A stretch of 64,000 bases of DNA from a virus (lineage: Duplodnaviria > Heunggongvirae > Uroviricota > Caudoviricetes). The stretch is taken from the IMG/VR virus record IMGVR_UViG_2563366947_000002; one strand, written 5' to 3'. A program made the translations under genes and the position numbers. Below are positions 1 to 64,000 of this stretch, piece by piece. Numbering within the stretch: the first letter of the stretch is position 1; every line of letters starts with the position of its first letter. The notes beneath the pieces were generated by a model. The model made no database searches, was not told the origin of the DNA, and worked only from the letters and a program-made list of their open reading frames with translations.

Positions 1-577
1 CGGTGACAGCTATATTTTCCCCATTAACATTGATGTTGTTGGCTGATTTGACGTTAACACTCCCTCCTGCATTCACGATTACATCAGCCGGACCAATGAT
101 ATATATCTGCCCGGACTCATTCATGCCAATCCTTGCGCCTGCTGCCGTATTGGCAATTTCATAGCCGCCACCAGCAGTTCGTACTTCAAGAATATTGTTG
201 CGGTGAATAACGAAGTCTTTCGTTGCTGAGATTTGGGGGCGGGGAGGTGCTCCATCTACTTCCGGCGGCGTCCAGCCGTTGCCTTTGCCAGATGCTTCTG
301 GTGCAACGTTTGGAATTCCTCCCGGTGCATCCTGAGCGGCACCAACTATCATTGGGCGTCTGGTGTCTATTCGACCGTTAACATCTAAATAAGGAAACTC
401 TACCCAGACCAGGTCACCTTTGACTGTGGGTACAAAAGCGTTTCCGATGGGTAACAGGTATTCCGCCCAGGGTAGATCGTCATCAGGAACGCCATTCCAG
501 TCAGGTAAAACACGGACTTGAGCACGCATAAGCCCTGCCGGGTGCACAGTTCCAACAATTTGCGCTCTACGCTTCAT
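1..577 (-). CDS. baseplate hub/spike-like protein, N-terminal part (gene continues past left edge)
   Basis: Minus-strand frame open to window edge; ATG at 577 overlaps stop of upstream gene; N-terminus MKRRAQIVGTVHPAG with GDLVWVEF-type motif reminiscent of gpV/gp5 spike OB-folds. Confidence 0.35.
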   Translation of the reverse strand, partial: MKRRAQIVGTVHPAGLMRAQVRVLPDWNGVPDDDLPWAEYLLPIGNAFVPTVKGDLVWVEFPYLDVNGRIDTRRPMIVGAAQDAPGGIPNVAPEASGKGNGWTPPEVDGAPPRPQISATKDFVIHRNNILEVRTAGGGYEIANTAAGARIGMNESGQIYIIGPADVIVNAGGSVNVKSANNINVNGENIAVT

Positions 578-1554
578 TTGTTCGGCACTCCCAATATCAT
601 TCGTGTTGTGTAGCCTACGCGGTCTTCAAAGTGCGCAACATTTTTTACTATCAGCTTACGGGGCATTGATTCATCAATGCGGTTTTCCTGGTCATAGCGG
701 TATACGATAATCTCTATCACCATCCCCGGTTTTATATCAGGATTGCCTGCGACTTCTATATCCATTTTGGGGACGAGAGACAGCTGCATATTGCGAAGAG
801 TTTCCATATCAGAGTCGGATATATAACGCACTGGGAGTGAGCTATCGCCATATTCGACGTAGCCATCGGTCATGGAATACCCAACAAAACGATATTGATT
901 CTTTGCTGTTGTCGCATGTTCCTGTTGGAGTAGGCGCATTTTGGACAAAGTGTATTCTGCTTTAGGGTTATTCCCCTCGTAGGTAAATGATGGCGTTTGC
1001 TTCATCAGATCAGCCAGGGTGTAAAAGTTAAATTCCCCCCGGCATACCCAACATAATGCACCTTTGTCTCGCGCTATCTCCGAAAGCATTTTTGACGGTT
1101 TGTCACCGGCATTCAGATGATATGTAACTGCGCGTTTTAGCACGCTGCTGGTAATTTTAAGCTTGCCGGAATATGCCTTGAATATAGCGTCTGGTGTTTT
1201 GTTGGTATGTAAATTTGTGCGCGGGGAGGGGATCTTAAACCTGCGCACGTCTTCACTGACAGCAATAACGGTAACAACATCACCAGCCAGCATTGCAGAC
1301 GTAACAAAGAAATCTGTTTTAAAAGTGCCTGCATTACCGTTTGGATCGCCCATTTCAGCCACCAGCGATGCACCGTATTTGGCTTTCCAGTCATCAATTA
1401 CGGTGCCGGTAGCGTCATGAATTTCCAGTTTTAGCAAAGGGGCTTTGAGGCTGGTTTTTTCTACATATACTGCGGTAAAAATCCAGTCTCGTGGCACTTT
1501 GTTATCGTTAATGAGCACTGACTGTAGAAAATATTGTTGTAACTCCTGGGCCAC
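574..1554 (-). CDS. hypothetical phage tail/baseplate protein
   Basis: 326-aa ORF in a tightly packed minus-strand operon with overlapping stop/start codons. Confidence 0.4.
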   Translation of the reverse strand: MAQELQQYFLQSVLINDNKVPRDWIFTAVYVEKTSLKAPLLKLEIHDATGTVIDDWKAKYGASLVAEMGDPNGNAGTFKTDFFVTSAMLAGDVVTVIAVSEDVRRFKIPSPRTNLHTNKTPDAIFKAYSGKLKITSSVLKRAVTYHLNAGDKPSKMLSEIARDKGALCWVCRGEFNFYTLADLMKQTPSFTYEGNNPKAEYTLSKMRLLQQEHATTAKNQYRFVGYSMTDGYVEYGDSSLPVRYISDSDMETLRNMQLSLVPKMDIEVAGNPDIKPGMVIEIIVYRYDQENRIDESMPRKLIVKNVAHFEDRVGYTTRMILGVPNK

Positions 1555-1557
1555 TTA

Positions 1558-2325
1558 TCACCCCATAGATATCGAGGTTTCGGTAATAATACGTTTTGCG
1601 TCCAACTCCCATGCTGTGATCACGTCTGCAATCACACTTATCGGCGCTTGTGTGGCATAAATACGCTCTTCTCCAATTGGTGCTGAAACATCCGTAAAGC
1701 CGACTTCTTTGGCATCCTGTATCGAGCAAATCAGCGGGACCGGGACACGAACAAGGTGAGTGGTTGCTTCAAATTGTGTACCTGTCATCAGGCGAAGCCG
1801 TGCGCCCAGCGAATTACACATCAGACTCATGGTCGCTTTATCAGTTGCCATTAACGTAACGTCATACGTCAGAATGGCCTGGGTGTATTCCAGTTCTGCT
1901 AAAGGCATTCCGGTATCCGGTTCGCAAAAACTGGCTACTTTTTTGCGGTCAATCTGCTGATCATCGTTGATATAATTGATATCCATAGTGCGTGAGATAT
2001 TGACCAGGGGGAGAGCATCCCGGTTAATGTTCTGGTTTTCAGGTTTTCTCCCTTGCCCGGCATTTGCGCGACGAACTGCTTTAAGAAACTCGATCGCATT
2101 GTCGAAACGGGCCACATAGACACGCTCTGCTGGTGGACGATTCAGGAATGACGCAAAGCGTTTTTCTTCCGGCGCGGGGGCCACAAGTAAGATATCAGAA
2201 AAAATGTTGCTGATTAGCGTCGCAAACGCGTTATCCACGTTTTCAAAGCCCGTGGTCTGGAATTTTCCTGTGCGTGAGGTTTGCCATTCACCTGTTCGCG
2301 CCAGGAGGGTTTTATTTGAAGTCAT
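1558..2325 (-). CDS. hypothetical phage tail/baseplate protein
   Basis: 255-aa ORF, same operon, 4-bp spacing/overlap with neighbours. Confidence 0.4.
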   Translation of the reverse strand: MTSNKTLLARTGEWQTSRTGKFQTTGFENVDNAFATLISNIFSDILLVAPAPEEKRFASFLNRPPAERVYVARFDNAIEFLKAVRRANAGQGRKPENQNINRDALPLVNISRTMDINYINDDQQIDRKKVASFCEPDTGMPLAELEYTQAILTYDVTLMATDKATMSLMCNSLGARLRLMTGTQFEATTHLVRVPVPLICSIQDAKEVGFTDVSAPIGEERIYATQAPISVIADVITAWELDAKRIITETSISMG

Positions 2326-3125
2326 TCGATCACTCCGTTTTGAGTCGTATCAAAATTCCTGGCAGGTATGCAGTAGTAAAGCGAACCAACATGCTGTGTG
2401 CCGTAGCTAAAAATACGGTGCACGTACCACCAGCGGCGCGCTACGCCGTTTACCATCTCTTCATTCCATTCAAGAATTGAGCCGACGGGGACGTTATTTG
2501 CTGCAATACGCAGAATCAGAACATCATCGGTTAAGCCATCCTGCTCACCGTCTGCGTCAATCGCATGGAAAGAGTCACGCCCGTCAGGGTTATCCAGCAC
2601 ATAAACGATTTCAGGTTCCTGGTAAGTCAGTTCGCGTTGGTTGTTATCCAGTTCAGTGAATGACTCTTCTCCTGTTTCGTCGCTGACTACCCCATATGTG
2701 CCAACATCTGGTCGATATAAGAGAGCCTGAAACGCGTCTGGGCTGGATTCAATAATCAGCATCCAGTCTGCGCGGATTTGGTCGTTAAAGGCTTTATGCC
2801 CGTTATAGCGTGCTTTTAGCTGTGGAGTTGATTCTCTGCCAGCCAGGGAAGGTGGAAGTATGGCTATATCTGATTCGCCAGCATCCGGAGTAAGGCCACC
2901 GTTGCTATCAGCAAAATTATCATGGCTATCAGCTTTGGCGGCGGGTTGCTCTTCCAGAATGCTGAATGAATCCGAACCGGTATTGCCATGTTCCGGCGCG
3001 CCTCCTGCATTCACTTCAATCGGCGCTGGCGTTTCTCTCTGCGTGCTGTCATGTTCTGACTCCTTACTTGCCAGGTTTGCATCGTCAGCAAACCATTCGT
3101 CAAAACGGCCCATAAGCATCCTCAA
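2322..3125 (-). CDS. hypothetical phage structural protein with acidic N-terminal region
   Basis: 267-aa ORF, first gene of minus-strand operon, overlaps next gene by 4 bp. Confidence 0.4.
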   Translation of the reverse strand: MRMLMGRFDEWFADDANLASKESEHDSTQRETPAPIEVNAGGAPEHGNTGSDSFSILEEQPAAKADSHDNFADSNGGLTPDAGESDIAILPPSLAGRESTPQLKARYNGHKAFNDQIRADWMLIIESSPDAFQALLYRPDVGTYGVVSDETGEESFTELDNNQRELTYQEPEIVYVLDNPDGRDSFHAIDADGEQDGLTDDVLILRIAANNVPVGSILEWNEEMVNGVARRWWYVHRIFSYGTQHVGSLYYCIPARNFDTTQNGVIE

Positions 3126-3275
3126 AGGTCGATCTGTCAGGTATCGAAAGGAAGATTTTCGGGAGATTGTGATTTTGGATGAAGGAGGGGAAATTCATAA
3201 AATGCACTTGCGCACAGTGCGACGGTGCGCTATAGTTATGGCATTCGGTAATCATCACGGAGGATCAAATGACTA

Positions 3276-3578
3276 ATGACCAAAAAAATTAACATAAAGG
3301 ATTTCAGGGATGCGTGGCTTGATGATTTTTTTGAATTTTCAACACCACATAGAAAGATACCTCCTGATATTCATATGACATTGTCACGGAAGTTGGACAT
3401 TATCAATGCCGCAACTACCTGTAAGGATTTAAGATCACCACCAGGCAATCGGTATGAGGAACTGTCAGGGAAGCTAAATGGCTATTCATCAGTAAGGGTG
3501 AATAAGCAATATAGGTTAATTTTTAAGTGGGTTAACGGAAAGGCCGAGGACTTGTATCTCGACCCTCACAAATACTAA
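3276..3578 (+). CDS. higB: HigB-type toxin (RelE/ParE superfamily)
   Basis: 100 aa; C-terminal YRLIFKWVNGKAEDLYLDPHKY matches HigB killer-protein pattern; followed by HigA-type HTH gene. Confidence 0.7.
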   Translation: MTKKINIKDFRDAWLDDFFEFSTPHRKIPPDIHMTLSRKLDIINAATTCKDLRSPPGNRYEELSGKLNGYSSVRVNKQYRLIFKWVNGKAEDLYLDPHKY

Positions 3579-3648
3579 AACAGATACCCGGTTACGGACC
3601 GGGTTCTGACCAGAGTCCACTTAATACGCACGCTAGTAAGGGCAAAAA

Positions 3649-3987
3649 ATGAAACAGGCAACCAGAAAACCGACGACCGTAGGTGATATCCTGCTGTACG
3701 AATACCTGGAGCCATTAGAGCTGAAGATCAACGAGTTAGCAGAAATACTTCATGTTCATCGTAACACCGTAAGTGCTCTTGTTAATAATAATCGTAAGCT
3801 AACGATGGATATGGCATATCGCCTGGCAAAAGCATTCGATACTTCTGTAGATTTTTGGATTAATCTTCAGACCGCAGTAGATCTGTGGGAAGTCGAAAAT
3901 GATATGCGCGTTCAGGAAGAGTTAAGTCGTATCAATACTGCTGAAAAATTTATTTCTCAGCGTAACCTGAATAAAAAAGCAGCCTGA
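3649..3987 (+). CDS. higA: HigA-type antitoxin (XRE-family HTH)
   Basis: 112 aa; VGDILLYEYLEPLELKINELAEILHVHRNTVSALVNNNRKLTMDMAYRLAKAF matches antidote-protein HTH pattern; downstream of higB. Confidence 0.7.
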   Translation: MKQATRKPTTVGDILLYEYLEPLELKINELAEILHVHRNTVSALVNNNRKLTMDMAYRLAKAFDTSVDFWINLQTAVDLWEVENDMRVQEELSRINTAEKFISQRNLNKKAA

Positions 3988-4006
3988 TATAGTAAAACAC
4001 ATACAA

Positions 4007-4038
4007 AAAGCCCACTTAGCAAGTGGGCTTTCCTTTGT
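4007..4038 (+). terminator. rho-independent terminator after higA
   Basis: AAAGCCCACTT-agc-AAGTGGGCTTT hairpin followed by T-rich tract. Confidence 0.6.
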
Positions 4039-4043
4039 AATTA

Positions 4044-4403
4044 ATGAACATTAAACCTATCCGTACAGAACAAGATTATGAGGCCGCACTGCGTGCGGTC
4101 GAACCGATGTTCGATAACGAACCGGAAATGAATACTCCGGAAGGTGATTTCTTTGAGGTTATGAGTCTTCTCATTGAGGAGTACGAGAAGAAACATTACC
4201 CAATTGAGCCACCATCACCTATTGAGGCCATTAAATTCCGTATGGAACAGCAAGGGCTGACCGTGAAGGATCTGGAACCGGCAATTGGTAAGTCAAACCG
4301 TGTTTACGAAGTGCTTAATGGGACACGAAATTTGACGTTACCTATGATTCGTCGTTTACATGCCCAGTTTGGTATTCCACTGGAAAGTCTGGTTGGTGTT
4401 TAA
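4044..4403 (+). CDS. second HigA-family antitoxin-like HTH protein
   Basis: 119 aa; N-terminal IRTEQDYEAAL and C-terminal NGTRNLTLPMIRRLHAQFGIP HTH resemble E. coli K-12 type HigA antitoxins; no obvious cognate toxin directly upstream. Confidence 0.5.
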   Translation: MNIKPIRTEQDYEAALRAVEPMFDNEPEMNTPEGDFFEVMSLLIEEYEKKHYPIEPPSPIEAIKFRMEQQGLTVKDLEPAIGKSNRVYEVLNGTRNLTLPMIRRLHAQFGIPLESLVGV

Positions 4404-4453
4404 GTTTGGCGGTCTGGAGGACCGCTTTTTATCTAAAATAAAAATTAGAAGGT

Positions 4454-5203
4454 TTGATAGCTTGTATGGGCAAAAATTCATCAACAGAAAACACATCTAC
4501 AATTGACTCAATCAAGGGCACAATGGATGAAGCCATAAAAGATAAATTATTTAATAAATTATTTGCATATGTGGTGGTTTCATTTTTTGTCGTTAATTGG
4601 CAAGAAATACTAATTTTGTTTAAATCTAAATATGATATATACACAACACTGTCTATAGTATGGGTAGGGGATAAATATCAAATCCCTTATTTTGGAACCT
4701 TCATTGTATCTCCGTTTTTAGCTCACTTTGTTATGCCGTTTATATATGGCACTATTGCGTCCATAGTAATGCCTTATATTACTATGCGTATATCAAAACT
4801 AACTGGTAGAAATTATGCGCAAATAAGATACATTGACCATGAATTTGACTCAGAAGAGAAAGCAAGAGTAAAGGCGTTACTGAGAAACCTAAAGAAAAAA
4901 GAGGAAGAGCTTTTAAAATTAGAGGAACAAATAGAAGGTCAACAAAAAATACTGAATACAATCGAAGAAAAGAAGAGAGAGATTGAGAGTGCCAGAGTGG
5001 CTCTGTATCACGGTATAAAAGTAATTGTTGATATATATAAAGCAAAAGATAAAAGGATTTCCACCAAAGAAGATTTTGCCGATTTATTAAAAGCAATTGA
5101 AGGAAGTGATTTTTATAAAGACACTGGGTTGTGGGGTATTAATAATTTAATAGATGACGTGGAGACAATATATGAGTCTCAATCGACATCAAAGGACAAG
5201 TAA
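4454..5203 (+). CDS. AT-rich membrane/coiled-coil protein of unknown function
   Basis: 249-aa ORF, markedly AT-rich versus surroundings, hydrophobic N-terminal half, charged coiled-coil C-terminal half; likely start at a downstream in-frame Met (MGKNSS...). Confidence 0.45.
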   Translation: MIACMGKNSSTENTSTIDSIKGTMDEAIKDKLFNKLFAYVVVSFFVVNWQEILILFKSKYDIYTTLSIVWVGDKYQIPYFGTFIVSPFLAHFVMPFIYGTIASIVMPYITMRISKLTGRNYAQIRYIDHEFDSEEKARVKALLRNLKKKEEELLKLEEQIEGQQKILNTIEEKKREIESARVALYHGIKVIVDIYKAKDKRISTKEDFADLLKAIEGSDFYKDTGLWGINNLIDDVETIYESQSTSKDK

Positions 5204-5206
5204 TAT

Positions 5207-5233
5207 AAAAGGCGGGATAACCGCCTTTGTTGT
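5207..5233. terminator. bidirectional terminator between convergent genes
   Basis: GGCGG-gataa-CCGCC hairpin flanked by A-run and T-run. Confidence 0.6.
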
Positions 5234-5236
5234 AAA

Positions 5237-6433
5237 TTAAGAACCTTTCTTCACATACTCCATAAACATTTTTTCAGCTTGCTCAGGTGACGTTCCTGCC
5301 ATGACAAGCGCATCAATGAACGCCTGCTTCTTCAGTGCGAACTGATCGGCAAGGCGTTGCTGAAGCTCCTTGTTTTTCTGTTTCTCACGTTGCAAGGCCG
5401 CTTCTTTTGCTGCCGCCCGTTTTTTCTGTGCGTCTGACAACTTTCTGGCTTTGGTCAATTGGTCACGTAGCTTGTCAATTTTGCCGTTGTCCTTTGCCAG
5501 TTTTGTGCTTAAAGCGGCCTGGCGCTTCTGATAGAGCCTCCATTCGCGCTTGGCAGCGTCAACGTTTGTTTTACTGTTGCGATTGCGATTAAACTCCCTC
5601 TCGTCTTCTTTTGAGAAGTGTTTGGTTGTACGGCGGCGATCGTCACCAAATGCAATTTGCGTTGCGGCCTTTTGTAACGCACGAGCAATACTCATTTGCC
5701 AACTAGCGGACTGTAACCGCGTCATTGAGTGGATCACGTGTTTACAGGCGACGCCTTGTAGCTTAGGGTTACGAACTTTTGGATAGGCGTATTCTTTTGG
5801 CGGGGCCAGGGCAAAGTTACCCGCAGTAGCGATGTAACGATACCAGTATTGATGACGACCACAGTCACAATCGAAAGACACCCGCCCGGCGCACAGTGAT
5901 TTAGTGATTTTCAGAGCTGATTTATCGTCTTCTGCGATGTCATCGACCATCTGATCCCATTCTTCAAAGCGTATCCGGACGATATGGTGCTGGTGGACGG
6001 ATATATCCGATGCTTCTACGCGGATATTAATCACGTTGTGGCGAAGAGATACGGGTGTAGCTCTTTTGATACCAGATCCGTCATCCACGGCGTTATTTGC
6101 ACGCTTAATATCGATTGCTTGGCTGGATGCCACCAGCTGGGCGTATGTGATGCCAGCCGTCTTGCTGTCATATTTTTCGCGTGTTTTACTCCGTAGCTTT
6201 TCGAAACCTTTCAGGTCGTCTCGCGTGAAGAACGTGCCGCCTTTTTTCTTCCCTAACTTGAGAATATCTTCGGCGGATTTGTTCCTCAGTCTACCTGGCG
6301 TCAGCGTCCGGTGAGCTTGTCGGCGCTTACGGGTTTGTTCTTTCCTGATAAGGTCGAATAAACGCGTGAAGTCCTTAGAGGACAGGCCGTCAGTGATATA
6401 GCGCCCGTCCTGGTTTTTCAGGAAATCAGGCAT
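5237..6433 (-). CDS. hypothetical protein with SWIM-like zinc finger and coiled-coil C-terminus
   Basis: 398 aa; CDCGRHQYWYRY...ACKHV resembles CxC...CxH SWIM motif; overlaps upstream 109-aa gene by 8 bp. Confidence 0.45.
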   Translation of the reverse strand: MPDFLKNQDGRYITDGLSSKDFTRLFDLIRKEQTRKRRQAHRTLTPGRLRNKSAEDILKLGKKKGGTFFTRDDLKGFEKLRSKTREKYDSKTAGITYAQLVASSQAIDIKRANNAVDDGSGIKRATPVSLRHNVINIRVEASDISVHQHHIVRIRFEEWDQMVDDIAEDDKSALKITKSLCAGRVSFDCDCGRHQYWYRYIATAGNFALAPPKEYAYPKVRNPKLQGVACKHVIHSMTRLQSASWQMSIARALQKAATQIAFGDDRRRTTKHFSKEDEREFNRNRNSKTNVDAAKREWRLYQKRQAALSTKLAKDNGKIDKLRDQLTKARKLSDAQKKRAAAKEAALQREKQKNKELQQRLADQFALKKQAFIDALVMAGTSPEQAEKMFMEYVKKGS

Positions 6434-6755
6434 TTTCTATCTCCGGTTCCGCGCTCGCGTAATCACGGATCTTGTTCCTCAGCCATGCCACATCAGGAAG
6501 AGTTAACGTGGTCCCGGCGGGCATTTCTTCCATTTCTGACTCATGGCCCACCAGCACCCGGAATACCCAGCGCAAATCTGCATTGCCATACGCCCTGTAG
6601 GCTGCAAGGTCTGAACGATATACTTCATCAATCTTTATCGTGTACTGGAAATTATCAGAGTGATACTCCGATACCCGCTTAATCATTTCCTGGTGAAACA
6701 GCGCACGAAAAATATCGTCTTCAATGTACCTATCGTCGAGTCTGCTATAGCCCAT
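6426..6755 (-). CDS. hypothetical protein
   Basis: 109-aa ORF overlapping start of downstream gene. Confidence 0.4.
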   Translation of the reverse strand: MGYSRLDDRYIEDDIFRALFHQEMIKRVSEYHSDNFQYTIKIDEVYRSDLAAYRAYGNADLRWVFRVLVGHESEMEEMPAGTTLTLPDVAWLRNKIRDYASAEPEIENA

Positions 6756-6948
6756 AACAAAGCCTCTCAGTCATAACCTGGGGGAAACTGTATGCAGGGT
6801 GTGAAATGCGAGAAACAGACAGGCCACCAGTTCAGGGGGATGTGGTTCATAAATTCCCTCACTGGTGACAAGTGACTTTCATTAATCTTTATGCGGGGGC
6901 CAGCTTCATTTGCTGGCATTAGATTAAAAATTAAACGGAGTGAATGAC

Positions 6949-7083
6949 ATGGATGTTATCTTCGAATTATTAATGCTAATTGATCTGTTTATGAACGCTT
7001 CATTGACCACTCAAATACTCGCGTCAATATTTTTGTTACTCTTCTACCTGGTATTGAGGGAGTTAACAAAGCTACTAATGTGA
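6949..7083 (+). CDS. small hydrophobic peptide (44 aa), unannotated in ORF track
   Basis: ATG with GGAG 8 nt upstream; MDVIFELLMLIDLFMNASLTTQILASIFLLLFYLVLRELTKLLM; stop abuts stop of convergent gene. Confidence 0.3.
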   Translation: MDVIFELLMLIDLFMNASLTTQILASIFLLLFYLVLRELTKLLM

Positions 7084-7737
7084 TCAAAGTATCACGGTAT
7101 CTTCATCAACTTCTTTCCCAGTCAGTGACTTTGGCTGGGAGGTGCCTGCTTTAACTTTTTCATGCCCAATAATGGACAGGAACGAAGCGAGTATGCCTGT
7201 TTTTTGCTCTTTCTCGACTGTACCGGTCATCTGCTCTACGTAATCCGCACTGGCAACATTGTGGTATACGGTCGCGTAGCAACACAGGATCATCAAAATA
7301 TGCTCCGGCCTGATATCCTGCCAGTTCACCCGGTAGACTTCTTCTCCGTTACCGTTGTATTCGGTGTCAACGATGGAGTCAGGGATTTCGAAAGCACCTT
7401 TGTTATTTTGCGGCAGGGATAATAGCTTCTGGAGTTTTAACTCTCTGTATCTTTCCATCCCGACGATGATTGCTGCTCTGCCATCGGCATGACGGGTCTT
7501 GAGAGTCACCTGGCTTGCTCCGGTGCCAGCGGAGATCGTTGGCGTAATTTCGTCTACCAGTACCTTAAATTTGCTTTTCCGCAGGGCTGCTATAGCTGGA
7601 GGAATTTTTTGCTTTTGCTCCAATGCTGACGCGGGAAGGGGTTTTACTTCGTTAATAATGAGAGCACCGTCTTTCAGTATTGCAGTGAGCATTTGAGGCT
7701 TGCTGGTGGTCAGGCTGAATATTGCGATCTTTTCCAT
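7084..7737 (-). CDS. hypothetical protein
   Basis: ORF track 7084..7779; start moved to ATG at 7737 (MEKIAIFSL...) which has a GGAGG Shine-Dalgarno; upstream Met lies inside a terminator hairpin. Confidence 0.45.
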   Translation of the reverse strand: MEKIAIFSLTTSKPQMLTAILKDGALIINEVKPLPASALEQKQKIPPAIAALRKSKFKVLVDEITPTISAGTGASQVTLKTRHADGRAAIIVGMERYRELKLQKLLSLPQNNKGAFEIPDSIVDTEYNGNGEEVYRVNWQDIRPEHILMILCCYATVYHNVASADYVEQMTGTVEKEQKTGILASFLSIIGHEKVKAGTSQPKSLTGKEVDEDTVIL

Positions 7738-7763
7738 TGTCCTTCCTCCACGGATGACGGATA

Positions 7764-7789
7764 CAAAAAAAGGCCGCACATGGCGGCCT
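7764..7789 (-). terminator. minus-strand intrinsic terminator/attenuator upstream of 7737 gene
   Basis: AGGCCGC-acatg-GCGGCCT hairpin followed on minus strand by T7 run. Confidence 0.5.
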
Positions 7790-8020
7790 GCTTTGGCGTT
7801 ATGACTCCCTACCGCGCTTCGGCTGAAAGTTAATCGTCAAAAGAACCTTCAACGGGAGCCGTTAGCGCGATGGATTATGTGTAGTTTGTGATTTCCAAAA
7901 TAGTGTCAACCACTTTTTGTGGATTTTATTTTTTGACCGAAATTTGGCCTAAATCATGTTGATGTAGTTAATTATTTTTATAACATAAAACTTCATTTTG
8001 TTTACATGAAGGATGGTGTA

Positions 8021-8629
8021 GTGAAGTTAAGGGTTTTAGGGGCCGCGCTCGCGGCTATGTTGGGATGCGTATCTGTTAATACTGCCAATGCAACTGCGTT
8101 ACCTGCACAATTCAGGGCAGGGCAGCAGGTTATGAATAACGCTGGTGGGGATCATTCACAAGCGGCAATTATGGACTTTTGCAAGAGGGAGGGCATTCCA
8201 TTACGGCCTGTTGGAACTCAGTTTATTGGTAAAACTGACTTTTGCGTTTTTGCATATACAGCATATCTGACGGACAAAGCTATAACAAAAACAGGTTATT
8301 CAACCAAAGATACTCTTTCCAGATTAAGTCAGGGATGGCAGCAATTCGAAGTGTATCGCCAGCAAGGATTAGGTGAGTTATTGCAACCACTTTTTATGCT
8401 TGCGTTGGTGCCAGAGGGGCAGCAATTTTTGGTTAAAAAGGGAATGCTTCGCCAAAGTGATATTGCCGGGTTCGATAGCATGATGGCTTATGAGCGCAAA
8501 CTAACCGAGCAGCGAAATAAAAAACCATCTGCTTCATGTGTGCAAAGTAAAACAGCAGAATACAGTGCAGTAGCCGGGCCTTTAGCCAAACAAATGGCAG
8601 AGCAATGGTGTAAAAAATACGGGCAATAA
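8021..8629 (+). CDS. secreted protein of unknown function
   Basis: GTG start with AGGA SD gives MKLRVLGAALAAMLGCVSVNTANA signal peptide; ORF track starts at 8006. Confidence 0.5.
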   Translation: MKLRVLGAALAAMLGCVSVNTANATALPAQFRAGQQVMNNAGGDHSQAAIMDFCKREGIPLRPVGTQFIGKTDFCVFAYTAYLTDKAITKTGYSTKDTLSRLSQGWQQFEVYRQQGLGELLQPLFMLALVPEGQQFLVKKGMLRQSDIAGFDSMMAYERKLTEQRNKKPSASCVQSKTAEYSAVAGPLAKQMAEQWCKKYGQ

Positions 8630-8649
8630 GTTACGCCGCGGAGGCAGAA

Positions 8650-9042
8650 TTGAAAAGATTGGCTATTGCTTTACTGGCGTCTTTCCCTTTGATCGCGAGC
8701 GCCGGAAATTTACAAGTTAAGTGCGGTCGGTTTGATATAAAAATCTATCCAGATGCCATATTTCTGAATGGGAATAAGGTTGATAACGCACACCGAAAAA
8801 CTGAATCTGACGTAATGAGCTATGTGTTCCAGGAGTATGCGGAGATGGGGGGAACTTACACGCTGTACTCGCTGGATGTTCCTTCTCGCGGTGATATGAC
8901 ATTATCCCATCAATGGCAGAACGCCGATGGCGAAGCTCTGCGCGAGGTTAAAACAGAAAAATGTGGCACTTTCCATTCTTTTAAAGGGAAAGCGCCAAAT
9001 GTTAAATCTGTGCTTGAAAAACAGCGCGCAGGTGATTTTTAA
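8650..9042 (+). CDS. secreted protein of unknown function
   Basis: 130 aa with N-terminal signal peptide MKRLAIALLASFPLIASA. Confidence 0.5.
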   Translation: MKRLAIALLASFPLIASAGNLQVKCGRFDIKIYPDAIFLNGNKVDNAHRKTESDVMSYVFQEYAEMGGTYTLYSLDVPSRGDMTLSHQWQNADGEALREVKTEKCGTFHSFKGKAPNVKSVLEKQRAGDF

Positions 9043-9064
9043 ACTGCGTTAGAACTTTGAACAT

Positions 9065-9108
9065 GGCGACAACACATCTTGGTGGCTGCGTTGTCGCTGT
9101 ATGCTTTT
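9065..9108 (+). terminator. possible terminator hairpin
   Basis: 8-bp GCGACAAC/GTTGTCGC stem with 16-nt loop followed by short T-run; weak. Confidence 0.3.
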
Positions 9109-9130
9109 ATAATATAAAGCATTAAAGTTT

Positions 9131-9748
9131 TCATTTTTGTCGGATCTTTTCCAGCATATTTAATTCATTATCACTTTCTGCTGCTGAGACGGTTGGCCTC
9201 ACATTTCCGAAATATTTCCTGTGAGACTCATGACTTATGTATTCACCGACAGTTTCATTCTTGAATATACGAATTTGACATATGCGAGATCCAACAATAA
9301 GTTCTACAGGGCTATTCCCATGATTAAATAACTCTAAAGATATACAGCCTCTGTACCCTGGTTGTATCATGGTATTTAATGAAAGACCAAGCCTTGTATA
9401 GCTGCTTCTGGACAATACATCAGCGTAGCAATCTGGTGGCAAACAAACATATTCTAATGTTGTTGCCAGTACCACTTGATTCGGGTAAACAATGAATCTA
9501 TCCCCAAGATCTCTCCTTGTTTCCTGGAAAAATGTTCTGATTGGTTGATGAGTATCATTGTTTTTAGAGGGAATTAACTCTATTGACGGCTTCCTTGTCA
9601 TAATAGACACTAAAAAATCGTAACCAAGTCTAAGGTCTATGGTGAAGTTCCCAATTTGGTTTTTATTTAGAAGAGGTTCAATGAACAACGACTCAGGTTC
9701 TTCTGATTCATAATATTGCAGCAATTCAGCTTTGCTTAGGAGATTCAT
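9131..9748 (-). CDS. dCTP deaminase (Dcd) family / dUTPase-fold protein
   Basis: GYRGCISLELFNHGNSPVELIVGSRICQIRIF and IDLRLGYDF align with E. coli Dcd motifs; start ATG at 9748 overlaps upstream stop (ATGA). Confidence 0.7.
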   Translation of the reverse strand: MNLLSKAELLQYYESEEPESLFIEPLLNKNQIGNFTIDLRLGYDFLVSIMTRKPSIELIPSKNNDTHQPIRTFFQETRRDLGDRFIVYPNQVVLATTLEYVCLPPDCYADVLSRSSYTRLGLSLNTMIQPGYRGCISLELFNHGNSPVELIVGSRICQIRIFKNETVGEYISHESHRKYFGNVRPTVSAAESDNELNMLEKIRQK

Positions 9749-10818
9749 TGTGCACTCCATTTTTCAAGAATCATTACGTTTCGAATCGATTTTTCAACCA
9801 AATCATTTATAGTTTTTTCTATGGCTTCTTTTGACAACCCAGACCATATACCCGTAGGTTTTTCCCATTCAGAGCATAAGTACTGCCAGCTGCTGTTAAT
9901 AAAAGCATGCATTTCATTGTGGTCGCGAATAACAAAAGGACGCACATTATCAAAAGCTGATTTCACATCAAGCAAAGGTGTCGGCAATGTCAAACAAGGA
10001 GAAATAATCTGCCCACCCTTATGTAAGGCTGATATCACAGCATTGAACATGCCAACAACTGGATTTTCCACTTTGTTCAAAAAGTCGCTTACAATTTTAA
10101 CTCTATCTTCTGTGGATGGGTGAGTATAGCTTGCAGGATGAGAGCCAGCTAATTTGTATAAGAAATCTACCCCACTTTTTCCAATAAATTGGGCACTAAA
10201 TAGATCTGCAAAATATTCTCTGCAATGATTTATCCAAATAACATCAGGTAGATTACTCCATTCTGGTCCAGGAAGTGTGCCTTTGTCCTTGGAACGATAG
10301 TTAAGACAGGCAAGCTCAGAAATACCTTTGCTAATATCAACGAAATGTCCCAATTCGTGATATAAAGGTATAGAGCATAATGGTCGTCTTCTGTACATTT
10401 CAGGTAATGAAATCTGGATTAATTCGACCTCGAATTTGACATTTAAAACTTCATCAAATAAAGAATACAAATTCTTGTTTACAGACTTAAAATAAAACCC
10501 ATGCATATCTGGAGATAGGGCAGTGGTTATAAGTGTTTTTTCACTTATCCATTTTTTACAGGCATCATTTAAGCAATAAACAATCTCGTAGGGAATTTTC
10601 TTTGTAGTACTGCCAGTGAAAAAATTAACTGCATCGGTGATAAAAAAAGTACAATCCGCAATTATTTTATCAGCAACATTCACATGGTTTTCATAGAGCT
10701 TATCTACCGCTTCTTGTAGAACAGCAAGATATTCATGCATGTCTTTAGAAAAATAGGGAGATTCTGATATCTCCCTTAGCTTATTTCGAACTAATGTAAG
10801 TTGTGTAAATGCAAGCAT
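9745..10818 (-). CDS. HExxH metallopeptidase-like protein (ImmA/IrrE-type motif)
   Basis: 357 aa; SIPLYHELGHFVD followed about 40 aa later by REYFADLFSAQFIG, the HExxH...E pattern of ImmA/IrrE peptidases; TAATG overlap with upstream gene. Confidence 0.5.
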   Translation of the reverse strand: MLAFTQLTLVRNKLREISESPYFSKDMHEYLAVLQEAVDKLYENHVNVADKIIADCTFFITDAVNFFTGSTTKKIPYEIVYCLNDACKKWISEKTLITTALSPDMHGFYFKSVNKNLYSLFDEVLNVKFEVELIQISLPEMYRRRPLCSIPLYHELGHFVDISKGISELACLNYRSKDKGTLPGPEWSNLPDVIWINHCREYFADLFSAQFIGKSGVDFLYKLAGSHPASYTHPSTEDRVKIVSDFLNKVENPVVGMFNAVISALHKGGQIISPCLTLPTPLLDVKSAFDNVRPFVIRDHNEMHAFINSSWQYLCSEWEKPTGIWSGLSKEAIEKTINDLVEKSIRNVMILEKWSAQ

Positions 10819-11123
10819 TAAATGTACTCTAATACATTCCGGGCCATTACGGGTTCTAACATATCTTCGCTAGTTACTTTGGTTAGCACCTGGGCGAGCG
10901 CCTTAGTGTGGCGTATCTCTACCGCGAGCGAGATGGACTCTCTGTGAGAAGGAATCTGTAATTGATCACCTTTATCTACACTTAAGTTTGAGGCTTCTCT
11001 GATCACCTCATAAACCCGTAACTTTAACTGCTGTGACACTTCTTGTTGAGATGCTATAAGCTGAAGTACAGTCTTGATTAACTTCAAAGAATCAGAAGCT
11101 TGCTGAGGAACCGCATAGAGCAT
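10818..11123 (-). CDS. small protein of unknown function, first gene of three-gene cassette
   Basis: 101 aa; strong AGGAGGGG SD; translationally coupled to downstream gene. Confidence 0.45.
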   Translation of the reverse strand: MLYAVPQQASDSLKLIKTVLQLIASQQEVSQQLKLRVYEVIREASNLSVDKGDQLQIPSHRESISLAVEIRHTKALAQVLTKVTSEDMLEPVMARNVLEYI

Positions 11124-11259
11124 AACCCCTCCTTTTCCCTTATCTATAACCGCTTTCTTTTTTCTGTGGATGTTAAAAGTAGAAGCGGTTTTTACCTTTT
11201 ATAATATATATAGTGTCTAAAACTAATTTTGGCACTATATATGGCATGATATCTATGTT

Positions 11260-11305
11260 TTAAAGACACAAAAGCTCTGTTAAAACAGAGCTTTTGTGTC
11301 TTTAA
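11260..11305. repeat. perfect 20-bp inverted repeat with 6-nt spacer
   Basis: TTAAAGACACAAAAGCTCTG-ttaaaa-CAGAGCTTTTGTGTCTTTAA read directly from sequence. Confidence 0.9.
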
Positions 11306-11449
11306 CTTGATCATTTTCTCGCTGAAGTGTATGTCAGGCTTAGCTCATAATCAAGTTGCTTCCAAGCTAAAAATGAGCTATTTCACTGAAACACCAAGAG
11401 CGGGATGTTTCATTTATTTGCGTTGGGCCTGACGGGGTGCAGATGAGTT

Positions 11450-11737
11450 TTAGCTCATCACACTATAACGACGGGGAACGGAATTCTCCATCAGGTCACG
11501 AATTACTCCCGCTTCATGTAGTTCCTCTGTCTCCCAGTATCTGTTTGTCACCAGATCGAGGCTGGCTATGACCTTGTGCCGGTCATTCGGCATAGCCAAT
11601 TTTTCTGCTATAACCATCAGTGAAAACTCTTCATCCAGTAGAATTTGATACCAGACTTTTGACAGTTCCAACTCTCTAATGAGGGTGAAGCGCCGCTCAA
11701 GTGTGGCGGCAGAATAAGTGAAATCTATTTTTTTCAT
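11450..11737 (-). CDS. hypothetical protein
   Basis: 95-aa ORF downstream of antirepressor-like gene. Confidence 0.4.
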   Translation of the reverse strand: MKKIDFTYSAATLERRFTLIRELELSKVWYQILLDEEFSLMVIAEKLAMPNDRHKVIASLDLVTNRYWETEELHEAGVIRDLMENSVPRRYSVMS

Positions 11738-11796
11738 CGTGCGGATAATCCGATTATTTGGCAGTTAAATCCCCGGAGTCGCCGGGGATGCAGCAT

Positions 11797-12738
11797 TTAA
11801 CTAACAATCCAGTCCATAGCAATAACATCCTCTGGAGCTAAATCAATAGCATGGATTTTCCCGTCCCGGATGGTGCGCCAGTGCTTTCGTGATCCACCTT
11901 CGGGCCATACCCATACACCTTCAGGCCAGGAAGAACGACGACACACTGTTGCGTATCCAGTCCTGATCTTCTCTCTGGCGGTATGTAGTGACAGATTATC
12001 CTTTGGGCTTTCAGGCACAGGATGGTGGATTGCCTGAAACATCCCCATCTTTGGATGATACCAGCGTTTATTGCGTGGTTCTGCCTCCGACATCACCTGC
12101 TTAAAGGCTTTCCGGAAGGGGGCTAGGGCCACAATGGAGCGTCGCGCAAGCAAACCATCTGGAGTTAAAAACTCATGCGTATCGGTGGGAATCCGGTAAG
12201 CGTTGACCAGGTTTCGGCATTTGGCTTCAGTCAGGCCGCATTTCGCCGCCAGCTGGCGGTAGCCAATGTAGCCTTCCGGCATATTGCCTTTCTTTATTTG
12301 CTCGACGGTTTCAGCGACTTTGGACACTTGTGCCGATACTTCGGCTACCTGGGCATTAACAGCGTTGATCCGGCGTTCATGCTCAAGATGCATTTGCGCC
12401 ATTTCAGCCAGGATTTCGGCTTTTGATTTTAACGGTCCCCTGGCATTCTCCAGTTCGCGCCAGCGGTCCACCAGCCGGGCGGTGAATTCCGGAGAGAGCT
12501 GTGCGACGACAATGATACTATCGCGCTTGCCTTGTTCGCCTTCGAAGACATAGGCTTTTGTGTATTTATTAGGGCTAAGTGATTGATTATTCTCAACTGT
12601 AGCCAATGGCGTATGTTGGATAACACCTTTAGCAACAAGTCTTTCGATGCTGCGTTTAACATCAGAGTGACGACTTCCCACCAGTTTCGCGATCTCAATA
12701 CTGGTCATTGTCGCTTTGCGAGAGATGGGCAGATTCAT
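11797..12738 (-). CDS. antirepressor-like protein with C-terminal small RR..W..G..W / DW-ending domain
   Basis: 313 aa; ATGA overlap with upstream icd-like ORF; paralogue of 49085..49792 plus 48888..49088. Confidence 0.45.
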   Translation of the reverse strand: MNLPISRKATMTSIEIAKLVGSRHSDVKRSIERLVAKGVIQHTPLATVENNQSLSPNKYTKAYVFEGEQGKRDSIIVVAQLSPEFTARLVDRWRELENARGPLKSKAEILAEMAQMHLEHERRINAVNAQVAEVSAQVSKVAETVEQIKKGNMPEGYIGYRQLAAKCGLTEAKCRNLVNAYRIPTDTHEFLTPDGLLARRSIVALAPFRKAFKQVMSEAEPRNKRWYHPKMGMFQAIHHPVPESPKDNLSLHTAREKIRTGYATVCRRSSWPEGVWVWPEGGSRKHWRTIRDGKIHAIDLAPEDVIAMDWIVS

Positions 12739-12953
12739 CAGTGCACCTCCACGCAGTTCATCGGCAGATTCCAGTAATTGAGGATCTCCATCGCATCAAG
12801 AGTGAAGCGTGCGGCAAAAATGCAGGGTTCTTCAGGAAGGTATGAACGAGCTTCTGCTTCGGTAGCAGCCATTACGCAGATATACAGGTGTTTTTGGCAG
12901 GAATAGAAACGCCAGATAAATTCAGAATGAGTTGGGGTAGGGATAGTAGCCAT
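12738..12953 (-). CDS. Icd-like small protein (positional)
   Basis: 71 aa with EFIWRF motif shared with paralogue at 49792..50015; AAGGAGG SD. Confidence 0.4.
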   Translation of the reverse strand: MATIPTPTHSEFIWRFYSCQKHLYICVMAATEAEARSYLPEEPCIFAARFTLDAMEILNYWNLPMNCVEVH

Positions 12954-13133
12954 ATTGGCAGCCTCCTTTTGCTAATTTAAGGAGCTACCGCGTGAGGTTC
13001 CAATCTCAATGGCGGTAGCACTGACTGGGTTGGAACTACCGGCGCAAAAGGGAACCGGCCTGCCTTTCGGCAGCCCAGCCAGCACTACCATTGATCTCTG
13101 AGCTAAACGCTACGTATGGCTGTGCGATGGCAT

Positions 13134-13175
13134 GACACAAAAAAAGACGCTTTCGGCGTCTGTGTCGCCTTTTGC
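13134..13175. terminator. bidirectional intrinsic terminator in icd/ant leader
   Basis: GACGC-tttcg-GCGTC hairpin with A7 upstream and overlapping GGCG...CGCC hairpin with TTTT downstream. Confidence 0.55.
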
Positions 13176-13265
13176 ATTATCCGGGGTTCCAATCCCGGCA
13201 CCCGTTTTTCTAAGGTGCCGTAGAAATATACCCCACGATAATGCCAGGGCGCAACAGTCAGTATT

Positions 13266-13433
13266 TTATGCTTTGGCGGATTTTTTCCGGGCTTGCTTGC
13301 AGGCGTAGGCCATTGCTTTAGCTTTCACTTCATCCAGCTTCCCGGTGATCACTTCTTTTCCGAGAGTGACAAACCAGTCATAGCAACCGCCAGTAATGTT
13401 CTTGATTTGAAAGTTGAGGTAGCGAACAGTCAT
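13266..13433 (-). CDS. small protein (55 aa), unannotated in ORF track
   Basis: ATG with GGGGG SD; MTVRYLNFQIKNITGGCYDWFVTLGKEV...; ends upstream of terminator at 13134. Confidence 0.3.
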   Translation of the reverse strand: MTVRYLNFQIKNITGGCYDWFVTLGKEVITGKLDEVKAKAMAYACKQARKKSAKA

Positions 13434-13753
13434 TTTGACACCCCCAGCGCGAGTAAAGAATGCAGATTATCGCGTGAGTGGTGGACGACGAGTGATGGGA
13501 AAAGACTGTAGTTGTTCATAGTGTAGTGACTCCTTGCTTTCGGAGCCGCCATCGACTGTTCCACGGTCTGGTGGCGGCGCAATAAAGGCTGGAACACCGT
13601 GAGTCAACGGGGGCTTTTCAGCCACCTATATTGCACCGCCATAGGTATGGCGGCGGCAATAATACGAAAAACTAAACAGTTTGTCTCAAAAAGTTGACCG
13701 GTGTGCCAATCGGTAGTGAATGTACATCGGGGAAATTCACAATTCAACTTAAA

Positions 13754-13771
13754 ATGTTAGAAAACTAATTT
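13754..13771 (+). promoter_or_regulatory. putative repressor operator (17-bp motif copy)
   Basis: ATGTTAGAAAACTAATTT; one of 11 or more related copies. Confidence 0.5.
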
Positions 13772-14343
13772 ATCATTTCAATCTCCATCTGATACAACGC
13801 CATTTCATCGGCATTGTGCCGTATGAAATCTGCTTTTCCGCCTATTTTTCCATCAGCATGAACAGGGACCAGCCAGGGATATTGTTCTCGGACCTCGGCT
13901 GGCGCTGCGTACTGGTGGTGCCATTTACACAAAGGGAGGACATATTTATGCGCGTTCTCTGCCGTTCTCCCGAAGATATGGTGCAGGGATACTACTGGGC
14001 TATGTTGCCCGTGAATATGGCAGGCAATGCAGGGGAGAGTACCGATAGCGGTCTGTATCCGGCGTTCATCGGCTGTGAGTGATCTGCCCTTCAGGCCGCG
14101 TGACGTGCGTGTTTTTTTGGACGGAGCGGATACAGCTTTCTCTTTTCTCCGCTGGTCATATTGCTTTGCTTTTTCAATTTTTTTTTGCCGATATTCAGGC
14201 GATGCGGCTTTTTCTCTCGCTCGCTGCTGCTGGCGTTGAGCTTGTTGAAGGCGCTTTGCCCTTTGTTCCTCTCGCCAGGCTGGGTCAGCCAATTTTTGCA
14301 TGGCTTTTTGTCTCTGTTTCTCCCAATAACTCTGTTTCTGCAT
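13765..14343 (-). CDS. Ref-like HNH endonuclease with basic low-complexity N-terminus
   Basis: 192 aa; K/R/Q-rich N-terminal 90 aa then CIACHIHGQHSPVVSLHHIFGRTAENAHKYVLPLCKWHHQ HNH motif. Confidence 0.5.
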   Translation of the reverse strand: MQKQSYWEKQRQKAMQKLADPAWREEQRAKRLQQAQRQQQRAREKAASPEYRQKKIEKAKQYDQRRKEKAVSAPSKKTRTSRGLKGRSLTADERRIQTAIGTLPCIACHIHGQHSPVVSLHHIFGRTAENAHKYVLPLCKWHHQYAAPAEVREQYPWLVPVHADGKIGGKADFIRHNADEMALYQMEIEMIN

Positions 14344-14391
14344 GATGGCTGCCTCTTACTTATCAGCGATTTTTTTATGATTGATCAATAT

Positions 14392-14425
14392 CGTTAGATA
14401 ATCAAAATTGATTTTCTAACACAAA
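14392..14425. promoter_or_regulatory. putative operator pair (inverted) in divergent promoter region
   Basis: CGTTAGATAATCAAAATTGATTTTCTAACACAAA; two motif copies head-to-head. Confidence 0.5.
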
Positions 14426-14615
14426 ACATTAATATCTTCGCTGATAACTGTTTGGAGGACATGATGCTTATAGCTTTAAGTGCGATCCACCAGCCATCTG
14501 TGAACGAGATCGGTCTGTTCTATGTGCTGTTTTTCGGGGCGTTGGCGCTACTTGAACTTGGTATTGAGCTTTTTGCCGTGCTGATGTTTTGCGTCACGAT
14601 GCTGGGGAAATTTTG

Positions 14616-15239
14616 ATGGTGAAACGTGTTTTGAAAATTTACATCGCGGGGCCGATGACTGGTTATCCAGATTACAACCGTGCGGCGTTTGATGCGAAAG
14701 CGAGCGAGCTGATGGCTGAAGGGCATATCGTTCTGAATCCAGCTGTGTTACCTGGTGGCCTTTGTCAGAGTGAATACATGGATATTTGCCTGGCAATGAT
14801 GCGTTCTGCTGATGCGATCTATCTGCTTAAGGGATGGGATGTGTCCGCAGGAGCACGTGCAGAACACGCTCTGGCTGAAAAACTGGGGTTGACGGTAATT
14901 TATGAAGCACCATCTGACACAGATTGCAGAATGGCAGCGCATCTTTACCGTGAACTGGTCGATGCGTTACGTGATGTTGCTATTGAATGTCACGGCACGG
15001 ATCAGCTTCGCGCCCGCTTAAGCAATACCCTTTCCAGTTACCTGTCTTTAGCTGAAGGATACAACCTCCGGCAGCGGAGAATGGTCAAATTAATCACGCG
15101 TTTATCTCAATCCCTGGCAAATGCCGAACCAACTAATCCGCTACCTAATGACGCAATGAATTATCTGAAGTCATGCGGCGTTGTTTCTGAAGATGCAGTT
15201 CGTTTTGTGGAGTTTATGTCTCAGAGGATGTCGGCGTGA
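14616..15239 (+). CDS. nucleoside 2-deoxyribosyltransferase-like (DUF4406-like) protein
   Basis: KIYIAGPMTGYPDYN Rossmann-like N-terminus; ORF track starts at TTG 14589, ATG at 14616 has SD. Confidence 0.45.
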   Translation: MVKRVLKIYIAGPMTGYPDYNRAAFDAKASELMAEGHIVLNPAVLPGGLCQSEYMDICLAMMRSADAIYLLKGWDVSAGARAEHALAEKLGLTVIYEAPSDTDCRMAAHLYRELVDALRDVAIECHGTDQLRARLSNTLSSYLSLAEGYNLRQRRMVKLITRLSQSLANAEPTNPLPNDAMNYLKSCGVVSEDAVRFVEFMSQRMSA

Positions 15240-15553
15240 GCTGGCGGGGGTGGGGAAGGGCAGGAATCATGATACTCCGCCAGTGCGCCGGAACTATGAC
15301 GGTCGAGAGTATTGGGAAGCTGATCGGTCGTACCGGTGATGCCGTCAGGACTAAAGCGCGAGAGCTTGGGATCAGCATGATTCTGAAAGGTGACTTTCAC
15401 CAGTCAGCCAAATACCGGCAGAGCGATATAGAGCTGGCGCGGCAGCTTCATCAGTGTGGCGTTCCCCGCCGTGAGATCGCAGAAAAACTCGAAATGCCCC
15501 TGGGCATGATTAATCAGTACGTTTATTTCGAAAGGAGAGTGTATGAAGTCTGA
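15236..15553 (+). CDS. putative HTH DNA-binding protein
   Basis: 105-aa ORF; start uncertain. Confidence 0.35.
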
Positions 15554-15902
15554 AGGTTTAACGCCCGCACAACTGGCAGAGCGTAACGCTGAATTACCCA
15601 GGATTACCCAGGAAAAAGCCTTCCACATACTCGAACGATTAGAAACGCTCGCTACGGAGGAGGATATATCCCCGGAGAAACTGGTTGAGTTCAGCCGTGT
15701 GATATTGCGTCGCAAGAACGATATGGAGCGGCTGACATCTGGCGCTCCATCCTTATCAGTCAGTCCAGCGCTTTATTGCAGCTTCTGCAACAAATCCCAG
15801 CACACCGTTAAAAAGTTAATTGCTGGGGACGCCGTTTTCATCTGCGACGAGTGTGTGGATGCGTGCAACAACGTTATCCGGGAAGAGGACTTAAGAAAAT
15901 GA
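15543..15902 (+). CDS. ClpX N-terminal zinc-binding-domain (ZBD) homologue, standalone
   Basis: C-terminal [40 protein letters not shown] closely matches E. coli ClpX residues about 12-50 (C4 zinc ribbon); no AAA+ domain follows. Confidence 0.7.
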
Positions 15903-15978
15903 ATGACGAATTTGACCGCTTTGAATTTTAACGGGGCGCACCGTCGCCCCGCATGGGAGGGGGATACGATGAAAAAAG

Positions 15979-16269
15979 ATGAGGCAGAATCCAATGAATA
16001 TCGACACGACAATAACGATCGATACGCTCCTAAATTCCGGTCTGGCACTTCTCGGTTGGTTTTACATCATGTTCAGTGCGGGGAAGTGGGCGGCCTCTGT
16101 TTTTCTAAAGCAGTGGGGAAAGCGCCGCAAACAGGAAAAACGCCAGAAAGCGTTGGAGGCGTTCTATGACGCATTTGAACTTAGCCGCATTGAACCAGGC
16201 ACAACAGCCAGGATAGCGACAAAAGGCGACCTGATGATAGTGATGTTCAGACAGGAGAAAACCAAATGA
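15979..16269 (+). CDS. small membrane protein
   Basis: 96-aa ORF with hydrophobic N-terminal helix. Confidence 0.35.
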   Translation: MRQNPMNIDTTITIDTLLNSGLALLGWFYIMFSAGKWAASVFLKQWGKRRKQEKRQKALEAFYDAFELSRIEPGTTARIATKGDLMIVMFRQEKTK

Positions 16270-16490
16270 CAGAACAGACGATGACAAATCGCGAACTTGT
16301 TGATGCCGCGATTGAACTTGCTGGCGATTTTTATTCCATGATGGGGTACACGCATCGCCCAGGCTTCAAATATTGGGAGTCTCCGCACCCGCAAGAGCAA
16401 CGGGTATTTCAAATGGCCTGTCGCGCTTTTGAAGTTATTCGCGGTTCTGATGTGATGGACGCGGTTGCTGATTTGGAGGATGAAGAGTGA
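16266..16490 (+). CDS. hypothetical protein
   Basis: 74-aa ORF, 4-bp overlaps with neighbours. Confidence 0.35.
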   Translation: MTEQTMTNRELVDAAIELAGDFYSMMGYTHRPGFKYWESPHPQEQRVFQMACRAFEVIRGSDVMDAVADLEDEE

Positions 16491-16798
16491 ACACAATTAA
16501 AGAAATGCCGGTAGAACGTGATGAATATGGCTGCTGGACACATCCGGAGTATGAAAAGTTTTGCGCAGGTCGTGAATATATATCCACTGAGGAATTTGAC
16601 GCCTGGATGAAGGAAAATAATCTTCAGTGGACTATTCGCAGTATGGATGAAGATGATTTTGATCTGGACGCAGCTGGTCCCGATATTGCCGTCTGGGAAC
16701 CGGAGCGACCAGAGGGTGAAGGCTGGTTTGTTGGCTCTATTCATGACACTGAAGATGGTCCAGTTTGTATCTGGCTGCGGGAGAAGGTTGCCGCATGA
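16487..16798 (+). CDS. hypothetical protein
   Basis: 103-aa ORF, stop overlaps start of phosphatase gene (ATGA). Confidence 0.4.
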
Positions 16799-17487
16799 TC
16801 CAGGCTCTGCATGAAGTGAATTTATATAGCCGTATTGATGGTTCAGGCTACAGAAACATATGGGTTGTTGGTGATTTGCACGGTTGCTACACCCTACTTA
16901 TGAATGAACTCCATCGTGTGGATTTTGACCCGGCGCAGGATTTACTGATATCGGTCGGCGACCTTATCGATCGCGGTACTGAAAATGTCGAATGTCTGGA
17001 ACTATTGCAGATGCCCTGGTTCAGGGCAGTGATGGGGAACCATGAGCGGCTGATGATTGATGCGTTAAGTCCAGATGGCAACGTGAATAACTGGCTAATG
17101 AATGGCGGACAATGGTTCTTCATGCTGGACACTGATCAGGAAATATTAGCCTGGGCGCTGGTGGAGCTGGTAAAGCGTCTGCCCTATATCATTGAGTTGA
17201 ACACCGGGCATGAAACTATCGTTATAGCCCATGCCGACTATCCAGGTGGAGAGTACCAGTTCGGTAAGGATGTGTCGCTTTTTGATGTTGTCTGGTCGCG
17301 CAGTCGCGTCGGTGATTCGATAGATGGCATTGGTGGAGAAATCACAGGCGCAGATCGCTTTATCTTTGGGCACACACCGGTACGAAGACCAAAAGCATAC
17401 TGGAATCAGCACTACATAGACACGGGCGCGGTTTTTTGCGGAAATCTGACGCTAATGCAGGTGAAGGGAGGGCAGCTTAAAGTCTGA
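16795..17487 (+). CDS. Ser/Thr protein phosphatase, lambda PPase family
   Basis: [49 protein letters not shown] motifs align along full length of lambda phosphatase. Confidence 0.85.
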
Positions 17488-17511
17488 TCAAATCATTTAC
17501 GCACTCAAAAT

Positions 17512-17545
17512 ATGTTAGAACATTGATTTTAGTTTTCTAACATAT
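17512..17545. promoter_or_regulatory. putative operator pair (inverted)
   Basis: ATGTTAGAACATTGATTTTAGTTTTCTAACATAT upstream of 17585 gene. Confidence 0.5.
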
Positions 17546-17584
17546 TATTTTACCGCTCGGAACAAAACAGAGTCGGTATACATT

Positions 17585-18580
17585 ATGAGTGCAATAATCA
17601 CACCTCATTTCGTAAACGGAGCTGGTGTGGCTGTCTTTCCGGTAGACAAGCCCACCAGTAACTACATTGGCGCAGGTCGCCGTTTCATTATCTCCCCACT
17701 TCCGCGCGAACAGGCTGAAAACACGCCAGATGGCGTAGTGGATCTGAATTATTCGCTGGTTGCCAACCAGTCTCTGAAACCGTTTTTTCAAAGCGAGCGC
17801 GTATTTAACGCGTTGGGCGGTGAAGATTCGCTTGTTCATTGGGTAAGTTCCAATATCCACGATTGCCAGGCGCACGATAAGCGCGATTGCAGCCACCAGC
17901 TAACCACTCATTTCTATAACGGCTCTGCCGTTCGCCTGTGCTGGAAGCATGATGCGGAATACATGATGAAGGGGTACAGCAAGCTGGACGACCAGTTATC
18001 CCTGAATCGTGCCAACTGGGTTATGAACTGGGCTGCGAGCGAGTTAAAACTACCGCCAGAACGCGATCTGAGCATGGTTGAACTCACTTTTTGGGCCATT
18101 CGCCGGAATCTGAAAGATGAGCTGCCAGATGAAGCCGGTCGCATTGCATTTTGTCAGCCAAAAAATGAAATCCCTACCGGTACGCTGAAAGAATCAGATA
18201 TCACCTGGGAGCACAGTACCCGCGAGCTGGTGGACATAACCGCAGAGCAGATCGTCAACCTGTCTGTAGATGAGGATTCCGGCCTGCTTTATATGCGCCG
18301 ACCAAAAGCGGTCCTCGGTAAAAGCCCGGCTTATCTCCGGTTTGTGGTTTCTCGTCCGTGTATCGGATGCGGTGGCAAAGTTAACCACCCGTTCATGTAC
18401 CGCGCCCGCTCGTTAAACGAACACGACCGCTGGGCTGTTCCTCTTTGCGATGACTGCGCCAGAAGCGCAGAAAACGATGTCCGGGCATGGGAAAAAGCAC
18501 ATGGCATACGCCTTTACGTAGCCGCTAACCAGCTTTTTGACTTCGCCATCGAGCGCGGAGTGATCACTTTCAATAACTGA
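17585..18580 (+). CDS. hypothetical protein with C-terminal Cys-rich region
   Basis: 331-aa ORF; CIGCGG...CDDC possible zinc site. Confidence 0.4.
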   Translation: MSAIITPHFVNGAGVAVFPVDKPTSNYIGAGRRFIISPLPREQAENTPDGVVDLNYSLVANQSLKPFFQSERVFNALGGEDSLVHWVSSNIHDCQAHDKRDCSHQLTTHFYNGSAVRLCWKHDAEYMMKGYSKLDDQLSLNRANWVMNWAASELKLPPERDLSMVELTFWAIRRNLKDELPDEAGRIAFCQPKNEIPTGTLKESDITWEHSTRELVDITAEQIVNLSVDEDSGLLYMRRPKAVLGKSPAYLRFVVSRPCIGCGGKVNHPFMYRARSLNEHDRWAVPLCDDCARSAENDVRAWEKAHGIRLYVAANQLFDFAIERGVITFNN

Positions 18581-18584
18581 TGAG

Positions 18585-19286
18585 GTGGATCAAAAAATGA
18601 AAGAACGCGGGATGATTTTTAACGATGAGATGGTCAGGGCCATCCTCGAAGGAAGGAAGACGCAGACTCGCCGACCTGTAAAAAATGTCAGGGCCGATAA
18701 CTGCCTGGTTATCCGTAAACCGACAAAGAAACGCAATGGTGTCTATACCCACGTTATGGATGCACCTGAACATGGTTTATGCCCGTTCGGTAACGTTGGT
18801 GATCGCATATGGGTCCGTGAGGCGTGGGCGATATTAGGCAATGAGGATGGTTGCAGTGTGGACTGGAACGACAACCTTTGTCGTGGCGATGAGAAGAACG
18901 CAGCAAGGATTTATCGGGCCAGTTGTGAGCAAAAGCCGGGTGATTACGGCTTGTGGTCGATACCCGATGATGCCGACTGGAAACCTCACACTGTGAATGA
19001 AAAATTTGATGGCGGGTGGTGTCCATCAATTCACATGCCGCGCTGGGCATCGCGCATTCTTCTGGAAATTACCAACGTGCGCGTTGAGCGGTTGAACGAT
19101 ATCAGCGAATGCGATGCAAGGGCTGAGGGCGCACCAACAGAATCGACCCTCATTGGCGATAAGCATTACCCATGTTTCCGTAGCCTATGGAAATCAATTT
19201 ATGGCGAAGATAGTTGGAACGCTAATCCTTGGGTGTGGGTAATCGAGTTTAAGCGTATTCAGGGGGCAACCAGTGAGCAAGATTGA
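18585..19286 (+). CDS. hypothetical protein
   Basis: 233-aa ORF. Confidence 0.4.
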   Translation: MDQKMKERGMIFNDEMVRAILEGRKTQTRRPVKNVRADNCLVIRKPTKKRNGVYTHVMDAPEHGLCPFGNVGDRIWVREAWAILGNEDGCSVDWNDNLCRGDEKNAARIYRASCEQKPGDYGLWSIPDDADWKPHTVNEKFDGGWCPSIHMPRWASRILLEITNVRVERLNDISECDARAEGAPTESTLIGDKHYPCFRSLWKSIYGEDSWNANPWVWVIEFKRIQGATSEQD

Positions 19287-19920
19287 TTATCAAAAGCTTC
19301 GTGAAATCGCTGAAAAAACAAAAATTGCTGGTGAAGCACCTGTAATGCCTTTCGATCAGCGAATTAATGCGCTTAACGATTTTATGAAGCACTTTTCGCC
19401 AGATATCGCGCTGGCATTGTTGGATGAACGGGAAAGAAACCTGCAATACATCAAAAGCCGCGATCAGGAGAACGAGGATATTGCGCTAACGGTAGGGAAG
19501 CTGCGTGTTGAGCTGGAAGCAGCAGAGAACAACCTTATTGATAGTGAATGCCATGTTGCTGAACTGGAAGAAGCTCTACGCGATAAGCAGGCGTTACTTG
19601 AAGCATCAGAAAAGCGCATAGCAGAACTGGAAGCACGGGAAATAAAACCAGCCAAAGGTGAAGTTCTTGTCGTTGTTTCTGGTTTTACTGGTTGCGGAAA
19701 AAGCGCCATCGCCGGGGAAATAGAAATCGCGATGAAGGCTATTGGTGTACCGGTTAAGTGGACTAATGGCGATGCAGAAAAGCGCATGACTGGCGCTGAC
19801 TGGCTGACAGCGATTGAGATGTACAAACCAACAGTGCGCATCGTGGAAGTTAATGTGCCACGCGTCGCTGGCATTTGCATCAAAGGAGACGCAGGAGAGC
19901 AAAACGATGAAAAACCGTAA
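19273..19920 (+). CDS. coiled-coil protein (Ea22-like, tentative)
   Basis: 215-aa ORF with central coiled-coil segment. Confidence 0.35.
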   Translation: MSKIDYQKLREIAEKTKIAGEAPVMPFDQRINALNDFMKHFSPDIALALLDERERNLQYIKSRDQENEDIALTVGKLRVELEAAENNLIDSECHVAELEEALRDKQALLEASEKRIAELEAREIKPAKGEVLVVVSGFTGCGKSAIAGEIEIAMKAIGVPVKWTNGDAEKRMTGADWLTAIEMYKPTVRIVEVNVPRVAGICIKGDAGEQNDEKP

Positions 19921-20099
19921 AGCTAAGATGCTTATCTCCCGTGTATACAGACTTTGCTATCCCAGCCAGTGGTTGAGAGTTAGCAATCGTCGTGTGGTGT
20001 TGTTTTCATTTTCTGGAATTGCCAGAGAGGGAGTCCGAGATAAGGGCAGCGCGGCGCAAAACCGCTGGAAAAACCACCTGCGCACTAAAGGAGACTGAT

Positions 20100-20315
20100 A
20101 TGGCTATTGCCGCAAGTTACACCATGCATCTCTACTGTGATTGTCGCCAGTGTACAAATGGTAAATATCAAACGCCAGACTTCGGTGAGTATATCGGTAC
20201 GTCATGGGCTGGCTGTGCAAAAGAGGCGCGCAAGGATGGCTGGCGAATAAGCGCCGACAAAACGCGTGCTTTTGCGCCAGGTCATAAAATTTTGAGGATC
20301 AACAAAGGAGAGTGA
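20100..20315 (+). CDS. small Cys-rich protein
   Basis: ATG with AGGAG SD; MAIAASYTMHLYCDCRQCTNGKY...; ORF track 19992..20315. Confidence 0.35.
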   Translation: MAIAASYTMHLYCDCRQCTNGKYQTPDFGEYIGTSWAGCAKEARKDGWRISADKTRAFAPGHKILRINKGE

Positions 20316-20316
20316 T

Positions 20317-20772
20317 GTGCCGACATTATTCAGAAAAGAATATCCGCGAAGAAGCAGGGCTATAGAACTCTTGTTTCTCATTCTGTTTATCGTGCTGCTG
20401 ATACCGATATCCTCAATATTAGTGACTGTTCTAGTGGGGAAAGCATTTGAACCGTTAGTTGACCTGTATATCGATATAGTGTGTAAACCATTCGGGGCAC
20501 TACACAATAAAATTAACCCATACAAGGAAACTGATATGGCAACTTTGACAAAAGAAGAGAGTTTTACCAAAAAACAAATCGCCGAGGCAAAAATCCTCGA
20601 CAATAACGGAACCTACTTTATCAACGGCTCCATCCTTCCTGTTTATATCAATGAAAATGGCGACACTTACCTTATTGAAGAGTACGAAAAAGGCAAGCCG
20701 AGCGAACACCTCATTAAAGACTTATTCGCCGACGGCGTTCTTGTTGCTGTTAATCCGATTGGCTACAACTGA
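20317..20772 (+). CDS. hypothetical membrane protein
   Basis: 151-aa ORF with hydrophobic N-terminal segment; GTG start. Confidence 0.35.
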   Translation: MPTLFRKEYPRRSRAIELLFLILFIVLLIPISSILVTVLVGKAFEPLVDLYIDIVCKPFGALHNKINPYKETDMATLTKEESFTKKQIAEAKILDNNGTYFINGSILPVYINENGDTYLIEEYEKGKPSEHLIKDLFADGVLVAVNPIGYN

Positions 20773-20782
20773 GGCATAAATT

Positions 20783-21427
20783 ATGACCGTTTTAACCGAC
20801 AAAGAACTGATTAAAGAAATCAAAGAGCGCATAGGCAGTCTGGACGTTCGAGACAATATTGAGCGCCGTGCTTATGAAATTGCGCTGGCATCGCTGGAAG
20901 CAGAGCCTGTTGGTGAGTTTTATGAATACAAACCGGATGACTGGTATCAGCGTTCGGTCGGGGATAAAGCACCAAAGTGGGTGCCGTTATATGCTACTCC
21001 GCCAGTTCGGGAATTGCAGGCTGATGTCGCGCAAGCAATTGAAAATCTCAAGCAGAAGTTAGTGGAATGCAATCGCTATAACTACTGCGCAGATGCCGTT
21101 AAAGGTGTTGAGGATGCCAGCCGCGTCTTGGCACTCCAAAATCAAAATATGTCAGCGCCGATAACGCCGGAGGCCATTGAAAACGCAATTGAATACATCC
21201 GCAGTATCGCTTTTCACATCGATGAAGACGATTACCACGGCAAACATATTGCGTATTTCATGCGACAAGCATTGGCCTGGCTGGAAGGGCATTCATGCAG
21301 CAACGACAGACTGGGTAAAGCCGATAATCAACCAGTACGCGGCAACCAGGCTGCCGAATCCAATCGCGGTAATGAGTGGACCGGCAATCCTGATATTGAT
21401 ACGCCATCATCATGCTCGATCGCATAG
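20783..21427 (+). CDS. hypothetical protein
   Basis: 214-aa ORF. Confidence 0.4.
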   Translation: MTVLTDKELIKEIKERIGSLDVRDNIERRAYEIALASLEAEPVGEFYEYKPDDWYQRSVGDKAPKWVPLYATPPVRELQADVAQAIENLKQKLVECNRYNYCADAVKGVEDASRVLALQNQNMSAPITPEAIENAIEYIRSIAFHIDEDDYHGKHIAYFMRQALAWLEGHSCSNDRLGKADNQPVRGNQAAESNRGNEWTGNPDIDTPSSCSIA

Positions 21428-21864
21428 ATACGCTGGAAAATTGCGATGATGACCGTATTGAGGCTGTTAAGGCCGTTTTGCGTAGACTGGCTGGCAACTA
21501 TCCGGATATTCCGGATAGTTCGGTGCCAGCGCCAGGAAAGGGCGTCACCGGTGAACGTATCCGCATTAAGCCGCATGTTTATCGCGAACTGGTTAACCGT
21601 CTCCACGATACAGCGATCAAGTGTGCTGGCACCCAGCAATTACGAGAAAGAATTAGCCGTGTTTTGGGCGACGTTATTACGCCATATCATCATAAACAAG
21701 CCGAGAAAAGCGGTCTGGAAAGGTGTCATCTTGAGGCAGCATTAAACATTAAGCCGGGGCATACGCTTGGCATTATTGATGCACTATTGGTTCATAAGAT
21801 GGCCAGGGCTTTATTGCCGCTGGTGGCTGAAAAGCATGAGGCGGACCATGCCAACGAAAGCTGA
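21412..21864 (+). CDS. hypothetical protein sharing C-terminal module with 14616..15239 product
   Basis: HVYRELVNRLHDTAIKCAGTQQLRERIS parallels HLYRELVDALRDVAIECHGTDQLRARLS. Confidence 0.4.
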   Translation: MLDRIDTLENCDDDRIEAVKAVLRRLAGNYPDIPDSSVPAPGKGVTGERIRIKPHVYRELVNRLHDTAIKCAGTQQLRERISRVLGDVITPYHHKQAEKSGLERCHLEAALNIKPGHTLGIIDALLVHKMARALLPLVAEKHEADHANES

Positions 21865-22132
21865 ATTACAGGTGCGCGTAGATGAGCTTGAAAAAGAGAA
21901 CGCGAGCCTCAAAAAAATGCTGTCGCGGGCGGAAAGGGAATTATCAGGCAAATTATTGCCAGAAGAACTGCCACCAGCAGATATACCTGATCGAGTGTCC
22001 TGGTGGATGAAGTATTTCCGTGCACCGTGGGAGGCGTTTTGGTGCTACGACCATCGCAGATGGTGTGATGAACTTGATAGCAGTTTTCCCTACTTTGCGG
22101 AAGGGAACACCTGCCCTCAATGCAGGGGATAG
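21849..22132 (+). CDS. hypothetical protein
   Basis: ATG with GAGG SD; ORF track 21767..22132. Confidence 0.35.
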
Positions 22133-22467
22133 CATTTGACGAAATCGATCACCCTATCCTGAACTTCAGAAAGAAGGTCTTTTTCACGCGCCAGGACGTC
22201 AGGATATTGACGTTCTGGCCTTACTAGATGCCGGAGCTTCCCATTAAGCAGAATGGCCTCAGAAAACACTTTTACGCTGTGCTTTATCCCCTCTGTTTCA
22301 CTTTTCAGCGTCAAAATAAAGCGCAATTGCTTATTAGCCTGATTCAGATTCAATACACGAATTTGCAGTTCGTCTATGCTGTTTCGCAATGGGATTGATG
22401 CCACCACACTGGTGCAGTCTCTGATTGTCTGAATTGAACGGCTAACATTGAGAACGTTATTGTGCAT
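22117..22467 (-). CDS. hypothetical protein
   Basis: 116-aa ORF on opposite strand between + blocks. Confidence 0.3.
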   Translation of the reverse strand: MHNNVLNVSRSIQTIRDCTSVVASIPLRNSIDELQIRVLNLNQANKQLRFILTLKSETEGIKHSVKVFSEAILLNGKLRHLVRPERQYPDVLAREKDLLSEVQDRVIDFVKCYPLH

Positions 22468-22619
22468 GTGCCTGATCCACTAACTCCTGGAGGTTTCTTG
22501 TGTCAGATCGAAATATAGCAGCTAAAAGCCAGGAAGAGCGAGACAAGGTGAACGTAGACCTTGCCGCCAGCGGCGTTGCTTACAAACCCCGCTTTCACAA
22601 ACTATGCCTTTTCAATGTA

Positions 22620-22639
22620 TACTGTATGAATAAACAGTA
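22620..22639 (+). promoter_or_regulatory. LexA (SOS) box
   Basis: TACTGTATGAATAAACAGTA = CTGT-N8-ACAG, 19 bp upstream of humD-like start. Confidence 0.7.
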
Positions 22640-22657
22640 TCATTGAGGTAAAACGCT

Positions 22658-23047
22658 ATGGGCTTCCCTTCTCCTGCGGCGGATTATGTTGAAAGCCGAA
22701 TTTCTCTTGATCAGCAACTAATTAGACATCCATCAGCAACCTACTTCATGCGGGCAGCTGATAGCCATCACCGTGAGGGAATATTGCAGGGTGCTTTGCT
22801 GGTGGTTGATTCCTCACTTACTCCGGTTGATGGCTCACTGCTTATATGCGCTATGGAGGGGGAATATCGCGTAAAAAGATACCGGAAGTATCCGCGCCAG
22901 CACCTGGAGGATTTAAGCACCGGGAAGAAAGAGGCGTTACCAGTAGATGACGATGGTTACACGGGTAGTAATGCTGTTTTTGGTGTGATCACTCATGTCA
23001 TCAATGATGCCCGGAGTGGGGAGTTTGATGATTGTCCGGTCATTTAA
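22658..23047 (+). CDS. humD: UmuD'-like protein (HumD homologue)
   Basis: 129 aa S24-peptidase-like C-terminal domain without cleavable N-terminus; precedes phd-doc as I recall in P1. Confidence 0.65.
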   Translation: MGFPSPAADYVESRISLDQQLIRHPSATYFMRAADSHHREGILQGALLVVDSSLTPVDGSLLICAMEGEYRVKRYRKYPRQHLEDLSTGKKEALPVDDDGYTGSNAVFGVITHVINDARSGEFDDCPVI

Positions 23048-23119
23048 GCTGCAAAGTGCTGGTGCTTTATGCCTGTGAAGTTTATAATTGTGTACACATA
23101 ACGAGTACACGAGGTGTTT

Positions 23120-23341
23120 ATGCAATCCATTAACTTCCGTACCGCGCGCGGCAACCTTTCTGAAGTGCTCAACAATGTTGAAGCCGGGGAAGAGGTTGAA
23201 ATCACCCGCAGAGGCCGTGAGCCAGCAGTAATTGTTAGCAAGGCTACTTTTGAAGCCTACAAAAAAGCGGCGCTGGATGCCGAATTTGCATCCCTGTTTG
23301 ACACCCTGGACTCCACCAACAAGGAACTGGTTAACCGATAA
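23120..23341 (+). CDS. phd: Phd antitoxin
   Basis: [49 protein letters not shown]... matches P1 Phd as I recall it; ATGA overlap with doc. Confidence 0.9.
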
Positions 23342-23721
23342 TGAGGCATATATCACCGGAAGAACTTATTGCGCTTCATGATGCGAATATAAGCCGCTAC
23401 GGTGGCCTGCCGGGAATGTCAGATCCGGGTAGGGCAGAGGCCATTATCGGGAGAGTTCAGGCCAGAGTTGCCTACGAAGAGATCAGCGACCTTTTCGAAG
23501 TCTCCGCCACCTACTTGGTGGCTACAGCGAGAGGGCATATATTCAATGATGCCAATAAGCGTACCGCGCTAAACAGTGCGCTGCTATTTCTACGCCGTAA
23601 CGGGGTTCAGGTATTTGATTCACCTGAACTGGCAGACCTTACTGTAGGCGCTGCGACTGGCGAGATATCTGTATCTTCTGTCGCCGACACGTTACGTAGA
23701 TTGTATGGTTCTGCGGAGTAG
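23341..23721 (+). CDS. doc: Doc toxin (Fic-family kinase)
   Basis: 126 aa matching P1 Doc as I recall it, including [11 protein letters not shown] Fic-like motif. Confidence 0.9.
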
Positions 23722-23923
23722 ATTAATGGCACGTAAATACAACAAGTTGTCCCGTGAAGCGTTAAAGATGCTTCTTGATGGCGTGAGTCGCCGCGAGGTA
23801 AAGCAATACCTGGTTGGTAAGCAAATTGGTGCCAGGACCGCTATTGCTGTGTTATGCCGTCAGGAAATGGTTGTGCTTAAACAGAGAATGCTTGGTAGCA
23901 GACAAAGTGCTTCCAGTATTTGA
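23705..23923 (+). CDS. hypothetical small protein
   Basis: 72-aa ORF overlapping doc 3' end; followed by terminator. Confidence 0.3.
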
Positions 23924-23926
23924 AAA

Positions 23927-23960
23927 GAAGCCCGCCATACCAAGCGGGCTTTTTGTTATT
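23927..23960 (+). terminator. rho-independent terminator of humD-phd-doc operon
   Basis: AAGCCCGC-loop-GCGGGCTT hairpin followed by TTTTGTTATT. Confidence 0.65.
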
Positions 23961-24732
23961 CCACCTCTTCTGCCGCTGTATCATTGGACTGTTCTTCTTT
24001 GGCCCGTTCTGCAATCGCCGCACGGCATTTCGCCCTGGCTGTAGCGATTGCTTCTGCTCGCACATCGTCTGGAATCGTTGACGTGATATACATATCCAGT
24101 TCTTCGGCACGGAATACTGTTTGGTCCAGATATTCGCGTAGCATCCAGGTAAATTCGAAATCACACGCGATAATCTCTGCGCCACATTCTGCACCATTTG
24201 GGAAATGAATAAATGCCTGTTTAGCCAAACCGATAACACGACATGCGGTTGCCAAAACAGCGACAACCAGGTTTACATTTTCACACGCTACGGGCTGATT
24301 AACGCCGGAGATTACTCCATTTAACTGTCGGTTATATGGAAGGTAGTTTGAGATGCGTTCTACGCGCCATGTGCCAGTCAGGCTGCCATTCTTAAAGATA
24401 ATTGGTGTAACGGATAGCCCAAGCTCGCGTATAAGTCGTTGCGCTATAGCAGGATCATTAAACATGTCTAATGCTACACATTCGAAAGACTGTGCAAGGG
24501 TAAACAGTTCTTCCAGAGAGTAGTCTTTGCCCCTGGCGGTGATGTAACGATGAACGCCGCTTTCTGCATCGCTCCATATAGCTACGCCATGCTCTTCATT
24601 CAGTTCTTCATTAAAGCCGAGATATGTCATGATAGTGCGTTCAATCGTGTCAAACGGCAGTGACATGTCGGCGTTAACAGCCACCAGCAGGCCATTACGC
24701 AAGCGGTATTGAATTGCTTTAGTATTTTCCAC
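23956..24732 (-). CDS. hypothetical protein
   Basis: 258-aa ORF. Confidence 0.4.
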   Translation of the reverse strand: MENTKAIQYRLRNGLLVAVNADMSLPFDTIERTIMTYLGFNEELNEEHGVAIWSDAESGVHRYITARGKDYSLEELFTLAQSFECVALDMFNDPAIAQRLIRELGLSVTPIIFKNGSLTGTWRVERISNYLPYNRQLNGVISGVNQPVACENVNLVVAVLATACRVIGLAKQAFIHFPNGAECGAEIIACDFEFTWMLREYLDQTVFRAEELDMYITSTIPDDVRAEAIATARAKCRAAIAERAKEEQSNDTAAEEVE

Positions 24733-24738
24733 GTTAAA

Positions 24739-25179
24739 TCACTCCACCACAAACCAGTCACATGCCAGTAAGTCGCCTACAGAAGGAACCCACGGAACAA
24801 CTACACCTTGTGCATTTTTTAAGGCGAAATAAGCACCATACGGAACGAGGTCGCCGGGGAAATATCCCTTAATGGCTTCCATTCGTGCCGGGTACTGTCC
24901 TTCAGGAACCAGCCAGCAGAATTGGTTTTCGCCGTTCCACCCGCGTCGAGCAACTTTCTTGCCATCCTTCAGCCACATCAGCGCGTCAGAAAAGTCGGCT
25001 GCTTCAAGGTCGATTTCTTCTTGCTGGGTGGTGATGCCACCAGCAGAAATAGTTACGCTCCCGGTAAGATTAATCATCACGCCGTTGTCATCCGTAATGA
25101 TGACCGTGGTTCCATTTTTTTTGTGAGCTTTGTATTTTGGAAGGAACTTAAAAAGCTCTTTCGTTGCCATGTTATTCAT
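24739..25179 (-). CDS. protein with DUF2829-like C-terminal domain (tentative)
   Basis: 146 aa; FSDALMWLKDGKKVARRGWNGENQFCWLV ... DWFVVE pattern as I recall for DUF2829. Confidence 0.4.
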   Translation of the reverse strand: MNNMATKELFKFLPKYKAHKKNGTTVIITDDNGVMINLTGSVTISAGGITTQQEEIDLEAADFSDALMWLKDGKKVARRGWNGENQFCWLVPEGQYPARMEAIKGYFPGDLVPYGAYFALKNAQGVVVPWVPSVGDLLACDWFVVE

Positions 25180-25193
25180 AGTCTTTTCTCTGC

Positions 25194-25688
25194 TTATAAC
25201 TTTTCGTACTGAAGCGGTGAACGCTTAATTTCAAAGTGGCCTTCCGATGTGCTACCAAAGCCACCATCACCACGTTCCGTTTCGTTGAGTTCCTCAACCT
25301 CGACTAGTGAGACTTGTTCAACACGCTCAAAAATTCCTTGCATGACAGCCATTCCAGGCTTGAGACAAACGCCTTCCCCGCCGGGATCAGTAATCAGTTT
25401 TGCCATGATTTCGCCGCGATAATCGGAGTCGATAATTCCTACGCAGTTAGCCAGGCGAGTATGTTTTTTGCAGCCCAATCCGGATCGCGGATAGAGTTTC
25501 AGACACCAGCCGGGCGGGATCTCCATAGCCAATCCGGTGTACACCCACCAGCTTGAGGAAATTGCACCATTGCTATCGACACATGGTTTTATTTCAACAG
25601 CCTCAAAATCCATCGCCGCCGATCCGGAGGTGGCATAAGCTGGAAGTTTTGCTGCCGGATGTAGGCGTTTCACTTTTACGTAAATCAT
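25194..25688 (-). CDS. dut: dUTP diphosphatase
   Basis: YATSGSAAMDF, GIIDSDYRGEI, RGDGGFGSTS motifs align with E. coli Dut. Confidence 0.85.
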   Translation of the reverse strand: MIYVKVKRLHPAAKLPAYATSGSAAMDFEAVEIKPCVDSNGAISSSWWVYTGLAMEIPPGWCLKLYPRSGLGCKKHTRLANCVGIIDSDYRGEIMAKLITDPGGEGVCLKPGMAVMQGIFERVEQVSLVEVEELNETERGDGGFGSTSEGHFEIKRSPLQYEKL

Positions 25689-26161
25689 TGTTTTTTAGCT
25701 CTCTGCGTGAAGGTGTAAACCCGACGTTTGATATGTGGAACGGTTGGAACAGGAAGACAGGAACTTTCAATAACTCCTTGCTCCTCCAGCGATCGCACCG
25801 CCCGCAAGAACTGCGACGTGTCGCCGCCAAACTGGCGGGCATAGGTGCTGCCGTTATGAAGTATTTGAGCTATTACCCGAGCTTTTGTCTGGCTGTCACG
25901 ATATGCGAATAGCCGCACGGCCTCTTCTGGCGCAATCGATAACTGATAGCCTTTACCGGCACGGTGTCGAATGAATCCATGCGCCAGTAGGTTTTTGAGT
26001 TCGTTACGAGTGCGAACAGATCCGTAATCCAGGAAGTGTGGATTGATAACGACTGGCTTAAACCATTCCGTAGGTGCTTTAGCTAATAGAGCTAACAGCT
26101 TCCCGGACAATCCTGGATAGGAAGACGGGTAACAATTCAGAGATGGGTAATAAGTTTTCAC
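25685..26161 (-). CDS. hypothetical protein
   Basis: 158-aa ORF, 4-bp overlap with dut. Confidence 0.4.
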   Translation of the reverse strand: MKTYYPSLNCYPSSYPGLSGKLLALLAKAPTEWFKPVVINPHFLDYGSVRTRNELKNLLAHGFIRHRAGKGYQLSIAPEEAVRLFAYRDSQTKARVIAQILHNGSTYARQFGGDTSQFLRAVRSLEEQGVIESSCLPVPTVPHIKRRVYTFTQRAKKQ

Positions 26162-26514
26162 CGACGCCCCCTTGCCGGATATCGACCTGCATTAGTATCC
26201 GGTGCAATAAAGCCGGTAGTGGGGCGAGTGAAAGCGAGATTAATCTTCTCGACCATAGTGCGATAATTTTCCTGATAGTGGGCCAGGAGTTTTTCGGCGG
26301 CAATGATGGTTACTTTCCGGACGTAGCTTTCTGCTTCCTCCAGATTTCGCCAGTTTTTTTCGAGGGTAAACACAGGGACGGCCTCAAGCCCGGTCATGAT
26401 GCCGAATACAACGACAGCATGACTGTTCTTAACACCAGCGGCGAAGGTTACGGTGTAACCATCCACCGTGAAGCGTCTTGATTCCGTGATTTGACTCTGC
26501 AAAGCACCCTCCAA
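26158..26514 (-). CDS. hypothetical protein
   Basis: 118-aa ORF, first gene downstream of operator at 26558. Confidence 0.4.
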   Translation of the reverse strand: MEGALQSQITESRRFTVDGYTVTFAAGVKNSHAVVVFGIMTGLEAVPVFTLEKNWRNLEEAESYVRKVTIIAAEKLLAHYQENYRTMVEKINLAFTRPTTGFIAPDTNAGRYPARGRR

Positions 26515-26557
26515 AATAGGCGAGGGTACTTTACAGCAAAGATATCAATCTAAAAAG

Positions 26558-26577
26558 ATGTGTTAGAAATTTAATTT
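26558..26577 (+). promoter_or_regulatory. putative repressor operator
   Basis: ATGTGTTAGAAATTTAATTT overlapping cre stop codon. Confidence 0.5.
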
Positions 26578-27604
26578 ATGAATCCATCAAGCGGCTATTA
26601 GCCCCCACAGACACACCGCCACGGCGCAGATACCGCATAAGTGTTTCCGGTTTCTTCCAGGTTCCTTCCTGCATAATCTCCACCATAGACACCTGCTTTT
26701 CAGCCATATCGATAGCGGCCCCGACACGAGCACTATGCCCGGTCCACGTCCGGTATCTCCCTTTGTTTGGCGTGGCATCCCTTTTATTCAGCAACACCCA
26801 GGCGTCGCTGAATATTTTCTCCATTGCAGGTGCAGTAAGGGGCGTTGTCGTAATCCTGGCCTTATTGCTACGGTGTATCGGCGGGAACAGCACCGCGTCA
26901 GGATGTTCACGAAGCCCGGAAACATCCAGCCAGTCATTCAGCACAGCAGTAGTGCGACGGGAAAGCACCTTATCAAGCCCGGCGGCGGTCGTTATTGTCT
27001 TCGTGTGTGAAATATGTAGCGTGACAGTGTCACCTGTTTGGTCCAGATCTCCTACACGAATACGCGAGATTTCCGACATACGCATCAGCGTATTGTATGC
27101 AACAAAGAGAAAAGCCCGGTTGCGCAGGTCCACCAGCCGTTCTGACCTGGACAACAGGACGTCGAGCAGTTTCAGGTCGTCCCATCGCAGCGGTATAGCC
27201 TGGCCTGTTCGTTCGCCTTTTTCCGTTGCCGCTTCGCGCCGGATACGCCGCATAGCCAGAGAAACACTTTTATCATCCGAAAGTGGCGGAAGGCCACAAT
27301 GAGAAAGCAGCATGTTAAGCATGGCGTAGTGCTTATCAATGGTGGTCGAAGCCAGATCGGCATCATGCAACTGAAGAAAATACTCGCGGGCCATTTCTGG
27401 TGAGATCGGAAACCAGGCAAGCTGGCGAGCGTGACACCAGCGCGCCCAGGAATGAAACACCAACCGGAGGTCGCGCAGAGTATTCGGCGCATAAGCACCC
27501 TGATCATTCATGAACCGCATAAAGTTTTCTGCGGCTTCCTGGTACTCTTTGCCAATGTTGCGCAGAAAACCACCGGAACTGCCAGAGATAATTAATTCAC
27601 TCAT
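26576..27604 (-). CDS. cre: Cre-family tyrosine site-specific recombinase
   Basis: 342 aa; blocks SWARWC, VSLAMRRIRRE, YNTLMRMSEISRIRVGDL, GHSARVGAA, LMRYLRR align with P1 Cre including catalytic R, H, R, W, Y positions; roughly 40-45 percent identity by eye. Confidence 0.9.
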   Translation of the reverse strand: MSELIISGSSGGFLRNIGKEYQEAAENFMRFMNDQGAYAPNTLRDLRLVFHSWARWCHARQLAWFPISPEMAREYFLQLHDADLASTTIDKHYAMLNMLLSHCGLPPLSDDKSVSLAMRRIRREAATEKGERTGQAIPLRWDDLKLLDVLLSRSERLVDLRNRAFLFVAYNTLMRMSEISRIRVGDLDQTGDTVTLHISHTKTITTAAGLDKVLSRRTTAVLNDWLDVSGLREHPDAVLFPPIHRSNKARITTTPLTAPAMEKIFSDAWVLLNKRDATPNKGRYRTWTGHSARVGAAIDMAEKQVSMVEIMQEGTWKKPETLMRYLRRGGVSVGANSRLMDS

Positions 27605-27755
27605 GAAACCATTTCACCTCTATATACAGATGACGCTACGCGAAAAATATAAAAATGACAGGGTAGCTATAAGTTAATTTTCAAAATACAAGCCTTTGAT
27701 TGGAGGCACGTATTTTCAGTGATGTCAATACTGTTCATCTACACATGATTATAGC

Positions 27756-27789
27756 CTAACTTTAAATAATGCCAATTATTTAAAGTTAT
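27756..27789. other. lox-like recombination site (13-8-13)
   Basis: CTAACTTTAAATA-ATGCCAAT-TATTTAAAGTTAT; outer ATAACTT/AAGTTAT as loxP, inner arm bases and spacer differ; 150 bp upstream of cre. Confidence 0.75.
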
Positions 27790-27884
27790 AAAATGCCGAT
27801 TTTTTTTAATCCATCATAGATTGATGATGACCAGTAACACGTTGCCTTCATGGTCTTTAATTAGCGAAGTGTGGTTTCTACGGT

Positions 27885-27903
27885 TGGTTTTCTAAAATTG
27901 ATG
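27885..27903 (-). promoter_or_regulatory. weak operator-like motif
   Basis: TTGGTTTTCTAAAATTGATG, partial match to operator consensus. Confidence 0.3.
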
Positions 27904-27969
27904 ACAAAAAATCACAGTTCGATCCTTTACTCACTCTGTTATTCGACATAAATTTGTCATAGTAATTTT

Positions 27970-27986
27970 ATGTTAGAAAACTAAAT
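27970..27986 (+). promoter_or_regulatory. putative repressor operator
   Basis: ATGTTAGAAAACTAAAT, 12 bp upstream of 27999 start. Confidence 0.5.
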
Positions 27987-27998
27987 CGAGTAGGAATA

Positions 27999-29036
27999 AT
28001 GAGTAAGAAGTCGATCGAGAAAGAGTACAAACGGTTCCTGCAAACCGCTGAACGGTGGAAAGAGCTGGTGGTCGCAAACTCTGTTTTCCATGATACCAGT
28101 TATGCTGGCGAGGAATTCCGCCATGTTGCATTAACGCATGACCAAAACATATTAGAAGAAGCTGAAAAATGTCTTGCTGAATGGAAAGCCTTCGTTGACA
28201 TGTGCCGCGATGCCGACGGCAAAGCGTCGAACATTGTTGAGTCTGTATATTCTCCGATCCCATTCATCATTGAGGACACCAATCAAAGCACGCATGTCGT
28301 TGTGCAAAGCGCTACAACAACACGTACATTTACACGTGAACAATTGCTAAAAAAATACGACAAAATCATAAAGAAAAGCCTGAAAAATAGGGTTTTTTCT
28401 CAAATCGTAGGTGCTCTTGAAGAAGAACAGCGCTTCTTTGAAGCTGAGCCTGAAGGCGAGATCTACCGGGCGCGTAAAGAGGCATATACAGATGTTGTGC
28501 TGACAACAAACATCGAAGGCAGCAATGCCCTTTCTCGCTTTAGAGTTGGCGCACATGGCGCATTGGTTTTCGCAAGACAACCGAAGACAACGATCCCCGT
28601 TGTCAATAATGTTGGTGAACGCCGGAGCATTACAATTTATTCTGGCGTCGAATCGGTACCTTGCAGCCTTCTCGGCGATTTTAACTTATATCGTGTTCGT
28701 GACCTGGAAAAACACCAGCCAAGCTACGTTGCGAAGTCGTACATCTTAAGGAACATCGATATTCGCAATGAAAGCCTTAAGCAGAAATCCGCTAAGATGC
28801 TGGAGGATGCCGATCCGGCTATTCGCCATATCATTGAGCGTAAGATACGTACATCACGTGAAGCAATGGCAAGGCTGGATAAAATGGATCTGGAATTGTT
28901 AGACGTAATGATGGCCTCTGGAGACGACCTGACCGGCATTAAACTGAATGAAGCTCGTAAAAAATACGGCAAAGCAATCGAAGAACGTTACGGATACACA
29001 TTCCCCCAAACGCAGTACGCCGCGAAGCTCTGGTAA
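27999..29036 (+). CDS. putative immunity repressor (positional analogue of P1 c1; not recognised by sequence)
   Basis: 345-aa ORF between lox and convergent pacB-like gene, preceded by operator copies, the position c1 occupies in P1. Confidence 0.35.
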   Translation: MSKKSIEKEYKRFLQTAERWKELVVANSVFHDTSYAGEEFRHVALTHDQNILEEAEKCLAEWKAFVDMCRDADGKASNIVESVYSPIPFIIEDTNQSTHVVVQSATTTRTFTREQLLKKYDKIIKKSLKNRVFSQIVGALEEEQRFFEAEPEGEIYRARKEAYTDVVLTTNIEGSNALSRFRVGAHGALVFARQPKTTIPVVNNVGERRSITIYSGVESVPCSLLGDFNLYRVRDLEKHQPSYVAKSYILRNIDIRNESLKQKSAKMLEDADPAIRHIIERKIRTSREAMARLDKMDLELLDVMMASGDDLTGIKLNEARKKYGKAIEERYGYTFPQTQYAAKLW

Positions 29037-29063
29037 TCACAACCGGCCCCGCATCGCGGGGCT

Positions 29064-30572
29064 TTATATATCCAGATCCGGCATTTCGATATCCGCCAGA
29101 ACCTGATCTCGGAAAGTTGCCATTTCGGCACCAATATCTTCATTAGCAGGCACATAGTCCACCAGCATAGTGAAGCAGTAGGTATCCCATCGGTCAGGCG
29201 ATTTGATGTTTAGCTTTTGCCGCATGTGCTCTTTGCGCATCATCGCCATTTTCCCTTCTTCATTCAGTAAAAAGGGGATTTTTGACGCTTGCTCTGCCGT
29301 TTTAGGGTCACTGTCTATCCGCATACGCCCTGACTTTATGGCATCACGCGCCATAATATTTGCGTAGGCACGCTGATTAACAAATCGCTCCCTGTCTTTG
29401 TTCGCAAACATGGGTTTTCCCCACCGAATACGTACCGGGTTCGCACCACGACGCACCAACTGCGCACACGTATCAGAACCAAAACCATCAGCATCAACCG
29501 CGATTGTTATATTCGGGTATTTTTCCGGCGTACATTCGTTATATATGAAGTCAGCAAAGGCCAATGGGTCCATAGTGCCAGGCATCTCCATTACCTTAAA
29601 GTTAACAACGCGCCGCTTATCCCTGTGACCTGATACCTTGCAGATGTTGAGGACCGACTTATCTCGCCCATTACCAACGTCAGCCGTTGCCACCCATCCC
29701 CAGTTTTTCTCCAACAACACCTTGCGGCGAGCAGCGCGATCGCATTCATCACGACCAAGCAAATAGCCGTTAATTTCTCGTGGGAACTGACCAAGCACCT
29801 TGACCATGTACTCAATAGAATCGCGCCCGCCATATTCCAGAAGCTTCTGCTTGATGAATTGTGGTGTGACGAACGGTGATTCTTCCGAGTTAAGAACAAT
29901 TGCTGTCCAGATCCCTTTCGGGTTGTCTGGGGTTTTTGCTTGAGAATGGTGCGAATCGTAGAAATAACCACTTGGCCTTGTTGGCTGGGATAGCATCAAC
30001 ATCCGGTTATCTTCTTCAGTAAGAGCACCGGTCATTACGCCGATCGCCTTATCAGATATACCAGATGCTTCATCCAGAATTAGAAGCAAATGTGCCGCGT
30101 GTTCCCCCGCCAGCGCTTCTTCGTTGCCGAGTCGATAACCTTTGCAGAGAACTTCCCAAATCCCCTTACGGGAGCGCTCATAAAACATGGTGTCAGAGAG
30201 GACAAAATAGGTCTGCAACCACCCATGACGCTTAACTGCATTCGCCCAATACTGTTTAACGTATTTGAATACGCCTGTTTTTACCTGGCCTATCTTGTTA
30301 GCAACAATGATGACACGGGCATCGGGGAACAGGATCATGAAAATCAACAGCAACATCGCGGTAAGGGACGACTTCCCCGTTCCGTGTCCGGACGTGACGG
30401 TCGTCCTACTCCCCGTTTCCTGCACGGACTGAATGATCTGCTGCTGCTGGTGGGAGGGGAACATCCCAAAAATATCGACAACAGCTTGGGTAAAGTTGTA
30501 GCGGTATTTGATTACCATATCGCGCCAGCGTGGATCGCTGGTGACGCATTTAATCTTGCGCCCTCCAGCCAT
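29064..30572 (-). CDS. pacB: terminase large subunit-like ATPase (PacB-like)
   Basis: 502 aa; Walker A TSGHGTGKSS and Walker B LLLILDEASG; downstream of small-subunit-like gene with start/stop overlap. Confidence 0.55.
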   Translation of the reverse strand: MAGGRKIKCVTSDPRWRDMVIKYRYNFTQAVVDIFGMFPSHQQQQIIQSVQETGSRTTVTSGHGTGKSSLTAMLLLIFMILFPDARVIIVANKIGQVKTGVFKYVKQYWANAVKRHGWLQTYFVLSDTMFYERSRKGIWEVLCKGYRLGNEEALAGEHAAHLLLILDEASGISDKAIGVMTGALTEEDNRMLMLSQPTRPSGYFYDSHHSQAKTPDNPKGIWTAIVLNSEESPFVTPQFIKQKLLEYGGRDSIEYMVKVLGQFPREINGYLLGRDECDRAARRKVLLEKNWGWVATADVGNGRDKSVLNICKVSGHRDKRRVVNFKVMEMPGTMDPLAFADFIYNECTPEKYPNITIAVDADGFGSDTCAQLVRRGANPVRIRWGKPMFANKDRERFVNQRAYANIMARDAIKSGRMRIDSDPKTAEQASKIPFLLNEEGKMAMMRKEHMRQKLNIKSPDRWDTYCFTMLVDYVPANEDIGAEMATFRDQVLADIEMPDLDI

Positions 30573-31936
30573 TAATCATCCTCCGGCGGTTCTATCGCGA
30601 TATCATCATCTCCGGCGTCATACCCTGCATCAGATGCATCATAATCACCGTAAATTTCAGCAGTTGCCGAAGGGTCAATATCCAGCTCTTCGTCGTTGGC
30701 CTCGAATTCTCCTGCTTTACGCTCGCCATTGCGGTCGTAATCTCCGCACCCCAATTCTTCAACAATGGTTGCCACATCCGCCCGGCGCTCTGCCAGCCAT
30801 TGCGGATGGTTAGCCTGAAGCGTTGCAAACTCCCTTGCCTCTTTGTCCAGCTGTTCATCATCAACATCATTGACGTCAGAAACAGGTGGTTCGAGAAGAG
30901 TGATAGCTTTCGCCGCGCGCGCCGCGAGGATAGCCGGGACGCTGACACCCTGGCGCTCGATGTATTCAGCAACACCGATATCATCCAGTTCCTCGCGCTC
31001 ACGCATACGTATAGCGGCGGCGATAACTCTGGCTGCGCGTGCGTCAGCGCCAATGCGATATTCAATCTCTTTGCCACGCTGTTCGGCCTGTAGGCGTGCT
31101 AATTCGAGTTTTTCTCTGGCCTCAGCCTCTTTGAATGCTTGCTGGCGAGCGCTCTGACGAAGCTTTTCATCCCCCTGTCGCAGCTTTTGTTCGGACTGAT
31201 ATATAGCTGCCAACCTACTGATAAAATCATTCATGTAGTAGGCCGCGTCACTGATTAGACCGAGAAGGCGCTGCCCAGGGTGCATTCCTTCTGGCTCTTT
31301 ATCGCCCAAGGCGTCTATTTCCGCCTGTAGACGTTCGGCCTCCTGATCAACAATGCTTTGATACTGAAGTGCGCGCTCTTGCGCCATTTGAATTGCTAAC
31401 CGCAGGTGTTCTTCTGCGCCGTTCTTCATCATATCGCGAGCCACATTCGTAGTTGGCAATGTGGCACGCTGCACAGCACCGTCAGGGATCATTGCAGAAG
31501 ATCCCTCAATTTTTGGGGCGCTTTTATCTTCTTCGGGGATCATTTTCGCCATTTTTTCGCGCAATGATCTCCTGACGGATTCTTTTATCTCATTGTTATT
31601 ATTTGAATTATTTTCATGATCCGAAGTTTTCTTTCTCGGCATACTTCGGAAAGAACCTGCGCCCTGCGAATTGTCAATTTCTGTAAATTTTGTTTTTTCT
31701 GCACCCTCTTCCAGCTTTTTTGTTGCTCTTCCCGCCCGTTTTTTTTCAGGTGATTTGGTGCTTTTTTTTGTTGTCTTTACCTGCGACCGCACCTCATTTT
31801 TTTTCATATTGAGATGCTTTCTGGCTGTATTGAAGCTAAGGCCATGCTCCTCACAGTATTCCTTTACAGTGATCCCTTTTTCTTCACGCAACGCCATAAA
31901 GCGGGCGCGGTGCTCCTCCCAATTAACCAGACTCAT
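30572..31936 (-). CDS. pacA: terminase small subunit-like protein (PacA-like)
   Basis: 454 aa; N-terminal HTH-like region, central basic low-complexity, acidic C-terminus; immediately upstream of pacB-like gene. Confidence 0.45.
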   Translation of the reverse strand: MSLVNWEEHRARFMALREEKGITVKEYCEEHGLSFNTARKHLNMKKNEVRSQVKTTKKSTKSPEKKRAGRATKKLEEGAEKTKFTEIDNSQGAGSFRSMPRKKTSDHENNSNNNNEIKESVRRSLREKMAKMIPEEDKSAPKIEGSSAMIPDGAVQRATLPTTNVARDMMKNGAEEHLRLAIQMAQERALQYQSIVDQEAERLQAEIDALGDKEPEGMHPGQRLLGLISDAAYYMNDFISRLAAIYQSEQKLRQGDEKLRQSARQQAFKEAEAREKLELARLQAEQRGKEIEYRIGADARAARVIAAAIRMREREELDDIGVAEYIERQGVSVPAILAARAAKAITLLEPPVSDVNDVDDEQLDKEAREFATLQANHPQWLAERRADVATIVEELGCGDYDRNGERKAGEFEANDEELDIDPSATAEIYGDYDASDAGYDAGDDDIAIEPPEDD

Positions 31937-32325
31937 AAAGCAACACCACGCTTTTTAACGGCGGCATTCCACAGCTTATTCGCCATGTCCACCAGCTCTC
32001 GTTGCTCTTTTCGCGCCTGTTCGACTGATTTCCTGCTACAGTTTTTAACCAGTAAACTGCCGTATTCCGGGGTTCGCCCACGCACCTTGAACTGATATCC
32101 GTTCAGGCCATGCAACCAGTATTTTCGTGGATACACACGATCATCAAGCTCACAGATTGCCCTGCTTGAACGAACAAAATGACGAATGATGTTAGTTACA
32201 CTTACTCGTGAAACATGGAGATGAGGGTATTTTTCTTTGGCGAGAGTGGTAATTTCAGTGACTGTCAGATAGCAGTCAGCCCTGATCATGATATCCGCAA
32301 TTTCTGCGCTGCTGATTTGTTCCAT
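31933..32325 (-). CDS. hypothetical protein (positional analogue of late-promoter activator Lpa)
   Basis: 130-aa ORF directly upstream of pacA-like gene with operator upstream. Confidence 0.3.
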   Translation of the reverse strand: MEQISSAEIADIMIRADCYLTVTEITTLAKEKYPHLHVSRVSVTNIIRHFVRSSRAICELDDRVYPRKYWLHGLNGYQFKVRGRTPEYGSLLVKNCSRKSVEQARKEQRELVDMANKLWNAAVKKRGVAL

Positions 32326-32400
32326 TAATCCCCCGGGCAGGAAATGACCGAGGGGATGATAATGAGAATGTTAAAACTGTATAGACTGGCAAAAAGATGA

Positions 32401-32420
32401 TTGTATTAGAAAATTAATAC
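32401..32420 (+). promoter_or_regulatory. putative repressor operator (variant)
   Basis: TTGTATTAGAAAATTAATAC upstream of 32325 start. Confidence 0.4.
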
Positions 32421-32433
32421 CAAATATCTAATA

Positions 32434-32826
32434 CTACCAGCGAGACAAACGAACAACATGTTTCACTTTTGCGATCCACTGTCCGCGATAACTATTGATT
32501 ACGGCCTGTGCCAGCTTCAAATTGGCTTCAAAATCAGCCTTACTACCATCAGACTCCACCAGCATTCCGCCATCTATTTCTGGTAAACATAGATAATCCT
32601 GCTCAACCTGCAGCGGCATTGATGGCTCTCTGAATGGCGTTACTTGCTCTGCTTTCCAACGAAATCTAACCCTCATCCCCCTGGTGGTCATTACTAGATA
32701 GCCTGTTATAGTGCTTTTATGGCCCACATCAGTACGCGTGGCATTGCATGACACGATCTTACAGTTAGCGATAGACCACTCAATATTGGTGGCCTGTTGA
32801 GTGCTTAATTTGGTAGTCCCGTACAT
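32434..32826 (-). CDS. hypothetical protein
   Basis: 130-aa ORF. Confidence 0.4.
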   Translation of the reverse strand: MYGTTKLSTQQATNIEWSIANCKIVSCNATRTDVGHKSTITGYLVMTTRGMRVRFRWKAEQVTPFREPSMPLQVEQDYLCLPEIDGGMLVESDGSKADFEANLKLAQAVINSYRGQWIAKVKHVVRLSRW

Positions 32827-33401
32827 CAGAAAGCCTCCCAGTCAGTCGCGATAATATCCACACCAGTTGCAAACCAGTCTGTCTGCGCCTGTAAATCACC
32901 ATTCATCATTACCAGGCGAGGCATCACCATCACATCGCACCCTTCCACAATATCGAATGCCTCTTCCGGCAAGAATTCGAAGAGCTTTTCTTTGCTGCCA
33001 ATGCTGCCACGGAACATCGATATATAGCTCCCTTTAGGCCATGATGTCCGCCGGGCATCAAGCCCTTTCATCATCCAGTAAAAAGCCGAGGAAAAAGGGA
33101 TATTCTTTTTGCCAATGATTACATTATTCGCTTCTGTGTACTTCAGGAACTTAACTAACCTTACCATTGACTCGGATAACGCAACGTATGGCTCATGATT
33201 GATTGCTGACACGCTTACACCGTGCAATCCAACGCTTACCACTGTCATATCGCCGCTCTGTGCGGTTTCGATATTGACGCCTTTGCGAACTAATGAGGCG
33301 TAAAGTTCCTCTCGCTTTTGGGTCCAGCGTTCACGCTTCCCTATGAAGTCACTCAAAATGAGATCTTCTTCTGCATATGCGTTATCGTTCGCCATTAACA
33401 T
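32826..33401 (-). CDS. hypothetical protein with DUF2829-like segment (tentative)
   Basis: 191 aa; AFYWMMKGLDARRTSWPKGSYISMF ... ATDWEAF. Confidence 0.35.
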   Translation of the reverse strand: MLMANDNAYAEEDLILSDFIGKRERWTQKREELYASLVRKGVNIETAQSGDMTVVSVGLHGVSVSAINHEPYVALSESMVRLVKFLKYTEANNVIIGKKNIPFSSAFYWMMKGLDARRTSWPKGSYISMFRGSIGSKEKLFEFLPEEAFDIVEGCDVMVMPRLVMMNGDLQAQTDWFATGVDIIATDWEAF

Positions 33402-33855
33402 AACGTCTCCTTTTTTACACGCGCGACTATCCCCCGGAAGTGCCGGTAGTGATGTCGTAACTTCGTATTAATTAAGGGGTACAGCCTGAGCGGCTATATG
33501 ATGAATTGAAAGGAGTTGTGGCGGTGGTGCCTCCACCTGCCAGGTTAGCCACTCCTGGCGACGTCACTTATCAGAACGTAGTGAATGAAAATGGCTTCGT
33601 CACGAGCGCATAGCCGCAATTACCACAACGGAAACGGCGCTCACGCTAATTAAACGCCTTTTCCTGTTGTGCGCCGTGCTCTTCCGGCTGTCACACCGAA
33701 TCGCCAGGATGGTGAATCCTCGGTCCGACGATATGAACGGGGCTTGCACATTCCGGCTACCTGGTTTGTTGCCTGAGCTAGGGGAAAAGGTAACCCCTTT
33801 AACGTCACCAGACCGCTAACGACGCATGTGCCAGACGCCGTGTTACAACCAAATA

Positions 33856-33931
33856 TGGTGGCCCCTACCGGACTTGAACCGGTGACCGTGCGATTATGAG
33901 TCGCCAGCTCTAACCACTGAGCTAAGGGGCC
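33856..33931 (-). tRNA. tRNA with CAU anticodon (Ile2/lysidine-type or Met)
   Basis: 76 nt with encoded CCA; 5' GGCCCCTTAGCTCAGTGGTTAGAGC and anticodon loop CTCATAA closely resemble E. coli ileX. Confidence 0.85.
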
Positions 33932-33940
33932 AATTAGTTT

Positions 33941-34051
33941 TTATTTTCGACGCCTGAGATTCTTCGCTACTTGTTCTACTCCGTATACGATCACAAGCAG
34001 AAATAGCAAAGACCATCCAGGGTTCTTATCAATATACGTCCAAAAATCCAT
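33941..34051 (-). CDS. small hydrophobic peptide (36 aa), third gene of TerB-like operon
   Basis: ATGA overlap with upstream gene; MDFWTYIDKNPGWSLLFLLVIVYG...; not in ORF track. Confidence 0.35.
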   Translation of the reverse strand: MDFWTYIDKNPGWSLLFLLVIVYGVEQVAKNLRRRK

Positions 34052-34215
34052 CATGAGTTCCTGAACGCAGCTTTAATAATCGGCAATAGCAATACCACAG
34101 CTACTGAAACCAGTGCCCCATCAGCCAACACCGACATCACTTTGCTGGTGAAATCCACCAGCACGGACAAAACGAGAAAACCAATGGCGCACGCAATACG
34201 CGCCTTGCCAATCAT
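34051..34215 (-). CDS. small membrane peptide (54 aa), second gene of TerB-like operon
   Basis: TAATG overlap with TerB-like gene; MIGKARIACAIGFLVLSVLVDF...; not in ORF track. Confidence 0.4.
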   Translation of the reverse strand: MIGKARIACAIGFLVLSVLVDFTSKVMSVLADGALVSVAVVLLLPIIKAAFRNS

Positions 34216-34649
34216 TACAGATAATCTTCCACACGAAGGCCCAAACGACGGCCTACTTCTTCCAGTACTTTGTGTTCTGCTGGCTCGATTTCACCGTCCG
34301 CTTCTGCAATCGTCAGCATGTTAACGAATACTTCTTCCGCTTCTTTTGGATCATTTTTGATATCTTCAATTTCGCGAAGGATATTCATGCGACCAACACG
34401 GAAACCAGCTTCCAGTTGCTCAGTAAAACGGGTGATTGTTGCGGTAATTTCGTTGCCAAAATGACTTAAGCGAGGATTAGAGCGGACAAGCTGATCAAGT
34501 TTCGCTGTTTCTTCCTTTTCGATTTCACCATCTGCGGCAGACACCAACAAACAGCCACCGATAATGGCCTCCATCAGATCGCGATTCTCAACCCTTTTCA
34601 GCTCTACTTTTGCTGAAGCGACTTTCTTACCGAAAAATTTACCGAACAT
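34215..34649 (-). CDS. TerB-like tellurite-resistance-domain protein (TciA-like)
   Basis: 144 aa; LMEAIIGGCLLVSAADGEIEKEE and TIAEADGEIEPAE repeats typical of TerB; adjacent to tRNA cluster as tciA is in P1. Confidence 0.65.
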   Translation of the reverse strand: MFGKFFGKKVASAKVELKRVENRDLMEAIIGGCLLVSAADGEIEKEETAKLDQLVRSNPRLSHFGNEITATITRFTEQLEAGFRVGRMNILREIEDIKNDPKEAEEVFVNMLTIAEADGEIEPAEHKVLEEVGRRLGLRVEDYL

Positions 34650-34916
34650 TGGTTATCCCTCAATAAACATGACGTATTTATTAGGTTGCGGTGCCTGGTG
34701 CCTCCAGGTGACGTTAACCAGTTAACAATTAACGCCGGGATTTTTGACTTAACCACTAAGGAGGATTGTTTTAACTGTTCCGCGTGCGCTTAGCCGCATT
34801 CACCGCAATGGTAAGAGCACTTGGCTGGCTGGGCGGCGATGACGCCTGTACGCATTTGGTGATCCGGTTCTGCTTCCGGCATTCGCTTAATTAGCCAAAT
34901 ACTCTTAACGTTGCGC

Positions 34917-35003
34917 TGGCGGAGAGTAATGGAATCGAACCATCATCGCTTGCGCAATGGGACGGTTTTCAAGACCGCTTGAGCACCATGCGCCCTACTC
35001 TCC
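34917..35003 (-). tRNA. class II tRNA, anticodon UGA (Ser-type)
   Basis: 87 nt; 7-bp acceptor GGAGAGT/ACTCTCC, anticodon loop CTTGAAA, long variable arm with GCAA loop, T-loop TTCGATT, encoded CCA; D-arm weak. Confidence 0.6.
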
Positions 35004-35386
35004 GGCCGTTGTGGTGGCCGGTACTGAATCTCCGGCATACGGTGCAGCCAATTAGGACTACGGACGATCACCGCTCGCGAAAGGGAAGATTTGCGGCCGC
35101 ATTTCCCTAACATCCAAGAAAGCTATCGCATCAGCCTGCGAATCCACCACAACGTTGAGAACACTGGTTGTCACGCTGCAACGCAACATTTATTCGTAGA
35201 TTGGGATATGACCCCGTTACGCCAGTGTTCTCAACGTTGTAGTGCCGGTTACGGTTCCGGCCAGGCCTCTTCCTCAACGGGGTGTTCTCCGTACGGACTA
35301 CCGTTTATTGGTCGTTCCTGCGGTTTATGTTGTGAAGCCAGATGCTTATCTTCTGGTTGCTTCAAAGAGCTGCACTTCATCACAAC

Positions 35387-35460
35387 GGTAAGGGTACTTC
35401 GTAGGGATTCGAACCCTCTGCCAAGCTCGGCGATCTCCGACGTCGCAAAATACCCTTACC
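35387..35460 (-). ncRNA. aberrant tRNA-like element
   Basis: 74 nt with 10-bp terminal stem GGTAAGGGTA/TACCCTTACC and canonical T-arm AGGG-TTCGAAT-CCCT but no D/anticodon arrangement I could fold. Confidence 0.25.
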
Positions 35461-35468
35461 TGTTGTGC

Positions 35469-35544
35469 TGGTGCCGATTAACGGACTCGAACCGCTGACA
35501 TCCTGCTTACAAGGCAGGCGCTCTACCAACTGAGCTAAACCGGC
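35469..35544 (-). tRNA. tRNA-Thr (anticodon UGU)
   Basis: 76 nt; GCCGGTTTAGCTCAGTTGGTAGAGC..., anticodon loop CTTGTAA, T-loop TTCGAGT, encoded CCA. Confidence 0.85.
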
Positions 35545-35546
35545 AT

Positions 35547-35622
35547 TGGCGATGATGGATGGATTTGAACCATCGACCCGTTGATTAACAGTCAACCGCT
35601 CTAACCGCTGAGCTACACCATC
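35547..35622 (-). tRNA. tRNA-Asn (anticodon GUU)
   Basis: 76 nt; anticodon stem GTTGA/TCAAC, loop CTGTTAA, T-arm GATGG-TTCAAAT-CCATC, encoded CCA. Confidence 0.85.
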
Positions 35623-36838
35623 ACTTGCCGGGTACGTCTCCGGCGAGGGCTTCCACCTCCGTATGCTTTTCGGCGCACCGCGCCCTGGCTGCAATTCGGT
35701 AACAGGGGATGCACAACCCTGGCTTCCAGCGTGATTAGCGCCTTCAGCATGACGGGATATACCCGTTACAAGAAATTCCCCCAGGATGCCATTAAGCAAT
35801 GGCTGTTACGCGGGAGGGACGTAACAGGTAAGGGCGCTGACCAGAAAGACCTGACCCTTCTCATTCATCTGGTTAATCACACCAGCGCCCTTGCCTGTTA
35901 TGCCTCCCCGTTCCCTAATACACAGACGGGGACACTCTGCGGTCGATTTTTTGACGGGGGACGACTCATACCCCGTGGCGTCTGGCTTCTTAGGCCGCTA
36001 CCATCATCAGATCATCGTTTGCATTTACTTTAATGGTCGGTTTCTAAACCGCCGCAAAGTCGCTAACCATGACGAAAACCCTAAAAAAGCCCACCCGAAG
36101 ATGGGCAAATACGCTACATCTCACACAAGAAAGAAGCCGACTGCCTGAGTTGGATTCACTTTCAAATGCCCGCTGAAAGGGATCACAAGTCGGCTTCTTT
36201 CTTGATGCGGCACTCTCTCCGCCCGTCACCGCTCTGTCTCGGTTGTCGCGTTTGCCACGCCAGCCATAACGAGGTTTAAAGTCTTTTCACGTTCCCATCA
36301 CTCGACTGCCGTCTGTGGCTGTTCGTTGCAGCGGGGGTGCCTCCCCCTGGGGATATCCCCGGCCTTACCCCATTCTTTCAAGACACAATGCAAGGCCACA
36401 TCCGCATAGGTGCATTACTGCAACATTAAGGAGACTCAGGGCAAAAGGTAACCGCCACAAAAATCCCTATGCCTCCTTAATGTTGAAGATGTGCATTGAT
36501 GATTAGATGCAGCATGTACCGTTACTCTCTGCCGGACCATCATCAATGAACACCTTAAAAAGACCTTCCGTGGCTCAACATGTATTGTCGTTTACTCCGC
36601 AAAGTGCTCTCTCTGAAACCACTTTCCGCACTAAACCTGCTGAACTTTTGCCTGCACAGTGCCAAAGCGTGCTCTTGCGTTACTATACTTTTCTAACGCT
36701 TTAATTTGTTAAATGCTGGTGGGCGAACAATAACCAATAAGTGACTATCAAGCCCAGCAAGCGAAACGTGGGTACCGCCCACCAGCAAGGAAAATTCTAT
36801 GTTAAGTTACCTTCACAATCAACACATTCGAATTGTGA

Positions 36839-36857
36839 TTTTAGATTTCTAACACAT
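36839..36857 (-). promoter_or_regulatory. putative repressor operator
   Basis: TTTTAGATTTCTAACACAT (reverse orientation of consensus). Confidence 0.45.
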
Positions 36858-38065
36858 TATTTCCCGTAAAGATCTTCTACACCCCCATTCTTCTTATCCC
36901 ATTCGTTCGCCCATACCCGGCAAGCGTCAATGATTTCCTGACGACGATCTCCTTGCATGAACGGAATGCTTTCATGGAAACAGCTTGGAATGCAGGCCAC
37001 ACTGAATACAGTATCAAACTCCGTCTGCTTGATTGCCTCCAGCGTCTCCGGACGCATTTTTAATTCATCGATTGGCGCATCCTTTGAGTCCATAATCCGG
37101 CGATATAAGCGCGGAAAATCCGTCTCCAGGTACGCCATAATTTTATCTGCGAGACATTCGTCTATGTCGGTATTCCAGTCCTTTTCGAAGCCCGGCAGGC
37201 GATAGTAAAGCGGCGTTCCCCATACCGATGGGATCACATCCATCGTTAACAGGCGATTGGTTCTGATTTGTTGATGGTAATTAGCCGTCAGCAGTGCTTC
37301 GCCACGCTGCCCAGTTTCCGCAACCAGGCCGTGCGGATACTCATGGATGTAGGCAATGGCATCCCTTCCGTCATACATAAGTGGAAATGTCTCTGGTCTT
37401 TGTCCCATGCCACAAGCACGGTTCAGATCGTGACCAAGCTGTGAGCACTCTCGCTTTAATGTTTCGATAATGCTCTGCGCTGTAGCCAACTTTTTACGCA
37501 GTGTGACGCCTTCGCCTTGATAATCAATGCATTGCTGATTGAGCTTGGTTAAACGCTCTTTTAGTTCCCGGCGCTCTCTTTTCAGCGTGCGGTTATCCTT
37601 CTCCGCAACATCCAGCCGCTTTGTCAGGGTGGGCGGATAGTCTTTTTTGTAACGGTTCAAATCGGCTTCAGCAGATTTACGCAGTGTATTTGCCTGTTCA
37701 AGACGCGCTTCCAGATTGCCGATCTCATTACGCATATTCGTGGCAAATTGATTAACTGCATCACCCAGGCTTTCAACTGTCGCTGATACGCCTGTGACTT
37801 GTGAAAAACGGATCAAGCCATCATTAACGGCTTGTTGGTATTCCTCAAACTGATCCACCAGCTTATTGTAATCAACTGCCCCATCATCAAGCAGCTTGTT
37901 GATTTCCGCCACCAGGTTATCTGTAGTGGCAATGACACTCTCGTGCAGTCGCTTTGACAGGTCATCACCAGGATTCCGTTTCTGTATAAGAGCGATTTGT
38001 GTGCGCAGCGTTTCAATTGCTGTCGAGATAATTTCCAGATTAGAAGTATCAGTGTGTTGACTCAT
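36857..38065 (-). CDS. hypothetical protein
   Basis: ORF track 36857..38080 (GTG); ATG at 38065 also possible; operator copy lies just upstream. Confidence 0.45.
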   Translation of the reverse strand: MSQHTDTSNLEIISTAIETLRTQIALIQKRNPGDDLSKRLHESVIATTDNLVAEINKLLDDGAVDYNKLVDQFEEYQQAVNDGLIRFSQVTGVSATVESLGDAVNQFATNMRNEIGNLEARLEQANTLRKSAEADLNRYKKDYPPTLTKRLDVAEKDNRTLKRERRELKERLTKLNQQCIDYQGEGVTLRKKLATAQSIIETLKRECSQLGHDLNRACGMGQRPETFPLMYDGRDAIAYIHEYPHGLVAETGQRGEALLTANYHQQIRTNRLLTMDVIPSVWGTPLYYRLPGFEKDWNTDIDECLADKIMAYLETDFPRLYRRIMDSKDAPIDELKMRPETLEAIKQTEFDTVFSVACIPSCFHESIPFMQGDRRQEIIDACRVWANEWDKKNGGVEDLYGK

Positions 38066-38086
38066 TGCTGTTCCCGTCACTTTGTT

Positions 38087-38106
38087 AAATTAGTTTTCTA
38101 ACATAT
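38087..38106 (-). promoter_or_regulatory. putative repressor operator
   Basis: AAATTAGTTTTCTAACATAT. Confidence 0.5.
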
Positions 38107-38178
38107 TTTATTAGTTTGATGACGGTATCGGAAGATGCAATAAACAAAAAACCCGCTAATTGGCGGGTTTTTATGCAA

Positions 38179-38493
38179 TTACTGTGTTGCAGCCTGATAA
38201 ATAAGATACGCGATAAATACAGGTACGATGGCCCATTGCAGCAATGAAAGTAGCCTCATTACTGTTATTGGGGTAACTCCATCCACGTATTGTTTCTCTG
38301 ACATTTTCCCTAACCAACTAACCGACAACAGTGCCGAGTTTTCACCCAATTCCAGCTCTCTGAGAGCTTCACGGATTAACGGCGCTGTCACAGCCTGAAC
38401 CGGTGTGCTCAACGTGATACTCCGCGTCCTCCCCGCATCGTCAGCGAACGCCAGACTCACATAATATTTTTTGCTCAATGTACAAACTCCCAA
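38179..38493 (-). CDS. small membrane-anchored protein
   Basis: 104-aa ORF with C-terminal hydrophobic helix. Confidence 0.35.
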   Translation of the reverse strand: MGVCTLSKKYYVSLAFADDAGRTRSITLSTPVQAVTAPLIREALRELELGENSALLSVSWLGKMSEKQYVDGVTPITVMRLLSLLQWAIVPVFIAYLIYQAATQ

Positions 38494-38675
38494 TCATCAG
38501 CGCTTGCACTTTCCGGGGTTATGTGAACCTTATCGCCAGTAACAATATTGCGAGCTTCAAAACTTCCATTGATACGTTTCGAGATCTCAATACATAGAGC
38601 CTGCTGCCATGAGCGACGACGAGCGATAGCATTAGTTCCTGCAGGGATAAGTTCTGCCACGTTATGTAAACGCAA
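38475..38675 (-). CDS. hypothetical protein
   Basis: 66-aa ORF between neighbouring genes. Confidence 0.3.
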   Translation of the reverse strand: MRLHNVAELIPAGTNAIARRRSWQQALCIEISKRINGSFEARNIVTGDKVHITPESASADDWEFVH

Positions 38676-38689
38676 AACGATTTCTCCGT

Positions 38690-39184
38690 TTAATCAAGAC
38701 AAACATACTCCGTGATAGCTTTTATGGCTTCAGCGGCACTGCGCGCCTCAAAGCAGTAGTAACCGGCTTCTGTGAGGCGAGTCATCCAGACGAGTTGTTC
38801 GGGAGTCAGGCGATTTCTCCCATGTTTCATCTCAATGCGCATTCCGTGGTATCCCCCACAAGCAAGGTCTATAGAAAGATCGGGATATCCCTTCTTTTGG
38901 CCCTCTGCCACCATTTTTATTGCCGTCCTTATGCCTCGCAGGCCACCGTTTGGAGTGGCGTGAGTATGCTCATACACATAACGCATATTGCGATACATCC
39001 AGTCCAGGACGCGAACCTGCTCGTAATGCTCATGGTTCCTTTTGATTAGATCTGGGTTTTTCTCCAGTTCTCTAAGAGCTGCGGCATGTGGGGATGTTTC
39101 AGAATATTCACTGCGACGCCTTCTCTTTCGCGCTATTTTTCTAACACACCCATTGATAGTAAATATGCGAAATAATAACAACAA
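38690..39184 (-). CDS. VRR-NUC domain nuclease-like protein
   Basis: EQVRVLDW ... GYPDLSIDLACGGYHGMRIEMKHGRNRLTPEQ pattern of VRR-NUC; TTG start in track; operator motif inside first 20 codons so true start uncertain. Confidence 0.55.
   Translation of the reverse strand: MLLLFRIFTINGCVRKIARKRRRRSEYSETSPHAAALRELEKNPDLIKRNHEHYEQVRVLDWMYRNMRYVYEHTHATPNGGLRGIRTAIKMVAEGQKKGYPDLSIDLACGGYHGMRIEMKHGRNRLTPEQLVWMTRLTEAGYYCFEARSAAEAIKAITEYVCLD
39134..39150 (-). promoter_or_regulatory. putative repressor operator
   Basis: TATTTTTCTAACACACC. Confidence 0.4.
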
Positions 39185-39320
39185 CGTTAGATTTGTAAAA
39201 CAAGAGAGATACTACTCAAGGATGGTCTATATGCAACAGGTCGGATTTGCTTTTAGAGTAAAGAGCGACCTTAATCAACAAGGAGGGTAAATCGCATGGC
39301 ATTTACCCAACCTGTTATTT

Positions 39321-39581
39321 TTAAAGGGTTATTTTATCCTGTTCGGATAATTCTTTGATTGTCTTGTCGATTGCGATCAACCAACCTTCATAGGTTAAAT
39401 CATCAACAAGTTCTACCAACTTATCATCGGTGTGAGGAAAGTATATCCAGCTCCAGTTCGCAGGGTTTTCTGCTTTTCGCAGCGTAAAAACCTTCTTGTA
39501 TCGGTGGAACTCAAGGATATACCCCTTCGATATGGAATATTCCTTTAGGTCTTCGACCGTAAACCTACGATTCTTTCGCAT
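39321..39581 (-). CDS. hypothetical protein
   Basis: 86-aa ORF. Confidence 0.35.
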   Translation of the reverse strand: MRKNRRFTVEDLKEYSISKGYILEFHRYKKVFTLRKAENPANWSWIYFPHTDDKLVELVDDLTYEGWLIAIDKTIKELSEQDKITL

Positions 39582-39583
39582 GG

Positions 39584-40018
39584 CTACCCCATAATTCGAT
39601 ATTTCTCTATAGACTCGTCGTAACTTGTGTACACGTATGGCTCTGTATCATCGGCATAAGGTGCGACTTCCAGAGCATGAACAGGATTGTATACCGCGTC
39701 ATTTTCCAGGCGATCGCTCGAATACAGATGCCCAGCCAAAACCGTAAGCGCCGGGCGACTCATTTTGTAGATCTCTGCCACATCACTATCTACCACTTGT
39801 CCAAATGATATGTCGCCGCGCTCCAGCAATAACGTTTTAAGCGCAGGCCACCACGGCCCATAAAGGTGATAAAGCTGTGGATCTCGTTTCAGCCTTTCCA
39901 CCATGCCATTCAGATATGCATCCAGAAACGCCTCTTCACTCCTGCCATTGAGCGCCTGCGGCAAAATGTCCTCAAGGTAGGATTCCGTCGGTTTTACAGT
40001 GTCAATTAATGTCGTCAT
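39584..40018 (-). CDS. hypothetical protein
   Basis: 144-aa ORF downstream of giant gene. Confidence 0.4.
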   Translation of the reverse strand: MTTLIDTVKPTESYLEDILPQALNGRSEEAFLDAYLNGMVERLKRDPQLYHLYGPWWPALKTLLLERGDISFGQVVDSDVAEIYKMSRPALTVLAGHLYSSDRLENDAVYNPVHALEVAPYADDTEPYVYTSYDESIEKYRIMG

Positions 40019-40054
40019 TCAAATTCGGCCCCGGTTGGGGCCGCTCCTTATCTG

Positions 40055-43000
40055 TTAGGCCGCATCGGCGATTATTTTACGCAGTTCATCTACCGAGTAA
40101 CGCGTAGATACCATCCATGCAGGACGGTCAAAGTTCACATCAGCAACCGGGTTTGCTTCAAAATTCCAGAAACGCCCGCCAATCTTCTTAATCGCGTCTT
40201 TGGCGTTCCGTATTGTCGAGGAACCTGGTTGGTCGGCAATGAGATAAACCGCGCCAACGTCCTCGCTGACGCTCCACCAGCGCCCGCGAACACGCGCCTT
40301 AGCGCGAATCGGCTTATCATTAACCACAATGATATAGTCATCATTCGCCGCTTCATCAGCTCTGGCTTCAGCCACTGCCGCCTGCTCTTCTCTTTTGCTT
40401 TCAGCCTGCTCAAGCCTTTCCGCGATCTCTGATTCAGTGGCCCCGCCGTTTTTCAGCGATACATAGTCCTGCCACGTTGACGATTTGAGCGTATCCGGCA
40501 ACTCATTCACATAGTCGCCGTCTTTCAACTCACGGGCGCGGCGGGTAGCCATTTCTACCAGGCGATTAACAGAAACAGCATCAGCAAAATCGTCCTTACT
40601 AATGTGTTTTTCATCAAATGCATTGATGACAGCCCCCACCTTAATCCACTGTGCTGCCGGTGATTCCAGGGGGTTATCAGCCTGAACAATGGCGAGTTTC
40701 GCTCCATCTACCCCATTATTCGCCAGCTGTTCCAATGCCGCCCATCCATCTGCATCACTGAGTGATTTATATTGCTCAAACAATGCATCGCGCCAGGCCA
40801 CCAGCGCAGAACGTGTTTTTTCGATCTTCGCCTTAATTTTCGCGATCTTGACCTGATTAAACATCCGTTCAATATCATCGATATTGCTAAAGGCTTTCAT
40901 CCTGCCCTGGAATAAACGGTATGCCAGCACGGTCCTCCAGAATGATTCCAGACCTTCTCCGGACGGTTTGCGGAACAAGCTAAGAATATCTTCAGAAGTG
41001 ACTTTATTAAGCGAACGACCTGACAGACCACGCCCAGCCATCCAGTTTTCGAACTCCTGGGCAACATCATCCATCGTTGCCTGTGCGCCCCATGCCTGCA
41101 TTCCCTGGATGTAATCATACCCATACAATGCCTGGAGGAATCCCTCGCCGTCCACGATATTCAGCGGGTTATCACTGGCTTGTATTTTTGCCACTTCACG
41201 CTTCAGCGCCTCGTCGTTGCCATCAGGATATATCCATCGCTCAGGTGCTATATCCGATGCTCGCCCGATTTTTTGGCCTATCACGCCATCATAGGCCGAT
41301 GACAGCGCGATCTGACCATCATCTGTGCGATATGCCCAGTATTTAATAGCTGACCCACCGCCCCATGCATTACCAGGTTTACCAGCAATAACATTCATTA
41401 CCCCATTGCGAATAGCATCATAGAACTGATCGCGAGTAAGTATTGTTGATAGCTGGTGGCACTGAACACCTCGCGCAGCCGTTGCGCGCGATTCAGCTAC
41501 CCCCTCTTCAAAAGTTACCGCTTCAATCACAGAGTCAAACGGCAATGTAACGATTGACCCCGGTGCTCGAGCGTAACGACTTGCTCTATCCAGCCAGGCG
41601 ATACGGCAGAGGTATTGTGCTTTTTCACCGTCAATTTTTTCCACCCGGACAATCGCTGTTGTTTCGCGATCATCAATGACTGCACGGTAATAACTACCTT
41701 TATGCAACAGGATATTCTTGTCAGTGCGCATATATTCCTGTGGGTTCTGAATAACATCGATACTGATATCCAGCACACCAGACTTAATAGCGCGCTCCAC
41801 ATCACCACGAGAGCGTTTCATTATGGTATCCGCGTCTTTTGCCCTGGTGATCGCAAACCGCAGCACCCGCGCACGTTTTCTGTAGCTACTCAACTGCTCA
41901 AGCGCGTATTTTTGCCCATTCCTGTTCGTACCCGCTTTTATCAGGTCGTCAAGATTTCGCTGGTAATACTCTATCTGTTCCATCGCGCTTTTCAGTTCTG
42001 TCTCCATCATGCCGATATCTTTTCCGGCGGCGTTTGCCGCTTTCAGGTAGATATCGAGAGCATTGTTGGCCTCGCGCTGTGCTTTCAGTTTCAGACGTTC
42101 TTCACGCTCTTGCGCCTGGCGAGCCATGATTGCGCGGCGTTCTTCCGGGTTTGCCGCCAGCATAATGGCGCGTTCATCAGCATCATCCGCATCACCATTG
42201 GCGATCTCTGACATGTCGGAGGTCATCACCATCTTGATCCAGTCTTTCTTACGTTTAAGCGTATCCAGACGGAAGTCATCGAATGTGCCTTTGCCACAAT
42301 AGTAGTGAACATTGACCTTTTCTTGCGGTGAACCTACGCGCGCACCGCGCCCATTTCGTTGGTCGATACTGGCTGGTGTCCAGGGTAGTGTCAGGTGGTG
42401 GATATCGGTTGTCCCGATGTGCAGGTTAATACCTACTTCAGCCTTCTTGTTACAGATTATGATGCGCGTGCGACCTTCGTTATAGTCGGCGGCAATACCT
42501 TCCATGCCCTCAAGGCCAGCATCATTTTTAGCGGAGAGATAATCCTCATATTGGGCAAGTTTGCTGTAGTAGGTTTCCCATGCCCCTTCTTTGTATTCAC
42601 CGTTTTTGTTTGGAGTAGGTTCGGTCGGCTTATTCACCTTCTTCAGTTTGATGCCACCAGCCTGGCTAACTGTCGTCGCATTGATAATGCCAATCTCCTG
42701 CTCCGGCATTTGCAGTGCACTGGCGATAATACGGCGCAGCTTCTGGTGCTGGGCTTTTTCATCAATAAAGACGATCTGCTTACCGTTCTTCAGACCTTCA
42801 CGAAGATTTTCGATCAGCGCGGCATACTTCGGCGGGATGGGGTGCGATACCTGCTGCATATCAATGCCGGCAGCCGCAATGGCCTTCAGTATTTCAGCTT
42901 CCAGTTCAATGCTGGCACGTATTTCAACATGCGTCGGATGTTCACTAAAAGCGGTCTTCACTACCTTGCTGGTACGCGTACTGACCAGCCCGCCAGCGCC

Positions 43001-46000
43001 GTCTTCCTCGGCCTCATCAACATCATCTGCCACTTTACCGCCAGCTACTTTTGGCAAGGCATCAGCAATAGCTTTTACCTGGTCTGCAAGCTCAACGGGG
43101 AACTGGAATGTAATCGCACTGGCATACAGATCCGGGTCTATAGCAACCTTATCCATGTCACGGATGATGGAGAAGATGAAATCATCCGGTTTGTCGTTAG
43201 TGATATGCCCGTTTTCATCGACTGTCAGCTCATCATTGCGACTTAACTCCTGAGCACGCTTACGAAGCTCTTCATAAGCAGTCTCCTGCTCCCCTGTCAT
43301 CGGGATCTGCAAGGTGTTCTCGATGATGTCGGGAATTTTAACCGTCGCTCCGACATCTGCAGCAGTCTTCAGAGTGGCCCAACGATGGAAAATACCACGC
43401 AGGCCGTCAAGGTTCTGGAAGCCCACCAGCCCCTGCTTCTCTTCCACTTCCCCGGAAATTTTCTGGACCTGAACTGTGGCTGTTTTGCCAAACACACGAA
43501 CGAAATCATCAGGCGTAATGATGCCCATACGCATCCACTCTTCCTGCGGAATGACAGTAGACAGCATGTTGAAGGCATCAATCGGACTGTTCACCAGCGG
43601 TGTTGCCGTCAGCATGACTACACCACGCCCGTTGTTGCGTTTCATCATGTACGCAGCTTTTACAGCCATGTCGCGGGCCATCTTGGATACTGCCGGGTTA
43701 GGCAAATATGCCAGTTGTCCCGCTTCACGCCCGGCATTAAAGGAGTTGCGGTAGTTATGCCCCTCGTCGGCAATCACGCTATCGAAGTTCATATCCTCAA
43801 AGTACGGGATATTTTGCTTCTTCGTTGTACCGGTATTCGCGGCCTGATCCTTAATCTTGTTCTTCTTCTGCGCATCACGGTGTTTACCGGACGCCAGGTC
43901 AAGACGCCCCATTTCCACAGCATTAAAGACAGCTTGCTGTGAGTTCTCCTCGATGGTTTTTTCTCGTAGCGGGATAGACGCGAATTGTTCTTTTGTCATG
44001 ATGACCGTTCGCCAATTTGACGACGGGATCATGTTCATACGCTGAACGATAACGGCGCTGGAGGACTCTTTCACAACATTTCTGGTAAGAGGCTGCCCGT
44101 TACTGTCGAGGCGTGGTTCGCCATTTTCATCAAGCACCGGCGCGGTCAGAATATTTCCGCTGTCATCACGAACTTCATCCAAACCGATAAACATCATATT
44201 GGCGAAGGCGTCAGCACTGTAGAAACTCTGTGCCTCGTGATACCAGTTCTGATAAACCGCCTTCGGAACAACAATACACGTGCGTTTAGTGCGACCTGTT
44301 TCGAAGTTATACGCCTCAAGCGCAAGCGCGGTCGTGGTTTTACCCAGCCCGGTACCAAATCCCATGATGCCGCGCCCATCTTCTGACAAGCGCCGAACTT
44401 CTTCATTCTGATAAGTAAGAGGAATGCGCTTTCCACTAAGCCCTTCCAGGCCAAGCGGTGCGTCAGAATGCGTGAACGGAATGAAACCATTGAATGCGTC
44501 GTTATACTCGCGGGCTATCTGATCAGCCTGCGGGTGAGTGCGTAACCAGTCGTTAAAACTAACTTCCAGTTGAGCAATTTTATCCAGGTACTCGTTAGCG
44601 TTCTGCCCACGCGGTTTAACACCGTTCAGGTAGTTTTCTAACTGGTTCAGGAAGCCGTCTTTATTGTTGGCCTTCTTGAACTCATTCCCGTTTTTGCCGT
44701 TTACGGTTCGTAGCTGATAGCCGGTAAATACCCCGTCCTTACCTTCGTAATCGTCCGGAGATACCAGAATGCCATCGACGACCTTCAGATCAGGTTCAGT
44801 GTACTTAAACTCGTCATAGCCCTGCTCTGCCAGGAACTCTTTTATCAAGCGGCGATCCAGCCAGCGGGCATTCAGATTAACGGTGACTTTATTTAGTGGC
44901 GTGAAAATACGTTTCTCTTCGATTTTCGCCAACTGACGCTCAAAGTTCGCTTTCTGCTCACCTGTTGACGCATCACGCCAGCCCATCAGCAATGCTGTTT
45001 TGGTTGCAATATCGCCGCTGGTGGCGCGGTCCATCGGCAGCAGGCAGCCATACCCATCAATAGCGATATCATCAAATTTCGCCAGGAATTCAAGGGCCGC
45101 GTCGTCGTCCTCTGGCAGTTCACCAGCAAACGCCTCACGAAAGTCTCCCAGCGTTATAGGATTAAGGGCTACATCACTGAAAAGATGTGCTATCACTTGT
45201 TCAGGACGGGTAAAGTCAATACCGGCAGCACCATCCGTTACATCAAGTCGCCCTGCCAGAAGGTCAGAAGTGGAACCATCCTGTTTCACATTGCCAGTGA
45301 ACGTCATCCAGTTTTTAGCGCCAGCTTCAGCAAGCCCATTCAGCTTAATCGCGTGCGGTGGTCCATACTTCGCAACTTCTGCTGCCGCCAGGCGGGATGC
45401 ATCTGCCAGTTTGTCATCAACGTTCGCCCCCAGGTTACGCAAATCAAGTGCCTTGTTGATCAACTGCCCTATCAGCGCACCGCGCATAACGCGCTCTCTG
45501 TCTTTTTCTCGCTGCTTGTCAGCAAAGCGAATCATTGCTGCCACTTCATCACTGACAACCGATGGATAGTCGGACGCGATCGCCGATATCTGGTCCCATG
45601 ACAAAGCCAGAATCCCGTTTGTTGACTGGAACGCGATCTGCAGATCGCCAAACGTCGAAACACCATATCGACTTACATCAAGCGCGGAGGATTTGGTTGT
45701 CGTGTCCTTAACCCATTTCAGACCATCAAACTCATGCCAGATACCGCCTACAAGGCGTTTATCGCCCACTTTCGCGCCCTGCCATGCCTGAGTAGTTACG
45801 CCGAGCAAATCCCAATTGATGCGACTATCAAAGCGACGAGATAGCGCGGTTTTCATCGACTCATTGGATACACGACCGTCTTTTTTCACTACCAGGGTAT
45901 TGCGGAAGCTGGTGCGTTCCATGTCGCCGTAAACAAATCGCTTCCCTTCGGTTGTAAACCATTTCCCTTTGAGGAAGGTATCCCAAAGGACGTTTGCCGA

Positions 46001-46891
46001 TTTGAGCGTTGCATCATCCGTGTCGGGGATCATCTCCAGGAAGGTTTCCGGGTGTTTACGCAATACCCATACGTCCACCACGGTATCTGTACCGGATTCG
46101 CTGAACGTACCAGAAGGCATACGATGTGCGCCCAAAAATTCCGCTTTACGGCTGACTTTATCGCGCAATTTTTTGTATTTCGTACCATCGGTCATGCCAT
46201 TCGGCACCACCAATACAATTAGTCCACCAGGCTTAACCTTGTCGATCGTGCGCAACACAAAGTAATTGCCAACGTTCTTCTCGTTTGCATATGCCGGATC
46301 AAGCCCGGCAACGCCGGAACGCCCTTCACCAAACGGTACGTTACCAACAGCGTGGTCATACATTGCGTCTTTCGCCGCCAGTGCCTCAAACGCCCCGATA
46401 TTCACATCGTCTTCCGGGTGCAAAAGCTGGTTTATTCGACCAGAAATCGGAGACAGTTCGGCGCTGGTCATTATCATGCCCTGCCGTTTTGTCTCCTGGA
46501 AAATACCTGTGCCCGCTGATGGTTCCAGTACGTGCCCGCCATCAATACCGTAGTCAGCAAACAGATCCCATATACCTTCAGCCATAAACTGTGGCGTGTA
46601 GTATTCGTATTGGCTGCCCTCACCATCTGTCAGGCCACCTTCACCGGTATACCCGGCAAGAATCTGACGTTGTTCGTCAGTTAATTTCGCCCCATCGAAG
46701 CCGGGCGGAAGGGAATTAAGAAGATTTACTGCGGCGTTGTTTGCTGCCCGGCGTGTTTTCTGAATACTGACGCCATCGGCTTTCCTGACGCCAAAGGTCG
46801 CAACAGCACGTAATTTATGCAACCGACTAACAATCTCAATCAGTTCGCCTAAGCTGGAGGCTTCACTGATTGAATGAAGTAGTTTGTCCAA
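40055..46891 (-). CDS. darB: giant N6-adenine methyltransferase / SF2 helicase fusion protein (DarB-like antirestriction protein)
   Basis: About 2,278 aa from TTG at 46891 (GAGGGGG SD); MTase motif I VLEPSAGTGIF and motif IV GNVPFGEG near N-terminus; helicase motifs GLGKTT, VIADEGHNYRN, MLTATPLVNSP, QRNGRGAR; ORF-track N-terminal extension to 47080 runs into the IS. Confidence 0.6.
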   Translation of the reverse strand: MDKLLHSISEASSLGELIEIVSRLHKLRAVATFGVRKADGVSIQKTRRAANNAAVNLLNSLPPGFDGAKLTDEQRQILAGYTGEGGLTDGEGSQYEYYTPQFMAEGIWDLFADYGIDGGHVLEPSAGTGIFQETKRQGMIMTSAELSPISGRINQLLHPEDDVNIGAFEALAAKDAMYDHAVGNVPFGEGRSGVAGLDPAYANEKNVGNYFVLRTIDKVKPGGLIVLVVPNGMTDGTKYKKLRDKVSRKAEFLGAHRMPSGTFSESGTDTVVDVWVLRKHPETFLEMIPDTDDATLKSANVLWDTFLKGKWFTTEGKRFVYGDMERTSFRNTLVVKKDGRVSNESMKTALSRRFDSRINWDLLGVTTQAWQGAKVGDKRLVGGIWHEFDGLKWVKDTTTKSSALDVSRYGVSTFGDLQIAFQSTNGILALSWDQISAIASDYPSVVSDEVAAMIRFADKQREKDRERVMRGALIGQLINKALDLRNLGANVDDKLADASRLAAAEVAKYGPPHAIKLNGLAEAGAKNWMTFTGNVKQDGSTSDLLAGRLDVTDGAAGIDFTRPEQVIAHLFSDVALNPITLGDFREAFAGELPEDDDAALEFLAKFDDIAIDGYGCLLPMDRATSGDIATKTALLMGWRDASTGEQKANFERQLAKIEEKRIFTPLNKVTVNLNARWLDRRLIKEFLAEQGYDEFKYTEPDLKVVDGILVSPDDYEGKDGVFTGYQLRTVNGKNGNEFKKANNKDGFLNQLENYLNGVKPRGQNANEYLDKIAQLEVSFNDWLRTHPQADQIAREYNDAFNGFIPFTHSDAPLGLEGLSGKRIPLTYQNEEVRRLSEDGRGIMGFGTGLGKTTTALALEAYNFETGRTKRTCIVVPKAVYQNWYHEAQSFYSADAFANMMFIGLDEVRDDSGNILTAPVLDENGEPRLDSNGQPLTRNVVKESSSAVIVQRMNMIPSSNWRTVIMTKEQFASIPLREKTIEENSQQAVFNAVEMGRLDLASGKHRDAQKKNKIKDQAANTGTTKKQNIPYFEDMNFDSVIADEGHNYRNSFNAGREAGQLAYLPNPAVSKMARDMAVKAAYMMKRNNGRGVVMLTATPLVNSPIDAFNMLSTVIPQEEWMRMGIITPDDFVRVFGKTATVQVQKISGEVEEKQGLVGFQNLDGLRGIFHRWATLKTAADVGATVKIPDIIENTLQIPMTGEQETAYEELRKRAQELSRNDELTVDENGHITNDKPDDFIFSIIRDMDKVAIDPDLYASAITFQFPVELADQVKAIADALPKVAGGKVADDVDEAEEDGAGGLVSTRTSKVVKTAFSEHPTHVEIRASIELEAEILKAIAAAGIDMQQVSHPIPPKYAALIENLREGLKNGKQIVFIDEKAQHQKLRRIIASALQMPEQEIGIINATTVSQAGGIKLKKVNKPTEPTPNKNGEYKEGAWETYYSKLAQYEDYLSAKNDAGLEGMEGIAADYNEGRTRIIICNKKAEVGINLHIGTTDIHHLTLPWTPASIDQRNGRGARVGSPQEKVNVHYYCGKGTFDDFRLDTLKRKKDWIKMVMTSDMSEIANGDADDADERAIMLAANPEERRAIMARQAQEREERLKLKAQREANNALDIYLKAANAAGKDIGMMETELKSAMEQIEYYQRNLDDLIKAGTNRNGQKYALEQLSSYRKRARVLRFAITRAKDADTIMKRSRGDVERAIKSGVLDISIDVIQNPQEYMRTDKNILLHKGSYYRAVIDDRETTAIVRVEKIDGEKAQYLCRIAWLDRASRYARAPGSIVTLPFDSVIEAVTFEEGVAESRATAARGVQCHQLSTILTRDQFYDAIRNGVMNVIAGKPGNAWGGGSAIKYWAYRTDDGQIALSSAYDGVIGQKIGRASDIAPERWIYPDGNDEALKREVAKIQASDNPLNIVDGEGFLQALYGYDYIQGMQAWGAQATMDDVAQEFENWMAGRGLSGRSLNKVTSEDILSLFRKPSGEGLESFWRTVLAYRLFQGRMKAFSNIDDIERMFNQVKIAKIKAKIEKTRSALVAWRDALFEQYKSLSDADGWAALEQLANNGVDGAKLAIVQADNPLESPAAQWIKVGAVINAFDEKHISKDDFADAVSVNRLVEMATRRARELKDGDYVNELPDTLKSSTWQDYVSLKNGGATESEIAERLEQAESKREEQAAVAEARADEAANDDYIIVVNDKPIRAKARVRGRWWSVSEDVGAVYLIADQPGSSTIRNAKDAIKKIGGRFWNFEANPVADVNFDRPAWMVSTRYSVDELRKIIADAA

Positions 46892-46899
46892 AGGATTAC

Positions 46900-48340
46900 C
46901 CCCTCTAAACCGTAAAAATTCCGCTATGCGGTACGGTTGAGAGGGTATGGAGAATGTTATTTTCAGCGAAAACCGCCGAGAACCCTCGCCCAGTGCTGGC
47001 GGGGAGGAACGGCGGAAAAGCCCAAAGGGCTTTAAAAAAATCATTACGGTGTTAGCATAAAAGCCTGTATCAATGAGCAATGACTATGTTAAGAGCGACA
47101 AAAGTACGTATATACCCCACTCCTGAACAGGCTGAATTTCTCAACGCCCAGTTCGGTGCGGTGCGTTTTGCGTACAACAAAGCTCTTCACATCAAAAAAC
47201 ATGCTTACCAGCGACACGGAGTAAATTTAAGTCCGCGTAACGATCTGAAACCGTTGTTGTCTGTGGCCAAAAAGTCCCGCAGATATGCCTGGCTCAAAGA
47301 GTTTGATTCAATGGCATTGCAACAGGCGGTAATTAATCTTGATGTGGCATTTTCCAACTTTTTTAATCCGAAGCTGAAAGCCCGGCTTCCGACTTTCAAG
47401 AGAAAGAACGGCTGGCAATCCAGCTATCACTGTGTCGGGATTAAGGTTCTGGATAATGCCATCAAAATCCCCAAACTTTCCCCGATTGAGGCACGCCTTC
47501 ATCGTGAACTTCATGGAAAGCTGAAAAGCATCACTATCACTCGTTCTGCGACGGGGAAATATTATGCGTCGCTACTCTGCGATGATGGCATGGAAACGCC
47601 AGCCAGACCTTCCATGATATCCCGCGTGACGGGGATAGATATGGGATTATCGCACTATGCCATCAAGTCCGATGGGGTAAAAGTTGCTAACCCTCGCCAT
47701 CTCATCAATGCCAGCCGTAATCTGCGACGCAAACAAAAAGCGTTATCTCGCAAGCAAAAGGGAAGCGCAAATCGCAAAAAGGCCAGAATCCGTCTGGCAG
47801 CGTTACACGAACGGGTAGCCAGTGCCCGTGCCGATTTCCAGCACAAGTTATCTCGCGCAATTGTTGACGAAAACCAAGCGGTAATTGTGGAGACACTGAA
47901 AAAAGCCAACATGATGAAAAACCACAATCTGGCGAGAGCGATAGGTGATGCCAGCTGGCACAGTTTCATCGCAAAGCTGGAGTACAAGGCGATGGAAAAA
48001 GGCGTTCACCTGGTAAAACTCGACCAATGGTTTGCCAGTTCGAAAACGTGCCATTGTTGTGGTTACAAAATGCCGGAAATGCCACTTCATAAACGCATCT
48101 GGCGATGCCCGGAATGCAGTATTGAACATGATCGCGACATCAATGCGGCACTCAATATCCGGCAAAAAGGAATACTGGAACTACAGGCGGCGGGACTCGT
48201 CGTTTCTGCCCATGGAGGCCAGCGTAAATCCGTCATACAGACGGTTGCGGCCTAAGAAGTGGGAAGCCTCGCCCGACAGGGCGGGGAGCAGTCACGGGGA
48301 CGATACTACCGTCAAAATCACATACTCCCCATAGTTTGCC
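46900..48340 (+). mobile_element. IS200/IS605-family insertion sequence carrying tnpB only; boundaries approximate
   Basis: Intact tnpB flanked by subterminal imperfect hairpins (CGCC...GGCG near 46986-47003 and CGCCC-gaca-GGGCG near 48270-48287); no tnpA. Confidence 0.6.
47080..48255 (+). CDS. tnpB: TnpB (OrfB) RNA-guided endonuclease-type transposase accessory protein
   Basis: 391 aa; MLRATKVRIYPTPEQ N-terminus, RuvC-like GIDMG, zinc finger CHCCGY...CPEC, C-terminal HDRDINAALNI. Confidence 0.85.
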   Translation: MTMLRATKVRIYPTPEQAEFLNAQFGAVRFAYNKALHIKKHAYQRHGVNLSPRNDLKPLLSVAKKSRRYAWLKEFDSMALQQAVINLDVAFSNFFNPKLKARLPTFKRKNGWQSSYHCVGIKVLDNAIKIPKLSPIEARLHRELHGKLKSITITRSATGKYYASLLCDDGMETPARPSMISRVTGIDMGLSHYAIKSDGVKVANPRHLINASRNLRRKQKALSRKQKGSANRKKARIRLAALHERVASARADFQHKLSRAIVDENQAVIVETLKKANMMKNHNLARAIGDASWHSFIAKLEYKAMEKGVHLVKLDQWFASSKTCHCCGYKMPEMPLHKRIWRCPECSIEHDRDINAALNIRQKGILELQAAGLVVSAHGGQRKSVIQTVAA

Positions 48341-48370
48341 TACTTATTAACCCATGACCGGGAGAAAAAT

Positions 48371-48856
48371 ATGGCAAACATTGAACCTCGCTGGCTAATT
48401 GAAGCCCGTAAGCACATTGGCCTGACTGAAATAAAAGGCGCTAAACACAACCCTGAAATCGTTCAGTTCTGGCGCGACATCAAGCGCGGCGGAATTAAAG
48501 ACGATGAAACGCCGTGGTGCGCAGCATTTGTCGGTGCAATGCTGGAACGTGTAGGCATCCGCTCAACAAGATTTGAGTCGGCAAAATCCTATCTGGATTG
48601 GGGCGAGAAATTAGATACACCGGCATACGGATGTATCGTTGTATTTACCCGCGTAGGCGGTGGGCACGTAGGCTTCGTTGTCGGACGCCGCGCCAATGGC
48701 GATCTGCTTGTCCTGGGTGGGAACCAGGGGGATGCGGTTAATATTCGCGCATTCCCAACATCAAGAGTGTCTGGCTATCGCTGGCCTGCTGGCGAACCAC
48801 GCAATACCGCTCTGTTACCAGTCGGAGACGCAGCAACCTCAACTAATGAGGCATGA
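48371..48856 (+). CDS. NlpC/P60- or CHAP-like putative peptidoglycan hydrolase (tentative)
   Basis: 161 aa; TPWCAAFVGAML cysteine and GGGHVGFVVG histidine contexts. Confidence 0.4.
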   Translation: MANIEPRWLIEARKHIGLTEIKGAKHNPEIVQFWRDIKRGGIKDDETPWCAAFVGAMLERVGIRSTRFESAKSYLDWGEKLDTPAYGCIVVFTRVGGGHVGFVVGRRANGDLLVLGGNQGDAVNIRAFPTSRVSGYRWPAGEPRNTALLPVGDAATSTNEA

Positions 48857-48879
48857 AAAAGCCCCGGCCAGGCCGGGGC
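48856..48879 (-). terminator. minus-strand terminator hairpin
   Basis: GCCCCGGCC-a-GGCCGGGGC followed on minus strand by TTTTT. Confidence 0.5.
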
Positions 48880-48887
48880 ATCACGCT

Positions 48888-49088
48888 TCAAGTCACCATC
48901 CAATCATTACCGATTATATCAGCCGTCGATAAATCAACTTCCCGGATCTGGAGTCCATTAATACAAAACCATCCGGTAGTAGAGTAATTATCAGGCCAGG
49001 CCCATACACCAACACTCCATGCTTTACGGCGGCACACTTCAGCCTGTCCTTCCCTGATTTTTTTTACCGCCTGCATGATGTCCATCAC
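48888..49088 (-). CDS. small DUF2829-like protein (split C-terminal module of antirepressor paralogue)
   Basis: 66 aa; AEVCRRKAWSVGVWAWPDNY ... NDWMVT aligns with C-terminus of 11797..12738 product. Confidence 0.4.
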   Translation of the reverse strand: MMDIMQAVKKIREGQAEVCRRKAWSVGVWAWPDNYSTTGWFCINGLQIREVDLSTADIIGNDWMVT

Positions 49089-49792
49089 TCACCTCCCCAA
49101 CCGATCACCTGGAATTGCCCCATTTTGGGGTGATACCAGCGTTTTCCTCGGTGTTCAGCCTCCGACATCATCCGGTTAAAAGCATTCATGAAGGGAGATA
49201 AGGCCACGATGGAACGACGCGACAATACCCCCTCTGGAGTTAAAAACTCATGTGTATCGGTGGGAATCCGGTAAGCGTTGACAAGGTTGCGACATTTGGC
49301 TTCAGTCAGGCCGCATTTCGCCGCCAGCTGGCGGTAGCCAATGTAACCATCTGGCATATTGCCCTTCTTGATTTGCTCGACGGTTTCAGCGACCTGGCTA
49401 ACCTTTGACTCAACAGCATGAAGCCGCTTTTGCTGCTGAACTGCATTTGCAGCCATTGCGGCGATCATCTCTATTTCGGTCAACGGCTGGCGTACTTGTT
49501 CTTCCAGTTCGCGCCAGCGGTCCACCAGCCGGGCGGTGAATTCCGGAGAGAGCTGCGCAACGACAATGATACTGTCACGCTTGCCTTGCTCGCCTTCGAA
49601 GACGTAGTGTGAATTTTTAACTTTAAATCCTAAGTTATTGATATTTTCGGAAACCTCCATTGGAGGAAGTGGAATAACACCTGATTTACTCAAGCGTTCA
49701 ATAGTGCGTTTAACGTTATCCGGGCGACTTCCCACCAGCTCCGCGATCTCAATGCTGGTCATTGATGGCTTTTCAAGAATGCAGATATCCAT
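49085..49792 (-). CDS. antirepressor-like protein (paralogue of 11797..12738)
   Basis: ATGA overlap with icd-like ORF; MTSIEIAELVGSR... and central region near-identical to first copy. Confidence 0.45.
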   Translation of the reverse strand: MDICILEKPSMTSIEIAELVGSRPDNVKRTIERLSKSGVIPLPPMEVSENINNLGFKVKNSHYVFEGEQGKRDSIIVVAQLSPEFTARLVDRWRELEEQVRQPLTEIEMIAAMAANAVQQQKRLHAVESKVSQVAETVEQIKKGNMPDGYIGYRQLAAKCGLTEAKCRNLVNAYRIPTDTHEFLTPEGVLSRRSIVALSPFMNAFNRMMSEAEHRGKRWYHPKMGQFQVIGWGGE

Positions 49793-50015
49793 CAATGTGC
49801 CTCCGCAATGCCGGGATTGGTAATATTGCGATACCAAGGATTAGTGTTTGGTTGTGGGGAAGTAGAGAAACGACCAGTAAGAACACCATACTGATCAGGG
49901 ATCAGAGAACGGGCTTCTTTTTCGGTTGCGGCAATTGCGAAGTGATCGCAATGTTTTTGCAGGGAGTGGAAACGCCAGATAAATTCCGGGCGCGAGCAAG
50001 GATTGGCATTAACCA
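49792..50015 (-). CDS. Icd-like small protein (paralogue)
   Basis: ATG at 50015 with GAGG SD; MVNANPCSRPEFIWRF...; ORF track extends into leader. Confidence 0.4.
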
Positions 50016-50360
50016 TAGTTACGGCCTCATTCGTAGGTTTAACAACCTGCGCCCCCGCTGCTAAACGGGTGGCAGGACGTGACGGGGTTAGCAGACTGGC
50101 ACGAATGAAACCAGCAGGCCGAAGCCTCCCCATCACGCCCCACCATAATTCGGGCGTAACGTGGTGTTACGGACACAAAAATACCGCAATATCGGATATC
50201 TGCGGTTGTCCGCATTCGTATTCAGGCTGCTAAACCCGGTCGCAGAATTTGCTACGACGGCATGAATATAAGCCTGAAAACATGGAAGATCAACTAAAAA
50301 TTTCAGCAATGGATGACTTCAGTCGATGATGCAGATCATACATTCCGATTTAGAAACAGC

Positions 50361-50381
50361 AAATTAATTTTCTAACACAAA
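50361..50381 (-). promoter_or_regulatory. putative repressor operator
   Basis: AAATTAATTTTCTAACACAAA. Confidence 0.5.
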
Positions 50382-50431
50382 TCATCGAGCGAGCATTTTC
50401 CGATCATTGGGATGCTTTGTAGACACACAGG

Positions 50432-51394
50432 TCATCCCCTAAATCCCGCAGGGATTGACCAATCCTCCCGGTCAAATTCAGACCGATAGCCACGCTGTTT
50501 CATCAGGTCAAAGGCTTCACCAATGGTTACACACCCCTGGGAGCCAGAATAATCCATTGAGAAATCCAGGGCACTGGATTGTTTAGGCTTATTCACTGCG
50601 GTAGCGGCACTACGTATCCATGCAAATTTTTTTGCCAGCTTTTCAGCGGTACGATACAGAGCCTGCCGTTTTGCGTGCCCCTCGTCTGAACGACGCTTTG
50701 CAGCTCTCGCTTTTGCCGCCGCCAGGCAGTGGTTGGTATGTTCTTCCCTGATTACTGTTTTTTTATCCAGTCCCCCATTATCCGCTTGAGTACTATCTGC
50801 TGGTGAAGCCTTTGGCTGAACCGCGCATGATCTTTCTCTTCTTTTGGCTATAGAGTGACTCTTATTTTCTATTGGCTGTTCATTTTGAACATGGGGGGAC
50901 TTGTTCAATTTGAACAGGGGGTTCCCAGTTTCAAAAAAATAACGAACCTTTGAAATCAACTGCTTAACCAGTTTTGTGGCGTTGGCAAATTTGATGCCCT
51001 GCTTACCCCCTATCTCCATTGCTACATGAATGAAGTGGAGAAATTGTGTCGTAAACCGATATACGTTACACACCTGGGCATTGTTATTCGCTACCTGATG
51101 TTGCTTAACAAGCATTCCGCACTTCGTCGCTTCAGTAAATGCCCGGCGCACAGTAGAAATACTGCGCCCTGTAATCTCAGACATATCAGCATATGAGCGA
51201 CGGATCATGTATTCATCGGTAGCCCCTGCAAGGTTGGCGAACTCGGCAATAATGGCGCTATGTGAAGGGGAAAGAAGACCGCTATGACGAGCAAAAAAAC
51301 TCAACTGATGACCTTTGATTTTTTTGTGGTATTCAGTGTTGTTTTTATACTCAGAAGTGTTGAAAGTTACTGAAACTGAATTTAAAATATTCAC
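50432..51394 (-). CDS. winged-HTH DNA-binding protein (possible RepL-like replication function, tentative)
   Basis: 320 aa; MSEITGRSISTVRRAFTEATKCGML HTH; basic C-terminal half. Confidence 0.3.
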   Translation of the reverse strand: MNILNSVSVTFNTSEYKNNTEYHKKIKGHQLSFFARHSGLLSPSHSAIIAEFANLAGATDEYMIRRSYADMSEITGRSISTVRRAFTEATKCGMLVKQHQVANNNAQVCNVYRFTTQFLHFIHVAMEIGGKQGIKFANATKLVKQLISKVRYFFETGNPLFKLNKSPHVQNEQPIENKSHSIAKRRERSCAVQPKASPADSTQADNGGLDKKTVIREEHTNHCLAAAKARAAKRRSDEGHAKRQALYRTAEKLAKKFAWIRSAATAVNKPKQSSALDFSMDYSGSQGCVTIGEAFDLMKQRGYRSEFDREDWSIPAGFRG

Positions 51395-51456
51395 CAGATA
51401 GTTCCGTGAAAAAATCTATCTACCGTATAAATCTATGCCAGTGGATTTATACACCA

Positions 51457-51489
51457 AAAAGCCGCTTCTCAGCGGCTTTTGCTTTTTTT
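51457..51489. terminator. bidirectional intrinsic terminator
   Basis: AAAAGCCGCT-tctc-AGCGGCTTTT followed by GCTTTTTTT. Confidence 0.6.
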
Positions 51490-51566
51490 GGCAATCGCTA
51501 CCGGAGCAGTGACCGCGATCCTACTCGATCACATCGGACAGGATCAACAGTGTACATAAATACACT

Positions 51567-51584
51567 ATGTTAGAAATTTAATTT
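51567..51584 (+). promoter_or_regulatory. putative repressor operator
   Basis: ATGTTAGAAATTTAATTT. Confidence 0.5.
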
Positions 51585-51594
51585 CATGCAGCGG

Positions 51595-52593
51595 TTATGC
51601 CCGTCGCGAAACGAAGAGTAATGGGGTAGTATTTTTGCTCTCCTTCGGCGATAACTCCGGCTCTTTCTTGCCTGATATCGGCAAGCCATAAGTCGCATTT
51701 GCCCCCATAGATTCAAGCATCGCAGCCACTATGCGAGCATCATCTTCAGACTGCATACGGCAGAGCGCCCGACGCTGTTCTGCGCTGATAAAAACAGGCA
51801 TTTCCTGGATAGCGTCACGCAAAATCCGGCGGCATTGCTTTGCATTTTCCCCCTGGCTTTCCATCATCGCTGTTTGAGCGCGCAGCTTATCTCGAAGCTG
51901 TATGTTTTCCACTTCAAGGAGCATCAATTCTGATTCCAGGGCTTCACGATGTGCAGATTCGAGCATGGCTTGCTGATTTTTCATTGCTGAAAAGTGGTGA
52001 ACCAGATCCGTAGCAGCGTTATCGGTAAAACCTTGTTCGATAAGTGCTGCATGAATAGCCGCATCGCGCTCTTCTGCTGATTCAAGCATCAGGCTTTTCT
52101 TGTCGAGGCTGATATAGTTAGGCACAGTTACGTAATCAAAGCCGTGGAAAGACTTTACCAGGGATACCGATGAATCTGGACCAGATGTAGCCCACGACCA
52201 ACCACCAGCACCAGAATTAATCATGCCCTGAACAATACGCCCGGTGTCTGTATCCAGTATTTCCTGCGTATGAGTAACAATGCCGTTGTCGTCAATCGAA
52301 ATGTCGATAGTCCTGTTTGACGGCACGTTCTCCAATACAACAGGCTTCCCATCTACCATCACAACAGAGACTTCCGGCAAGTTCAGGCTTTTCGTTTTGT
52401 TATAGTGCATCGCCCGGCGACCATGACCGTAATAACCATACATCTCACCCAGCGCGATACGCTCTTTTGTTTCTGGCGAGTTGAATGTGTCTCGTACCGA
52501 CTGAATGACGTAATTTCGGTTGTTCTGCGGTGTGTGTTTGCGGATTTTCTCTACCAGGGAGAAGCGATCCGTAACAGTATTCAGTGATTGCAT
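51595..52593 (-). CDS. hypothetical head-morphogenesis protein (possible prohead protease by position)
   Basis: 332-aa ORF immediately downstream of portal-sized gene. Confidence 0.25.
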   Translation of the reverse strand: MQSLNTVTDRFSLVEKIRKHTPQNNRNYVIQSVRDTFNSPETKERIALGEMYGYYGHGRRAMHYNKTKSLNLPEVSVVMVDGKPVVLENVPSNRTIDISIDDNGIVTHTQEILDTDTGRIVQGMINSGAGGWSWATSGPDSSVSLVKSFHGFDYVTVPNYISLDKKSLMLESAEERDAAIHAALIEQGFTDNAATDLVHHFSAMKNQQAMLESAHREALESELMLLEVENIQLRDKLRAQTAMMESQGENAKQCRRILRDAIQEMPVFISAEQRRALCRMQSEDDARIVAAMLESMGANATYGLPISGKKEPELSPKESKNTTPLLFVSRRA

Positions 52594-52606
52594 TATTTCC
52601 CTCCGG

Positions 52607-54289
52607 TTAATTGCTCATCACAAATTTTGCAAAGTTTATTAACTGTTCTGGCGTCCAGTTTTCCGGATCGTCACCGGACGACAACGGCGCGGATTCGTAC
52701 ATACCATGCTCGTTGTTTTGCTCTGATTCATTCGCCTTAAACTCTTTGATCATGGTGTTGAGAGTGTCATCGTCGATGTGCAACTGCTCAGTGAACAGAT
52801 AACGCATAAACGCGTCGCTACCAGCCAGTTTCGGGTTGTTCTGGATCTGGTCCATAATTTGGGAGATGACAGCAACAAAGTTGGCGCGTGCATCCAGTTC
52901 CCGGTTTTCCTCTTCCTGGATAGCAGTGTTCATTGAGTTGAATTGCACGTCATAAGGACGGTTTTTTTCGGTGTAAACCTTCCCGTATTTATAAGCGAGG
53001 TGAATATCATGAAGCCGATAAATAGTTCGCTGGGCGGCCTGTCTGATCCAGTTCGCACGTAATGCGGCCTGGATAGCTGTTTGCTGCCAACCTCCTTCCC
53101 CAAGTCCACCACTCATCTGATCAGCCCAGCCAAGCATTGTTGCGTCAATGCCTAGGCTTGCAGCAAGCTGCCGGAGGTGAAACATAACGTCTTCGATACC
53201 ACTGATATCTGCGGGTATGGATTGCGTATCAATGGTGATGCCGTTCTTCCCGTCTCCCATAACAGGTATCAGATGGTTAAGCACAGTCGGAATAGCGTTG
53301 GCATTAATCGACCTTTGCGCCACCAGGTCACTATGACGCTTCAATGCCTGGCTGACGCCACGCGTATAGTTCGCCGCATTAACCGGGTCCAGTGTGTTCG
53401 TCGTAAGAGCAATCAGGCGGTCAATTTTGGCTGCATTATTTCGCGTTGATTTCAGCGCGGCGAGCGAAGCACATAAATTAAGGTAAGGTTCATAGCTGTA
53501 TTCCAGGAATGAAGTACCGTAATTCTGCGTCTCCATTAACGGCTTATCAGCCTGATCACTTAACAGTGAGTACCCTTTTGTGCCGTAGCTAACCGGAATA
53601 ACTTTATGCTGTGGCGTCCAATAGGGATTTTTCATGGAAACCAGATTCCACGGTTCGGTTATTACTCTGCGCAAACTATGCGTATCCAGAATGTAATCAC
53701 CACTGAAACCTACCAGCTGGCTACCACGATAAAACTCCTGGACGAAGTGTGGCAGAGTGTAATAACTGGACTCAATGCCTGTTATCCCCCTGCCCTGTTC
53801 AGCATAAGGTCGGACATAAGACACCCCAAAGATAGCCATAATCATGGCCCATGAAGGAAGTCCGTCATTAATCATCGCCCCCAAATCAGCGGTTAACTCT
53901 TCACATCTACTTACTGCCTCAGCATCGGAACCATCCTTTGGCGAAAGGATGAATGCTTGTCCGGTTTTTTTTGAAGGCGCAAGCGCATGTGCAATGTGAA
54001 TGTTTAAAGCCGTCGAGATAGTCGGGCTTTTAGCCATCGTTTCCAGGATGTTGTACTTTTGCAGGCGCTCGCCGGGCAGTTCAGCGGATAAAGAAATTGA
54101 ATCTGCTGCACTCGTCATGCCATCGCTGTTGCTCCCCAGTATACCTGGACGTAAAGCAGACAGGCCGGAACGAGCAACGACACTATGCCCGCTCGTAAAA
54201 ACGACCGGATCGGCGGGCGTAACATCACCACCGTTGAAGGCTTTCTTCAATGCTGACAGAAAGCCTTTGTTTTTGTCTTTCGTTGCCAT
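52607..54289 (-). CDS. putative portal protein (by size and context)
   Basis: 560-aa ORF in structural operon; not recognised by motif. Confidence 0.3.
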   Translation of the reverse strand: MATKDKNKGFLSALKKAFNGGDVTPADPVVFTSGHSVVARSGLSALRPGILGSNSDGMTSAADSISLSAELPGERLQKYNILETMAKSPTISTALNIHIAHALAPSKKTGQAFILSPKDGSDAEAVSRCEELTADLGAMINDGLPSWAMIMAIFGVSYVRPYAEQGRGITGIESSYYTLPHFVQEFYRGSQLVGFSGDYILDTHSLRRVITEPWNLVSMKNPYWTPQHKVIPVSYGTKGYSLLSDQADKPLMETQNYGTSFLEYSYEPYLNLCASLAALKSTRNNAAKIDRLIALTTNTLDPVNAANYTRGVSQALKRHSDLVAQRSINANAIPTVLNHLIPVMGDGKNGITIDTQSIPADISGIEDVMFHLRQLAASLGIDATMLGWADQMSGGLGEGGWQQTAIQAALRANWIRQAAQRTIYRLHDIHLAYKYGKVYTEKNRPYDVQFNSMNTAIQEEENRELDARANFVAVISQIMDQIQNNPKLAGSDAFMRYLFTEQLHIDDDTLNTMIKEFKANESEQNNEHGMYESAPLSSGDDPENWTPEQLINFAKFVMSN

Positions 54290-54353
54290 GAATCACCGCA
54301 AATTGTTTCCAGTTTTGCGGCAGCATAATCAGTATGTGATTTCAGCGGTTGGC

Positions 54354-55751
54354 TTAGTTTTCCATACTGCAATTATTTAGAACTGTAGAATTTTCAAACA
54401 TAGCAAAGTTCAGACCTTTCCCTTCGCCAAATTCACCCTCAATTTCATCAGATACAGCAGACAAAATACGACGCAGATCAACATCGCCACCGCCGAACAT
54501 ATCGCCCAATGCCTGTTGTTTATGAGTCAGCTCGTCGTTGATTTTTTGCGCCATTTTTTTGAATGCGGCGCCCATACGCTTCGCACTGCGATTATTTGCT
54601 ACGATGAATAGCGCCAATGCCTCAGCTTCCGGTGTACTGTCGCCGAATAACCCCCTTTGGGCGATCACTTCTTCAACGGCCTGACCGTTGTCTTTGGCTT
54701 CACGTACAAGATTAATTGCTTCCTGGAGTGCTGCTATCGCCTGTGTATCCAGGCCATTAACCTGCTCTATACCGTCCACTAAGCCTGTTACTGCGTCATG
54801 GTGAGCGTCGCCAGACAGCGACTGCATTTGCGCAAAATCGCTGGCTGCCGTATTTAATGCGGTCAGGATATTACGCATTTCCGGATCTGGCTCTTCCGAC
54901 ACTAGCCGAACAAGCCTTTCATCCTTGTACGCTTTGGCAAAAATTGCATTCTGGATGCGATCGATAAGCTGTTTCGTGGGACGCCCATCGGCAGTAAGCA
55001 AGCCTGCCGTCGCTGTATCGCCAATTTCGCGCAAAAACGCACGAATAAACGCATCATTGGACCGCGCCAGCAGATTTCCATCATCTGAAGGATTAAATAG
55101 CGCCATGACGCTCTCAGTGAGAAATTGCGCATCCGCATACGCTTTTTCACTTGCTGCCATCTCTTGCAGATCGCTAATGTTTGAATCGCGGGCAAATTGA
55201 GCGCGGTCTACATCTGTGAGTCTTTCTCGCACTAGTACGGGCATAGACATTTGCGAAATTTCGTCAGGATTCAGACCAAACTCTTTCGCATGGTCGATCA
55301 GGTACTGGCGATACTCATCCGCCTGTCCTTGCTCATAGGCACGCCAGATACCCATACTCCTTCCGTTGCCGGATTCAACAACGTTGTCCGGACCAACTAT
55401 CGGCGCTCCGTGGCTGCTCATACCGGAATCCGTTAATTGTGCCGGGCGTAAATTGGAGGCAATACGGTTAACCTGGAGTTTGCTGGATAGCCGGGTACGA
55501 TCTCGTGGTTGGAGTTCTTCCGGGAAGGCCGGGTTAATCGTACCGTCAAGGTTGTTCGAAATGATCAGACTGCTGGCATCAACGACCTTAAAAGCCGTCT
55601 TTACCTCTGCACCTTTGCTGGTGACTACGTAGCTACTTCGCCCCAGGCGTGTTTCTTTCCTCTCTAATGAAGAAACCAGAGCAATGACGCTGTTAATATC
55701 TGTGGCCCCGGAAAGCGCAGAAGTAACTGATTTGTTCAAAATACACTCCAA
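54354..55751 (-). CDS. hypothetical virion-associated protein
   Basis: 465-aa ORF. Confidence 0.35.
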   Translation of the reverse strand: MECILNKSVTSALSGATDINSVIALVSSLERKETRLGRSSYVVTSKGAEVKTAFKVVDASSLIISNNLDGTINPAFPEELQPRDRTRLSSKLQVNRIASNLRPAQLTDSGMSSHGAPIVGPDNVVESGNGRSMGIWRAYEQGQADEYRQYLIDHAKEFGLNPDEISQMSMPVLVRERLTDVDRAQFARDSNISDLQEMAASEKAYADAQFLTESVMALFNPSDDGNLLARSNDAFIRAFLREIGDTATAGLLTADGRPTKQLIDRIQNAIFAKAYKDERLVRLVSEEPDPEMRNILTALNTAASDFAQMQSLSGDAHHDAVTGLVDGIEQVNGLDTQAIAALQEAINLVREAKDNGQAVEEVIAQRGLFGDSTPEAEALALFIVANNRSAKRMGAAFKKMAQKINDELTHKQQALGDMFGGGDVDLRRILSAVSDEIEGEFGEGKGLNFAMFENSTVLNNCSMEN

Positions 55752-55810
55752 CTATAGAGAAAGCTGTGAGTGTAAAAAGTGTGTGATTTATGTGAGAACA
55801 GATAAGTGAA

Positions 55811-55833
55811 AGGGGCATTTCAGCCCCTTTTGA
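55811..55833. terminator. putative terminator hairpin
   Basis: AGGGGC-atttca-GCCCCT followed by TTTT on + strand; sits right after stop of minus gene. Confidence 0.35.
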
Positions 55834-56202
55834 TTACCCGGCATAACCGTTAGCTTTCACCCAGCTTATGGTCTGCTCTTTAGCCTGCTCCAACGTAAGG
55901 AACTCGCCAACATAGTTTGAGATCCCACGCAGCGCATCAATAAATTCCATTTGTGTGGACTTTGTGAAGACACCGCCCAGGAAGTCAGTCACTATCTTAG
56001 GGACTTCATCTACAACAGGATCAGTCTGTTGTTGCGGTTCCGCTGCCGGTTGCGCGGCAGTCCCCAGGCCCAATTTCAGCATCACATCAACAATCTGCTT
56101 ACCAATGGTGACGCGTTGCAATACTGGCGCAGTTTTCTGCGCCTGCATTAGATCTGATAGCTCTTTACCTAATTTCAGGCGGTCTAAAACAGAGATGGTC
56201 AT
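55834..56202 (-). CDS. hypothetical protein
   Basis: 122-aa ORF. Confidence 0.4.
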   Translation of the reverse strand: MTISVLDRLKLGKELSDLMQAQKTAPVLQRVTIGKQIVDVMLKLGLGTAAQPAAEPQQQTDPVVDEVPKIVTDFLGGVFTKSTQMEFIDALRGISNYVGEFLTLEQAKEQTISWVKANGYAG

Positions 56203-58127
56203 TAAGCACCTCCCTGCTGAATTTCAGCCAGAATGTTGATCAGGTAGTCAACTGCTGCACCAACAGTGGCTTCGTTCTCGTCGTATCGACCTGCACTGAT
56301 TAGAGCGTTTGCTGCTTCCTGCACATGATCAAGTTCAGCACTGATGACCGTCAGATCGCGGGATGTAAACTGCTCCGGCACGGATTTCAGATACTCCAGC
56401 GCTTTATCTGCCTCCTGATCAGCTTCACTTGCTGATTCACCAGCTTCTTCTGGCTCCGGCTCCTGTTCTGGTGCTGGTTGTGGTTGTGATTCCGGCTCAA
56501 CCACATGCTCTGTTTTTACTTCGCTTGAATGATTTTGAAGGGCGTTATACACGTCCATAATGAAAAGGTTCTCCCCATCACCAAGTGGATACGCCACATT
56601 TGGAAACGCTTTGCGGAAAAGAATTTTCACTTGCGCCTTGAATGTTTTCAGGTCACTGCCAAACAGGTCTACATAGCCATCAATATGTTTCGACATGCTG
56701 GACACAACCAATTGGCCTGCAAAATCTTTCAGCTCATCTTCATCAGGAAGATAGAGCAACTCGTACTGGCTGACTTCTTCATCTGTCAGTTTACGGTCAT
56801 ACGTAATGATACCGTGACGAGCATATTCGTAATACTGATCAGCCTGGTCAGGACGATCAAGCACGGCTTTATTTCCATCCGGCACAGCACCAACACCAGC
56901 CGGGCGAGATTGAAGTGCATAGTGGTATTTACCTACATCTTGGCTCTCTGGTTGTGATACTGGGTTCGTCTCGGGGTCTGTCTGTGGTGGTTCGGAGTCT
57001 TCCTGCTGGCCTGGTAACACATCAACTTTATATTTATCTGCGTTATGCTCTCGGTAGGCTTTAAGTAATTTGGTTGCAGCATCTGCCAAACTGCCTCCTT
57101 TGACAGCACTGGCATCAATACTGAATTTACCTTCAGGTGCTACTATCGTAACGAAATTGTCACTGCCGGACGTGACATAATTAACTTCAGCGCCATTATC
57201 CAGCACTGTTTTTCCGTCAATGGCAAGATTATGTTTTACATGTCGCAGCTGGTCACTAAACGCTCGTTCCTTCGTTTTTTCACCTTTAGCAGACAACAAT
57301 TTATCGCGTTTTTCTTGTAATTCCTCGTTGATGGCTTTCTGGGCATCAAGTTTTTTTTGCATCTCCGTAAGAGCAGCACGCTTTTCAGTCAGCCCACGTT
57401 GCGCAACGTCCACCTGATCAATCATTATTGACCGTTCTTCTGCCAGTTTATCTGCTTCATTGAGATAACTCTCAATATCTGCCTTCATTTTGTCCTGGCG
57501 CTCTTTTGCTTTCTTAAATTTTTCGCTGTTACGCTCAATCAAATTAGATAGCGCCTGGCATACCTGGCTTAAAGAAACATCTCTCCCACCAATCGGGGCG
57601 ACAACGTGAGTTACGTTACGCTTATTAAGTAAAAACTGAAATGCAACAAGCTCGTCGTTACTCTTTATTTTTGCCCCGTCAGCTGTTGGAGAGTGGAAAA
57701 TTATGCTTGTACTCTGCCCGTCAGTAAGCGGTATCTGCGCGGTCAAAACAGGGATATTAGCTACCCGACGTACACGACCGATAATCGCACCACCAATACA
57801 ATTACGTCCATTTTCATCGGTCCCGGCTTCATCAGTCCCTGCCATAATATTCGTACCATTCAGGCCACGATTCAGCGCACGGACGAAAGCTCGCATTGTT
57901 TGAGCTAACCGAATTCTGGTTGTAGTTATGGACTCAAACATAGCTTCGTCAGACACAACCAGAATTTCATTGCCCATATAGGCAAGCTCAATATCTTCTA
58001 AGGTCGCCGCCTCAAAAATCAGGTCATCTTCGCTTAATTCTTCTGAAGACCAGCGACTTGGCATATAGCCGGGGATCGTATCAGCAAAAGTAGACTGAAT
58101 ATTAATTCGTAAAGGATTGTTAATCAT
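56202..58127 (-). CDS. large hypothetical virion protein (DarA-like by size/position, tentative)
   Basis: ORF track 56202..58166; ATG at 58127 has GGAGG SD; coiled-coil centre, acidic P/E-rich C-terminal region. Confidence 0.3.
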   Translation of the reverse strand: MINNPLRINIQSTFADTIPGYMPSRWSSEELSEDDLIFEAATLEDIELAYMGNEILVVSDEAMFESITTTRIRLAQTMRAFVRALNRGLNGTNIMAGTDEAGTDENGRNCIGGAIIGRVRRVANIPVLTAQIPLTDGQSTSIIFHSPTADGAKIKSNDELVAFQFLLNKRNVTHVVAPIGGRDVSLSQVCQALSNLIERNSEKFKKAKERQDKMKADIESYLNEADKLAEERSIMIDQVDVAQRGLTEKRAALTEMQKKLDAQKAINEELQEKRDKLLSAKGEKTKERAFSDQLRHVKHNLAIDGKTVLDNGAEVNYVTSGSDNFVTIVAPEGKFSIDASAVKGGSLADAATKLLKAYREHNADKYKVDVLPGQQEDSEPPQTDPETNPVSQPESQDVGKYHYALQSRPAGVGAVPDGNKAVLDRPDQADQYYEYARHGIITYDRKLTDEEVSQYELLYLPDEDELKDFAGQLVVSSMSKHIDGYVDLFGSDLKTFKAQVKILFRKAFPNVAYPLGDGENLFIMDVYNALQNHSSEVKTEHVVEPESQPQPAPEQEPEPEEAGESASEADQEADKALEYLKSVPEQFTSRDLTVISAELDHVQEAANALISAGRYDENEATVGAAVDYLINILAEIQQGGA

Positions 58128-58740
58128 GCTCATCCTCCAGGCGCGCAATTTCTTCTTTAAGAGCACGTGTCTTAGCTACTTCCTGAGACAAGGCAGCTTT
58201 AACGTTACCCGTATCTTGCATTACTTTGTCTGACTTGCTCTGGAGTTTAGACAGTTTGTCGTTAGCATTAGCGATATCTCCACGGAGTGCATCACGTGAT
58301 TCTTTCGCTTCAGCTAATTTCTGAGCGTTAGATTTAACTCCCTGCTGCTTCTTATTTCCGTCATCAATATTTTTTGCTGCACGAGCAAGTTTTCGAGCTA
58401 ATGACTTCTGGAAAGAAGTTGCTCCGCGATTAAATAAAGCCGCAAGAGATTGCCCCAAAGCCGACATTGTTTTTACTGGCTTGAACGGTACTGTTTTACC
58501 ATTCAGTTTGATCCCAGATATATCACCGGTATCGTTAACCTGAACTTCCATTGTCTGTTCATCAATACCAATAAGGGTAAACGTGCGCGTCATGATCCCA
58601 TCTTTCTTCCTGCCATTACTTGCAGGGATCACCCTCGCTATCTTGTAACCACCTTTGCTGATTTCTTTGACGAGTTTTGCCAGCCCCTTTTCGTTTAACT
58701 CATCATAATTAAGAAGAACATAATTATTCTTATTTGACAT
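58120..58740 (-). CDS. hypothetical protein
   Basis: ORF track 58120..58755; ATG at 58740 has AAGGAG SD. Confidence 0.4.
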   Translation of the reverse strand: MSNKNNYVLLNYDELNEKGLAKLVKEISKGGYKIARVIPASNGRKKDGIMTRTFTLIGIDEQTMEVQVNDTGDISGIKLNGKTVPFKPVKTMSALGQSLAALFNRGATSFQKSLARKLARAAKNIDDGNKKQQGVKSNAQKLAEAKESRDALRGDIANANDKLSKLQSKSDKVMQDTGNVKAALSQEVAKTRALKEEIARLEDEHD

Positions 58741-59176
58741 CCCAGTCTCCTTCACGCTTTTCGATCGTAAACTGGCGCTCTATGCAGTCATTGATAGGGA
58801 AAATGCGATAAAGCGGATTCAGTCGGCAGTTACCGTTAGTCAATGTGACTTTCAGATCCCACTTCGTTGGCTCAAGATATTTCGTATCGATGAGCAAATA
58901 CTCTTCTCTCTCACCGCGTTTTGAGGCGTCAACTGGTCGCGTTTTCCCTGAAATAACCACAGATGGATTTTTCAGGTCTTGCAACCAATATTCGATTTGA
59001 GCATTGCTGACCCAGCTTCGCTTAACACGTAGCGAAACAGGAAATGCTATAGCGGATTCTTTCACTACAGCGTCACCAATACTCAAAATCTCAACACTCT
59101 TGCGACGAAAAATGAAACGGTCAATGATGGCAACAAATGCCATGATAAAAATGAAATAATTTCCAAAGTTACCCAT
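58730..59176 (-). CDS. membrane-anchored protein (possible antiholin/lysis regulator by position)
   Basis: 148 aa with N-terminal transmembrane helix; TAATG overlap with upstream gene. Confidence 0.3.
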   Translation of the reverse strand: MGNFGNYFIFIMAFVAIIDRFIFRRKSVEILSIGDAVVKESAIAFPVSLRVKRSWVSNAQIEYWLQDLKNPSVVISGKTRPVDASKRGEREEYLLIDTKYLEPTKWDLKVTLTNGNCRLNPLYRIFPINDCIERQFTIEKREGDWDVK

Positions 59177-59502
59177 TATTTCTCTCCACCTTTTCCCCCA
59201 TTCGCTATTACGCTTAAGAGATTCAAGACGTTACTAGCTCTGGACTTCAAGCCCTGTAAAATTTCACTACCGTTGTTACTGGCAATCAGAACAACGCAGA
59301 AAATGATGCCTTCAGGCCATTCTTGGCTAACCGCCACCCCATACCCCGCAAGCCCGGCTGTTACCGCAGTAAACAATTCACTCGCAAGATTGAGCAGGGA
59401 CGCAGAAATGCGCCCGTCTCTAACTCCGAGAAGGAATACGCCGGTTCCACTTAGTAGGGATGTTATGACTACTACAGCCAGATTTTCATAATCTGCAAAC
59501 AT
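59176..59502 (-). CDS. small multi-pass membrane protein (holin-like)
   Basis: 108 aa with 2-3 hydrophobic helices and charged C-terminus. Confidence 0.35.
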   Translation of the reverse strand: MFADYENLAVVVITSLLSGTGVFLLGVRDGRISASLLNLASELFTAVTAGLAGYGVAVSQEWPEGIIFCVVLIASNNGSEILQGLKSRASNVLNLLSVIANGGKGGEK

Positions 59503-59607
59503 ACCCCTCCAGAAATAACATCTAATGCGCCACTAACTTAGTCAGTTTGTTATTTCCTTACAGGACATCTTCTAAAATCTCCCCCCTTAACATACAAGGG
59601 GGGACAT

Positions 59608-60168
59608 ATGCTTATTGGATACATTCGCGTATCAACTAATGACCAAAACACCGCTTTACAACGAAACGCCCTTGAAAGCGCAGGATGTGAGCTAATTTTT
59701 GAGGATAAGGCGAGCGGCAAAAAGGCTGAACGCCCAGGGTTAAAAAAGGTTCTGCGTATTCTTTCCAGAGGTGACACCCTGGTCGTATGGAAGTTAGATC
59801 GTCTTGGGCGCAGCATGCGTCACTTGGTTGTGCTGGTGGAAGAGCTGCGTGACAGAGGCATTAACTTCCGAAGTCTCACTGACTCCATCGACACCAGTAC
59901 ACCAATGGGGCGCTTTTTCTTTCACGTAATGGGGGCGCTGGCAGAAATGGAACGTGAGCTTATCGTTGAACGTACACGCGCTGGACTTGATGCAGCTCGC
60001 GCAGAAGGTCGTATAGGTGGGCGTCGGCCTAAATACAAAGAAGAAACATGGCAGCAAATGCGGCGATTGCTGGAGAAGGGCATCCCCCGTAAGCAGGTTG
60101 CAATCATCTATGATGTGGCTGTTTCCACGCTTTATAAGAAGTTTCCGGCGTCATCATTTCAATCCTAA
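59608..60168 (+). CDS. cin: serine DNA invertase (Cin/Gin/Hin/Pin family)
   Basis: MLIGYIRVSTNDQNTALQRNAL... with catalytic Ser near residue 9 and C-terminal HTH; near full-length match to P1 Cin as I recall it. Confidence 0.9.
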   Translation: MLIGYIRVSTNDQNTALQRNALESAGCELIFEDKASGKKAERPGLKKVLRILSRGDTLVVWKLDRLGRSMRHLVVLVEELRDRGINFRSLTDSIDTSTPMGRFFFHVMGALAEMERELIVERTRAGLDAARAEGRIGGRRPKYKEETWQQMRRLLEKGIPRKQVAIIYDVAVSTLYKKFPASSFQS

Positions 60169-60185
60169 ACCTTGGTTTAAGAGAA
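60160..60185. other. invertase crossover site (cixL-like)
   Basis: CAATCCTAAACC-TT-GGTTTAAGAGAA, 12-2-12 architecture like hix/gix; overlaps cin stop. Confidence 0.7.
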
Positions 60186-60316
60186 CTCGGTACCAGTGGT
60201 GAAAAGATCCCCCTGTTGAGTACGGCTAACACATGGAGTGCGCGCCAGACTTTCAACGGCGGGATCACCGGGGCGCTGACAGGGAACGCCGACACCGCGA
60301 CGAAATTGAAAACAGC
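60170..60316. repeat. left inverted repeat of invertible tail-fibre segment
   Basis: About 147 bp nearly identical to reverse complement of 63794..63940. Confidence 0.85.
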
Positions 60317-61280
60317 TCGAACAATCAACGGGGTGGGATTTGATGGTTCTAAAGATATTACACTGACTCCTGAAAATCTTGGCTTGACGGATATAGTGTC
60401 TCAAGCTGGTAACGCCGTTCAGCGTTCCGGCGATAAAATGACCGGAGAACTGAAAATTGGTACGGTGAATGCGCTTCGGATATTTGATGAAGCATTCGGT
60501 CTTATTTTCCGTCGTTCAGAAGATTTTCTTCATTTCATTCCGACGGCTGAAGGACAAGGCGAAAACGGTGATATCGGCCCATTAAGGCCATTCGCTATAA
60601 ATCTGAGAACAGGTGCTATATCTGTCAGCCACGGGGCCAAAATTGAAGGAGGTCTAGCTATTGGTGCTACTGATAACGCACTGGGTGAAAACTCCATTGT
60701 TCTGGGAGATAACGACACCGGATTTAGGCAAGATGGAGATGGTTTTATTAGCATCTTTTCAAATGGTTCGCGCATAGGACATATTGATGAGTTAGGATTA
60801 CATATTTATAAAGATATTGAATCTAATGGCAGCAATTTTAGATTAAAAGGTAATTACCGCCACCACATTACATTCGCCAACGAAGACGGAAGTATTCGTA
60901 TGTTTTTGTGGAAAGATAAAGATGGTGATGGTGTTCATATTAATAATGGTTCAAGCGGTGGCGGTGATTTCGTTTTTAAAACAGATGGGGGATTTGCGCT
61001 GGGAAGTGGTGCGCAAGTTGCGTCTAATGGCGATATTTATGGTTCAGTGTGGGAAAACAACTGGTTAAGCACATGGCTGCATAATCATGTCGTTCGGGAT
61101 ATTCGTCTTGGCAGCATTGAATATAAAAACGTATGGCGCGACTACGGCTTTGGCGATGCGTCAGGTTATGTTTTAACAGCCGCAATTAACAGCAATGCGG
61201 ATGATATTGTCGACACTGTTGCCAGAAGGCCGATTCAGAAATTGATTGGGGGAATATGGTACAACGTGGGGAGTGTTTAA
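60216..61280 (+). CDS. alternative tail-fibre C-terminal variable part (Sv'), currently not joined to constant part
   Basis: Begins inside inverted repeat with same 33 residues as the expressed copy ([15 protein letters not shown]...); would fuse to S constant region after inversion. Confidence 0.7.
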
Positions 61281-61281
61281 G

Positions 61282-61809
61282 ATGATGCACCTGAAAAATA
61301 TTAAGGCCGGGAATCCGAAAACACCGGAACAATACCAGCTAACTAAAAAAGCGGGCGTGGTATGGCTCTTTTGCGAAGATGGCAAAAACTGGTATGAGGA
61401 ACAAAAGAATTTTCAGCCAGACACCATAAAAATTGCTTACGATGAGAACAACATCATCGTTGCTGTCAGTAAAGACGTTTCAACTATTAATCCTGAAGGG
61501 CTAAGCATAGTTGAAGTTCCTGATATTACGGCAAATCGTCGCGCAGACAATAACGGAAAATGGATGTTTCTGGATGGTAAAGTAGTAAAGAGGGAATATA
61601 CAGAACAGGAACTGCAACAACAGGCCGAATCACAAAAGGCCGCGTTACTTTCCGAAGCAGAAAGCGTTATTCAGCCACTGGAACGCGCCGTCAGGCTGAA
61701 TATGGCGACGGATGATGAACGCGCACGACTGGAGTCATGGGAACGCTACAGCGTTCTGGTCAGCCGTGTGGATACAGCAAATCCCGAATGGCCACAAAAG
61801 CCTGAGTAA
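61282..61809 (+). CDS. tail-fibre assembly chaperone (U'-like)
   Basis: [21 protein letters not shown]... paralogous to opposite-strand U; ORF track starts at 61246. Confidence 0.7.
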
Positions 61810-61814
61810 AAATT

Positions 61815-61834
61815 AAGGCCCAATATCGGGCCTT
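61815..61834. terminator. central hairpin between convergent U and U'
   Basis: AAGGCCC-aatatc-GGGCCTT with flanking A/T runs. Confidence 0.5.
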
Positions 61835-61837
61835 GTC

Positions 61838-62371
61838 TCATTCAGGTTGTTCGGGAAATGTTACTGGCAGGCTGGAGGTGTCTGTAGATTCGACTTTCTG
61901 CGCATAGAGCATCCACTCGGTTAATTTTTGTTTATTCTCGTCGGAAATGATGCCCAGCCGTAGCTGTGAGTCCCATAGCTGGGTTTTATCCCTGACAAGT
62001 TGCAACAGGCTTTGCTTTTCATTTTCCGCTTGTTGCCTCTGCTCTTCCTCGGTATAAGTTCGCTTTATCACTACGCCATCTTTGAACATCCATTTCCCCG
62101 AAATATCAGCCCGGCGATTTGCTGTAATATCAGGTAATTCAACGACGCTTGCGCCTTCCGGATTAATTGCTGAAACATCCTTTTCAATGCAAATAATAAC
62201 GCCGTTATGGTCATAGACCATTTTCAAAGTGTCTGGCTGGAAATTCTTTTGTTCCTCATACCAGTTTTTTCCATCATCTGAATAAAGCCATTTGATGTTA
62301 AATTGCTTTGTTAGCTGGTATTGCTCTTTTGTTTTAGGGTTGCCAGCAGTAATATTTTTTAAGTGCATCAT
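61838..62371 (-). CDS. U: tail-fibre assembly chaperone (U-like)
   Basis: 177 aa; MMHLKNITAGNPKTKEQYQLT...; immediately downstream of expressed tail-fibre gene. Confidence 0.7.
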   Translation of the reverse strand: MMHLKNITAGNPKTKEQYQLTKQFNIKWLYSDDGKNWYEEQKNFQPDTLKMVYDHNGVIICIEKDVSAINPEGASVVELPDITANRRADISGKWMFKDGVVIKRTYTEEEQRQQAENEKQSLLQLVRDKTQLWDSQLRLGIISDENKQKLTEWMLYAQKVESTDTSSLPVTFPEQPE

Positions 62372-62373
62372 AA

Positions 62374-64000
62374 TTAAATACTCCCCGCGTTATACCACGT
62401 TCCATTAATGCAATACTGAATTGGCCTTGCCTGTGTTGTATCAATTAATTCATCACGGTTTCCGTTAACTGAACCAGTAACGACATAACCTGACCTGTCA
62501 GACCAGCCGGGACCATTCCATGTCTGAACAGATGACAGACCGCCAAGGCGAATACCTGTAATAAACCTTGAGTTACATTCTGCCTGCGTATATGCACCAA
62601 CATCTCCCGCAGAGGGTTTGCGTGTTGTGGTGTAAAACTCTGACCAGTTAGCTTCAAAGCCATAACCATCACGCGCTGAACGATAAAAGATACCGCCATT
62701 TCTGTAATTCACGCGGAACTGTACAGCAGGGCAACTCCCCGCATTCATATTAAAGTGGAGGATTAATGTCGATGCGCCACTGATATCTGCATCATAAACG
62801 CCGCTATTCCAGTTCCAGCCAACAGCTTTATCATTTGCGACCCTGCGTCCTGTTTGCCCTAAAGCAAATGCAGGCTGCTGGTTTTTCGTGTTGTAGTCTC
62901 GTCGCCAGCCAGGAGCGTAAGCATCACCATGATTAATATAAGTGAATTGAGCGTTAGTGATTCCGCCACCGCTGGACGTGCTCGGCGTGGTAACGCGTAT
63001 GGTCATTGCGCCGCGGGTTCCCATAACCTCAATCACGGCTCCGGCAAGGCAGATATTTCCACAACCGGTATCCGTAATAACCCTGTTTCTGGCATAGGAC
63101 CATGACCCTTTACACATCCAGTATGGATGTCGGAAAGCTCCGTTATTCTCCAGCCACGAGATAAATGCAACTGTCGACCATTCACCTTGTGAACCATCGA
63201 TATCAGTCTGACCGCTAAATGCACGACAGGCCCCTGTGTTTTGTATGAATTTATCTTTATTCGGAATATCTGCACCGTTCTGGTTTTTCTGCAATGCTCC
63301 TGCGGCTAATTCTACGGTTTGCTCAAGATTTAAATCTTCCGCCGTTAGCTCAATGTTTTTAGAACCATCAAACGAGACACCGTTGATAGTACACGCCGTC
63401 TGCAATTTGGTCGCTGTAGCCGCATTACCAGAGGTATCCTGATTCCCTTTGGCATTAACGCCGGGAACTGAATCTTTTGACGTATAGACCTGTGCCCATT
63501 CAGACCAGTTGGCAGAATCAGTATCACGCCGCGAACGGATATGTACGGGCGCATGGTCACCGCTCGAGCCACTCCAGCCAATGAATAATTCACCTTCGCC
63601 AGCAGCGGTGGCACCTTTAAGGTGAAGCACATTGCCATAGGGGGAAGGATAGCCATTGTTGTATGCCTCATACAGCTGAATCCCGGATGTACCCTGTGCA
63701 TTCGCCTCCAGGGCCGTTACGCGACCGCGCGATACCAGAGTATTGATATTAATGTCAGCCGAACCATCGAACCTGACGCCATTAATGTTTATGGCTGTTT
63801 TCAATTTCGTCGCGGTGTCGGCGTTCCCTGTCAGCGCCCCGGTGATCCCACCGTTGAAAGTCTGGCGTGCACTCCATGTGTTAGCCGTGCTCAACAGGGG
63901 GATCTTTTCACCGCTTGTTCCGAGTTCTCTTAAACCAAGGTATTGGATAACAGCAAGGACGCTTGTTTTGGCCAGAATATCGCGACCGACTGACGTTAAG
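62374..64000 (-). CDS. S: tail fibre protein S, constant part continues past right edge; variable C-terminus in current segment orientation
   Basis: Minus-strand frame open from window edge through crossover site into variable part ending 62374. Confidence 0.75.
   Translation of the reverse strand, partial: LTSVGRDILAKTSVLAVIQYLGLRELGTSGEKIPLLSTANTWSARQTFNGGITGALTGNADTATKLKTAININGVRFDGSADININTLVSRGRVTALEANAQGTSGIQLYEAYNNGYPSPYGNVLHLKGATAAGEGELFIGWSGSSGDHAPVHIRSRRDTDSANWSEWAQVYTSKDSVPGVNAKGNQDTSGNAATATKLQTACTINGVSFDGSKNIELTAEDLNLEQTVELAAGALQKNQNGADIPNKDKFIQNTGACRAFSGQTDIDGSQGEWSTVAFISWLENNGAFRHPYWMCKGSWSYARNRVITDTGCGNICLAGAVIEVMGTRGAMTIRVTTPSTSSGGGITNAQFTYINHGDAYAPGWRRDYNTKNQQPAFALGQTGRRVANDKAVGWNWNSGVYDADISGASTLILHFNMNAGSCPAVQFRVNYRNGGIFYRSARDGYGFEANWSEFYTTTRKPSAGDVGAYTQAECNSRFITGIRLGGLSSVQTWNGPGWSDRSGYVVTGSVNGNRDELIDTTQARPIQYCINGTWYNAGSI
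63794..63940. repeat. right inverted repeat of invertible segment
   Basis: Reverse complement matches 60170..60316. Confidence 0.85.
63925..63950. other. invertase crossover site (cixR-like)
   Basis: TTCTCTTAAACC-AA-GGTATTGGATAA, close to hixL TTCTTGAAAACCAAGGTTTTTGATAA. Confidence 0.7.

Follow-up and report, generated by a model that had tools for sequence, protein, structure and literature searches.

Tad2 sponges are a major route by which phages get around immunity based on nucleotide signals (Thoeris, Pycsar and CBASS). Clinical E. coli, Shigella and Salmonella often carry P1/D6 phage-plasmids. In the Tad2 protein of phage SPO1, the signal 1''-3' gcADPR is contacted by W25, N26, W73 and D79, and S76 coordinates a bound water (bioRxiv 10.1101/2023.05.01.538930). 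ModTad2 sequesters His-ADPR, the signal of type II Thoeris, as well as cUMP and cCMP of Pycsar (bioRxiv 10.1101/2024.01.03.573942; 10.1101/2025.08.24.671296). The ligands of other Tad2 proteins are 3'cADPR, N7-cADPR or cyclic dinucleotides (bioRxiv 10.1101/2025.08.24.671296). A DefenseFinder survey from 2025 reports Tad2 for 93% of the phage-plasmids of the D6 group and 56% of those of the P1 group (bioRxiv 10.1101/2025.09.12.675607).

The window analysed here, which is the whole stretch of 64,000 nucleotides, is on its sequence a P1-like phage-plasmid of the D6 type, since the region around the p146 gene is 99.9% identical to Escherichia phage D6 (MF356679 / NC_050154). A database sequence search also found this region in many ~90 kb non-mobilizable Escherichia and Salmonella plasmids. 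An earlier note on this DNA had pointed to four ORFs with one shared small domain, resembling DUF2829. All four ORFs (p146, p191, p313 and p66) are present on the minus strand and have one small domain in common (Table 1), and each of their genes is found in the D6 reference genome. The D6-type element thus bears a small paralogous set of Tad2-like (DUF2829, PF11195) domains.

The Tad2/DUF2829 fold is supported for all four copies, for two of them by Pfam and for the other two by remote homology and structure prediction; neither the profile nor the structure searches assigned the segments to an unrelated family or separated their folds. The predicted fold consists of an N-terminal helix, an antiparallel beta1-beta5 sheet and a short helix preceding the last strand, and all four copies fit it. 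This prediction comes from 45% identity to a solved structure for p146, from models for p191 and p66, and from 42% identity to p66 for the C-terminus of p313 (p313C). Only p146 was already known. What is new is the presence of three or four divergent paralogues with no prior annotation as Tad2-like, and of a minimal subfamily of ~65 aa tied to two C4-controlled antirepressor operons.

Table 1. Features of the window discussed in the text, with the corresponding D6 genes and their labels.
Feature	Coordinates	Strand	D6 gene and label	Details
p313	11797..12738	minus	orf82, anti-repressor Ant	313 aa; Rha-type antirepressor with predicted C-terminal mini Tad2-like domain
p313 mini domain	11800-11994	minus		residues 249-313
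First icd-like gene	12738..12953	minus	orf83, 'host cell division inhibitor Icd-like'	
C4 antisense RNA, first immI-type module	13008-13095	minus		Rfam RF01695 76.7 bits (gathering score 45)
Terminator-like site	23945-23930			consensus match only
p146	24739..25179	minus	orf114, DUF2829 domain-containing protein	146 aa; Tad2-family protein by PF11195 match and ModTad2 homology
p146 Tad2-like domain	24742-25008	minus		residues 58-146
dUTPase gene	25194..25688	minus		PF00692 55.5 bits
Promoter-like site	27775-27748			upstream of recombinase gene; 11/12 consensus matches; consensus match only
p191	32826..33401	minus	orf6, hypothetical	191 aa; N-terminal alpha/beta domain (1-~95) and C-terminal Tad2-like domain
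p191 Tad2-like domain	32829-33107	minus		residues ~99-191
Candidate fifth mini copy	38475..38675	minus	orf11	66 aa; TTG start; 'ARRRSW ... ADDWEFVH'
p66/p65, stand-alone mini Tad2-like gene	48888..49085 (ATG); 48888..49088 (GTG, 66 aa)	minus	orf17, hypothetical	
Ant paralogue without mini domain	49085..49792	minus	orf18	235 aa; ORF open to 49837
Second icd-like gene	49792..50016	minus	orf19	D6 annotation mapped on the window
C4 antisense RNA, second immI-type module	50065-50150	minus		Rfam RF01695 71.9 bits, RF03163 54.6 bits
a1/b1 target element of second C4 RNA	50219-50271			

The Pfam search for DUF2829, which had been proposed as a check, divided the copies into two groups. The curated gathering threshold of PF11195 (Tad2-like), 25 bits, is passed by p146 over residues 62-145 (81.3 bits, E 7.7e-23) and by p191 over residues 103-190 (39.1 bits, E 1.1e-9); p66 stays under it with a full-length, colinear alignment (15.3 bits, E 0.03), and the p313 C-terminus has no Pfam match, even if it is searched alone. 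Pairwise comparison of the p146/p191 group with the p313C/p66 group gave no significant similarity, and a search of NCBIfam returned no match for any copy.

By homology, p146 is a genuine Tad2-family protein, and its RefSeq label is 'DUF2829 domain-containing protein'. Its best sequence matches in the PDB are the ModTad2 entries 8v3e/9eib (E 8e-21), followed by HgmTad2/AcrIIA7 8kbi, SPO1 Tad2 8sme and SptTad2; identity is 45.5% to ModTad2 (88 columns) and 36% to SPO1 Tad2. The beta2-beta3 insert with alpha2 is present, and residues W81, N82, W130, D136 and S133, which correspond to W25, N26, W73, D79 and S76 of SPO1 Tad2, are all conserved. The p146 clade has its own conserved strand, 'LKNAQG', and differs from both SPO1 Tad2 and ModTad2 at the specificity positions; because the residues there match neither protein, the ligand of p146 cannot be named from its sequence. 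Compared with the 216-233 aa form that is common in P1-group elements, p146 is an in-frame deletion from which an N-terminal domain of ~79 aa is gone: residues 1-20 and 21-146 align to opposite ends of these longer homologues. Residues 1-57 are a remnant of a longer N-terminal region.

The dUTPase gene lies 14 bp upstream of p146, and the two genes are probably in one operon; p146 seems to share a transcript with the genes for the Dre recombinase and dUTPase. From its solved relatives we infer that p146 would form a homotetramer whose inter-subunit pockets sequester the TIR-made signals 3'cADPR, His-ADPR or N7-cADPR, and possibly cyclic mononucleotides too, as for its closest solved relative, ModTad2. 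Thoeris-type defence in Enterobacteriaceae would be weakened by a sponge of this kind, and Pycsar-type defence perhaps as well. Taken alone, the proposal that p146 is a tetrameric sponge for TIR-derived signals is, in our judgement, likely to be correct.

The anti-Thoeris function that had been suggested for the shared domain in general is well founded, by homology, for p146 only, which has 45% identity to ModTad2 and all four main ligand contacts (SPO1 W25, N26, W73 and D79). In contrast, p191 keeps three of the four, and p66 and p313C keep two each and have no alpha2; the equivalents of W25 and D79 are the ones present in all four copies. The earlier note had also regarded several copies in different fusion contexts as unusual, and this stands in part. 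Fusions and double copies do occur elsewhere: close homologues of p146 include fusions of an N-terminal domain with Tad2, of Tad2 with crAss001_48 and of dUTPase with Tad2, a tblastn search with the p146 domain hit 378 places in 367 phage records, and two Lactobacillus phages have two good structural matches each in BFVD. However, the literature searched contains no report of four to five Tad2-like copies in one element of ~91 kb, and none of a Tad2-like domain linked to immI antirepressor operons.

For p191, a search of PDB sequences gave no relevant direct match. The core of its C-terminal domain was modelled by AF2 with a pLDDT of 92-97 from an MSA seeded with Tad2 homologues, and each of the 22 best Foldseek matches of this Tad2-seeded model in the PDB is a Tad2 structure (TMt 0.6-0.84). 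The model includes the beta2-beta3 insert with alpha2, at low pLDDT. The pocket positions are occupied by W121, P122, W176 and D182 (SPO1 W25, N26, W73 and D79, respectively). Among 50,697 phage records, p191 occurs in D6 only, and it also occurs in 125 plasmids; homologues with 54%, 42% and 22% identity adjoin lpa in phage-plasmids of Shigella, Enterobacter and Pantoea. At identities as low as 22%, W121, W176, D182, D187 and W188 do not vary in this family; the homologues have Pro or Gly where SPO1 Tad2 has N26. That three of four pocket residues have survived so much divergence suggests that the p191 family has kept a binding site with altered specificity. By its Pfam match p191 is a second Tad2-domain protein, with an extra N-terminal domain and with the Asn in its pocket replaced, and it most likely binds a ligand of different specificity.

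Database names would lead to a different reading, in which these proteins are anti-CRISPR proteins similar to AcrIIA7, or toxins of type I toxin-antitoxin systems. HgmTad2 was indeed deposited as 'Inhibitor of Type II CRISPR-Cas system / AcrIIA7', and PGAP names the p191 homologues 'MW1434 family type I TA system toxin'. To our knowledge, however, E. coli and Salmonella have no type II CRISPR-Cas, and the copies are soluble alpha/beta domains, not small membrane peptides. In addition, the authors of the Tad2 work make the case that DUF2829 proteins counter Thoeris and not CRISPR, Cas9 binding having never been shown, and MW1434 is a bioinformatic prediction only (PMC6266405). Both names are without experimental basis, and the reading they imply was rejected as scarcely credible.

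The remaining two copies, p313C and p66, form the minimal subfamily. The body of p313 is recognised as an antirepressor (Phage_pRha 32.6 bits; phrog_63 Ant E 2e-61); its residues 252-312 match phrog_7385, as does p66 (E 2.5e-49), and the two copies, with 42% identity (E 1e-19), are clearly paralogues by alignment. The true start of p66 is likely the ATG at 49085, as annotated for D6 orf17, which gives a product of 65 aa; this ATG is five bases past a GGAGGTGA Shine-Dalgarno sequence and overlaps the upstream stop codon (TGATG), and p66 is translationally coupled to the Ant paralogue upstream.

The mini copies escaped a narrow Tad2 HMM made from the homologues of p146, and profile-profile and structural tests were therefore needed for them. 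The family is very small: a word-indexed homologue search with p66 gave three matches, and an exhaustive HMMER search with the p66/p313C profile over 1.8 billion representatives brought it to seven members, so that no deep alignment is available. Among phage records, the mini domain is found in D6 only. An hhalign comparison of the mini family with the Tad2-domain alignment nevertheless returned a probability of 89.9% (P 1.7e-6) over 62 colinear columns, with a single gap of ~20 columns at the beta2-beta3/alpha2 insert. In addition, two relatives of p66 match PF11195 over the full length, P0128 with 37.4 bits and P0125 with 23.9 bits.

Structure prediction and comparison with Tad2, another of the checks proposed, gave a similar picture. 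From a 7-sequence MSA, the best AF2 model of p66 has a pLDDT of 88.9 (44-70 for the other four) and shows a helix at 4-12, four strands, a helix at 55-59 and a strand at 63-65, which is the Tad2 order of secondary-structure elements. Its 12 best Foldseek matches in the PDB are all Tad2 chains (TM 0.72-0.78, probability ~1), the next match having a probability of 0.44; the short length of the domain keeps the E-values at only ~0.04. A probability of ~1 also holds for 11 of the 12 best BFVD matches; all the named ones are DUF2829 or 'Thoeris anti-defense 2-like', and natural forms of 63-75 aa are among them. From the profile alignments and this model, we conclude that p313C and p66 are divergent minimal members of the Tad2-like fold; p313C is tied to Tad2 only via the p66 family.

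The same data bear on the proposal that p313C, p66 and a fifth candidate described below resemble Tad2 by chance, through an RRxxW ... DW motif on a generic alpha+beta fold, in which case the element would have two true copies. Such a coincidence would account for the lack of significant pairwise similarity of the mini copies to p146 or p191 and for the Pfam results of p66 and p313C; moreover, when the p66-family profile was run against PDB sequences, AcrIIA7/HgmTad2 came second and third with non-significant E-values (0.29 and 1.2), and the AF2 confidence for p66 rests on one of five models. It would not explain the full-length colinearity of the hhalign comparison, the end-to-end PF11195 matches of P0128 and P0125, or the Tad2/DUF2829 identity of the 12 best structural matches in both PDB and BFVD with a sharp drop after them, and we hold it to be highly unlikely.

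The fifth candidate was found in a six-frame scan of the window with the mini-family HMM (16.3 bits, E 1e-3 over 1174 segments), where the best of 2000 shuffles scored 9.9 bits. Its own family alignment comprises five plasmid homologues with 38-77% identity and open frames of 66-67 codons, and hhalign relates this alignment to the mini family (87.2%, P 3.9e-6, 61 columns). Neither the candidate nor its homologues match PF11195 in Pfam, a scan of genome contigs for the candidate gave no match, and it has no direct link to canonical Tad2. The region is tentatively regarded as a more divergent fifth mini copy.

Both p313C and p66 are located in immI-type modules. The order c4 - icd - ant on one strand is found in both modules, with a mini copy at the 3' end of each: in the first, an icd-like gene lies directly upstream of p313 (ATGA overlap) and the mini domain is fused to Ant, and in the second, the icd-like gene is upstream of the Ant paralogue and of p66, which is a separate, coupled gene. 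The Ant paralogue (phrog_63 E 2.7e-48; HTH_24; Phage_pRha 26.2 bits) has 67% identity to residues 1-237 of p313, and the two icd copies have 43% identity to each other. Together with the 42% identity of the mini copies, these values fit a c4-icd-ant-mini module that was duplicated long ago or acquired twice. A search of the window with the C1-operator consensus, which is of the P1 type, gave no match at three or fewer mismatches. By analogy with P1, mini copies placed in immI operons under C4 antisense control would be produced for a short time immediately following infection or induction; what is argued for these copies from operon and timing is in both cases an analogy of this kind.

The pocket of the mini copies is partly preserved. 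Its positions are W24, S25, V51 and D57 in p66 and W, P, I and D in p313C: the equivalents of SPO1 W25 and D79 (W24 and D57) do not vary within the mini family, even at 30-40% identity, the N26 equivalent is Ser or Pro, and the W73 equivalent is Val or Ile. The alpha2/beta2 element, which forms the V-shaped dimer, is absent from p66 and p313C, as seen in the hhalign gap and in the p66 AF2 model, which has no helix there. Without this element, N26 and W73, the canonical tetramer and pocket may not form.

These losses are what would be expected if only p146, and perhaps p191, were a sponge and the mini domains, the candidate fifth copy included, were degenerate Tad2-fold, non-binding modules for oligomerisation or partner binding by Ant, for example in engaging a C1-type repressor. 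The fusion of one mini copy to Ant, the translational coupling of the other to the Ant paralogue and the inherently oligomeric nature of Tad2 folds are in line with such a role. However, the Ant paralogue is annotated and conserved without a mini domain, the residues equivalent to W25 and D79 stay the same throughout the mini family despite its divergence, and natural DUF2829 proteins of 63-75 aa are independent phage genes. In addition, the stand-alone homologues P0125 and P0126 do not adjoin Ant: they lie in another hotspot, flanked by the major capsid gene and the upfB/upfC-ParM region, in phage-plasmids of 88-110 kb. The role as a non-binding Ant module is thus a doubtful one in our view, of limited but appreciable probability.

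A domain that has its own Shine-Dalgarno sequence and start, with stand-alone homologues elsewhere, argues for autonomous function. Since it can also be a gene of its own, both in this element and, at other loci, in related ones, the mini domain is probably an autonomous small binding module, plausibly an early anti-defence factor, and not integral to the antirepressor mechanism. In another reading, the Ant-linked domain would be a sensor or receptor and not a sponge: a signalling nucleotide of host immunity would be its ligand, and binding would modulate the antirepressor and so the lysis-lysogeny switch of the plasmid prophage; the prophage could then detect Thoeris-, CBASS- or Pycsar-type (TIR/cGAS-type) signalling and change its lysis-lysogeny state. 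A ligand-binding fold fused to a regulator of an immunity circuit under C4 control, with conserved equivalents of W25 and D79, speaks for the idea. It is nonetheless a purely inferential reading, the literature searched yielded no precedent, the pocket of the mini domain is incomplete, and the split and stand-alone forms argue for an action independent of Ant; we consider it highly unlikely. A weaker variant, though also new, would be that D6 deploys four to five sponges, each of its own specificity.

The explanation that we favour, with moderate confidence, combines the separate proposals: p146 would be a tetrameric sponge, p191 a second binder with another specificity, and the mini domains autonomous binding modules expressed early. 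If the three or four extra paralogues do bind ligands, D6-type elements would carry a multi-specificity anti-signalling toolkit, which is missed at present since DefenseFinder and PGAP detect one Tad2 gene only in these elements. The sequence range of the Tad2 fold would, moreover, be extended to a core of ~65 aa. The link to C4-controlled antirepressor operons offers a well-defined case, open to experiment, in which a fold that binds immune signals is built into the immunity circuit of a prophage. Should the extra copies prove inert, what is gained is an improved annotation for a known family and no more.

Among known systems, the closest to p146 is ModTad2, from a Myroides odoratus prophage (PDB 8V3E, 9EIB), a tetrameric sponge with a domain of the same length. 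In p146 the motifs GWNG and PSxxDxLAxDW have been retained, as has the beta2-beta3 insert; the differences are the 57-residue N-terminal remnant of p146 and the strand 'LKNAQG' of its clade, which is 'LKTVDN' in ModTad2. The founding anti-Thoeris 2 sponge, SPO1 Tad2 (Gp34.65; PDB 8SME/8SMF/8SMG), whose ligand is 1''-3' gcADPR, shares with all the copies, in their predicted structures, alpha1, the five-stranded sheet and the short helix before the last strand. It differs from p191 in the Pro that replaces N26, and from the mini copies in the Ser/Pro and Val/Ile that replace N26 and W73 and in the missing alpha2.

HgmTad2/AcrIIA7 and SptTad2 (PDB 8KBI-8KBM, 8WJD) have a second pocket, for cyclic dinucleotides. 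They are sequence matches for p146 (E 9e-12), structural matches for p191 and the best, non-significant, PDB sequence match for the mini profile; their beta2-beta3 inserts are longer, and their cyclic dinucleotide pocket is at the alpha2 interface, which is absent in the mini copies. The short DUF2829/Tad2-like phage proteins in BFVD (63-75 aa; for example A0A8S5M8A0 and A0A1L2CVD1) are comparable to p66 in size and predicted fold (TM 0.72-0.80) but have only 14-24% identity, and none is known to be linked to an antirepressor.

More generally, the context of the mini copies is that of the P1 immI operon (c4 antisense RNA - icd - ant), whose order is the same in both D6 modules. A Tad2-like appendage, fused or coupled, is not described for P1 immI in the literature searched; the D6-type element is distinguished from P1 by its two modules, its Rha-type antirepressors and the predicted Tad2-like domain appended to them.

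The gene of the Tad2/DUF2829 protein p146 (146 aa) lies within a minus-strand series (23930-27775) made up of the recombinase gene dre, two ORFs, dut, p146 itself and an isaA-like gene. Together they probably form one operon, bracketed by promoter-like and terminator-like sites recognized by consensus match (Table). In some E. coli records, dUTPase and Tad2 are joined as a single 241-aa protein (P0030), which may be either a functional fusion or an artefact of stop loss or frameshift. The P1-group phage-plasmids carry a longer form of p146, the DUF2829 proteins of 216-233 aa (P0004, P0012 and others), of which p146 is an in-frame deletion variant: it lacks their N-terminal domain of about 79 aa (ASKIK...GGYL..Y.PE..FE), for which a Pfam search returned no match.

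Table. Features of the window accompanying the Tad2-like genes
Feature	Coordinates	Strand	Remarks
isrK-like Hfq-binding sRNA match	13140-13218	-	in first immI-type module; 62.5 bits
immI-type module 1, RNA region	13008-13218	-	C4 antisense RNA, then icd and ant
Terminator-like hairpin	23945-23930	-	consensus match only
dUTPase gene	25194-25688	-	14 bp upstream of p146 (24739-25179, -)
Sigma-70-like site	27775-27748	-	strong, TTGGCA-16-TATAAT; consensus match only
D6 orf5	32434-32826	-	phrog_7004; 130 aa; overlaps p191 stop (ATGA)
D6 orf11	38475-38675	-	phrog_7206; 66 aa; TTG start
immI-type module 2, RNA region	50065-50271	-	C4 antisense RNA, then icd and ant

The mini family, a Tad2-like domain of about 65 aa represented by p66, may have a fifth, more divergent copy in orf11. 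In sequence comparison, its product shares its ends ("RRxSW ... DDW") and its length with p66, and hhalign against the mini family gave 87%; the product had no Pfam match, and no direct link to Tad2 was found. The element also contains two complete immI-type modules, each with a C4 antisense RNA, icd and a Rha-type ant. Elsewhere, stand-alone homologues of the mini domain, P0125 (96 aa) and P0126 (68 aa), occur in phage-plasmid contigs of 88-110 kb (L009-L012), within a small plus-strand gene cluster flanked on one side by the major capsid gene and on the other by the upfB/upfC(PAAR)/ParM region. This cluster looks like an accessory-gene hotspot separate from the immI operons.

In p191, the 191-aa protein with a C-terminal Tad2-like domain, residues 1-95 (33110-33401, minus strand) were modeled as alpha-beta-beta-beta-alpha, with a pLDDT of only 56-79 from what was effectively a single sequence. 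Weak Foldseek matches (probability 0.4-0.9) offer, as a lead only, a possible resemblance of this predicted half to dsRNA-binding domains. The adjoining orf5, whose product has no Pfam match, is likely a functional partner of p191; its homologue is kept downstream of the p191 homologue in Shigella. PGAP labels the plasmid homologues of p191 (L014, L015, and L016) "MW1434 family type I TA system toxin". The S. aureus phiSa2 ORF MW1434 (81 aa) is listed as such a toxin by bioinformatic prediction only (PMC6266405), and the toxin name appears misleading for these homologues, which are Tad2-like domain proteins.

What the first reader, a model, noticed from the sequence alone, without database searches (positions are those of the whole stretch)
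26576..27789. Divergent Cre homologue with a lox site variant (altered inner arm bases and spacer)
The recombinase keeps all Cre catalytic positions but is only about 40-45 percent identical by eye. The adjacent 34-bp site CTAACTTTAAATA-ATGCCAAT-TATTTAAAGTTAT keeps the outer ATAACTT of loxP but differs at inner arm positions and throughout the spacer. This suggests a co-evolved recombinase/site pair with distinct specificity, possibly orthogonal to Cre/loxP.
Basis: partly seen in the sequence, partly recalled or inferred. Interest (0 to 1): 0.7.

Follow-up and report, generated by a model that had tools for sequence, protein, structure and literature searches.

The report
Dre recombinase and its rox site

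Summary
The ORF at 26576..27604 (minus strand, 342 aa) is 100% identical to Dre (AAV84949.1) of Escherichia phage D6. The palindrome at 27757..27788 is an exact copy of the 32-bp site annotated as rox in GenBank AY753669.

Dre is 40.5% identical to P1 Cre, and all six catalytic residues are kept: R175, K202, H290, R293, W316, Y325. rox differs from loxP at arm positions 8-10 and at 5 of 8 central bases.

Published experiments show that Dre recombines rox and not loxP, and that Cre does not recombine rox (PMC4777119, PMC3553980, PMC12331466, PMC4957104). Dre does also recombine pox, the Panto site.

The outermost bases of the 34-mer are neither symmetric nor conserved in relatives.

The window is not D6 itself. 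It is a D6-like phage-plasmid in which a 24-kb block around dre-rox is 99.4-99.9% identical to D6.

One lead may be new. The best sigma-70 promoter match in the whole 64 kb has its -35 hexamer inside the rox core and points at dre.

The parts
26576..27604 (-). dre, a Cre-like tyrosine recombinase of 342 aa. The ATG is at 27604..27602 and the stop codon is included at 26576..26578.
   Evidence: ORF list. 100% identical to AAV84949.1 Dre of phage D6. Pfam Phage_integrase hit at 5.3e-17. Best match among solved structures is Cre at 5e-69, aligned over residues 22-341. Catalytic R175, K202, H290, R293, W316 and Y325 are conserved.
27614..27621 (-). Shine-Dalgarno-like AGAGGTGA, 9 nt upstream of the dre ATG.
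   Evidence: Read directly from the sequence. ATAGAGGT is invariant in all five aligned relatives.
27757..27788 (.). rox, the 32-bp Dre recombination site TAACTTTAAATAAT-GCCA-ATTATTTAAAGTTA. Left arm 27757..27770, asymmetric core 27771..27774, right arm 27775..27788.
   Evidence: Exact match to the misc_recomb feature 'region of crossover (rox) site for Dre recombinase' in AY753669. The 14-bp arms are perfectly complementary and the symmetry stops at the edges. The site is identical in relatives whose Dre is only 90-94% identical, although both flanks vary.
27748..27775 (-). Sigma-70 promoter-like site reading towards dre: -35 TTGGCA (27775..27770, across the rox core), 16-nt spacer, -10 TATAAT (27753..27748).
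   Evidence: 11 of 12 consensus matches. It is the only match of at least 11/12 on either strand of the 64-kb window. The -10 is TATAAT in D6, L002 and L005, CATGAT in L004 and TGTAAT in the decayed L003. This is a consensus match only, and function is not shown.
27605..27756 (-). 152-bp rox-dre intergenic region. It has no cra-like ORF, unlike P1. It contains an invariant CAGTATTGACA block at 27733..27723 (minus strand).
   Evidence: Alignment of five relatives. P1 annotation for comparison: three cre promoters and cra lie between lox and cre. The single difference from D6 AY753669 within 26400..27900 is at 27707, C versus T.
27999..29036 (+). Context: c1 prophage repressor, on the other side of rox.
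   Evidence: ORF list. Annotated as c1 in AY753669 and MF356679.
29064..31936 (-). Context: pacB (29064..30572) and pacA (30572..31936) terminase genes. The order pacA-pacB-c1-site-recombinase is the same as in P1.
   Evidence: ORF list. Annotation of AY753669 and MF356679.

Best explanation
The locus is the dre-rox site-specific recombination module of a phage D6-type phage-plasmid (a P1-like plasmid prophage of E. coli and Salmonella).

Dre is a Cre-family tyrosine recombinase. By analogy with Cre, one monomer binds each 14-bp arm of rox and two rox sites are brought together by a tetramer. Tyr325, assisted by R175, K202, H290, R293 and W316, would cleave and exchange one pair of strands to form a Holliday junction, then the other pair. 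The asymmetric centre gives the site its direction.

Specificity differs from Cre/loxP because arm positions 8-10 are TAA instead of CGT. The Cre residues that face those bases (K43, R259, G263) are R44, P259 and K263 in Dre.

Shown here: the identity of gene and site, the conserved catalytic residues, conservation of rox among diverged relatives, and synteny with P1. Shown in the literature: Dre recombines rox, and there is no cross-reaction with Cre/loxP. Inferred from P1 Cre-lox biology: in the phage, the module resolves plasmid-prophage dimers so that copies can be partitioned, and it can circularise infecting, terminally redundant DNA.
For: - The window segment 26400-27900 is 99.9% identical to phage D6 records AY753669, MF356679 and NC_050154, which annotate dre and rox there.
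- The translated protein is identical to AAV84949.1, and the 32-bp rox is an exact match.
- The only nucleotide difference in that segment, at 27707, lies outside both gene and site.
- The Cre relationship is supported by PDB hits that are all Cre or Cre-derived Tre, best 5e-69, by 40.5% identity with the full catalytic set, and by the Pfam Phage_integrase domain.
- The same gene order as P1, pacA-pacB-c1-site-recombinase, is present.
- rox is unchanged in plasmids whose Dre is 94%, 90% and 90% identical, while the flanks diverge. This indicates selection on the site.
- 124 of 127 matching places in complete E. coli genomes are on plasmids, which fits a plasmid-prophage maintenance function.
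- Literature: rox has 14-bp repeats and a 4-bp spacer, and the active site is conserved (PMC4777119). Dre comes from phage D6, uses a 32-bp rox and shows no cross-reactivity with Cre (PMC12331466). Only cognate pairs co-integrate (PMC3553980). Arm positions C8G9T10 and Cre residues K43, R259 and G263 were identified as specificity determinants (PMC4957104).
Against: Nothing argues against the identification.

Caveats on the mechanism:
- The exact cleavage positions in rox have not been mapped. PMC4777119 says so, and no Dre structure is in the PDB copy searched.
- The natural roles, dimer resolution and cyclisation, are inferred from P1 and were not tested for D6 in anything I could read.
- I found no P1-type cluster of TGATCA/G pac hexamers in or near pacA. 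The position and direction of packaging relative to rox, which matters for the cyclisation role, therefore remains unknown.
- The primary papers, Sauer & McDermott 2004 and Gilcrease & Casjens 2018, are not held in the library. Their content is cited only through later papers and the GenBank annotation.
Confidence: 0.96

Rival explanations
1. A previously undescribed Cre homologue and lox-variant pair with new specificity. This is the novelty implied by the first reader.
For: The protein is only about 40% identical to Cre, and the site differs from loxP at 12 of 34 positions.
Against: Protein and site are identical to the published and deposited Dre/rox of phage D6. More than 200 papers in the library mention at least two of the terms Dre recombinase, rox and phage D6.
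Confidence: 0.01
2. A phage integrase with an attP site that inserts the element into the host chromosome.
For: It belongs to the Pfam Phage_integrase family. 3 of 127 matching places in E. coli genomes are on records labelled chromosome.
Against: The site is a simple 32-bp palindrome of lox type, without the arm-type sites or accessory-factor sites expected of an attP. 124 of 127 places are on plasmids of about 90 kb. The window carries plasmid-prophage modules and is collinear with circular D6. In published assays Dre acts on two identical rox sites without accessory factors.
Confidence: 0.01
3. An inactive remnant: the gene or site in this particular element is decayed.
For: Decayed copies do exist elsewhere. 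In S. dysenteriae CP026821 the site has 4 mismatches and the longest dre-homologous ORF is cut to 193 aa. In pSa1423-160k the left arm of the site is disrupted and no full-length ORF remains.
Against: In the window the ORF is full length and identical to the experimentally active protein. The site is identical to functional rox, and the ribosome-binding site is intact.
Confidence: 0.01

Closest known systems
Dre/rox of Escherichia phage D6 (GenBank AY753669, MF356679; Sauer & McDermott 2004, cited via PMC4777119 and PMC12331466)
   Same: The protein is 100% identical and the 32-bp site is 100% identical. The neighbours are the same: dut, orf3, orf2, dre, rox, c1, pacB, pacA.
   Different: The host element is not D6 itself. 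Five segments of the window have no D6 match, and the Cin-invertible C-segment is in the other orientation. There is one intergenic SNP at 27707.
Cre/loxP of phage P1
   Same: Same fold family and same catalytic residues. The genome position is the same, next to c1 and pacAB. Both sites are palindromes of lox type and share arm positions 1-7 and 11-13.
   Different: Protein identity is 40.5%. Arm positions 8-10 are TAA rather than CGT. The asymmetric core is 4 bp instead of 8 bp. There is no cra gene and no Dam (GATC) sites between site and gene; P1 has three annotated Dam sites there. No cross-recombination was seen in published assays.
Panto/pox (Pantoea sp. aB)
   Same: According to PMC4957104, the pox arms differ from rox at one position, and Dre and Panto each recombine the other's site.
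   Different: Panto is only 52% identical to Dre. The spacers differ at 4 of 8 positions, so rox and pox do not recombine with each other. I did not examine Panto sequences here.
Vika/vox, VCre/VloxP, SCre/SloxP, Nigri/nox
   Same: All are Cre-like tyrosine recombinases with lox-like palindromic sites, used as orthogonal tools.
   Different: They are more distant (Vika is 23% identical to Dre), their sites are 13-8-13, and they do not cross-react with rox.

Membership tests
Dre/rox of phage D6 | Recombinase sequence equals Dre (AAV84949.1) | tested here: met
   342 of 342 residues identical by direct comparison of translations. tblastn gives 100% to AY753669, MF356679 and NC_050154.
Dre/rox of phage D6 | 32-bp rox site TAACTTTAAATAATGCCAATTATTTAAAGTTA next to the gene | tested here: met
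   Exact match at 27757..27788, 152 bp upstream of dre. It is a single copy, with 0 expected by chance. It coincides with the rox feature annotated in AY753669.
Dre/rox of phage D6 | Position in the P1-like immC/pac region (pacA-pacB-c1-rox-dre) | tested here: met
   ORFs, 99.8% identical over 5.5 kb to the annotated D6 immC record.
Dre/rox of phage D6 | Dre recombines rox and not loxP; Cre does not recombine rox | not testable with these tools
   Literature only: PMC12331466, PMC3553980, PMC4957104. Because protein and site are identical, those results carry over directly.
Cre-like tyrosine recombinases | Catalytic R-K-H-R-W-Y set, including the tyrosine nucleophile | tested here: met
   R175, K202, H290, R293, W316 and Y325 align to Cre R173, K201, H289, R292, W315 and Y324. 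PMC4777119 lists the same five R/H/R/W/Y positions, without the lysine.
Cre-like tyrosine recombinases | C-terminal catalytic domain (Pfam PF00589) and full-length similarity to Cre | tested here: met
   PF00589 scores 62.6 bits against a cut-off of 27.1. phmmer to Cre chains gives 5e-69 over residues 22-341.
Cre-like tyrosine recombinases | N-terminal SAM-like domain (Pfam PF02899) | tested here: inconclusive
   21.6 bits against a cut-off of 22.3. The N-terminal domain nevertheless aligns with the Cre N-terminal domain from residue 22 onwards.
Cre/loxP of P1 (as the same system) | loxP sequence and Cre-level protein identity | tested here: not met
   22 of 34 site positions and 40.5% of protein positions are identical. 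It is a homologue, not Cre/loxP.

The most novel reading that the evidence does not exclude
The rox core may double as the -35 element of a dre promoter: TTGGCA at 27775..27770, a 16-nt spacer, then TATAAT at 27753..27748. Dre bound to rox would then repress its own transcription, giving an autoregulatory loop that P1 Cre-lox does not have in this form. I found no mention of this in the papers I could read, but I could not read the primary 2004 paper.
Probability: 0.2. Interest if true: 0.25.

Novelty: already known. Interest (0 to 1): 0.05.

Why it matters
For discovery it matters little. Dre/rox was described in 2004 and is a routine partner of Cre/loxP in mouse, zebrafish, CHO-cell and bacterial genetics.

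The result is a useful control for the scan. A reader with no tools correctly recognised a heterospecific Cre-like pair from raw sequence and predicted its orthogonality.

Three minor points are of practical value:
- Natural Dre variants at 90-94% identity keep an unchanged rox.
- The symmetric, conserved site is 32 bp rather than 34 bp.
- A strong promoter-like element overlaps rox. This could matter to users who place rox sites upstream of genes in bacteria.

Tried and rejected
- I tried to read the primary description (Sauer & McDermott 2004) and the D6 genome paper (Gilcrease & Casjens 2018). Neither is held, so I relied on GenBank annotation and later open-access papers.
- I considered that rox marks a mosaic boundary produced by Dre-mediated exchange, because many megablast matches to related plasmids stop within 0-25 bp of the c1-side edge of rox. 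Alignment showed only a variable intergenic stretch of about 110 bp, after which homology resumes and c1 is 86% identical. I rejected this as evidence of module exchange. It does show that rox is a conserved island.
- I looked for a P1-type pac site, meaning clusters of TGATCA/G hexamers, in pacA to support the cyclisation role. No 200-bp window holds 5 or more hexamers.
- I looked for Dam (GATC) sites in the dre regulatory region, as in P1 cre. There are none between dre and rox, and one at 27921 on the c1 side.
- I checked for extra rox-like sites in the window, allowing up to 3 mismatches. There are none.
- I did not use structure prediction, the large protein searches or the metagenome scans. 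The exact database match made them unnecessary.

Full report
**1. What is there**

A 342-aa ORF lies on the minus strand at 26576..27604. Upstream of its ATG by 152 bp is the palindrome TAACTTTAAATAAT-GCCA-ATTATTTAAAGTTA, at 27757..27788. The 32-mer occurs once in the window even with 3 mismatches allowed, and none is expected in shuffled sequence. The two 14-bp arms are perfectly complementary, and the symmetry stops exactly at their outer ends.

**2. Identification**

Megablast of 26400-27900 against phage records gives 99.9% identity to three records of Escherichia phage D6. Their annotation under the match reads 'dre: tyrosine recombinase' and 'region of crossover (rox) site for Dre recombinase'.

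- The translated ORF is identical, residue for residue, to AAV84949.1.
- The rox feature coincides with 27757..27788.
- The only base that differs from AY753669 within 26400..27900 is 27707. It lies between rox and dre, outside both.

The surrounding genes are those of the D6 immC region: dut, orf3, orf2, dre, rox, c1, pacB, pacA. This is the same order as around lox-cre in P1.

**3. Relationship to Cre/loxP**

All 17 matches among solved structures are Cre or the Cre-derived Tre, with a best E-value of 5e-69 over residues 22-341. No Dre structure is present. Pfam finds the Phage_integrase catalytic domain.

A global alignment with P1 Cre gives 40.5% identity. Cre R173, K201, H289, R292, W315 and Y324 align to Dre R175, K202, H290, R293, W316 and Y325. 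PMC4777119 gives the same Dre numbering for the five R/H/R/W/Y residues; it does not list the lysine.

Set against loxP in a 13-8-13 frame, the arms differ only at positions 8-10 (CGT to TAA), and the central 8 bp share ATG. PMC4957104 identifies those three arm bases, and the Cre residues K43, R259 and G263 that face them, as specificity determinants. In the window protein these residues are R44, P259 and K263.

**4. Function**

Shown by others, for this exact protein and site:

- Dre recombines rox efficiently in E. coli, B. subtilis and mammalian cells.
- Dre does not act on loxP, and Cre does not act on rox.
- Only cognate pairs co-integrate plasmids (PMC3553980; PMC12331466; PMC4957104).
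- Dre does recombine pox, and Panto recombines rox.
- The cleavage points in rox are still unmapped. Mutagenesis suggests that the functional crossover region is about as long as in loxP, which would extend it into the inner bases of the 14-bp repeats (PMC4777119).

Shown here, from comparative sequence:

- The dre-rox segment is present in 144 PLSDB plasmids, from Escherichia, Salmonella, Shigella and one Enterobacter.
- It is also present in 124 of 5426 complete E. coli genomes, and 124 of the 127 matching places there are on plasmids.
- In relatives whose Dre is 94%, 90% and 90% identical, the 32-bp rox is unchanged. The base just outside it (27789) changes from T to G, and the c1-side flank is unalignable for about 110 bp.
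- The conserved unit is therefore the 32-bp site, and it is under selection.
- Two decayed copies show what happens when selection lapses. In S. dysenteriae CP026821 the site has four substitutions and the longest dre-homologous ORF is truncated. In pSa1423-160k the left arm is disrupted and no full-length ORF remains.

Inferred from established P1 biology: in the phage-plasmid, Dre-rox resolves plasmid dimers before partition and can circularise infecting, terminally redundant DNA. I could not support the second role further, because no P1-type pac hexamer cluster is present near pacA.

**5. The host element**

The window is not phage D6 itself. It is collinear with circular D6, whose GenBank record is opened inside rox.

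- 23083-46966 is 99.4-99.9% identical to D6.
- The other matched blocks are mostly 94.8-99.0% identical; two are more divergent, at 91.2% (11512-15592) and 86.0% (63313-63999).
- Five segments have no D6 match.
- The Cin C-segment is inverted relative to the D6 record.

**6. A possibly new detail**

The consensus scan finds a promoter-like site on the minus strand. Its -35 hexamer, TTGGCA, lies across the rox core, and its -10 hexamer, TATAAT, lies 16 nt downstream, reading into dre. It is the only match of at least 11/12 on either strand of the whole 64 kb.

The -10 hexamer is kept in D6 and in two of the four diverged relatives. The -35 hexamer is conserved in any case because it is part of rox.

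If the promoter is real, Dre bound at rox should repress dre. This is a consensus match only. I rate it at about 0.2 and found no discussion of it in the papers I could read.

**7. Verdict**

Novelty is nil, because this is the published Dre/rox system. Interest is low.

Noticed in passing
window 27748-27775 (minus strand): The only sigma-70 consensus match of at least 11/12 in the 64-kb window has its -35 (TTGGCA) inside the rox core and its -10 (TATAAT) just outside, pointing at dre. This suggests possible autoregulation by Dre binding.
   Followed up: partly
window 27723-27733: The block CAGTATTGACA (minus strand) between rox and dre is invariant in all five diverged relatives. It contains a perfect TTGACA, followed 18 nt later by a weak TCCAAT/TCGAAT, and may be a second dre promoter or a regulator-binding site.
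   Followed up: no
window 27790-27915: The c1-side flank of rox is hypervariable between this element and a relative (L002), whereas rox, dre (94% aa) and c1 (86% aa) on either side are conserved.
   Followed up: partly
window 33856-35622; L008 (MF356679) 6084-7850: Four tRNA genes (Met-CAT, Ser-TGA, Thr-TGT, Asn-GTT) all lie on the minus strand. The public D6 record annotates only three and places them on the plus strand. ARAGORN run on D6 itself finds all four on the minus strand, so this looks like an annotation slip in MF356679.
   Followed up: yes
window 13008-13218 and 50065-50271: There are two C4 antisense RNA genes, one next to an isrK match and one next to the a1b1 target element. 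This means two immI-like anti-repressor control regions, matching the two icd/anti-repressor pairs annotated in D6.
   Followed up: no
window 61294-63948: The Cin-invertible tail-fibre C-segment is in the opposite orientation to the D6 reference, at 94.8% identity.
   Followed up: partly
window 4639-5244, 8058-11511, 18583-19261, 46967-48291, 60317-61293: These segments have no megablast match in phage D6. They are replaced or inserted modules that distinguish this D6-like phage-plasmid from D6. Their content was not examined.
   Followed up: no
L003 (CP026821, S. dysenteriae) 1952-1983 and L006 (pSa1423-160k) 1917-1948: These are natural decayed rox variants (4 and 3 mismatches) next to truncated or fragmented dre genes. 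They are examples of loss of the module.
   Followed up: partly
window 30572-31936 (pacA): There is no P1-type cluster of TGATCA/G pac hexamers in or near pacA, so the pac site of this element must differ from that of P1.
   Followed up: partly

Follow-up and report, generated by a model that had tools for sequence, protein, structure and literature searches.

The element lying directly behind tRNA-Thr in this phage DNA is a structured non-coding RNA module on the minus strand, without the identity of a tRNA gene. It belongs to a family of hairpins that share a frame, CACAAC-A-GGUAAG... / ...CUUNCC-GUUGUG, found in P1-like, lambda-like, and P22/epsilon15-like phages of Enterobacterales, and we regard both its structure and its membership in this family as close to certain. 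What the frame encloses here, which we refer to as the payload, mimics the top half (elbow) of a tRNA, with a T-arm that adjoins the frame as the T-arm of a tRNA adjoins the acceptor stem. Coordinates below are those of the window, by which we mean the whole 64,000-nt stretch of viral DNA that was analyzed. The region is 99.9% identical to NC_050154 (Escherichia phage D6, a relative of P1), with most of it also matching P1 (98-99% identity) and P7 (95%). The complete hairpin module is about 87 nt long, and 35387-35460 is its core. Its parts, with the basis for each, are as follows:

35381-35467, minus strand: the hairpin module, made of an outer helix, a frame helix, and a tRNA-like payload (fold, covariance model)
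35462-35467, minus strand: outer helix, 5' strand, CACAAC, pairing with GUUGUG at 35381-35386 (sequence, fold)
35461, minus strand: bulged A between the outer helix and the frame helix (fold)
35446-35460, minus strand: frame helix, 5' strand, GGUAAGGGUAUUUUG, pairing with 35387-35401 (fold)
35430-35446, minus strand: D-arm-like hairpin, GCGA-CGUCGGAGA-UCGC (homologue comparison, RNAalifold)
35418-35429, minus strand: 12-nt linker, CGAGCUUGGCAG, in the place of an anticodon arm and variable loop (alignment)
35403-35417, minus strand: T-arm, AGGG-UUCGAAU-CCCU (sequence, fold)
35387-35401, minus strand: frame helix, 3' strand, CGAAGUACCCUUACC (fold, alignment)
35381-35386, minus strand: outer helix, 3' strand, GUUGUG (sequence, fold, alignment)

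The outer (6 bp) and frame (15 bp) helices, interrupted by a single bulged A, together form the closing helix of a three-way junction, about 21 bp in all. The junction contains, from 5' to 3', the D-arm-like hairpin (a 4-bp stem and a 9-nt loop with GG), the 12-nt linker, and the canonical T-arm, which one unpaired A (35402) joins to the 3' strand of the frame helix. The module begins 1 nt past the CCA end of tRNA-Thr, and an 8-nt gap separates the core from that gene, the core lying downstream in the minus-strand sense. This spacing had already been noted in a sequence-only reading of the same DNA, as had the T-arm AGGG-TTCGAAT-CCCT, which is present at 35403-35417 when read on the minus strand, and a bounding stem GGTAAGGGTA/TACCCTTACC, present at 35451-35460 / 35387-35396. 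That stem had been given as 10 bp; it exists, but its real length is 15 bp, and beyond a bulged A it continues into the 6-bp CACAAC/GUUGUG helix. The same reading could place neither a D-arm nor an anticodon arm. The anticodon arm is indeed absent, but homologues place a D-like hairpin at 35430-35446.

The minus-strand fold of the module has a predicted energy of -42.7 kcal/mol (z = -5.8), a value that none of 200 shuffled sequences equaled, and for the plus strand of the 74-nt core the corresponding values are -25.8 kcal/mol and z = -3.0. A covariance model built from copies with the same type of payload (type A, described below) matches 35381-35466 on the minus strand at 108.8 bits, compared with 25.7 bits on the plus strand.

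Standard tRNA models, which the sequence-only reading had proposed as a test of its interpretation, did not recognize the element. The Rfam tRNA model RF00005, for which the gathering threshold is 29 bits, gave no match on 35381-35467 even at E<=10, and ARAGORN found nothing there at default, relaxed (-ps), mitochondrial, or tmRNA settings; a 95-nt "tRNA-Tyr" proposed at -ps80 was rejected as an implausible artefact that borrows the T-arm of tRNA-Thr. The structure itself departs from that of a tRNA in several respects. The 12-nt linker is all that separates the D-like hairpin from the T-arm, leaving no anticodon arm, and there is neither a 7-bp acceptor stem with a discriminator base nor a CCA-compatible 3' end, as the helix runs for 21 bp and its 3' strand continues after seven pairs with CCCU (D6) or CUCU (most relatives) rather than RCCA. 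The T-arm (AGGG-UUCGAAU-CCCU, 35403-35417) has the 7-nt UUCRANY loop, and the D-like hairpin with its loop CGUCGGAGA shows two compensatory pairs and has no U8/N9 spacer before it. The earlier suggestions of a degenerate tRNA, a tRNA-like signal, or a small RNA thus survive in part: "tRNA-like" is apt in view of the T-arm, the D-like hairpin, and the long acceptor-like helix, but a plain decayed tRNA is unlikely because of the conservation and compensatory changes described next.

Comparison among relatives supports the fold. In the alignment, 95.6% of cells were paired; sliding the partner by 1-3 columns lowered this to 36-62%. Double-sided changes occur in six pairs, of which two belong to the D-like stem; in the long helix (outer plus frame) 4 of 19 pairs are changed on both sides and 95% of cells are paired. 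The columns of the outer helix are invariant or nearly so, with C-G replaced by U-G in 4 of 17 sequences, and the innermost pair of the helix occurs as five standard types (U-G, A-U, C-G, G-C, and U-A). For D6 alone, single-sequence folding prefers an alternative hairpin, UCGG/CCGA, in place of the D-like one; this alternative is broken in BUCT554 and in two other homologues (L142 and L198), and the comparative structure is therefore the better one. RNAalifold also predicts the D-like hairpin independently.

A second scan, in which a T-loop was required, found several types of T-arm payload in the same frame. Type A is the P1/D6 type, with variants in BUCT554 and several prophage contigs; its D-like loop and T-arm are invariant, and the linker is its most variable part. 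Type C (GCAU-AUCUGGGAA-AUGC, a 13-nt linker, and GCGG-UUCGAUU-CCGC) has the architecture of type A in a different sequence: MAFFT aligns the D-like hairpins of the two types in register, and two of the four pairs of this stem are doubly changed between them (G-C to A-U and A-U to U-A). T-arms are likewise present in types D and E, and type F, which resembles the 3' half of a long-arm tRNA, ends in CUGACCC-G-CCA. Outside type A the T-stems are GCGG/CCGC, AAGG/CCUU, UGGG/CCCA, and AUGG/CCAU around a UUCRANY loop. The search pattern left two T-stem positions free, and these are complementary in all five payload types (A-U/G-C, G-C/C-G, A-U/A-U, U-A/G-C, and A-U/U-A). The payload of the window occurs at no less than 94% identity in 464 of 5,426 complete E. 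coli genomes, nearly all copies lying on P1-like plasmids where no feature is annotated, and 471 of the 473 E. coli records that carry it are at least 95% identical.

The strand on which the module is read also appears to matter. Where a tRNA lies within 1.5 kb, 171 modules are on the same strand as the tRNA and none is on the opposite strand, and of the two strands it is the sense strand that gives the more stable fold in 26 of 31 payload clusters (Wilcoxon p = 1.4e-5). The covariation, the constant co-orientation with tRNAs, and the strand-asymmetric folding indicate that these modules function at the RNA level.

The sequence-only reading had recommended comparison with related phages, and this comparison revealed that the bounding stem is a frame common to lambda, P7, P22-like, and epsilon15-like phages. 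Both family signatures, (C)AYAAC-A-GGUAAG at the 5' end and CUUNCC-GUUGUG at the 3' end, are present in the window element and pair with each other. A pattern for the helix ends (AACAGGTAAG N30-60 CCGTTGTG) matched at least 120 viral contigs, with inserts entirely unlike one another, and a pooled census of the fetched loci comprised 313 modules of 63-107 nt at 234 loci, representing 114 unique sequences and 48 payload clusters (defined at 70% identity). Across these 48 clusters, each position of the frame ends ACAGGUAAG and CUUNCC-GUUGUG shows 92-100% conservation, except for the variable N (73%), and where the frame is not invariant it covaries (GAGCA/UGCUC, CUGCU/GGCAGC, GAUCA/UGAUC, and GAAAGU/AGCUUUC). 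Its irregularities are shared as well: every copy has the bulged A, and most also have a U.U apposition. T-arms occur in six of at least 48 unrelated payloads. A boxA-like reading of UGCUCUUU in the 3' frame was rejected, given that only CUUNCC is conserved when the frame covaries.

Close relatives illustrate how the contents of the frame are exchanged. P7 and Ro157c2YLVW have the same flanks and helix ends at this place, with a different and shorter insert that has no T-arm, and RCS47 carries modules with the P1/D6-type and P7-type payloads in tandem. The Enterobacter podovirus BUCT554, which is unrelated, has an 85%-identical copy with compensatory stem changes. In lambda a frame module lies directly after tR' (about 44,790-44,863), in a region otherwise annotated only as the doubtful orf-64. 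A species-dereplicated genome collection yielded modules in Serratia, Klebsiella, Pectobacterium, Pantoea, Rahnella, Kluyvera, Chimaeribacter, and Superficieibacter, with a new payload in each genus; matches in this collection were mostly due to chance and were filtered by complementarity of the arms. Five lambda-identical copies in non-enteric (Pseudomonas, Psychrobacter, Algoriphagus) or metagenome-derived assemblies were set aside as probable contamination with lambda DNA, and scanning of the K-12 Qin prophage found no frame module. The payload of one locus (L056) is a tRNA-Thr in which a foreign insert replaces the anticodon arm.

Modules are found directly after tRNA-Thr (n = 69), directly before tRNA-Arg or tRNA-Gly, after terminators, and in non-coding stretches upstream of terminase genes. 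Phage Sf6 has the same tRNA-Asn/Thr pair with no module behind it, and the module is therefore dispensable for tRNA maturation. From the varied contexts and the module-less pair of Sf6 it follows that modules and tRNAs are independent accessory units of leaders.

The surroundings of the element in the window contain further modules of this kind. ARAGORN identified four tRNAs, all on the minus strand, as is the element. These and the other modules are:

35469-35544, minus strand: tRNA-Thr(UGU), genuine, directly upstream of the element (ARAGORN; Rfam tRNA model, 72.9 bits)
35547-35622, minus strand: tRNA-Asn(GUU), genuine, further upstream (ARAGORN; Rfam)
34917-35003, minus strand: tRNA-Ser (ARAGORN)
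33856-33931, minus strand: tRNA-Met/Ile2(CAU) (ARAGORN)
35145-35244, minus strand: a second long-stem module with a 23-bp stem, ACAACGUUGAGAACACUGG.../...CCAGUGUUCUCAACGUUGU, and a 54-nt payload (inverted repeat I1; fold of 473 nt)
35813-35909, minus strand: a frame-type module upstream of tRNA-Asn, AACAGGCAAGGGCGCUG ... CAGCGCCCUUACCUGUU, with a 43-nt payload (inverted repeat I2)
33624-33671, minus strand: a miniature module of the frame type, CACAAC-A-GGAAA[short hairpin]UUUCC-GUUGUG, lying downstream of tRNA-Met(CAU) (covariance model, 31.5 bits; sequence)

The tRNA-Ser near the element is itself aberrant in D6. The module at 35813-35909 is homologous to "module 0" of P1 and matches the covariance model weakly. 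A templated or spacer-like origin of the payloads was considered and rejected: the payloads of the four modules in the window have no 11-mer matches beyond chance elsewhere in the 64 kb, and no tRNA gene of the E. coli chromosome is similar.

In P1 the C1-controlled promoter and operator of ban come first, followed by a terminator-bearing dicF-like region, the genes for tRNA-Asn and tRNA-Thr, the element, and then tciABC, trnI, and ban itself. P7 has the same operon order from the ban promoter and operator to ban, and its record states that the operator controls the tRNA genes. No C1 operator of the P1 type was found in the 64,000-nt window, in which a strong intrinsic terminator lies upstream of the element at 36089-36106 on the minus strand; both observations count against the mechanism proposed below. 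The D6 element is nonetheless very probably co-transcribed with tRNA-Asn and tRNA-Thr as part of a long untranslated leader, and the corresponding leader of P1 is part of the C1-repressed ban/tci operon.

The length of the closing helix suggests how such a transcript might be handled. E. coli RNase III substrates typically comprise two helical turns, and RNase III sites of this form, a two-turn helix in a polycistronic RNA, are found in rRNA operons and in T7 early RNA. The frame provides a near-continuous helix of at least 20 bp, built from 6 + 15 bp and maintained by covariation. Between pR' and S, the late leader of lambda has no helix of 20 bp or more other than the frame module, and Daniels et al. 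in 1988 reportedly found sites at which RNase III processes lambda late RNA in vivo; the hairpin after tR' (about 44,790-44,863) is probably the site in question. In view of this lambda case and of a two-turn helix in a tRNA-bearing leader, we propose that the frame may be cut by RNase III. Host RNase III would cut the two-turn frame helix, separating the upstream tRNAs from the downstream RNA and setting the payload free as a compact hairpin, about 60-85 nt in length. After cutting, the T-arm of the payload might stack on the remaining helix and be recognized by host factors that read the T-arm or elbow (for example TruB, TrmA, or elbow readers of the RNase P type), and this recognition could either stabilize the payload RNA or make it a decoy.

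Cleavage of the frame by RNase III, for which we rely on helix length and the title of the 1988 paper, seems to us an evenly balanced proposition; that a stable product is then released, and that the payload has a function, are further steps that we infer. For the overall picture, in which RNase III cuts the frame and thereby frees a stable mimic of the tRNA elbow, we would claim slightly less than an even chance. The sequence-only reading had named an RNase P or RNase E site among its options, but for a helix of about 21 bp RNase III is the likelier processing enzyme. The continuation of the helix past the end of an acceptor stem and the lack of RCCA both argue against classical tRNA-type handling of the intact hairpin. 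Two features of the family are not accounted for by RNase III. The enzyme has little sequence specificity, and therefore it leaves unexplained why GGUAAG / CUUNCC-GUUGUG is nearly invariant beyond the needs of pairing; the extreme diversity of payloads is also without explanation in this picture.

Four other explanations bear on the same observations. One possibility is that the element is a processing signal for RNase P (a "t-element"), which would read the elbow on the helix and cut the 5' strand about 12 bp from the T-loop, between the G ending GGUAAGGG and the U of the following UAUUUUG, and so determine both the 3' trailer of tRNA-Thr and the point at which the downstream RNA begins. RNase P measures a 12-bp coaxial stack of T and acceptor stems, and the 4-bp T-arm, a G.A apposition, and seven frame pairs would make up a stack of this length. 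E. coli RNase P also processes phage RNAs that are not tRNAs, and the C4 RNA of P1/P7, the M3 RNA of phi80, and the CI RNA of P4 provide a precedent. However, the helix extends another 14 bp past the putative +1, leaving no single-stranded 5' leader, and on the 3' side CCCU (D6) or CUCU (most relatives) stands in place of RCCA. In P7 and Ro157c2YLVW, moreover, the frame at this position encloses a payload that has no T-arm, and the role of the site in these phages therefore needs no tRNA mimicry. We consider an RNase P signal unlikely. That the element is a functionless, decaying duplicate of a tRNA that has lost its anticodon arm appears quite improbable: it would fit the location in a tRNA cluster, the aberrant tRNA-Ser next door in D6, and one payload (L228) that looks like a type II tRNA reduced to its 3' half, with ...CUGACCC-G-CCA at its end, but a pseudogene would not be expected to show at least 90% identity in all 473 E. 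coli records, loops (D-like and T) that stay invariant while the linker varies, compensatory changes that preserve the D-like and inner stems between types A and C, or an 85%-identical copy in the unrelated podovirus BUCT554. A search of E. coli chromosomal tRNA genes also found none resembling the payload at E<=10.

The frame might instead act mainly as DNA, as a short homology linker or a hairpin recombination site, with its RNA fold incidental. Near-invariant frame ends around unrelated inserts are what such a site would produce, the break-points of the P1/P7 payload swap fall inside GGTAAGGG and CTTACC, and the annotators of CUS-3 marked "boundary sequences" on both sides of the region; the AAC...GTT ends of the frame, which we take to be faintly like the R''/R' boxes of integron attC sites, could be counted here too. 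Yet the CUS-3 boundary features leave the module itself uncovered, no recombinase is associated with the modules, and no integrase context was found in P1, D6, or lambda. Both GCACAAC and GTTGTGA, furthermore, miss the attC consensus (RYYYAAC / GTTRRRY core sites, accompanied in integrons by extrahelical bases and an integrase). Orientation with respect to tRNAs is fixed, at 171 to 0, and G.U pairs favor the fold of the sense strand, an asymmetry for which a symmetrical DNA site would have no need. Exchange by homology would be expected anyway wherever an RNA element is conserved and is compatible with RNA function, and we judge a mainly DNA-level role very improbable. Finally, P1 annotation assigns the plus strand of this region to Plp, a "putative lipoprotein", and there is an open frame at 35091-35498 on the plus strand where plp is annotated in P1. 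This frame runs antisense through tRNA-Thr and the hairpin, its product has no match in Pfam, and it is not called in D6, P7, or the RefSeq annotations of E. coli plasmids. In P7, RCS47, and Ro157c2YLVW both the frame and the C-terminus are altered or interrupted because the payload differs in length. A lipoprotein gene is barely credible here, and plp of P1 is probably a spurious ORF and an annotation artefact.

Other known RNAs and sources were compared with the element and its relatives. Rfam at gathering thresholds reported only tRNAs, two C4 RNAs, isrK, and c4-a1b1 in the whole window; relaxed searches gave only noise on the element (mascRNA, 14.9 bits; ALIL, 12.4 bits), and at relaxed E-values no family matched the modules of D6, lambda, P7, BUCT554, or 19 other loci. 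CACAACA is the consensus of GcvB R1 targets, but a role as a GcvB sponge was not adopted, as this sequence is buried in a helix of the element. StxS, AgvB/AsxR, Pas, and STnc100, prophage sRNAs described from the vicinity of Q and S, are distinct from the modules. Literature searches with the sequence strings of the frame returned nothing relevant, and papers on the P1 transcriptome make no mention of the element region.

A wider reading, which we offer tentatively and consider rather unlikely, is that the frame is the scaffold of an unrecognized cassette system in temperate enterobacterial phages, in which a host RNase cuts a rapidly changing set of small structured RNAs out of leader transcripts. 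With similar reservations, the excised RNAs could be imagined as decoys or modulators of RNA-binding proteins of the host or of rivals, for example toxins that target tRNA or rRNA, or defense nucleases. Diversifying selection of this kind would explain why payloads vary within a fixed frame. The repertoire considered in this context includes the tRNA-elbow mimics, a look-alike of a 16S rRNA helix (L139), and the L056 payload with its altered tRNA-Thr. A scaffolded, hypervariable system of small-RNA cassettes would be new if it were true, which we are inclined to doubt.

P1 and lambda are among the best-studied phages, yet this stretch is represented by doubtful ORFs (plp and orf-64) or left unannotated in thousands of genomes, and the present result corrects a plp annotation that has spread to many plasmids of the P1 type. 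Should the frame prove to be a general scaffold for excision, untranslated leaders of 1-2 kb that carry tRNAs would become understandable as small-RNA arrays, and the modules would constitute a new class of accessory phage genes, or "RNA morons". There would also be natural tRNA-scaffold RNAs on hand, the targets of which might be found by simple pull-downs.

Among known systems, the small C4, M3, and CI RNAs resemble the module as structured phage RNAs excised from longer transcripts by a host tRNA-processing enzyme; they are described as lacking a T-loop, whereas the element has one and lacks a free 5' leader and an RCCA end. The RNase III stems of rRNA operons and T7 early RNA share with the frame a long helix of about two turns, formed by the sequences on either side of a structured RNA in a polycistronic transcript, and small irregularities, but the element family encloses only 35-80 nt of phage-variable sequence, and cleavage here is a prediction. 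The hairpin of the lambda late leader is a true homologue of the frame (CACAACAGGTAAG...CTTTCCGTTGTG) and has the same position in an untranslated leader; its payload, AGTCGATAATCGTGAAGAGTCGGCGAGCCTGGTTAGC, is unrelated to that of the element and has no T-arm. With canonical tRNA (RF00005) the element has in common a UUCGAAU T-loop, a 4-bp hairpin with a GG loop at the D position, and a T-arm that precedes the 3' strand of the closing helix, but it is without an anticodon arm and without a 7-bp acceptor stem and NCCA end, its closing helix being about 21 bp long. The tRNA-like domain of tmRNA similarly combines a T-arm with a D-loop analogue in the absence of an anticodon arm; unlike tmRNA, the element has no tag reading frame, pseudoknots, or aminoacylatable CCA end, and it was matched neither by the ARAGORN tmRNA search nor by any Rfam tmRNA family. 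In YrlA (RF02553), a bacterial Y RNA, a long stem is likewise joined to a module with tRNA-like T and D arms, but there the long stem replaces the anticodon stem, whereas that of the element is in the acceptor position, and the arms are ordered T, acceptor hairpin, and D in YrlA versus D and then T in the element. Identity with YrlA or other Y RNAs was rejected on account of this difference in arm order, and the 24.4-bit YrlA match (gathering threshold 69) covers tRNA-Asn and tRNA-Thr instead. The closest relatives of the payload are nonetheless the tRNA-like domains of tmRNA and YrlA, with which it has the T/D elbow in common within a different topology.

The 1.6-kb untranslated leader of the main element, a frame module in which a helix of about 21 bp encloses a variable insert, or payload, holds three further long-stem hairpins with inserts of 43-54 nt, and the fold of the entire 473-nt stretch from tRNA-Thr to tRNA-Ser gave z = -6.9. 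A miniature frame module was found by the covariance model built from P1/D6-type copies.

35145-35244, minus strand: long-stem hairpin, 23-bp stem
35813-35909, minus strand: long-stem hairpin with frame-like sequence, 27-nt stem, 81% complementary
36126-36204, minus strand: long-stem hairpin, perfect 17-bp stem
33624-33671, minus strand: miniature frame module, 31.5 bits

The miniature module lies downstream of tRNA-Met(CAU) and consists of CACAAC-A-GGAAA, a short GC hairpin and UUUCC-GUUGUG. Two other segments were found in this part of the genome.

33690-33860, minus strand: conserved structured segment GGCACAUGCGUCG..UAGCGGUC..GGUAGCCGGAAUGUGCAAGCC, 3' of tRNA-Met(CAU)
34700-34832, minus strand: region immediately upstream of tciA; corresponding stretches in L004 (1850-1965) and L356 (about 24440-24600)

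The structured segment, for which Rfam returned no match, is also present in loci L003, L008, L037, L139, L157 and L195, recurring upstream of frame modules adjoining terminase genes in P22-like and epsilon15-like contigs. The K-12 Qin prophage has a homolog of the tciA upstream region between dicF and dicB. In a comparison with the prophage sRNA family STnc100, the tciA upstream region narrowly missed the gathering score of 47, reaching 43 bits in P7.

The tRNA-Ser of D6 is itself aberrant.

34917-35003, minus strand: tRNA-Ser(UGA), called by ARAGORN

Despite the ARAGORN call, this gene scored below threshold with the Rfam tRNA model; its top Rfam match was tRNA-Sec, where it reached 43.1 bits against a gathering score of 47, and according to the D6 record tRNAscan-SE left it unassigned. 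Its T-arm, GAUGG-UUCGAUU-CCAUU, is similar to that of payload type F (L228), an insert resembling the 3' half of a long-arm tRNA. Unusual RNA inserts were also found in related loci.

L139, 1953-1999, minus strand: 47-nt look-alike of 16S rRNA helix 11, AGCUAGAUGGUGGGGUAAUGGCUCACCAUGGCGACGA (SSU rRNA model, 36.7 bits)
L056, 2233-2365, minus strand: 133-nt tRNA-Thr-like gene

The helix 11 look-alike occupies a variable slot adjoining a module with a T-arm-bearing payload of type C, and where its sequence departs from E. coli 16S, compensatory changes preserve the helix. The tRNA-Thr-like gene, which has a type B frame module directly 3' of it, retains intact acceptor, D and T arms, but in place of the anticodon arm it carries about 74 nt of inserted sequence. 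It resembles a natural "tRNA scaffold".

Two annotated reading frames overlap frame hairpins.

P1 (L001), 2703-3080: plp, overlapping the frame hairpin and tRNA-Thr
Lambda (L129), 222-416: orf-64, overlapping the frame hairpin

Neither plp in P1 nor orf-64 in lambda showed signs of protein-level conservation, and both are probably annotation artefacts propagated into related records. Contamination with lambda DNA is the most likely source of the late-leader sequence identical to lambda in L250, L254, L294, L304 and L307. These assemblies carry the labels Pseudomonas, Chromatiales, Psychrobacter, Algoriphagus and Pseudomonadales, and in some of them the contigs concerned are very short (415-1,151 bp).

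Elsewhere, D6 encodes two C4 antisense RNAs.

13008-13218, minus strand: C4 gene, 76.7 bits
50065-50271, minus strand: C4 gene, 71.9 bits

One C4 gene adjoins isrK and the other an a1/b1 target element, which suggests that D6 has two immI-type immunity regions.

The near-invariant start of the frame, CACAACA (e.g., 35461-35467, minus strand), and its 3' end, GUUGUG, bring to mind the sRNA GcvB, a connection that is speculative since the 5' CACAAC and 3' GUUGUG ends pair with each other in the fold. CACAACA is the published target consensus of the GcvB R1 seed and is used by the prophage anti-sRNA AgvB, while GUUGUG resembles the seed itself.

What the first reader, a model, noticed from the sequence alone, without database searches (positions are those of the whole stretch)
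40055..46891. Giant methyltransferase-helicase fusion (DarB-like), likely virion-packaged antirestriction protein
A single roughly 2,278-aa ORF combines N6-adenine methyltransferase motifs (FxGxG, NPPF-like NVPFG) with a full SF2/SNF2-type helicase motif set. This matches the domain logic described for P1 DarB, which protects incoming DNA from type I restriction. The real start is probably the TTG at 46891, not the ORF-track start at 47080.
Basis: partly seen in the sequence, partly recalled or inferred. Interest (0 to 1): 0.55.

Follow-up and report, generated by a model that had tools for sequence, protein, structure and literature searches.

The report
D6-type DarB antirestriction protein gene

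Summary
Window 40055..46891 (- strand) is an intact 2,278-aa ORF. It is 99.4% identical in protein (2264/2278) to orf15 of Escherichia phage D6, which GenBank annotates as "similar to P1 gene darB; defense against restriction". It aligns end to end with P1 DarB (2,255 aa, 43% identity).

MTase motifs (YYTP, EPSAGTG, NVPF) and SNF2 helicase motifs (GTGLGKT, DEGH, TATP, QRNGRGAR) are intact. dN/dS is 0.12.

The TTG at 46891 is the true start. It aligns with P1 Met1 and matches the D6 and PGAP annotations. The 47080 start is an artefact of a 1-nt indel plus an insertion element.

ulx lies directly downstream, and hdf-darA-ddrA-ddrB are also in the window, so the full six-gene Dar system is present. 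Virion packaging and type I antirestriction are inferred by homology only.

New relative to D6:
- A 1,329-bp IS200/IS605 TnpB-only element (46967..48295) splits the only sigma70-like promoter upstream of darB.
- A conserved leader hairpin occludes the Shine-Dalgarno sequence and the start codon.

Verdict: already known, low interest.

The parts
40055..46891 (-). darB coding sequence (2,278 aa plus stop), TTG start
46802..46891 (-). aa 1-30, positional equivalent of the P1 DarB capsid-targeting sequence; only 8/30 residues identical to P1 and 0/5 in P1 residues 6-10
   Evidence: alignment; P1 data from PMC9024508
45992..46801 (-). aa 31-300: LPD36-like region (GEGG 83-86) plus gamma-class N6-adenine methyltransferase core (YYTP 97-100, EPSAGTG 123-129, NVPF 184-187)
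   Evidence: PMC5512222
44435..45991 (-). aa 301-819: linker of unknown function, conserved with P1 (29-47% identity), no Pfam match
42092..44434 (-). aa 820-1600: SWI2/SNF2-type SF2 ATPase with a large insert between the two lobes (motifs I, II, III, VI)
40058..42091 (-). aa 1601-2278: DarB-specific C-terminal module (long helices plus two small SH3/Tudor-like beta-barrels in the AF2 model); fastest-diverging part
46887..46951 (-). 5' leader hairpin pairing anti-SD CCCUCU with SD AGAGGG and UCCA with part of the UUG start codon
46899..46906 (-). Shine-Dalgarno AGAGGGGG, 7 nt upstream of the TTG
46959..46964 (-). GAAAAT, the -10-like half of the D6 sigma70-like promoter TTGACG-16-GAAAAT; its -35 half now lies beyond the IS at about 48311-48316
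   Evidence: consensus match only
46967..48295 (+). 1,329-bp IS200/IS605-family TnpB-only element, absent from D6 and inserted without target duplication between TTTTCAG and GGGGACG
47080..48255 (+). tnpB (391 aa), divergent from darB
39584..40018 (-). ulx homologue (144 aa), directly downstream of darB as in P1
54354..55751 (-). ddrB homologue (maximal ORF; matches only the N-terminal half of P1 DdrB, 64% identity)
55834..56202 (-). ddrA homologue
56202..58166 (-). darA homologue (maximal ORF, start not refined)
58120..58755 (-). hdf homologue (maximal ORF, start not refined)

Best explanation
The ORF is the D6-lineage orthologue of phage P1 DarB, the largest component of the six-protein Dar (defence against restriction) system of P1-like plasmid prophages.

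Shown here:
- End-to-end homology with P1 DarB.
- Intact N6-adenine methyltransferase and SNF2 ATPase catalytic motifs.
- Strong purifying selection across the ORF.
- A linked ulx gene and a complete hdf-darA-ddrA-ddrB set.
- A genome that carries EcoKI and EcoBI target sites.

Inferred from P1 work:
- The protein is made late in infection.
- It is recruited through its N-terminus into procapsids already primed with Hdf/DarA, then DdrA and DdrB, with Ulx assisting.
- It is carried at tens of copies per head and ejected with the DNA.
- It protects that DNA molecule in cis against EcoK/EcoB-type type I restriction.

Mechanism I consider most likely (inference, about 50%): the SNF2 motor moves the enzyme along the entering duplex while the fused gamma-class methyltransferase deposits N6-methyladenine. 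Type I target sites would then become hemi- or fully methylated before the slow, translocation-dependent type I nuclease can cut.

In this particular genome, expression may be altered. A TnpB insertion element lies 75 bp upstream of the start codon, between the -35 and -10 of the only sigma70-like promoter seen in D6.
For: - 99.4% protein identity to D6 orf15, annotated as the darB homologue.
- 43% identity to P1 DarB over the full length, with N-termini aligned from residue 1.
- PHROG hits to the DarB/D6 families across the full length.
- Pfam MTase and SNF2 domains, and motifs invariant between P1 and D6.
- The MTase and helicase cores are the most conserved segments (53-56% and 61-69% identity to P1) and have the lowest dN/dS (0.05-0.06). 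The C-terminal third is 21-31% identical.
- ulx is 46% identical to P1 Ulx and sits directly downstream. hdf is 40%, darA 39%, ddrA 33% and ddrB 64% identical to the P1 proteins.
- The window holds 7 EcoKI and 15 EcoBI sites.
- P1 DarB is found in the virion proteome at about 40 copies, with an N-terminal 30-aa capsid-targeting signal (PMC9024508).
- The translocating-methylase hypothesis comes from PMC5512222.
Against: - I found no experimental data for any D6-type DarB.
- The N-terminal 30 residues share only 8/30 identities with the P1 targeting signal, and none in P1 residues 6-10.
- The biochemical mechanism of P1 DarB itself is still undefined (PMC11109961; PMC12707154). Plasmid-based DarB assays were shown to be confounded by Chi/EcoKI-site-driven restriction alleviation.
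- Here an IS separates darB from all native upstream sequence beyond -75. A stable leader hairpin also occludes the SD and start codon. Expression level in this genome is therefore uncertain.
- As I recall it from Iida et al. 1987 (not re-read here), Dar does not protect against type II and III enzymes. If so, a non-specific m6A methylase would need a kinetic argument to explain that.
Confidence: 0.85

Rival explanations
1. Same protein, different mechanism. DarB protects without methylating. Its SNF2 motor would displace or stall-proof type I complexes on the entering DNA, or the protein would simply coat and shield the DNA. The MTase fold would serve only for DNA or SAM binding.
For: - Dar acts strictly in cis, and physical shielding is the hypothesis favoured in the review PMC12707154.
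- The helicase core is the single most conserved segment (61-69% identity to P1).
- About 40 copies per head is few for methylating a roughly 90-kb genome unless the enzyme is processive.
Against: - Every catalytic MTase motif (TP, motif I, NVPF) is invariant between proteins that are only 43% identical. The MTase region has dN/dS 0.05, which is hard to explain for a vestigial domain.
- Stalled translocation triggers type I cleavage rather than preventing it (established enzymology, from my own knowledge).
Confidence: 0.3
2. The gene is intact but functionally silenced in this genome. The TnpB element cut its promoter, so this prophage would produce DarB-poor, restriction-sensitive virions.
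For: - The IS lies between the -35 (TTGACG) and -10 (GAAAAT) of the only sigma70-like site upstream of darB in D6.
- No consensus promoter faces darB from the IS left end.
- None of 113 D6-like plasmids in PLSDB, and none of 5,426 complete E. coli genomes, carries the insertion. That fits a rare, possibly deleterious, allele.
Against: - The promoter is only a consensus match (9/12). The true late promoter of darB is unknown.
- A second lineage (L005) carries an IS at the identical site, with darB intact and dN/dS 0.12 between the two.
- The leader, SD and start codon are untouched.
Confidence: 0.25
3. It is not an anti-defence protein but a prophage-encoded defence or R-M-like enzyme, for example DISARM DrmD-like, or a type ISP/III-like methylase-helicase.
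For: - Weak NCBIfam hits of the helicase C-lobe to DISARM DrmD, DpdE and a Dnd restriction enzyme.
- The closest solved structure by sequence is a type I MTase subunit (7eew, E = 1e-3).
Against: - Those scores are 28-45 bits against curated cut-offs of 500-1,100.
- No nuclease domain was detected.
- There is full-length orthology to DarB, and the gene sits beside ulx among head-morphogenesis genes.
Confidence: 0.03

Closest known systems
Escherichia phage D6 orf15 (ASR76325.1, MF356679) and its copies in D6-like plasmid prophages such as Salmonella Typhimurium pYU39_89
   Same: - Same gene: 2264/2278 residues identical to D6 orf15.
- Same CDS length and TTG start.
- Same neighbours (ulx, CHAP hydrolase gene).
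- 99.6% nucleotide identity to the pYU39_89 copy.
   Different: - 14 amino-acid substitutions.
- One T fewer in the leader loop.
- A 1,329-bp TnpB element inserted 75 bp upstream, which none of these records has.
Phage P1/P7 DarB (YP_006479.1, 2,255 aa)
   Same: - Collinear architecture: N-terminal signal region, LPD36-like region, gamma-class N6A MTase, linker, SNF2 ATPase, C-terminal module.
- All catalytic motifs present.
- darB-ulx gene pair, and a partner hdf-darA-ddrA-ddrB operon.
   Different: - Only 43% identical overall and 21-31% in the last 680 aa.
- N-terminal targeting residues are not conserved.
- D6-type DdrB lacks the C-terminal half of P1 DdrB, which the P1 record notes as a possible metallopeptidase.
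- A TTG start and an SD-occluding leader hairpin that P1 lacks.
- The upstream neighbour is a CHAP hydrolase gene rather than prt.
DarB-like 'polyvalent' methylase-helicase giants of other phages and conjugative elements (Iyer et al. 2017; phrog_10089, e.g. Bcep22-like podophages)
   Same: They share the MTase-SNF2 dyad and the TP / NPP(Y/F) features.
   Different: - Those proteins are 3,700-4,600+ aa and carry extra effector domains.
- The match covers only the dyad (four stretches, 276 bits, against 2,033 bits to the P1-type family).
- The C-terminal module here is confined to DarB-sized proteins of about 1,650-2,300 aa.
IS200/IS605-family TnpB-only elements (e.g. ISEc46 in phage RCS47), for the upstream insert
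   Same: - Full-length TnpB (HTH_OrfB, OrfB_IS605, TNB domains).
- No target duplication.
- Subterminal hairpins.
- 81% nucleotide identity to ISEc46, and up to 90.7% to copies on E. coli plasmids.
   Different: - No tnpA inside the element.
- No copy more than 91% identical in PLSDB or in complete E. coli genomes.

Membership tests
P1 DarB family (Dar antirestriction system) | Collinear full-length sequence homology to P1 DarB | tested here: met
   867/2000 identities in the printed BLASTP alignment, E = 0. MAFFT gives 43% identity over 2,171 aligned columns, from residue 1 to the C-terminus.
P1 DarB family (Dar antirestriction system) | Gamma-class N6-adenine MTase core with an N-terminal TP motif, motif I, and an NPP(Y/F)-type motif IV | tested here: met
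   YYTP 97-100, EPSAGTG 123-129 and NVPF 184-187, all invariant with P1. Pfam N6_Mtase scores 20.4 bits, exactly at its gathering score. Closest solved structure by sequence is the type I MTase subunit 7eew.
P1 DarB family (Dar antirestriction system) | LPD36-type N-terminal helical domain with a GxG(G/A/S) motif | tested here: met
   G83-E-G-G86 lies within QRQILAGYTGEGG, which is invariant with P1. No Pfam model matched this segment, so this rests on the motif and the alignment only.
P1 DarB family (Dar antirestriction system) | SWI2/SNF2-type SF2 ATPase C-terminal to the MTase | tested here: met
   SNF2-rel_dom E = 3e-12, plus ResIII and Helicase_C. Motifs I, II (DEGH), III and VI are present.
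P1 DarB family (Dar antirestriction system) | ulx immediately downstream | tested here: met
   39584..40018 (-), 46% identical to P1 Ulx, and PHROG 'Ulx-like anti-restriction' at E = 2e-59.
P1 DarB family (Dar antirestriction system) | Partner genes hdf, darA, ddrA and ddrB in the same genome | tested here: met
   40%, 39%, 33% and 64% identity to the P1 proteins. DdrB covers only the N-terminal half of P1 DdrB.
P1 DarB family (Dar antirestriction system) | N-terminal capsid-targeting signal and presence in virions | not testable with these tools
   Only 8/30 N-terminal residues are identical to P1. The P1 data come from PMC9024508.
P1 DarB family (Dar antirestriction system) | cis protection of ejected DNA from EcoK/EcoB type I restriction | not testable with these tools
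   Needs efficiency-of-plating assays. The window does carry 7 EcoKI and 15 EcoBI sites.
DISARM DrmD / other defence-system SNF2 helicases | Score at or above the NCBIfam equivalog cut-off | tested here: not met
   44.5 bits against a cut-off of 610, and 31.1 against 950. Only the helicase C-lobe matches.
IS200/IS605 TnpB element (upstream insert) | Full-length TnpB with OrfB_IS605 and zinc-ribbon TNB domains | tested here: met
   Pfam E-values 2.6e-24, 6.5e-24 and 9e-20. NCBIfam guided_TnpB scores 338 bits against a cut-off of 100.
IS200/IS605 TnpB element (upstream insert) | Insertion without target-site duplication, next to a short target motif | tested here: met
   D6 reads TTTTCAG|GGGGACG. 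The window reads TTTTCAG[CGAAAACC...GCAGTCAC]GGGGACG.
IS200/IS605 TnpB element (upstream insert) | Subterminal hairpins at both ends | tested here: inconclusive
   The left-end hairpin has z = -2.49. The right end forms an 8-bp hairpin, but that is no better than shuffled sequence (z = -0.63).
IS200/IS605 TnpB element (upstream insert) | Y1 transposase TnpA (autonomous element) | tested here: not met
   The 1,329-bp element holds only 113 nt, then tnpB (1,176 nt), then 40 nt. It is therefore non-autonomous.

The most novel reading that the evidence does not exclude
D6-type darB may be under translational control, and in this lineage the TnpB element may be more than a passive insertion.

1. 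Leader hairpin. It would keep DarB translation off until a late-phase event opens it.
2. TnpB element. Its right-end flank (GGGGACGATACTACC) would form the omega-RNA guide, and the left flank (TTCAG) would act as the TAM. Together they reconstitute exactly the empty site of IS-free D6-like plasmids.
3. Consequence. TnpB could cleave competing IS-free D6-like phage-plasmids at their darB promoter. That would either home the element into them or exclude them.
Probability: 0.12. Interest if true: 0.5.

Novelty: already known. Interest (0 to 1): 0.18.

Why it matters
The mechanism of DarB is still unsolved, although the Dar system has been known since 1987. A second orthologue, 43% identical to P1 DarB, helps in three ways:
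- It marks which residues are truly constrained, namely both enzymatic cores.
- It shows that the N-terminal targeting region and the C-terminal third are free to diverge.
- It therefore helps in designing catalytic and packaging mutants.

All of this is already available from the public D6 record. The window adds a natural allele in which a TnpB element splits the putative darB promoter, and a conserved SD-occluding leader. Both are modest leads for studying how DarB dosage is controlled.

Tried and rejected
- P1-type late promoter. I searched for AAGTNAYTW-N4-TANNNT, derived from LPdar, LPlyz and LPpro. It was not found upstream of darB. The window has one exact match and three with one mismatch allowed, which is no more than chance. 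The real darB promoter therefore remains unknown.
- Pfam on the N-terminal 90 aa, the 301-820 linker and the C-terminal 678 aa: no hits even at E = 1.
- Word-indexed homologue search with the C-terminal module: returned only close fragments.
- AlphaFold2 model of the C-terminal module. It was confident locally (pLDDT 85) but had a low pTM of 0.44. Foldseek against PDB and BFVD gave no match at E <= 0.001, only generic Tudor/SH3/KOW-like barrels and coiled coils. No function was assigned.
- RNAalifold on seven leader variants: no formally double-sided compensatory pair, because indels shift the register. The case for the hairpin rests on independent folding of each variant.
- Exact-junction scan of GTDB genomes: nothing found. 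The host species is inferred only from the nearest plasmids, which are Salmonella enterica.
- Papers not held in the library: Piya et al. 2017 (PMC6011833) and Gilcrease & Casjens 2018 (PMC5800970). Their content is cited only through later papers and the GenBank notes.
- The ORF downstream of ulx (39321..39581) is not the P1 lxc homologue.

Full report
**Observation.** The - strand carries one uninterrupted ORF from 47080 to the stop at 40055 (2,341 aa). Read from the TTG at 46891 it is 2,278 aa, 252.5 kDa, pI 5.5. Pfam places an N6_Mtase domain at aa 152-282, an SNF2-related domain at 840-964, ResIII at 826-1048 and Helicase_C at 1464-1520. Each is at or above its gathering score.

**What the window is.** Megablast against phage records gives 99.2% nucleotide identity over 98% of the ORF to Escherichia phage D6 (MF356679 / NC_050154), a P1-like plasmid prophage. 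D6 orf15 has exactly the same 6,837-nt CDS. The window protein differs from it at 14 of 2,278 residues. The nearest plasmids are D6-like plasmids of Salmonella enterica, including pYU39_89 of S. Typhimurium ST213, at 99.6% identity. In all, 113 PLSDB plasmids carry the gene at 80% coverage or more. PGAP usually names it only 'SNF2-related protein' or 'DEAD/DEAH box helicase family protein'.

**Relation to P1 DarB.**
- BLASTP and MAFFT show one collinear alignment from residue 1 to the C-terminus, 43% identical overall.
- Identity in 100-aa bins is 53-56% in the MTase region, 61-69% in the two helicase lobes, 29-47% in the linker, and 21-31% over aa 1601-2278.
- PHROG profiles agree. There is a full-length match to the D6-type family and a 2,033-bit match to the P1-type family. 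There is only a partial, dyad-only match to the giant 'DarB-like antirestriction' family of other phages.
- No DarB structure is in the PDB. The only sequence hit there is a type I R-M methyltransferase subunit (7eew, E = 1e-3). This fits the EcoKI/TaqI-like classification of Iyer et al. 2017 (PMC5512222).

**Start codon.**
- The TTG at 46891 is preceded by AGAGGGGG at a 7-nt spacing.
- It aligns with P1 Met1 (M-x-K-L).
- It is the start used in the D6 record and by PGAP.
- In D6 an in-frame stop lies 11 codons upstream with no other start codon in between.
- In the window a 1-nt deletion in a T-run shifts the frame, and an insertion element supplies 38 further open codons. This creates the spurious start at 47080.

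**A gene under selection.** I compared the window with the IMG/VR relative L005, which is 94.6% identical across darB. Of 364 substitutions, 257 fall at codon position 3. Nei-Gojobori dN/dS is 0.12 overall, 0.05 in the MTase and 0.06 in the helicase N-lobe. No amino-acid change occurs in aa 1-90 or 1461-1600. Segment 1601-1800 has dS 0.79 against roughly 0.04-0.36 in the other segments. That points to a recombined, mosaic segment rather than positive selection (dN/dS 0.18).

**Context.**
- Immediately downstream is a ulx homologue (39584..40018, 46% identity, PHROG 'Ulx-like anti-restriction').
- Further along the same strand are ddrB (64% identity, to the N-terminal half of P1 DdrB only), ddrA (33%), darA (39%) and hdf (40%), followed by lydB and lydA.
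- All six Dar components known from P1 are therefore present.
- The window holds 7 EcoKI and 15 EcoBI sites, so the phage is a potential type I target.
- It also holds 40 Chi sites against about 2 expected from sequence length (my estimate). The P1 genome is likewise reported as Chi-enriched, and P1 darB carries 11 Chi sites against 6 here.

**How it most likely works.**

What P1 experiments show:
- DarB is in the virion proteome.
- About 40 copies are carried per head.
- It is the last Dar protein added.
- Its N-terminal 30 residues suffice for capsid targeting (PMC9024508).
- Incorporation depends on Hdf/DarA and then the other Dar proteins (PMC12810830).
- Dar acts only in cis on the packaged DNA (PMC12707154).
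- Deletion of darB sensitises P1 to EcoB and EcoK (PMC11109961).

The biochemical mechanism is explicitly undefined.

What I infer: my data show that the two enzymatic cores are the most constrained parts across 43%-identical orthologues. This argues that catalysis matters. I therefore favour, at about 50%, the Iyer et al. model of an ATP-driven translocating N6-adenine methylase that modifies the entering DNA. A methylation-independent motor or shield model gets about 30%.

Transfer of the packaging inference to D6 is weakened by one point. Only 8 of the 30 N-terminal residues are identical to P1, and none of P1 residues 6-10. However, the partner proteins are equally diverged, which would fit co-evolution.

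**C-terminal module.**
- Residues 1601-2278 have no Pfam match.
- An exhaustive HMMER scan of 1.84 billion representative proteins found only 26 clusters. Every long one is a protein of about 1,650-2,300 aa that matches through its C-terminal end.
- An AlphaFold2 model (pLDDT 85, pTM 0.44) shows long helices and two small beta-barrels.
- Foldseek found nothing significant in PDB or BFVD, only Tudor/SH3/KOW-like barrels at E > 0.1.

Its role is unknown.

**What is different here: an insertion element.**
- Relative to D6, 1,329 bp are inserted at 46967..48295. The junction reads TTTTCAG[CGAAAACC...GCAGTCAC]GGGGACG, with no target duplication.
- The insert encodes a full-length TnpB (47080..48255, + strand) and no TnpA.
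- It is 81% identical to ISEc46 and at most 90.7% identical to any plasmid or E. coli copy.
- It sits 75 bp upstream of the darB start. It falls between the -35 (TTGACG) and -10 (GAAAAT) of the only sigma70-like site that the scan finds upstream of darB in D6. That site is a consensus match only.
- None of the 113 PLSDB D6-like plasmids, and none of 5,426 complete E. coli genomes, has this insertion.
- One IMG/VR contig (L005) has an IS at the identical junction. Its IS is only 94.7% identical, while the immediate flanks are 98.7-100% identical.
- The empty D6 site equals the left-flank motif plus the right-flank sequence. This is the configuration that a TnpB guide would recognise. That is an inference, not a test.

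**What is different here: a leader hairpin.**
- The 65 nt before and overlapping the start codon (46887..46951) fold at -28.6 kcal/mol, z = -4.3. CCCUCU pairs with the SD AGAGGG, and UCCA pairs across the UUG.
- Four D6-type variants whose leader-plus-5′-coding segment is 76-96% identical fold into the same nested architecture (z from -3.0 to -4.4).
- They carry changes on both arms: CCCUCU/AGAGGG becomes CCCUUU/GAAGGG, and an apical U.G pair becomes A-U.
- RNAalifold scores no formal double-sided covariation on the gapped alignment.
- P1 has no such structure (z = -0.4).

This may be a translational brake on a protein needed in only tens of copies per virion. It is untested.

**Verdict.** It restates an existing public annotation of a well-known protein family, so I rate it already known and low interest. 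The IS insertion and the leader hairpin are minor new leads.

Noticed in passing
window 46967-48295: A 1,329-bp IS200/IS605-family TnpB-only element (tnpB 47080..48255, + strand) is inserted without target duplication between darB and the divergent CHAP hydrolase gene. It splits the D6 sigma70-like promoter TTGACG-16-GAAAAT. It is absent from D6, from 113 PLSDB D6-like plasmids and from 5,426 complete E. coli genomes.
   Followed up: yes
window 46887-46951 (- strand): A stable darB leader hairpin (-28.6 kcal/mol, z = -4.3) sequesters the Shine-Dalgarno sequence and part of the UUG start codon. The architecture is kept in D6-type variants whose leader region is 76-82% identical, and it is absent in P1.
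   Followed up: partly
L005 (IMGVR_UViG_2778261667_000007), locus 1-13343 = window 36776-50115: This relative has an IS at the identical junction. Its IS is only 94.7% identical, while the adjacent leader and CHAP-side flanks are 98.7-100% identical. This suggests either independent or homing insertion, or mosaic recombination.
   Followed up: partly
window 41492-42091 (darB aa 1601-1800): This segment has dS 0.79 and 44 amino-acid changes against L005, compared with dS of about 0.04-0.36 in the other segments. It is probably a recombined allele inside the C-terminal module.
   Followed up: partly
window 54290-54353: D6 orf23 and orf24 (about 1.1 kb between the portal gene prt and ddrB) are missing. 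In the window, prt is followed almost directly by ddrB.
   Followed up: no
window 54354-55751: The D6-type DdrB (about 455-465 aa) matches only the N-terminal half of P1 DdrB (995 aa), at 64% identity. The C-terminal half is absent; the P1 record notes DdrB as a possible metallopeptidase.
   Followed up: partly
window 13008-13095 and 50065-50150 (also 13140-13218 isrK, 50219-50271 c4-a1b1): There are two separate C4 antisense RNA loci, each next to paralogous icd/ant-like sequence. The element therefore seems to carry two immI-type immunity modules.
   Followed up: no
window 61256-63948: The invertible tail-fibre C-segment lies in the opposite orientation to the D6 GenBank record (Cin/cix inversion state).
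   Followed up: no
whole window: Chi (GCTGGTGG) is strongly over-represented: 40 sites in 64 kb (14 on the + strand, 26 on the - strand), including 6 inside darB. There are no EcoKI or EcoBI sites inside darB, but 7 and 15 in the window.
   Followed up: partly
window 33859-33931, 35472-35544, 35550-35622 (- strand): Three tRNA genes, matching in number the tRNA genes annotated in the corresponding part of D6 (Ser, Thr, Asn).
   Followed up: no
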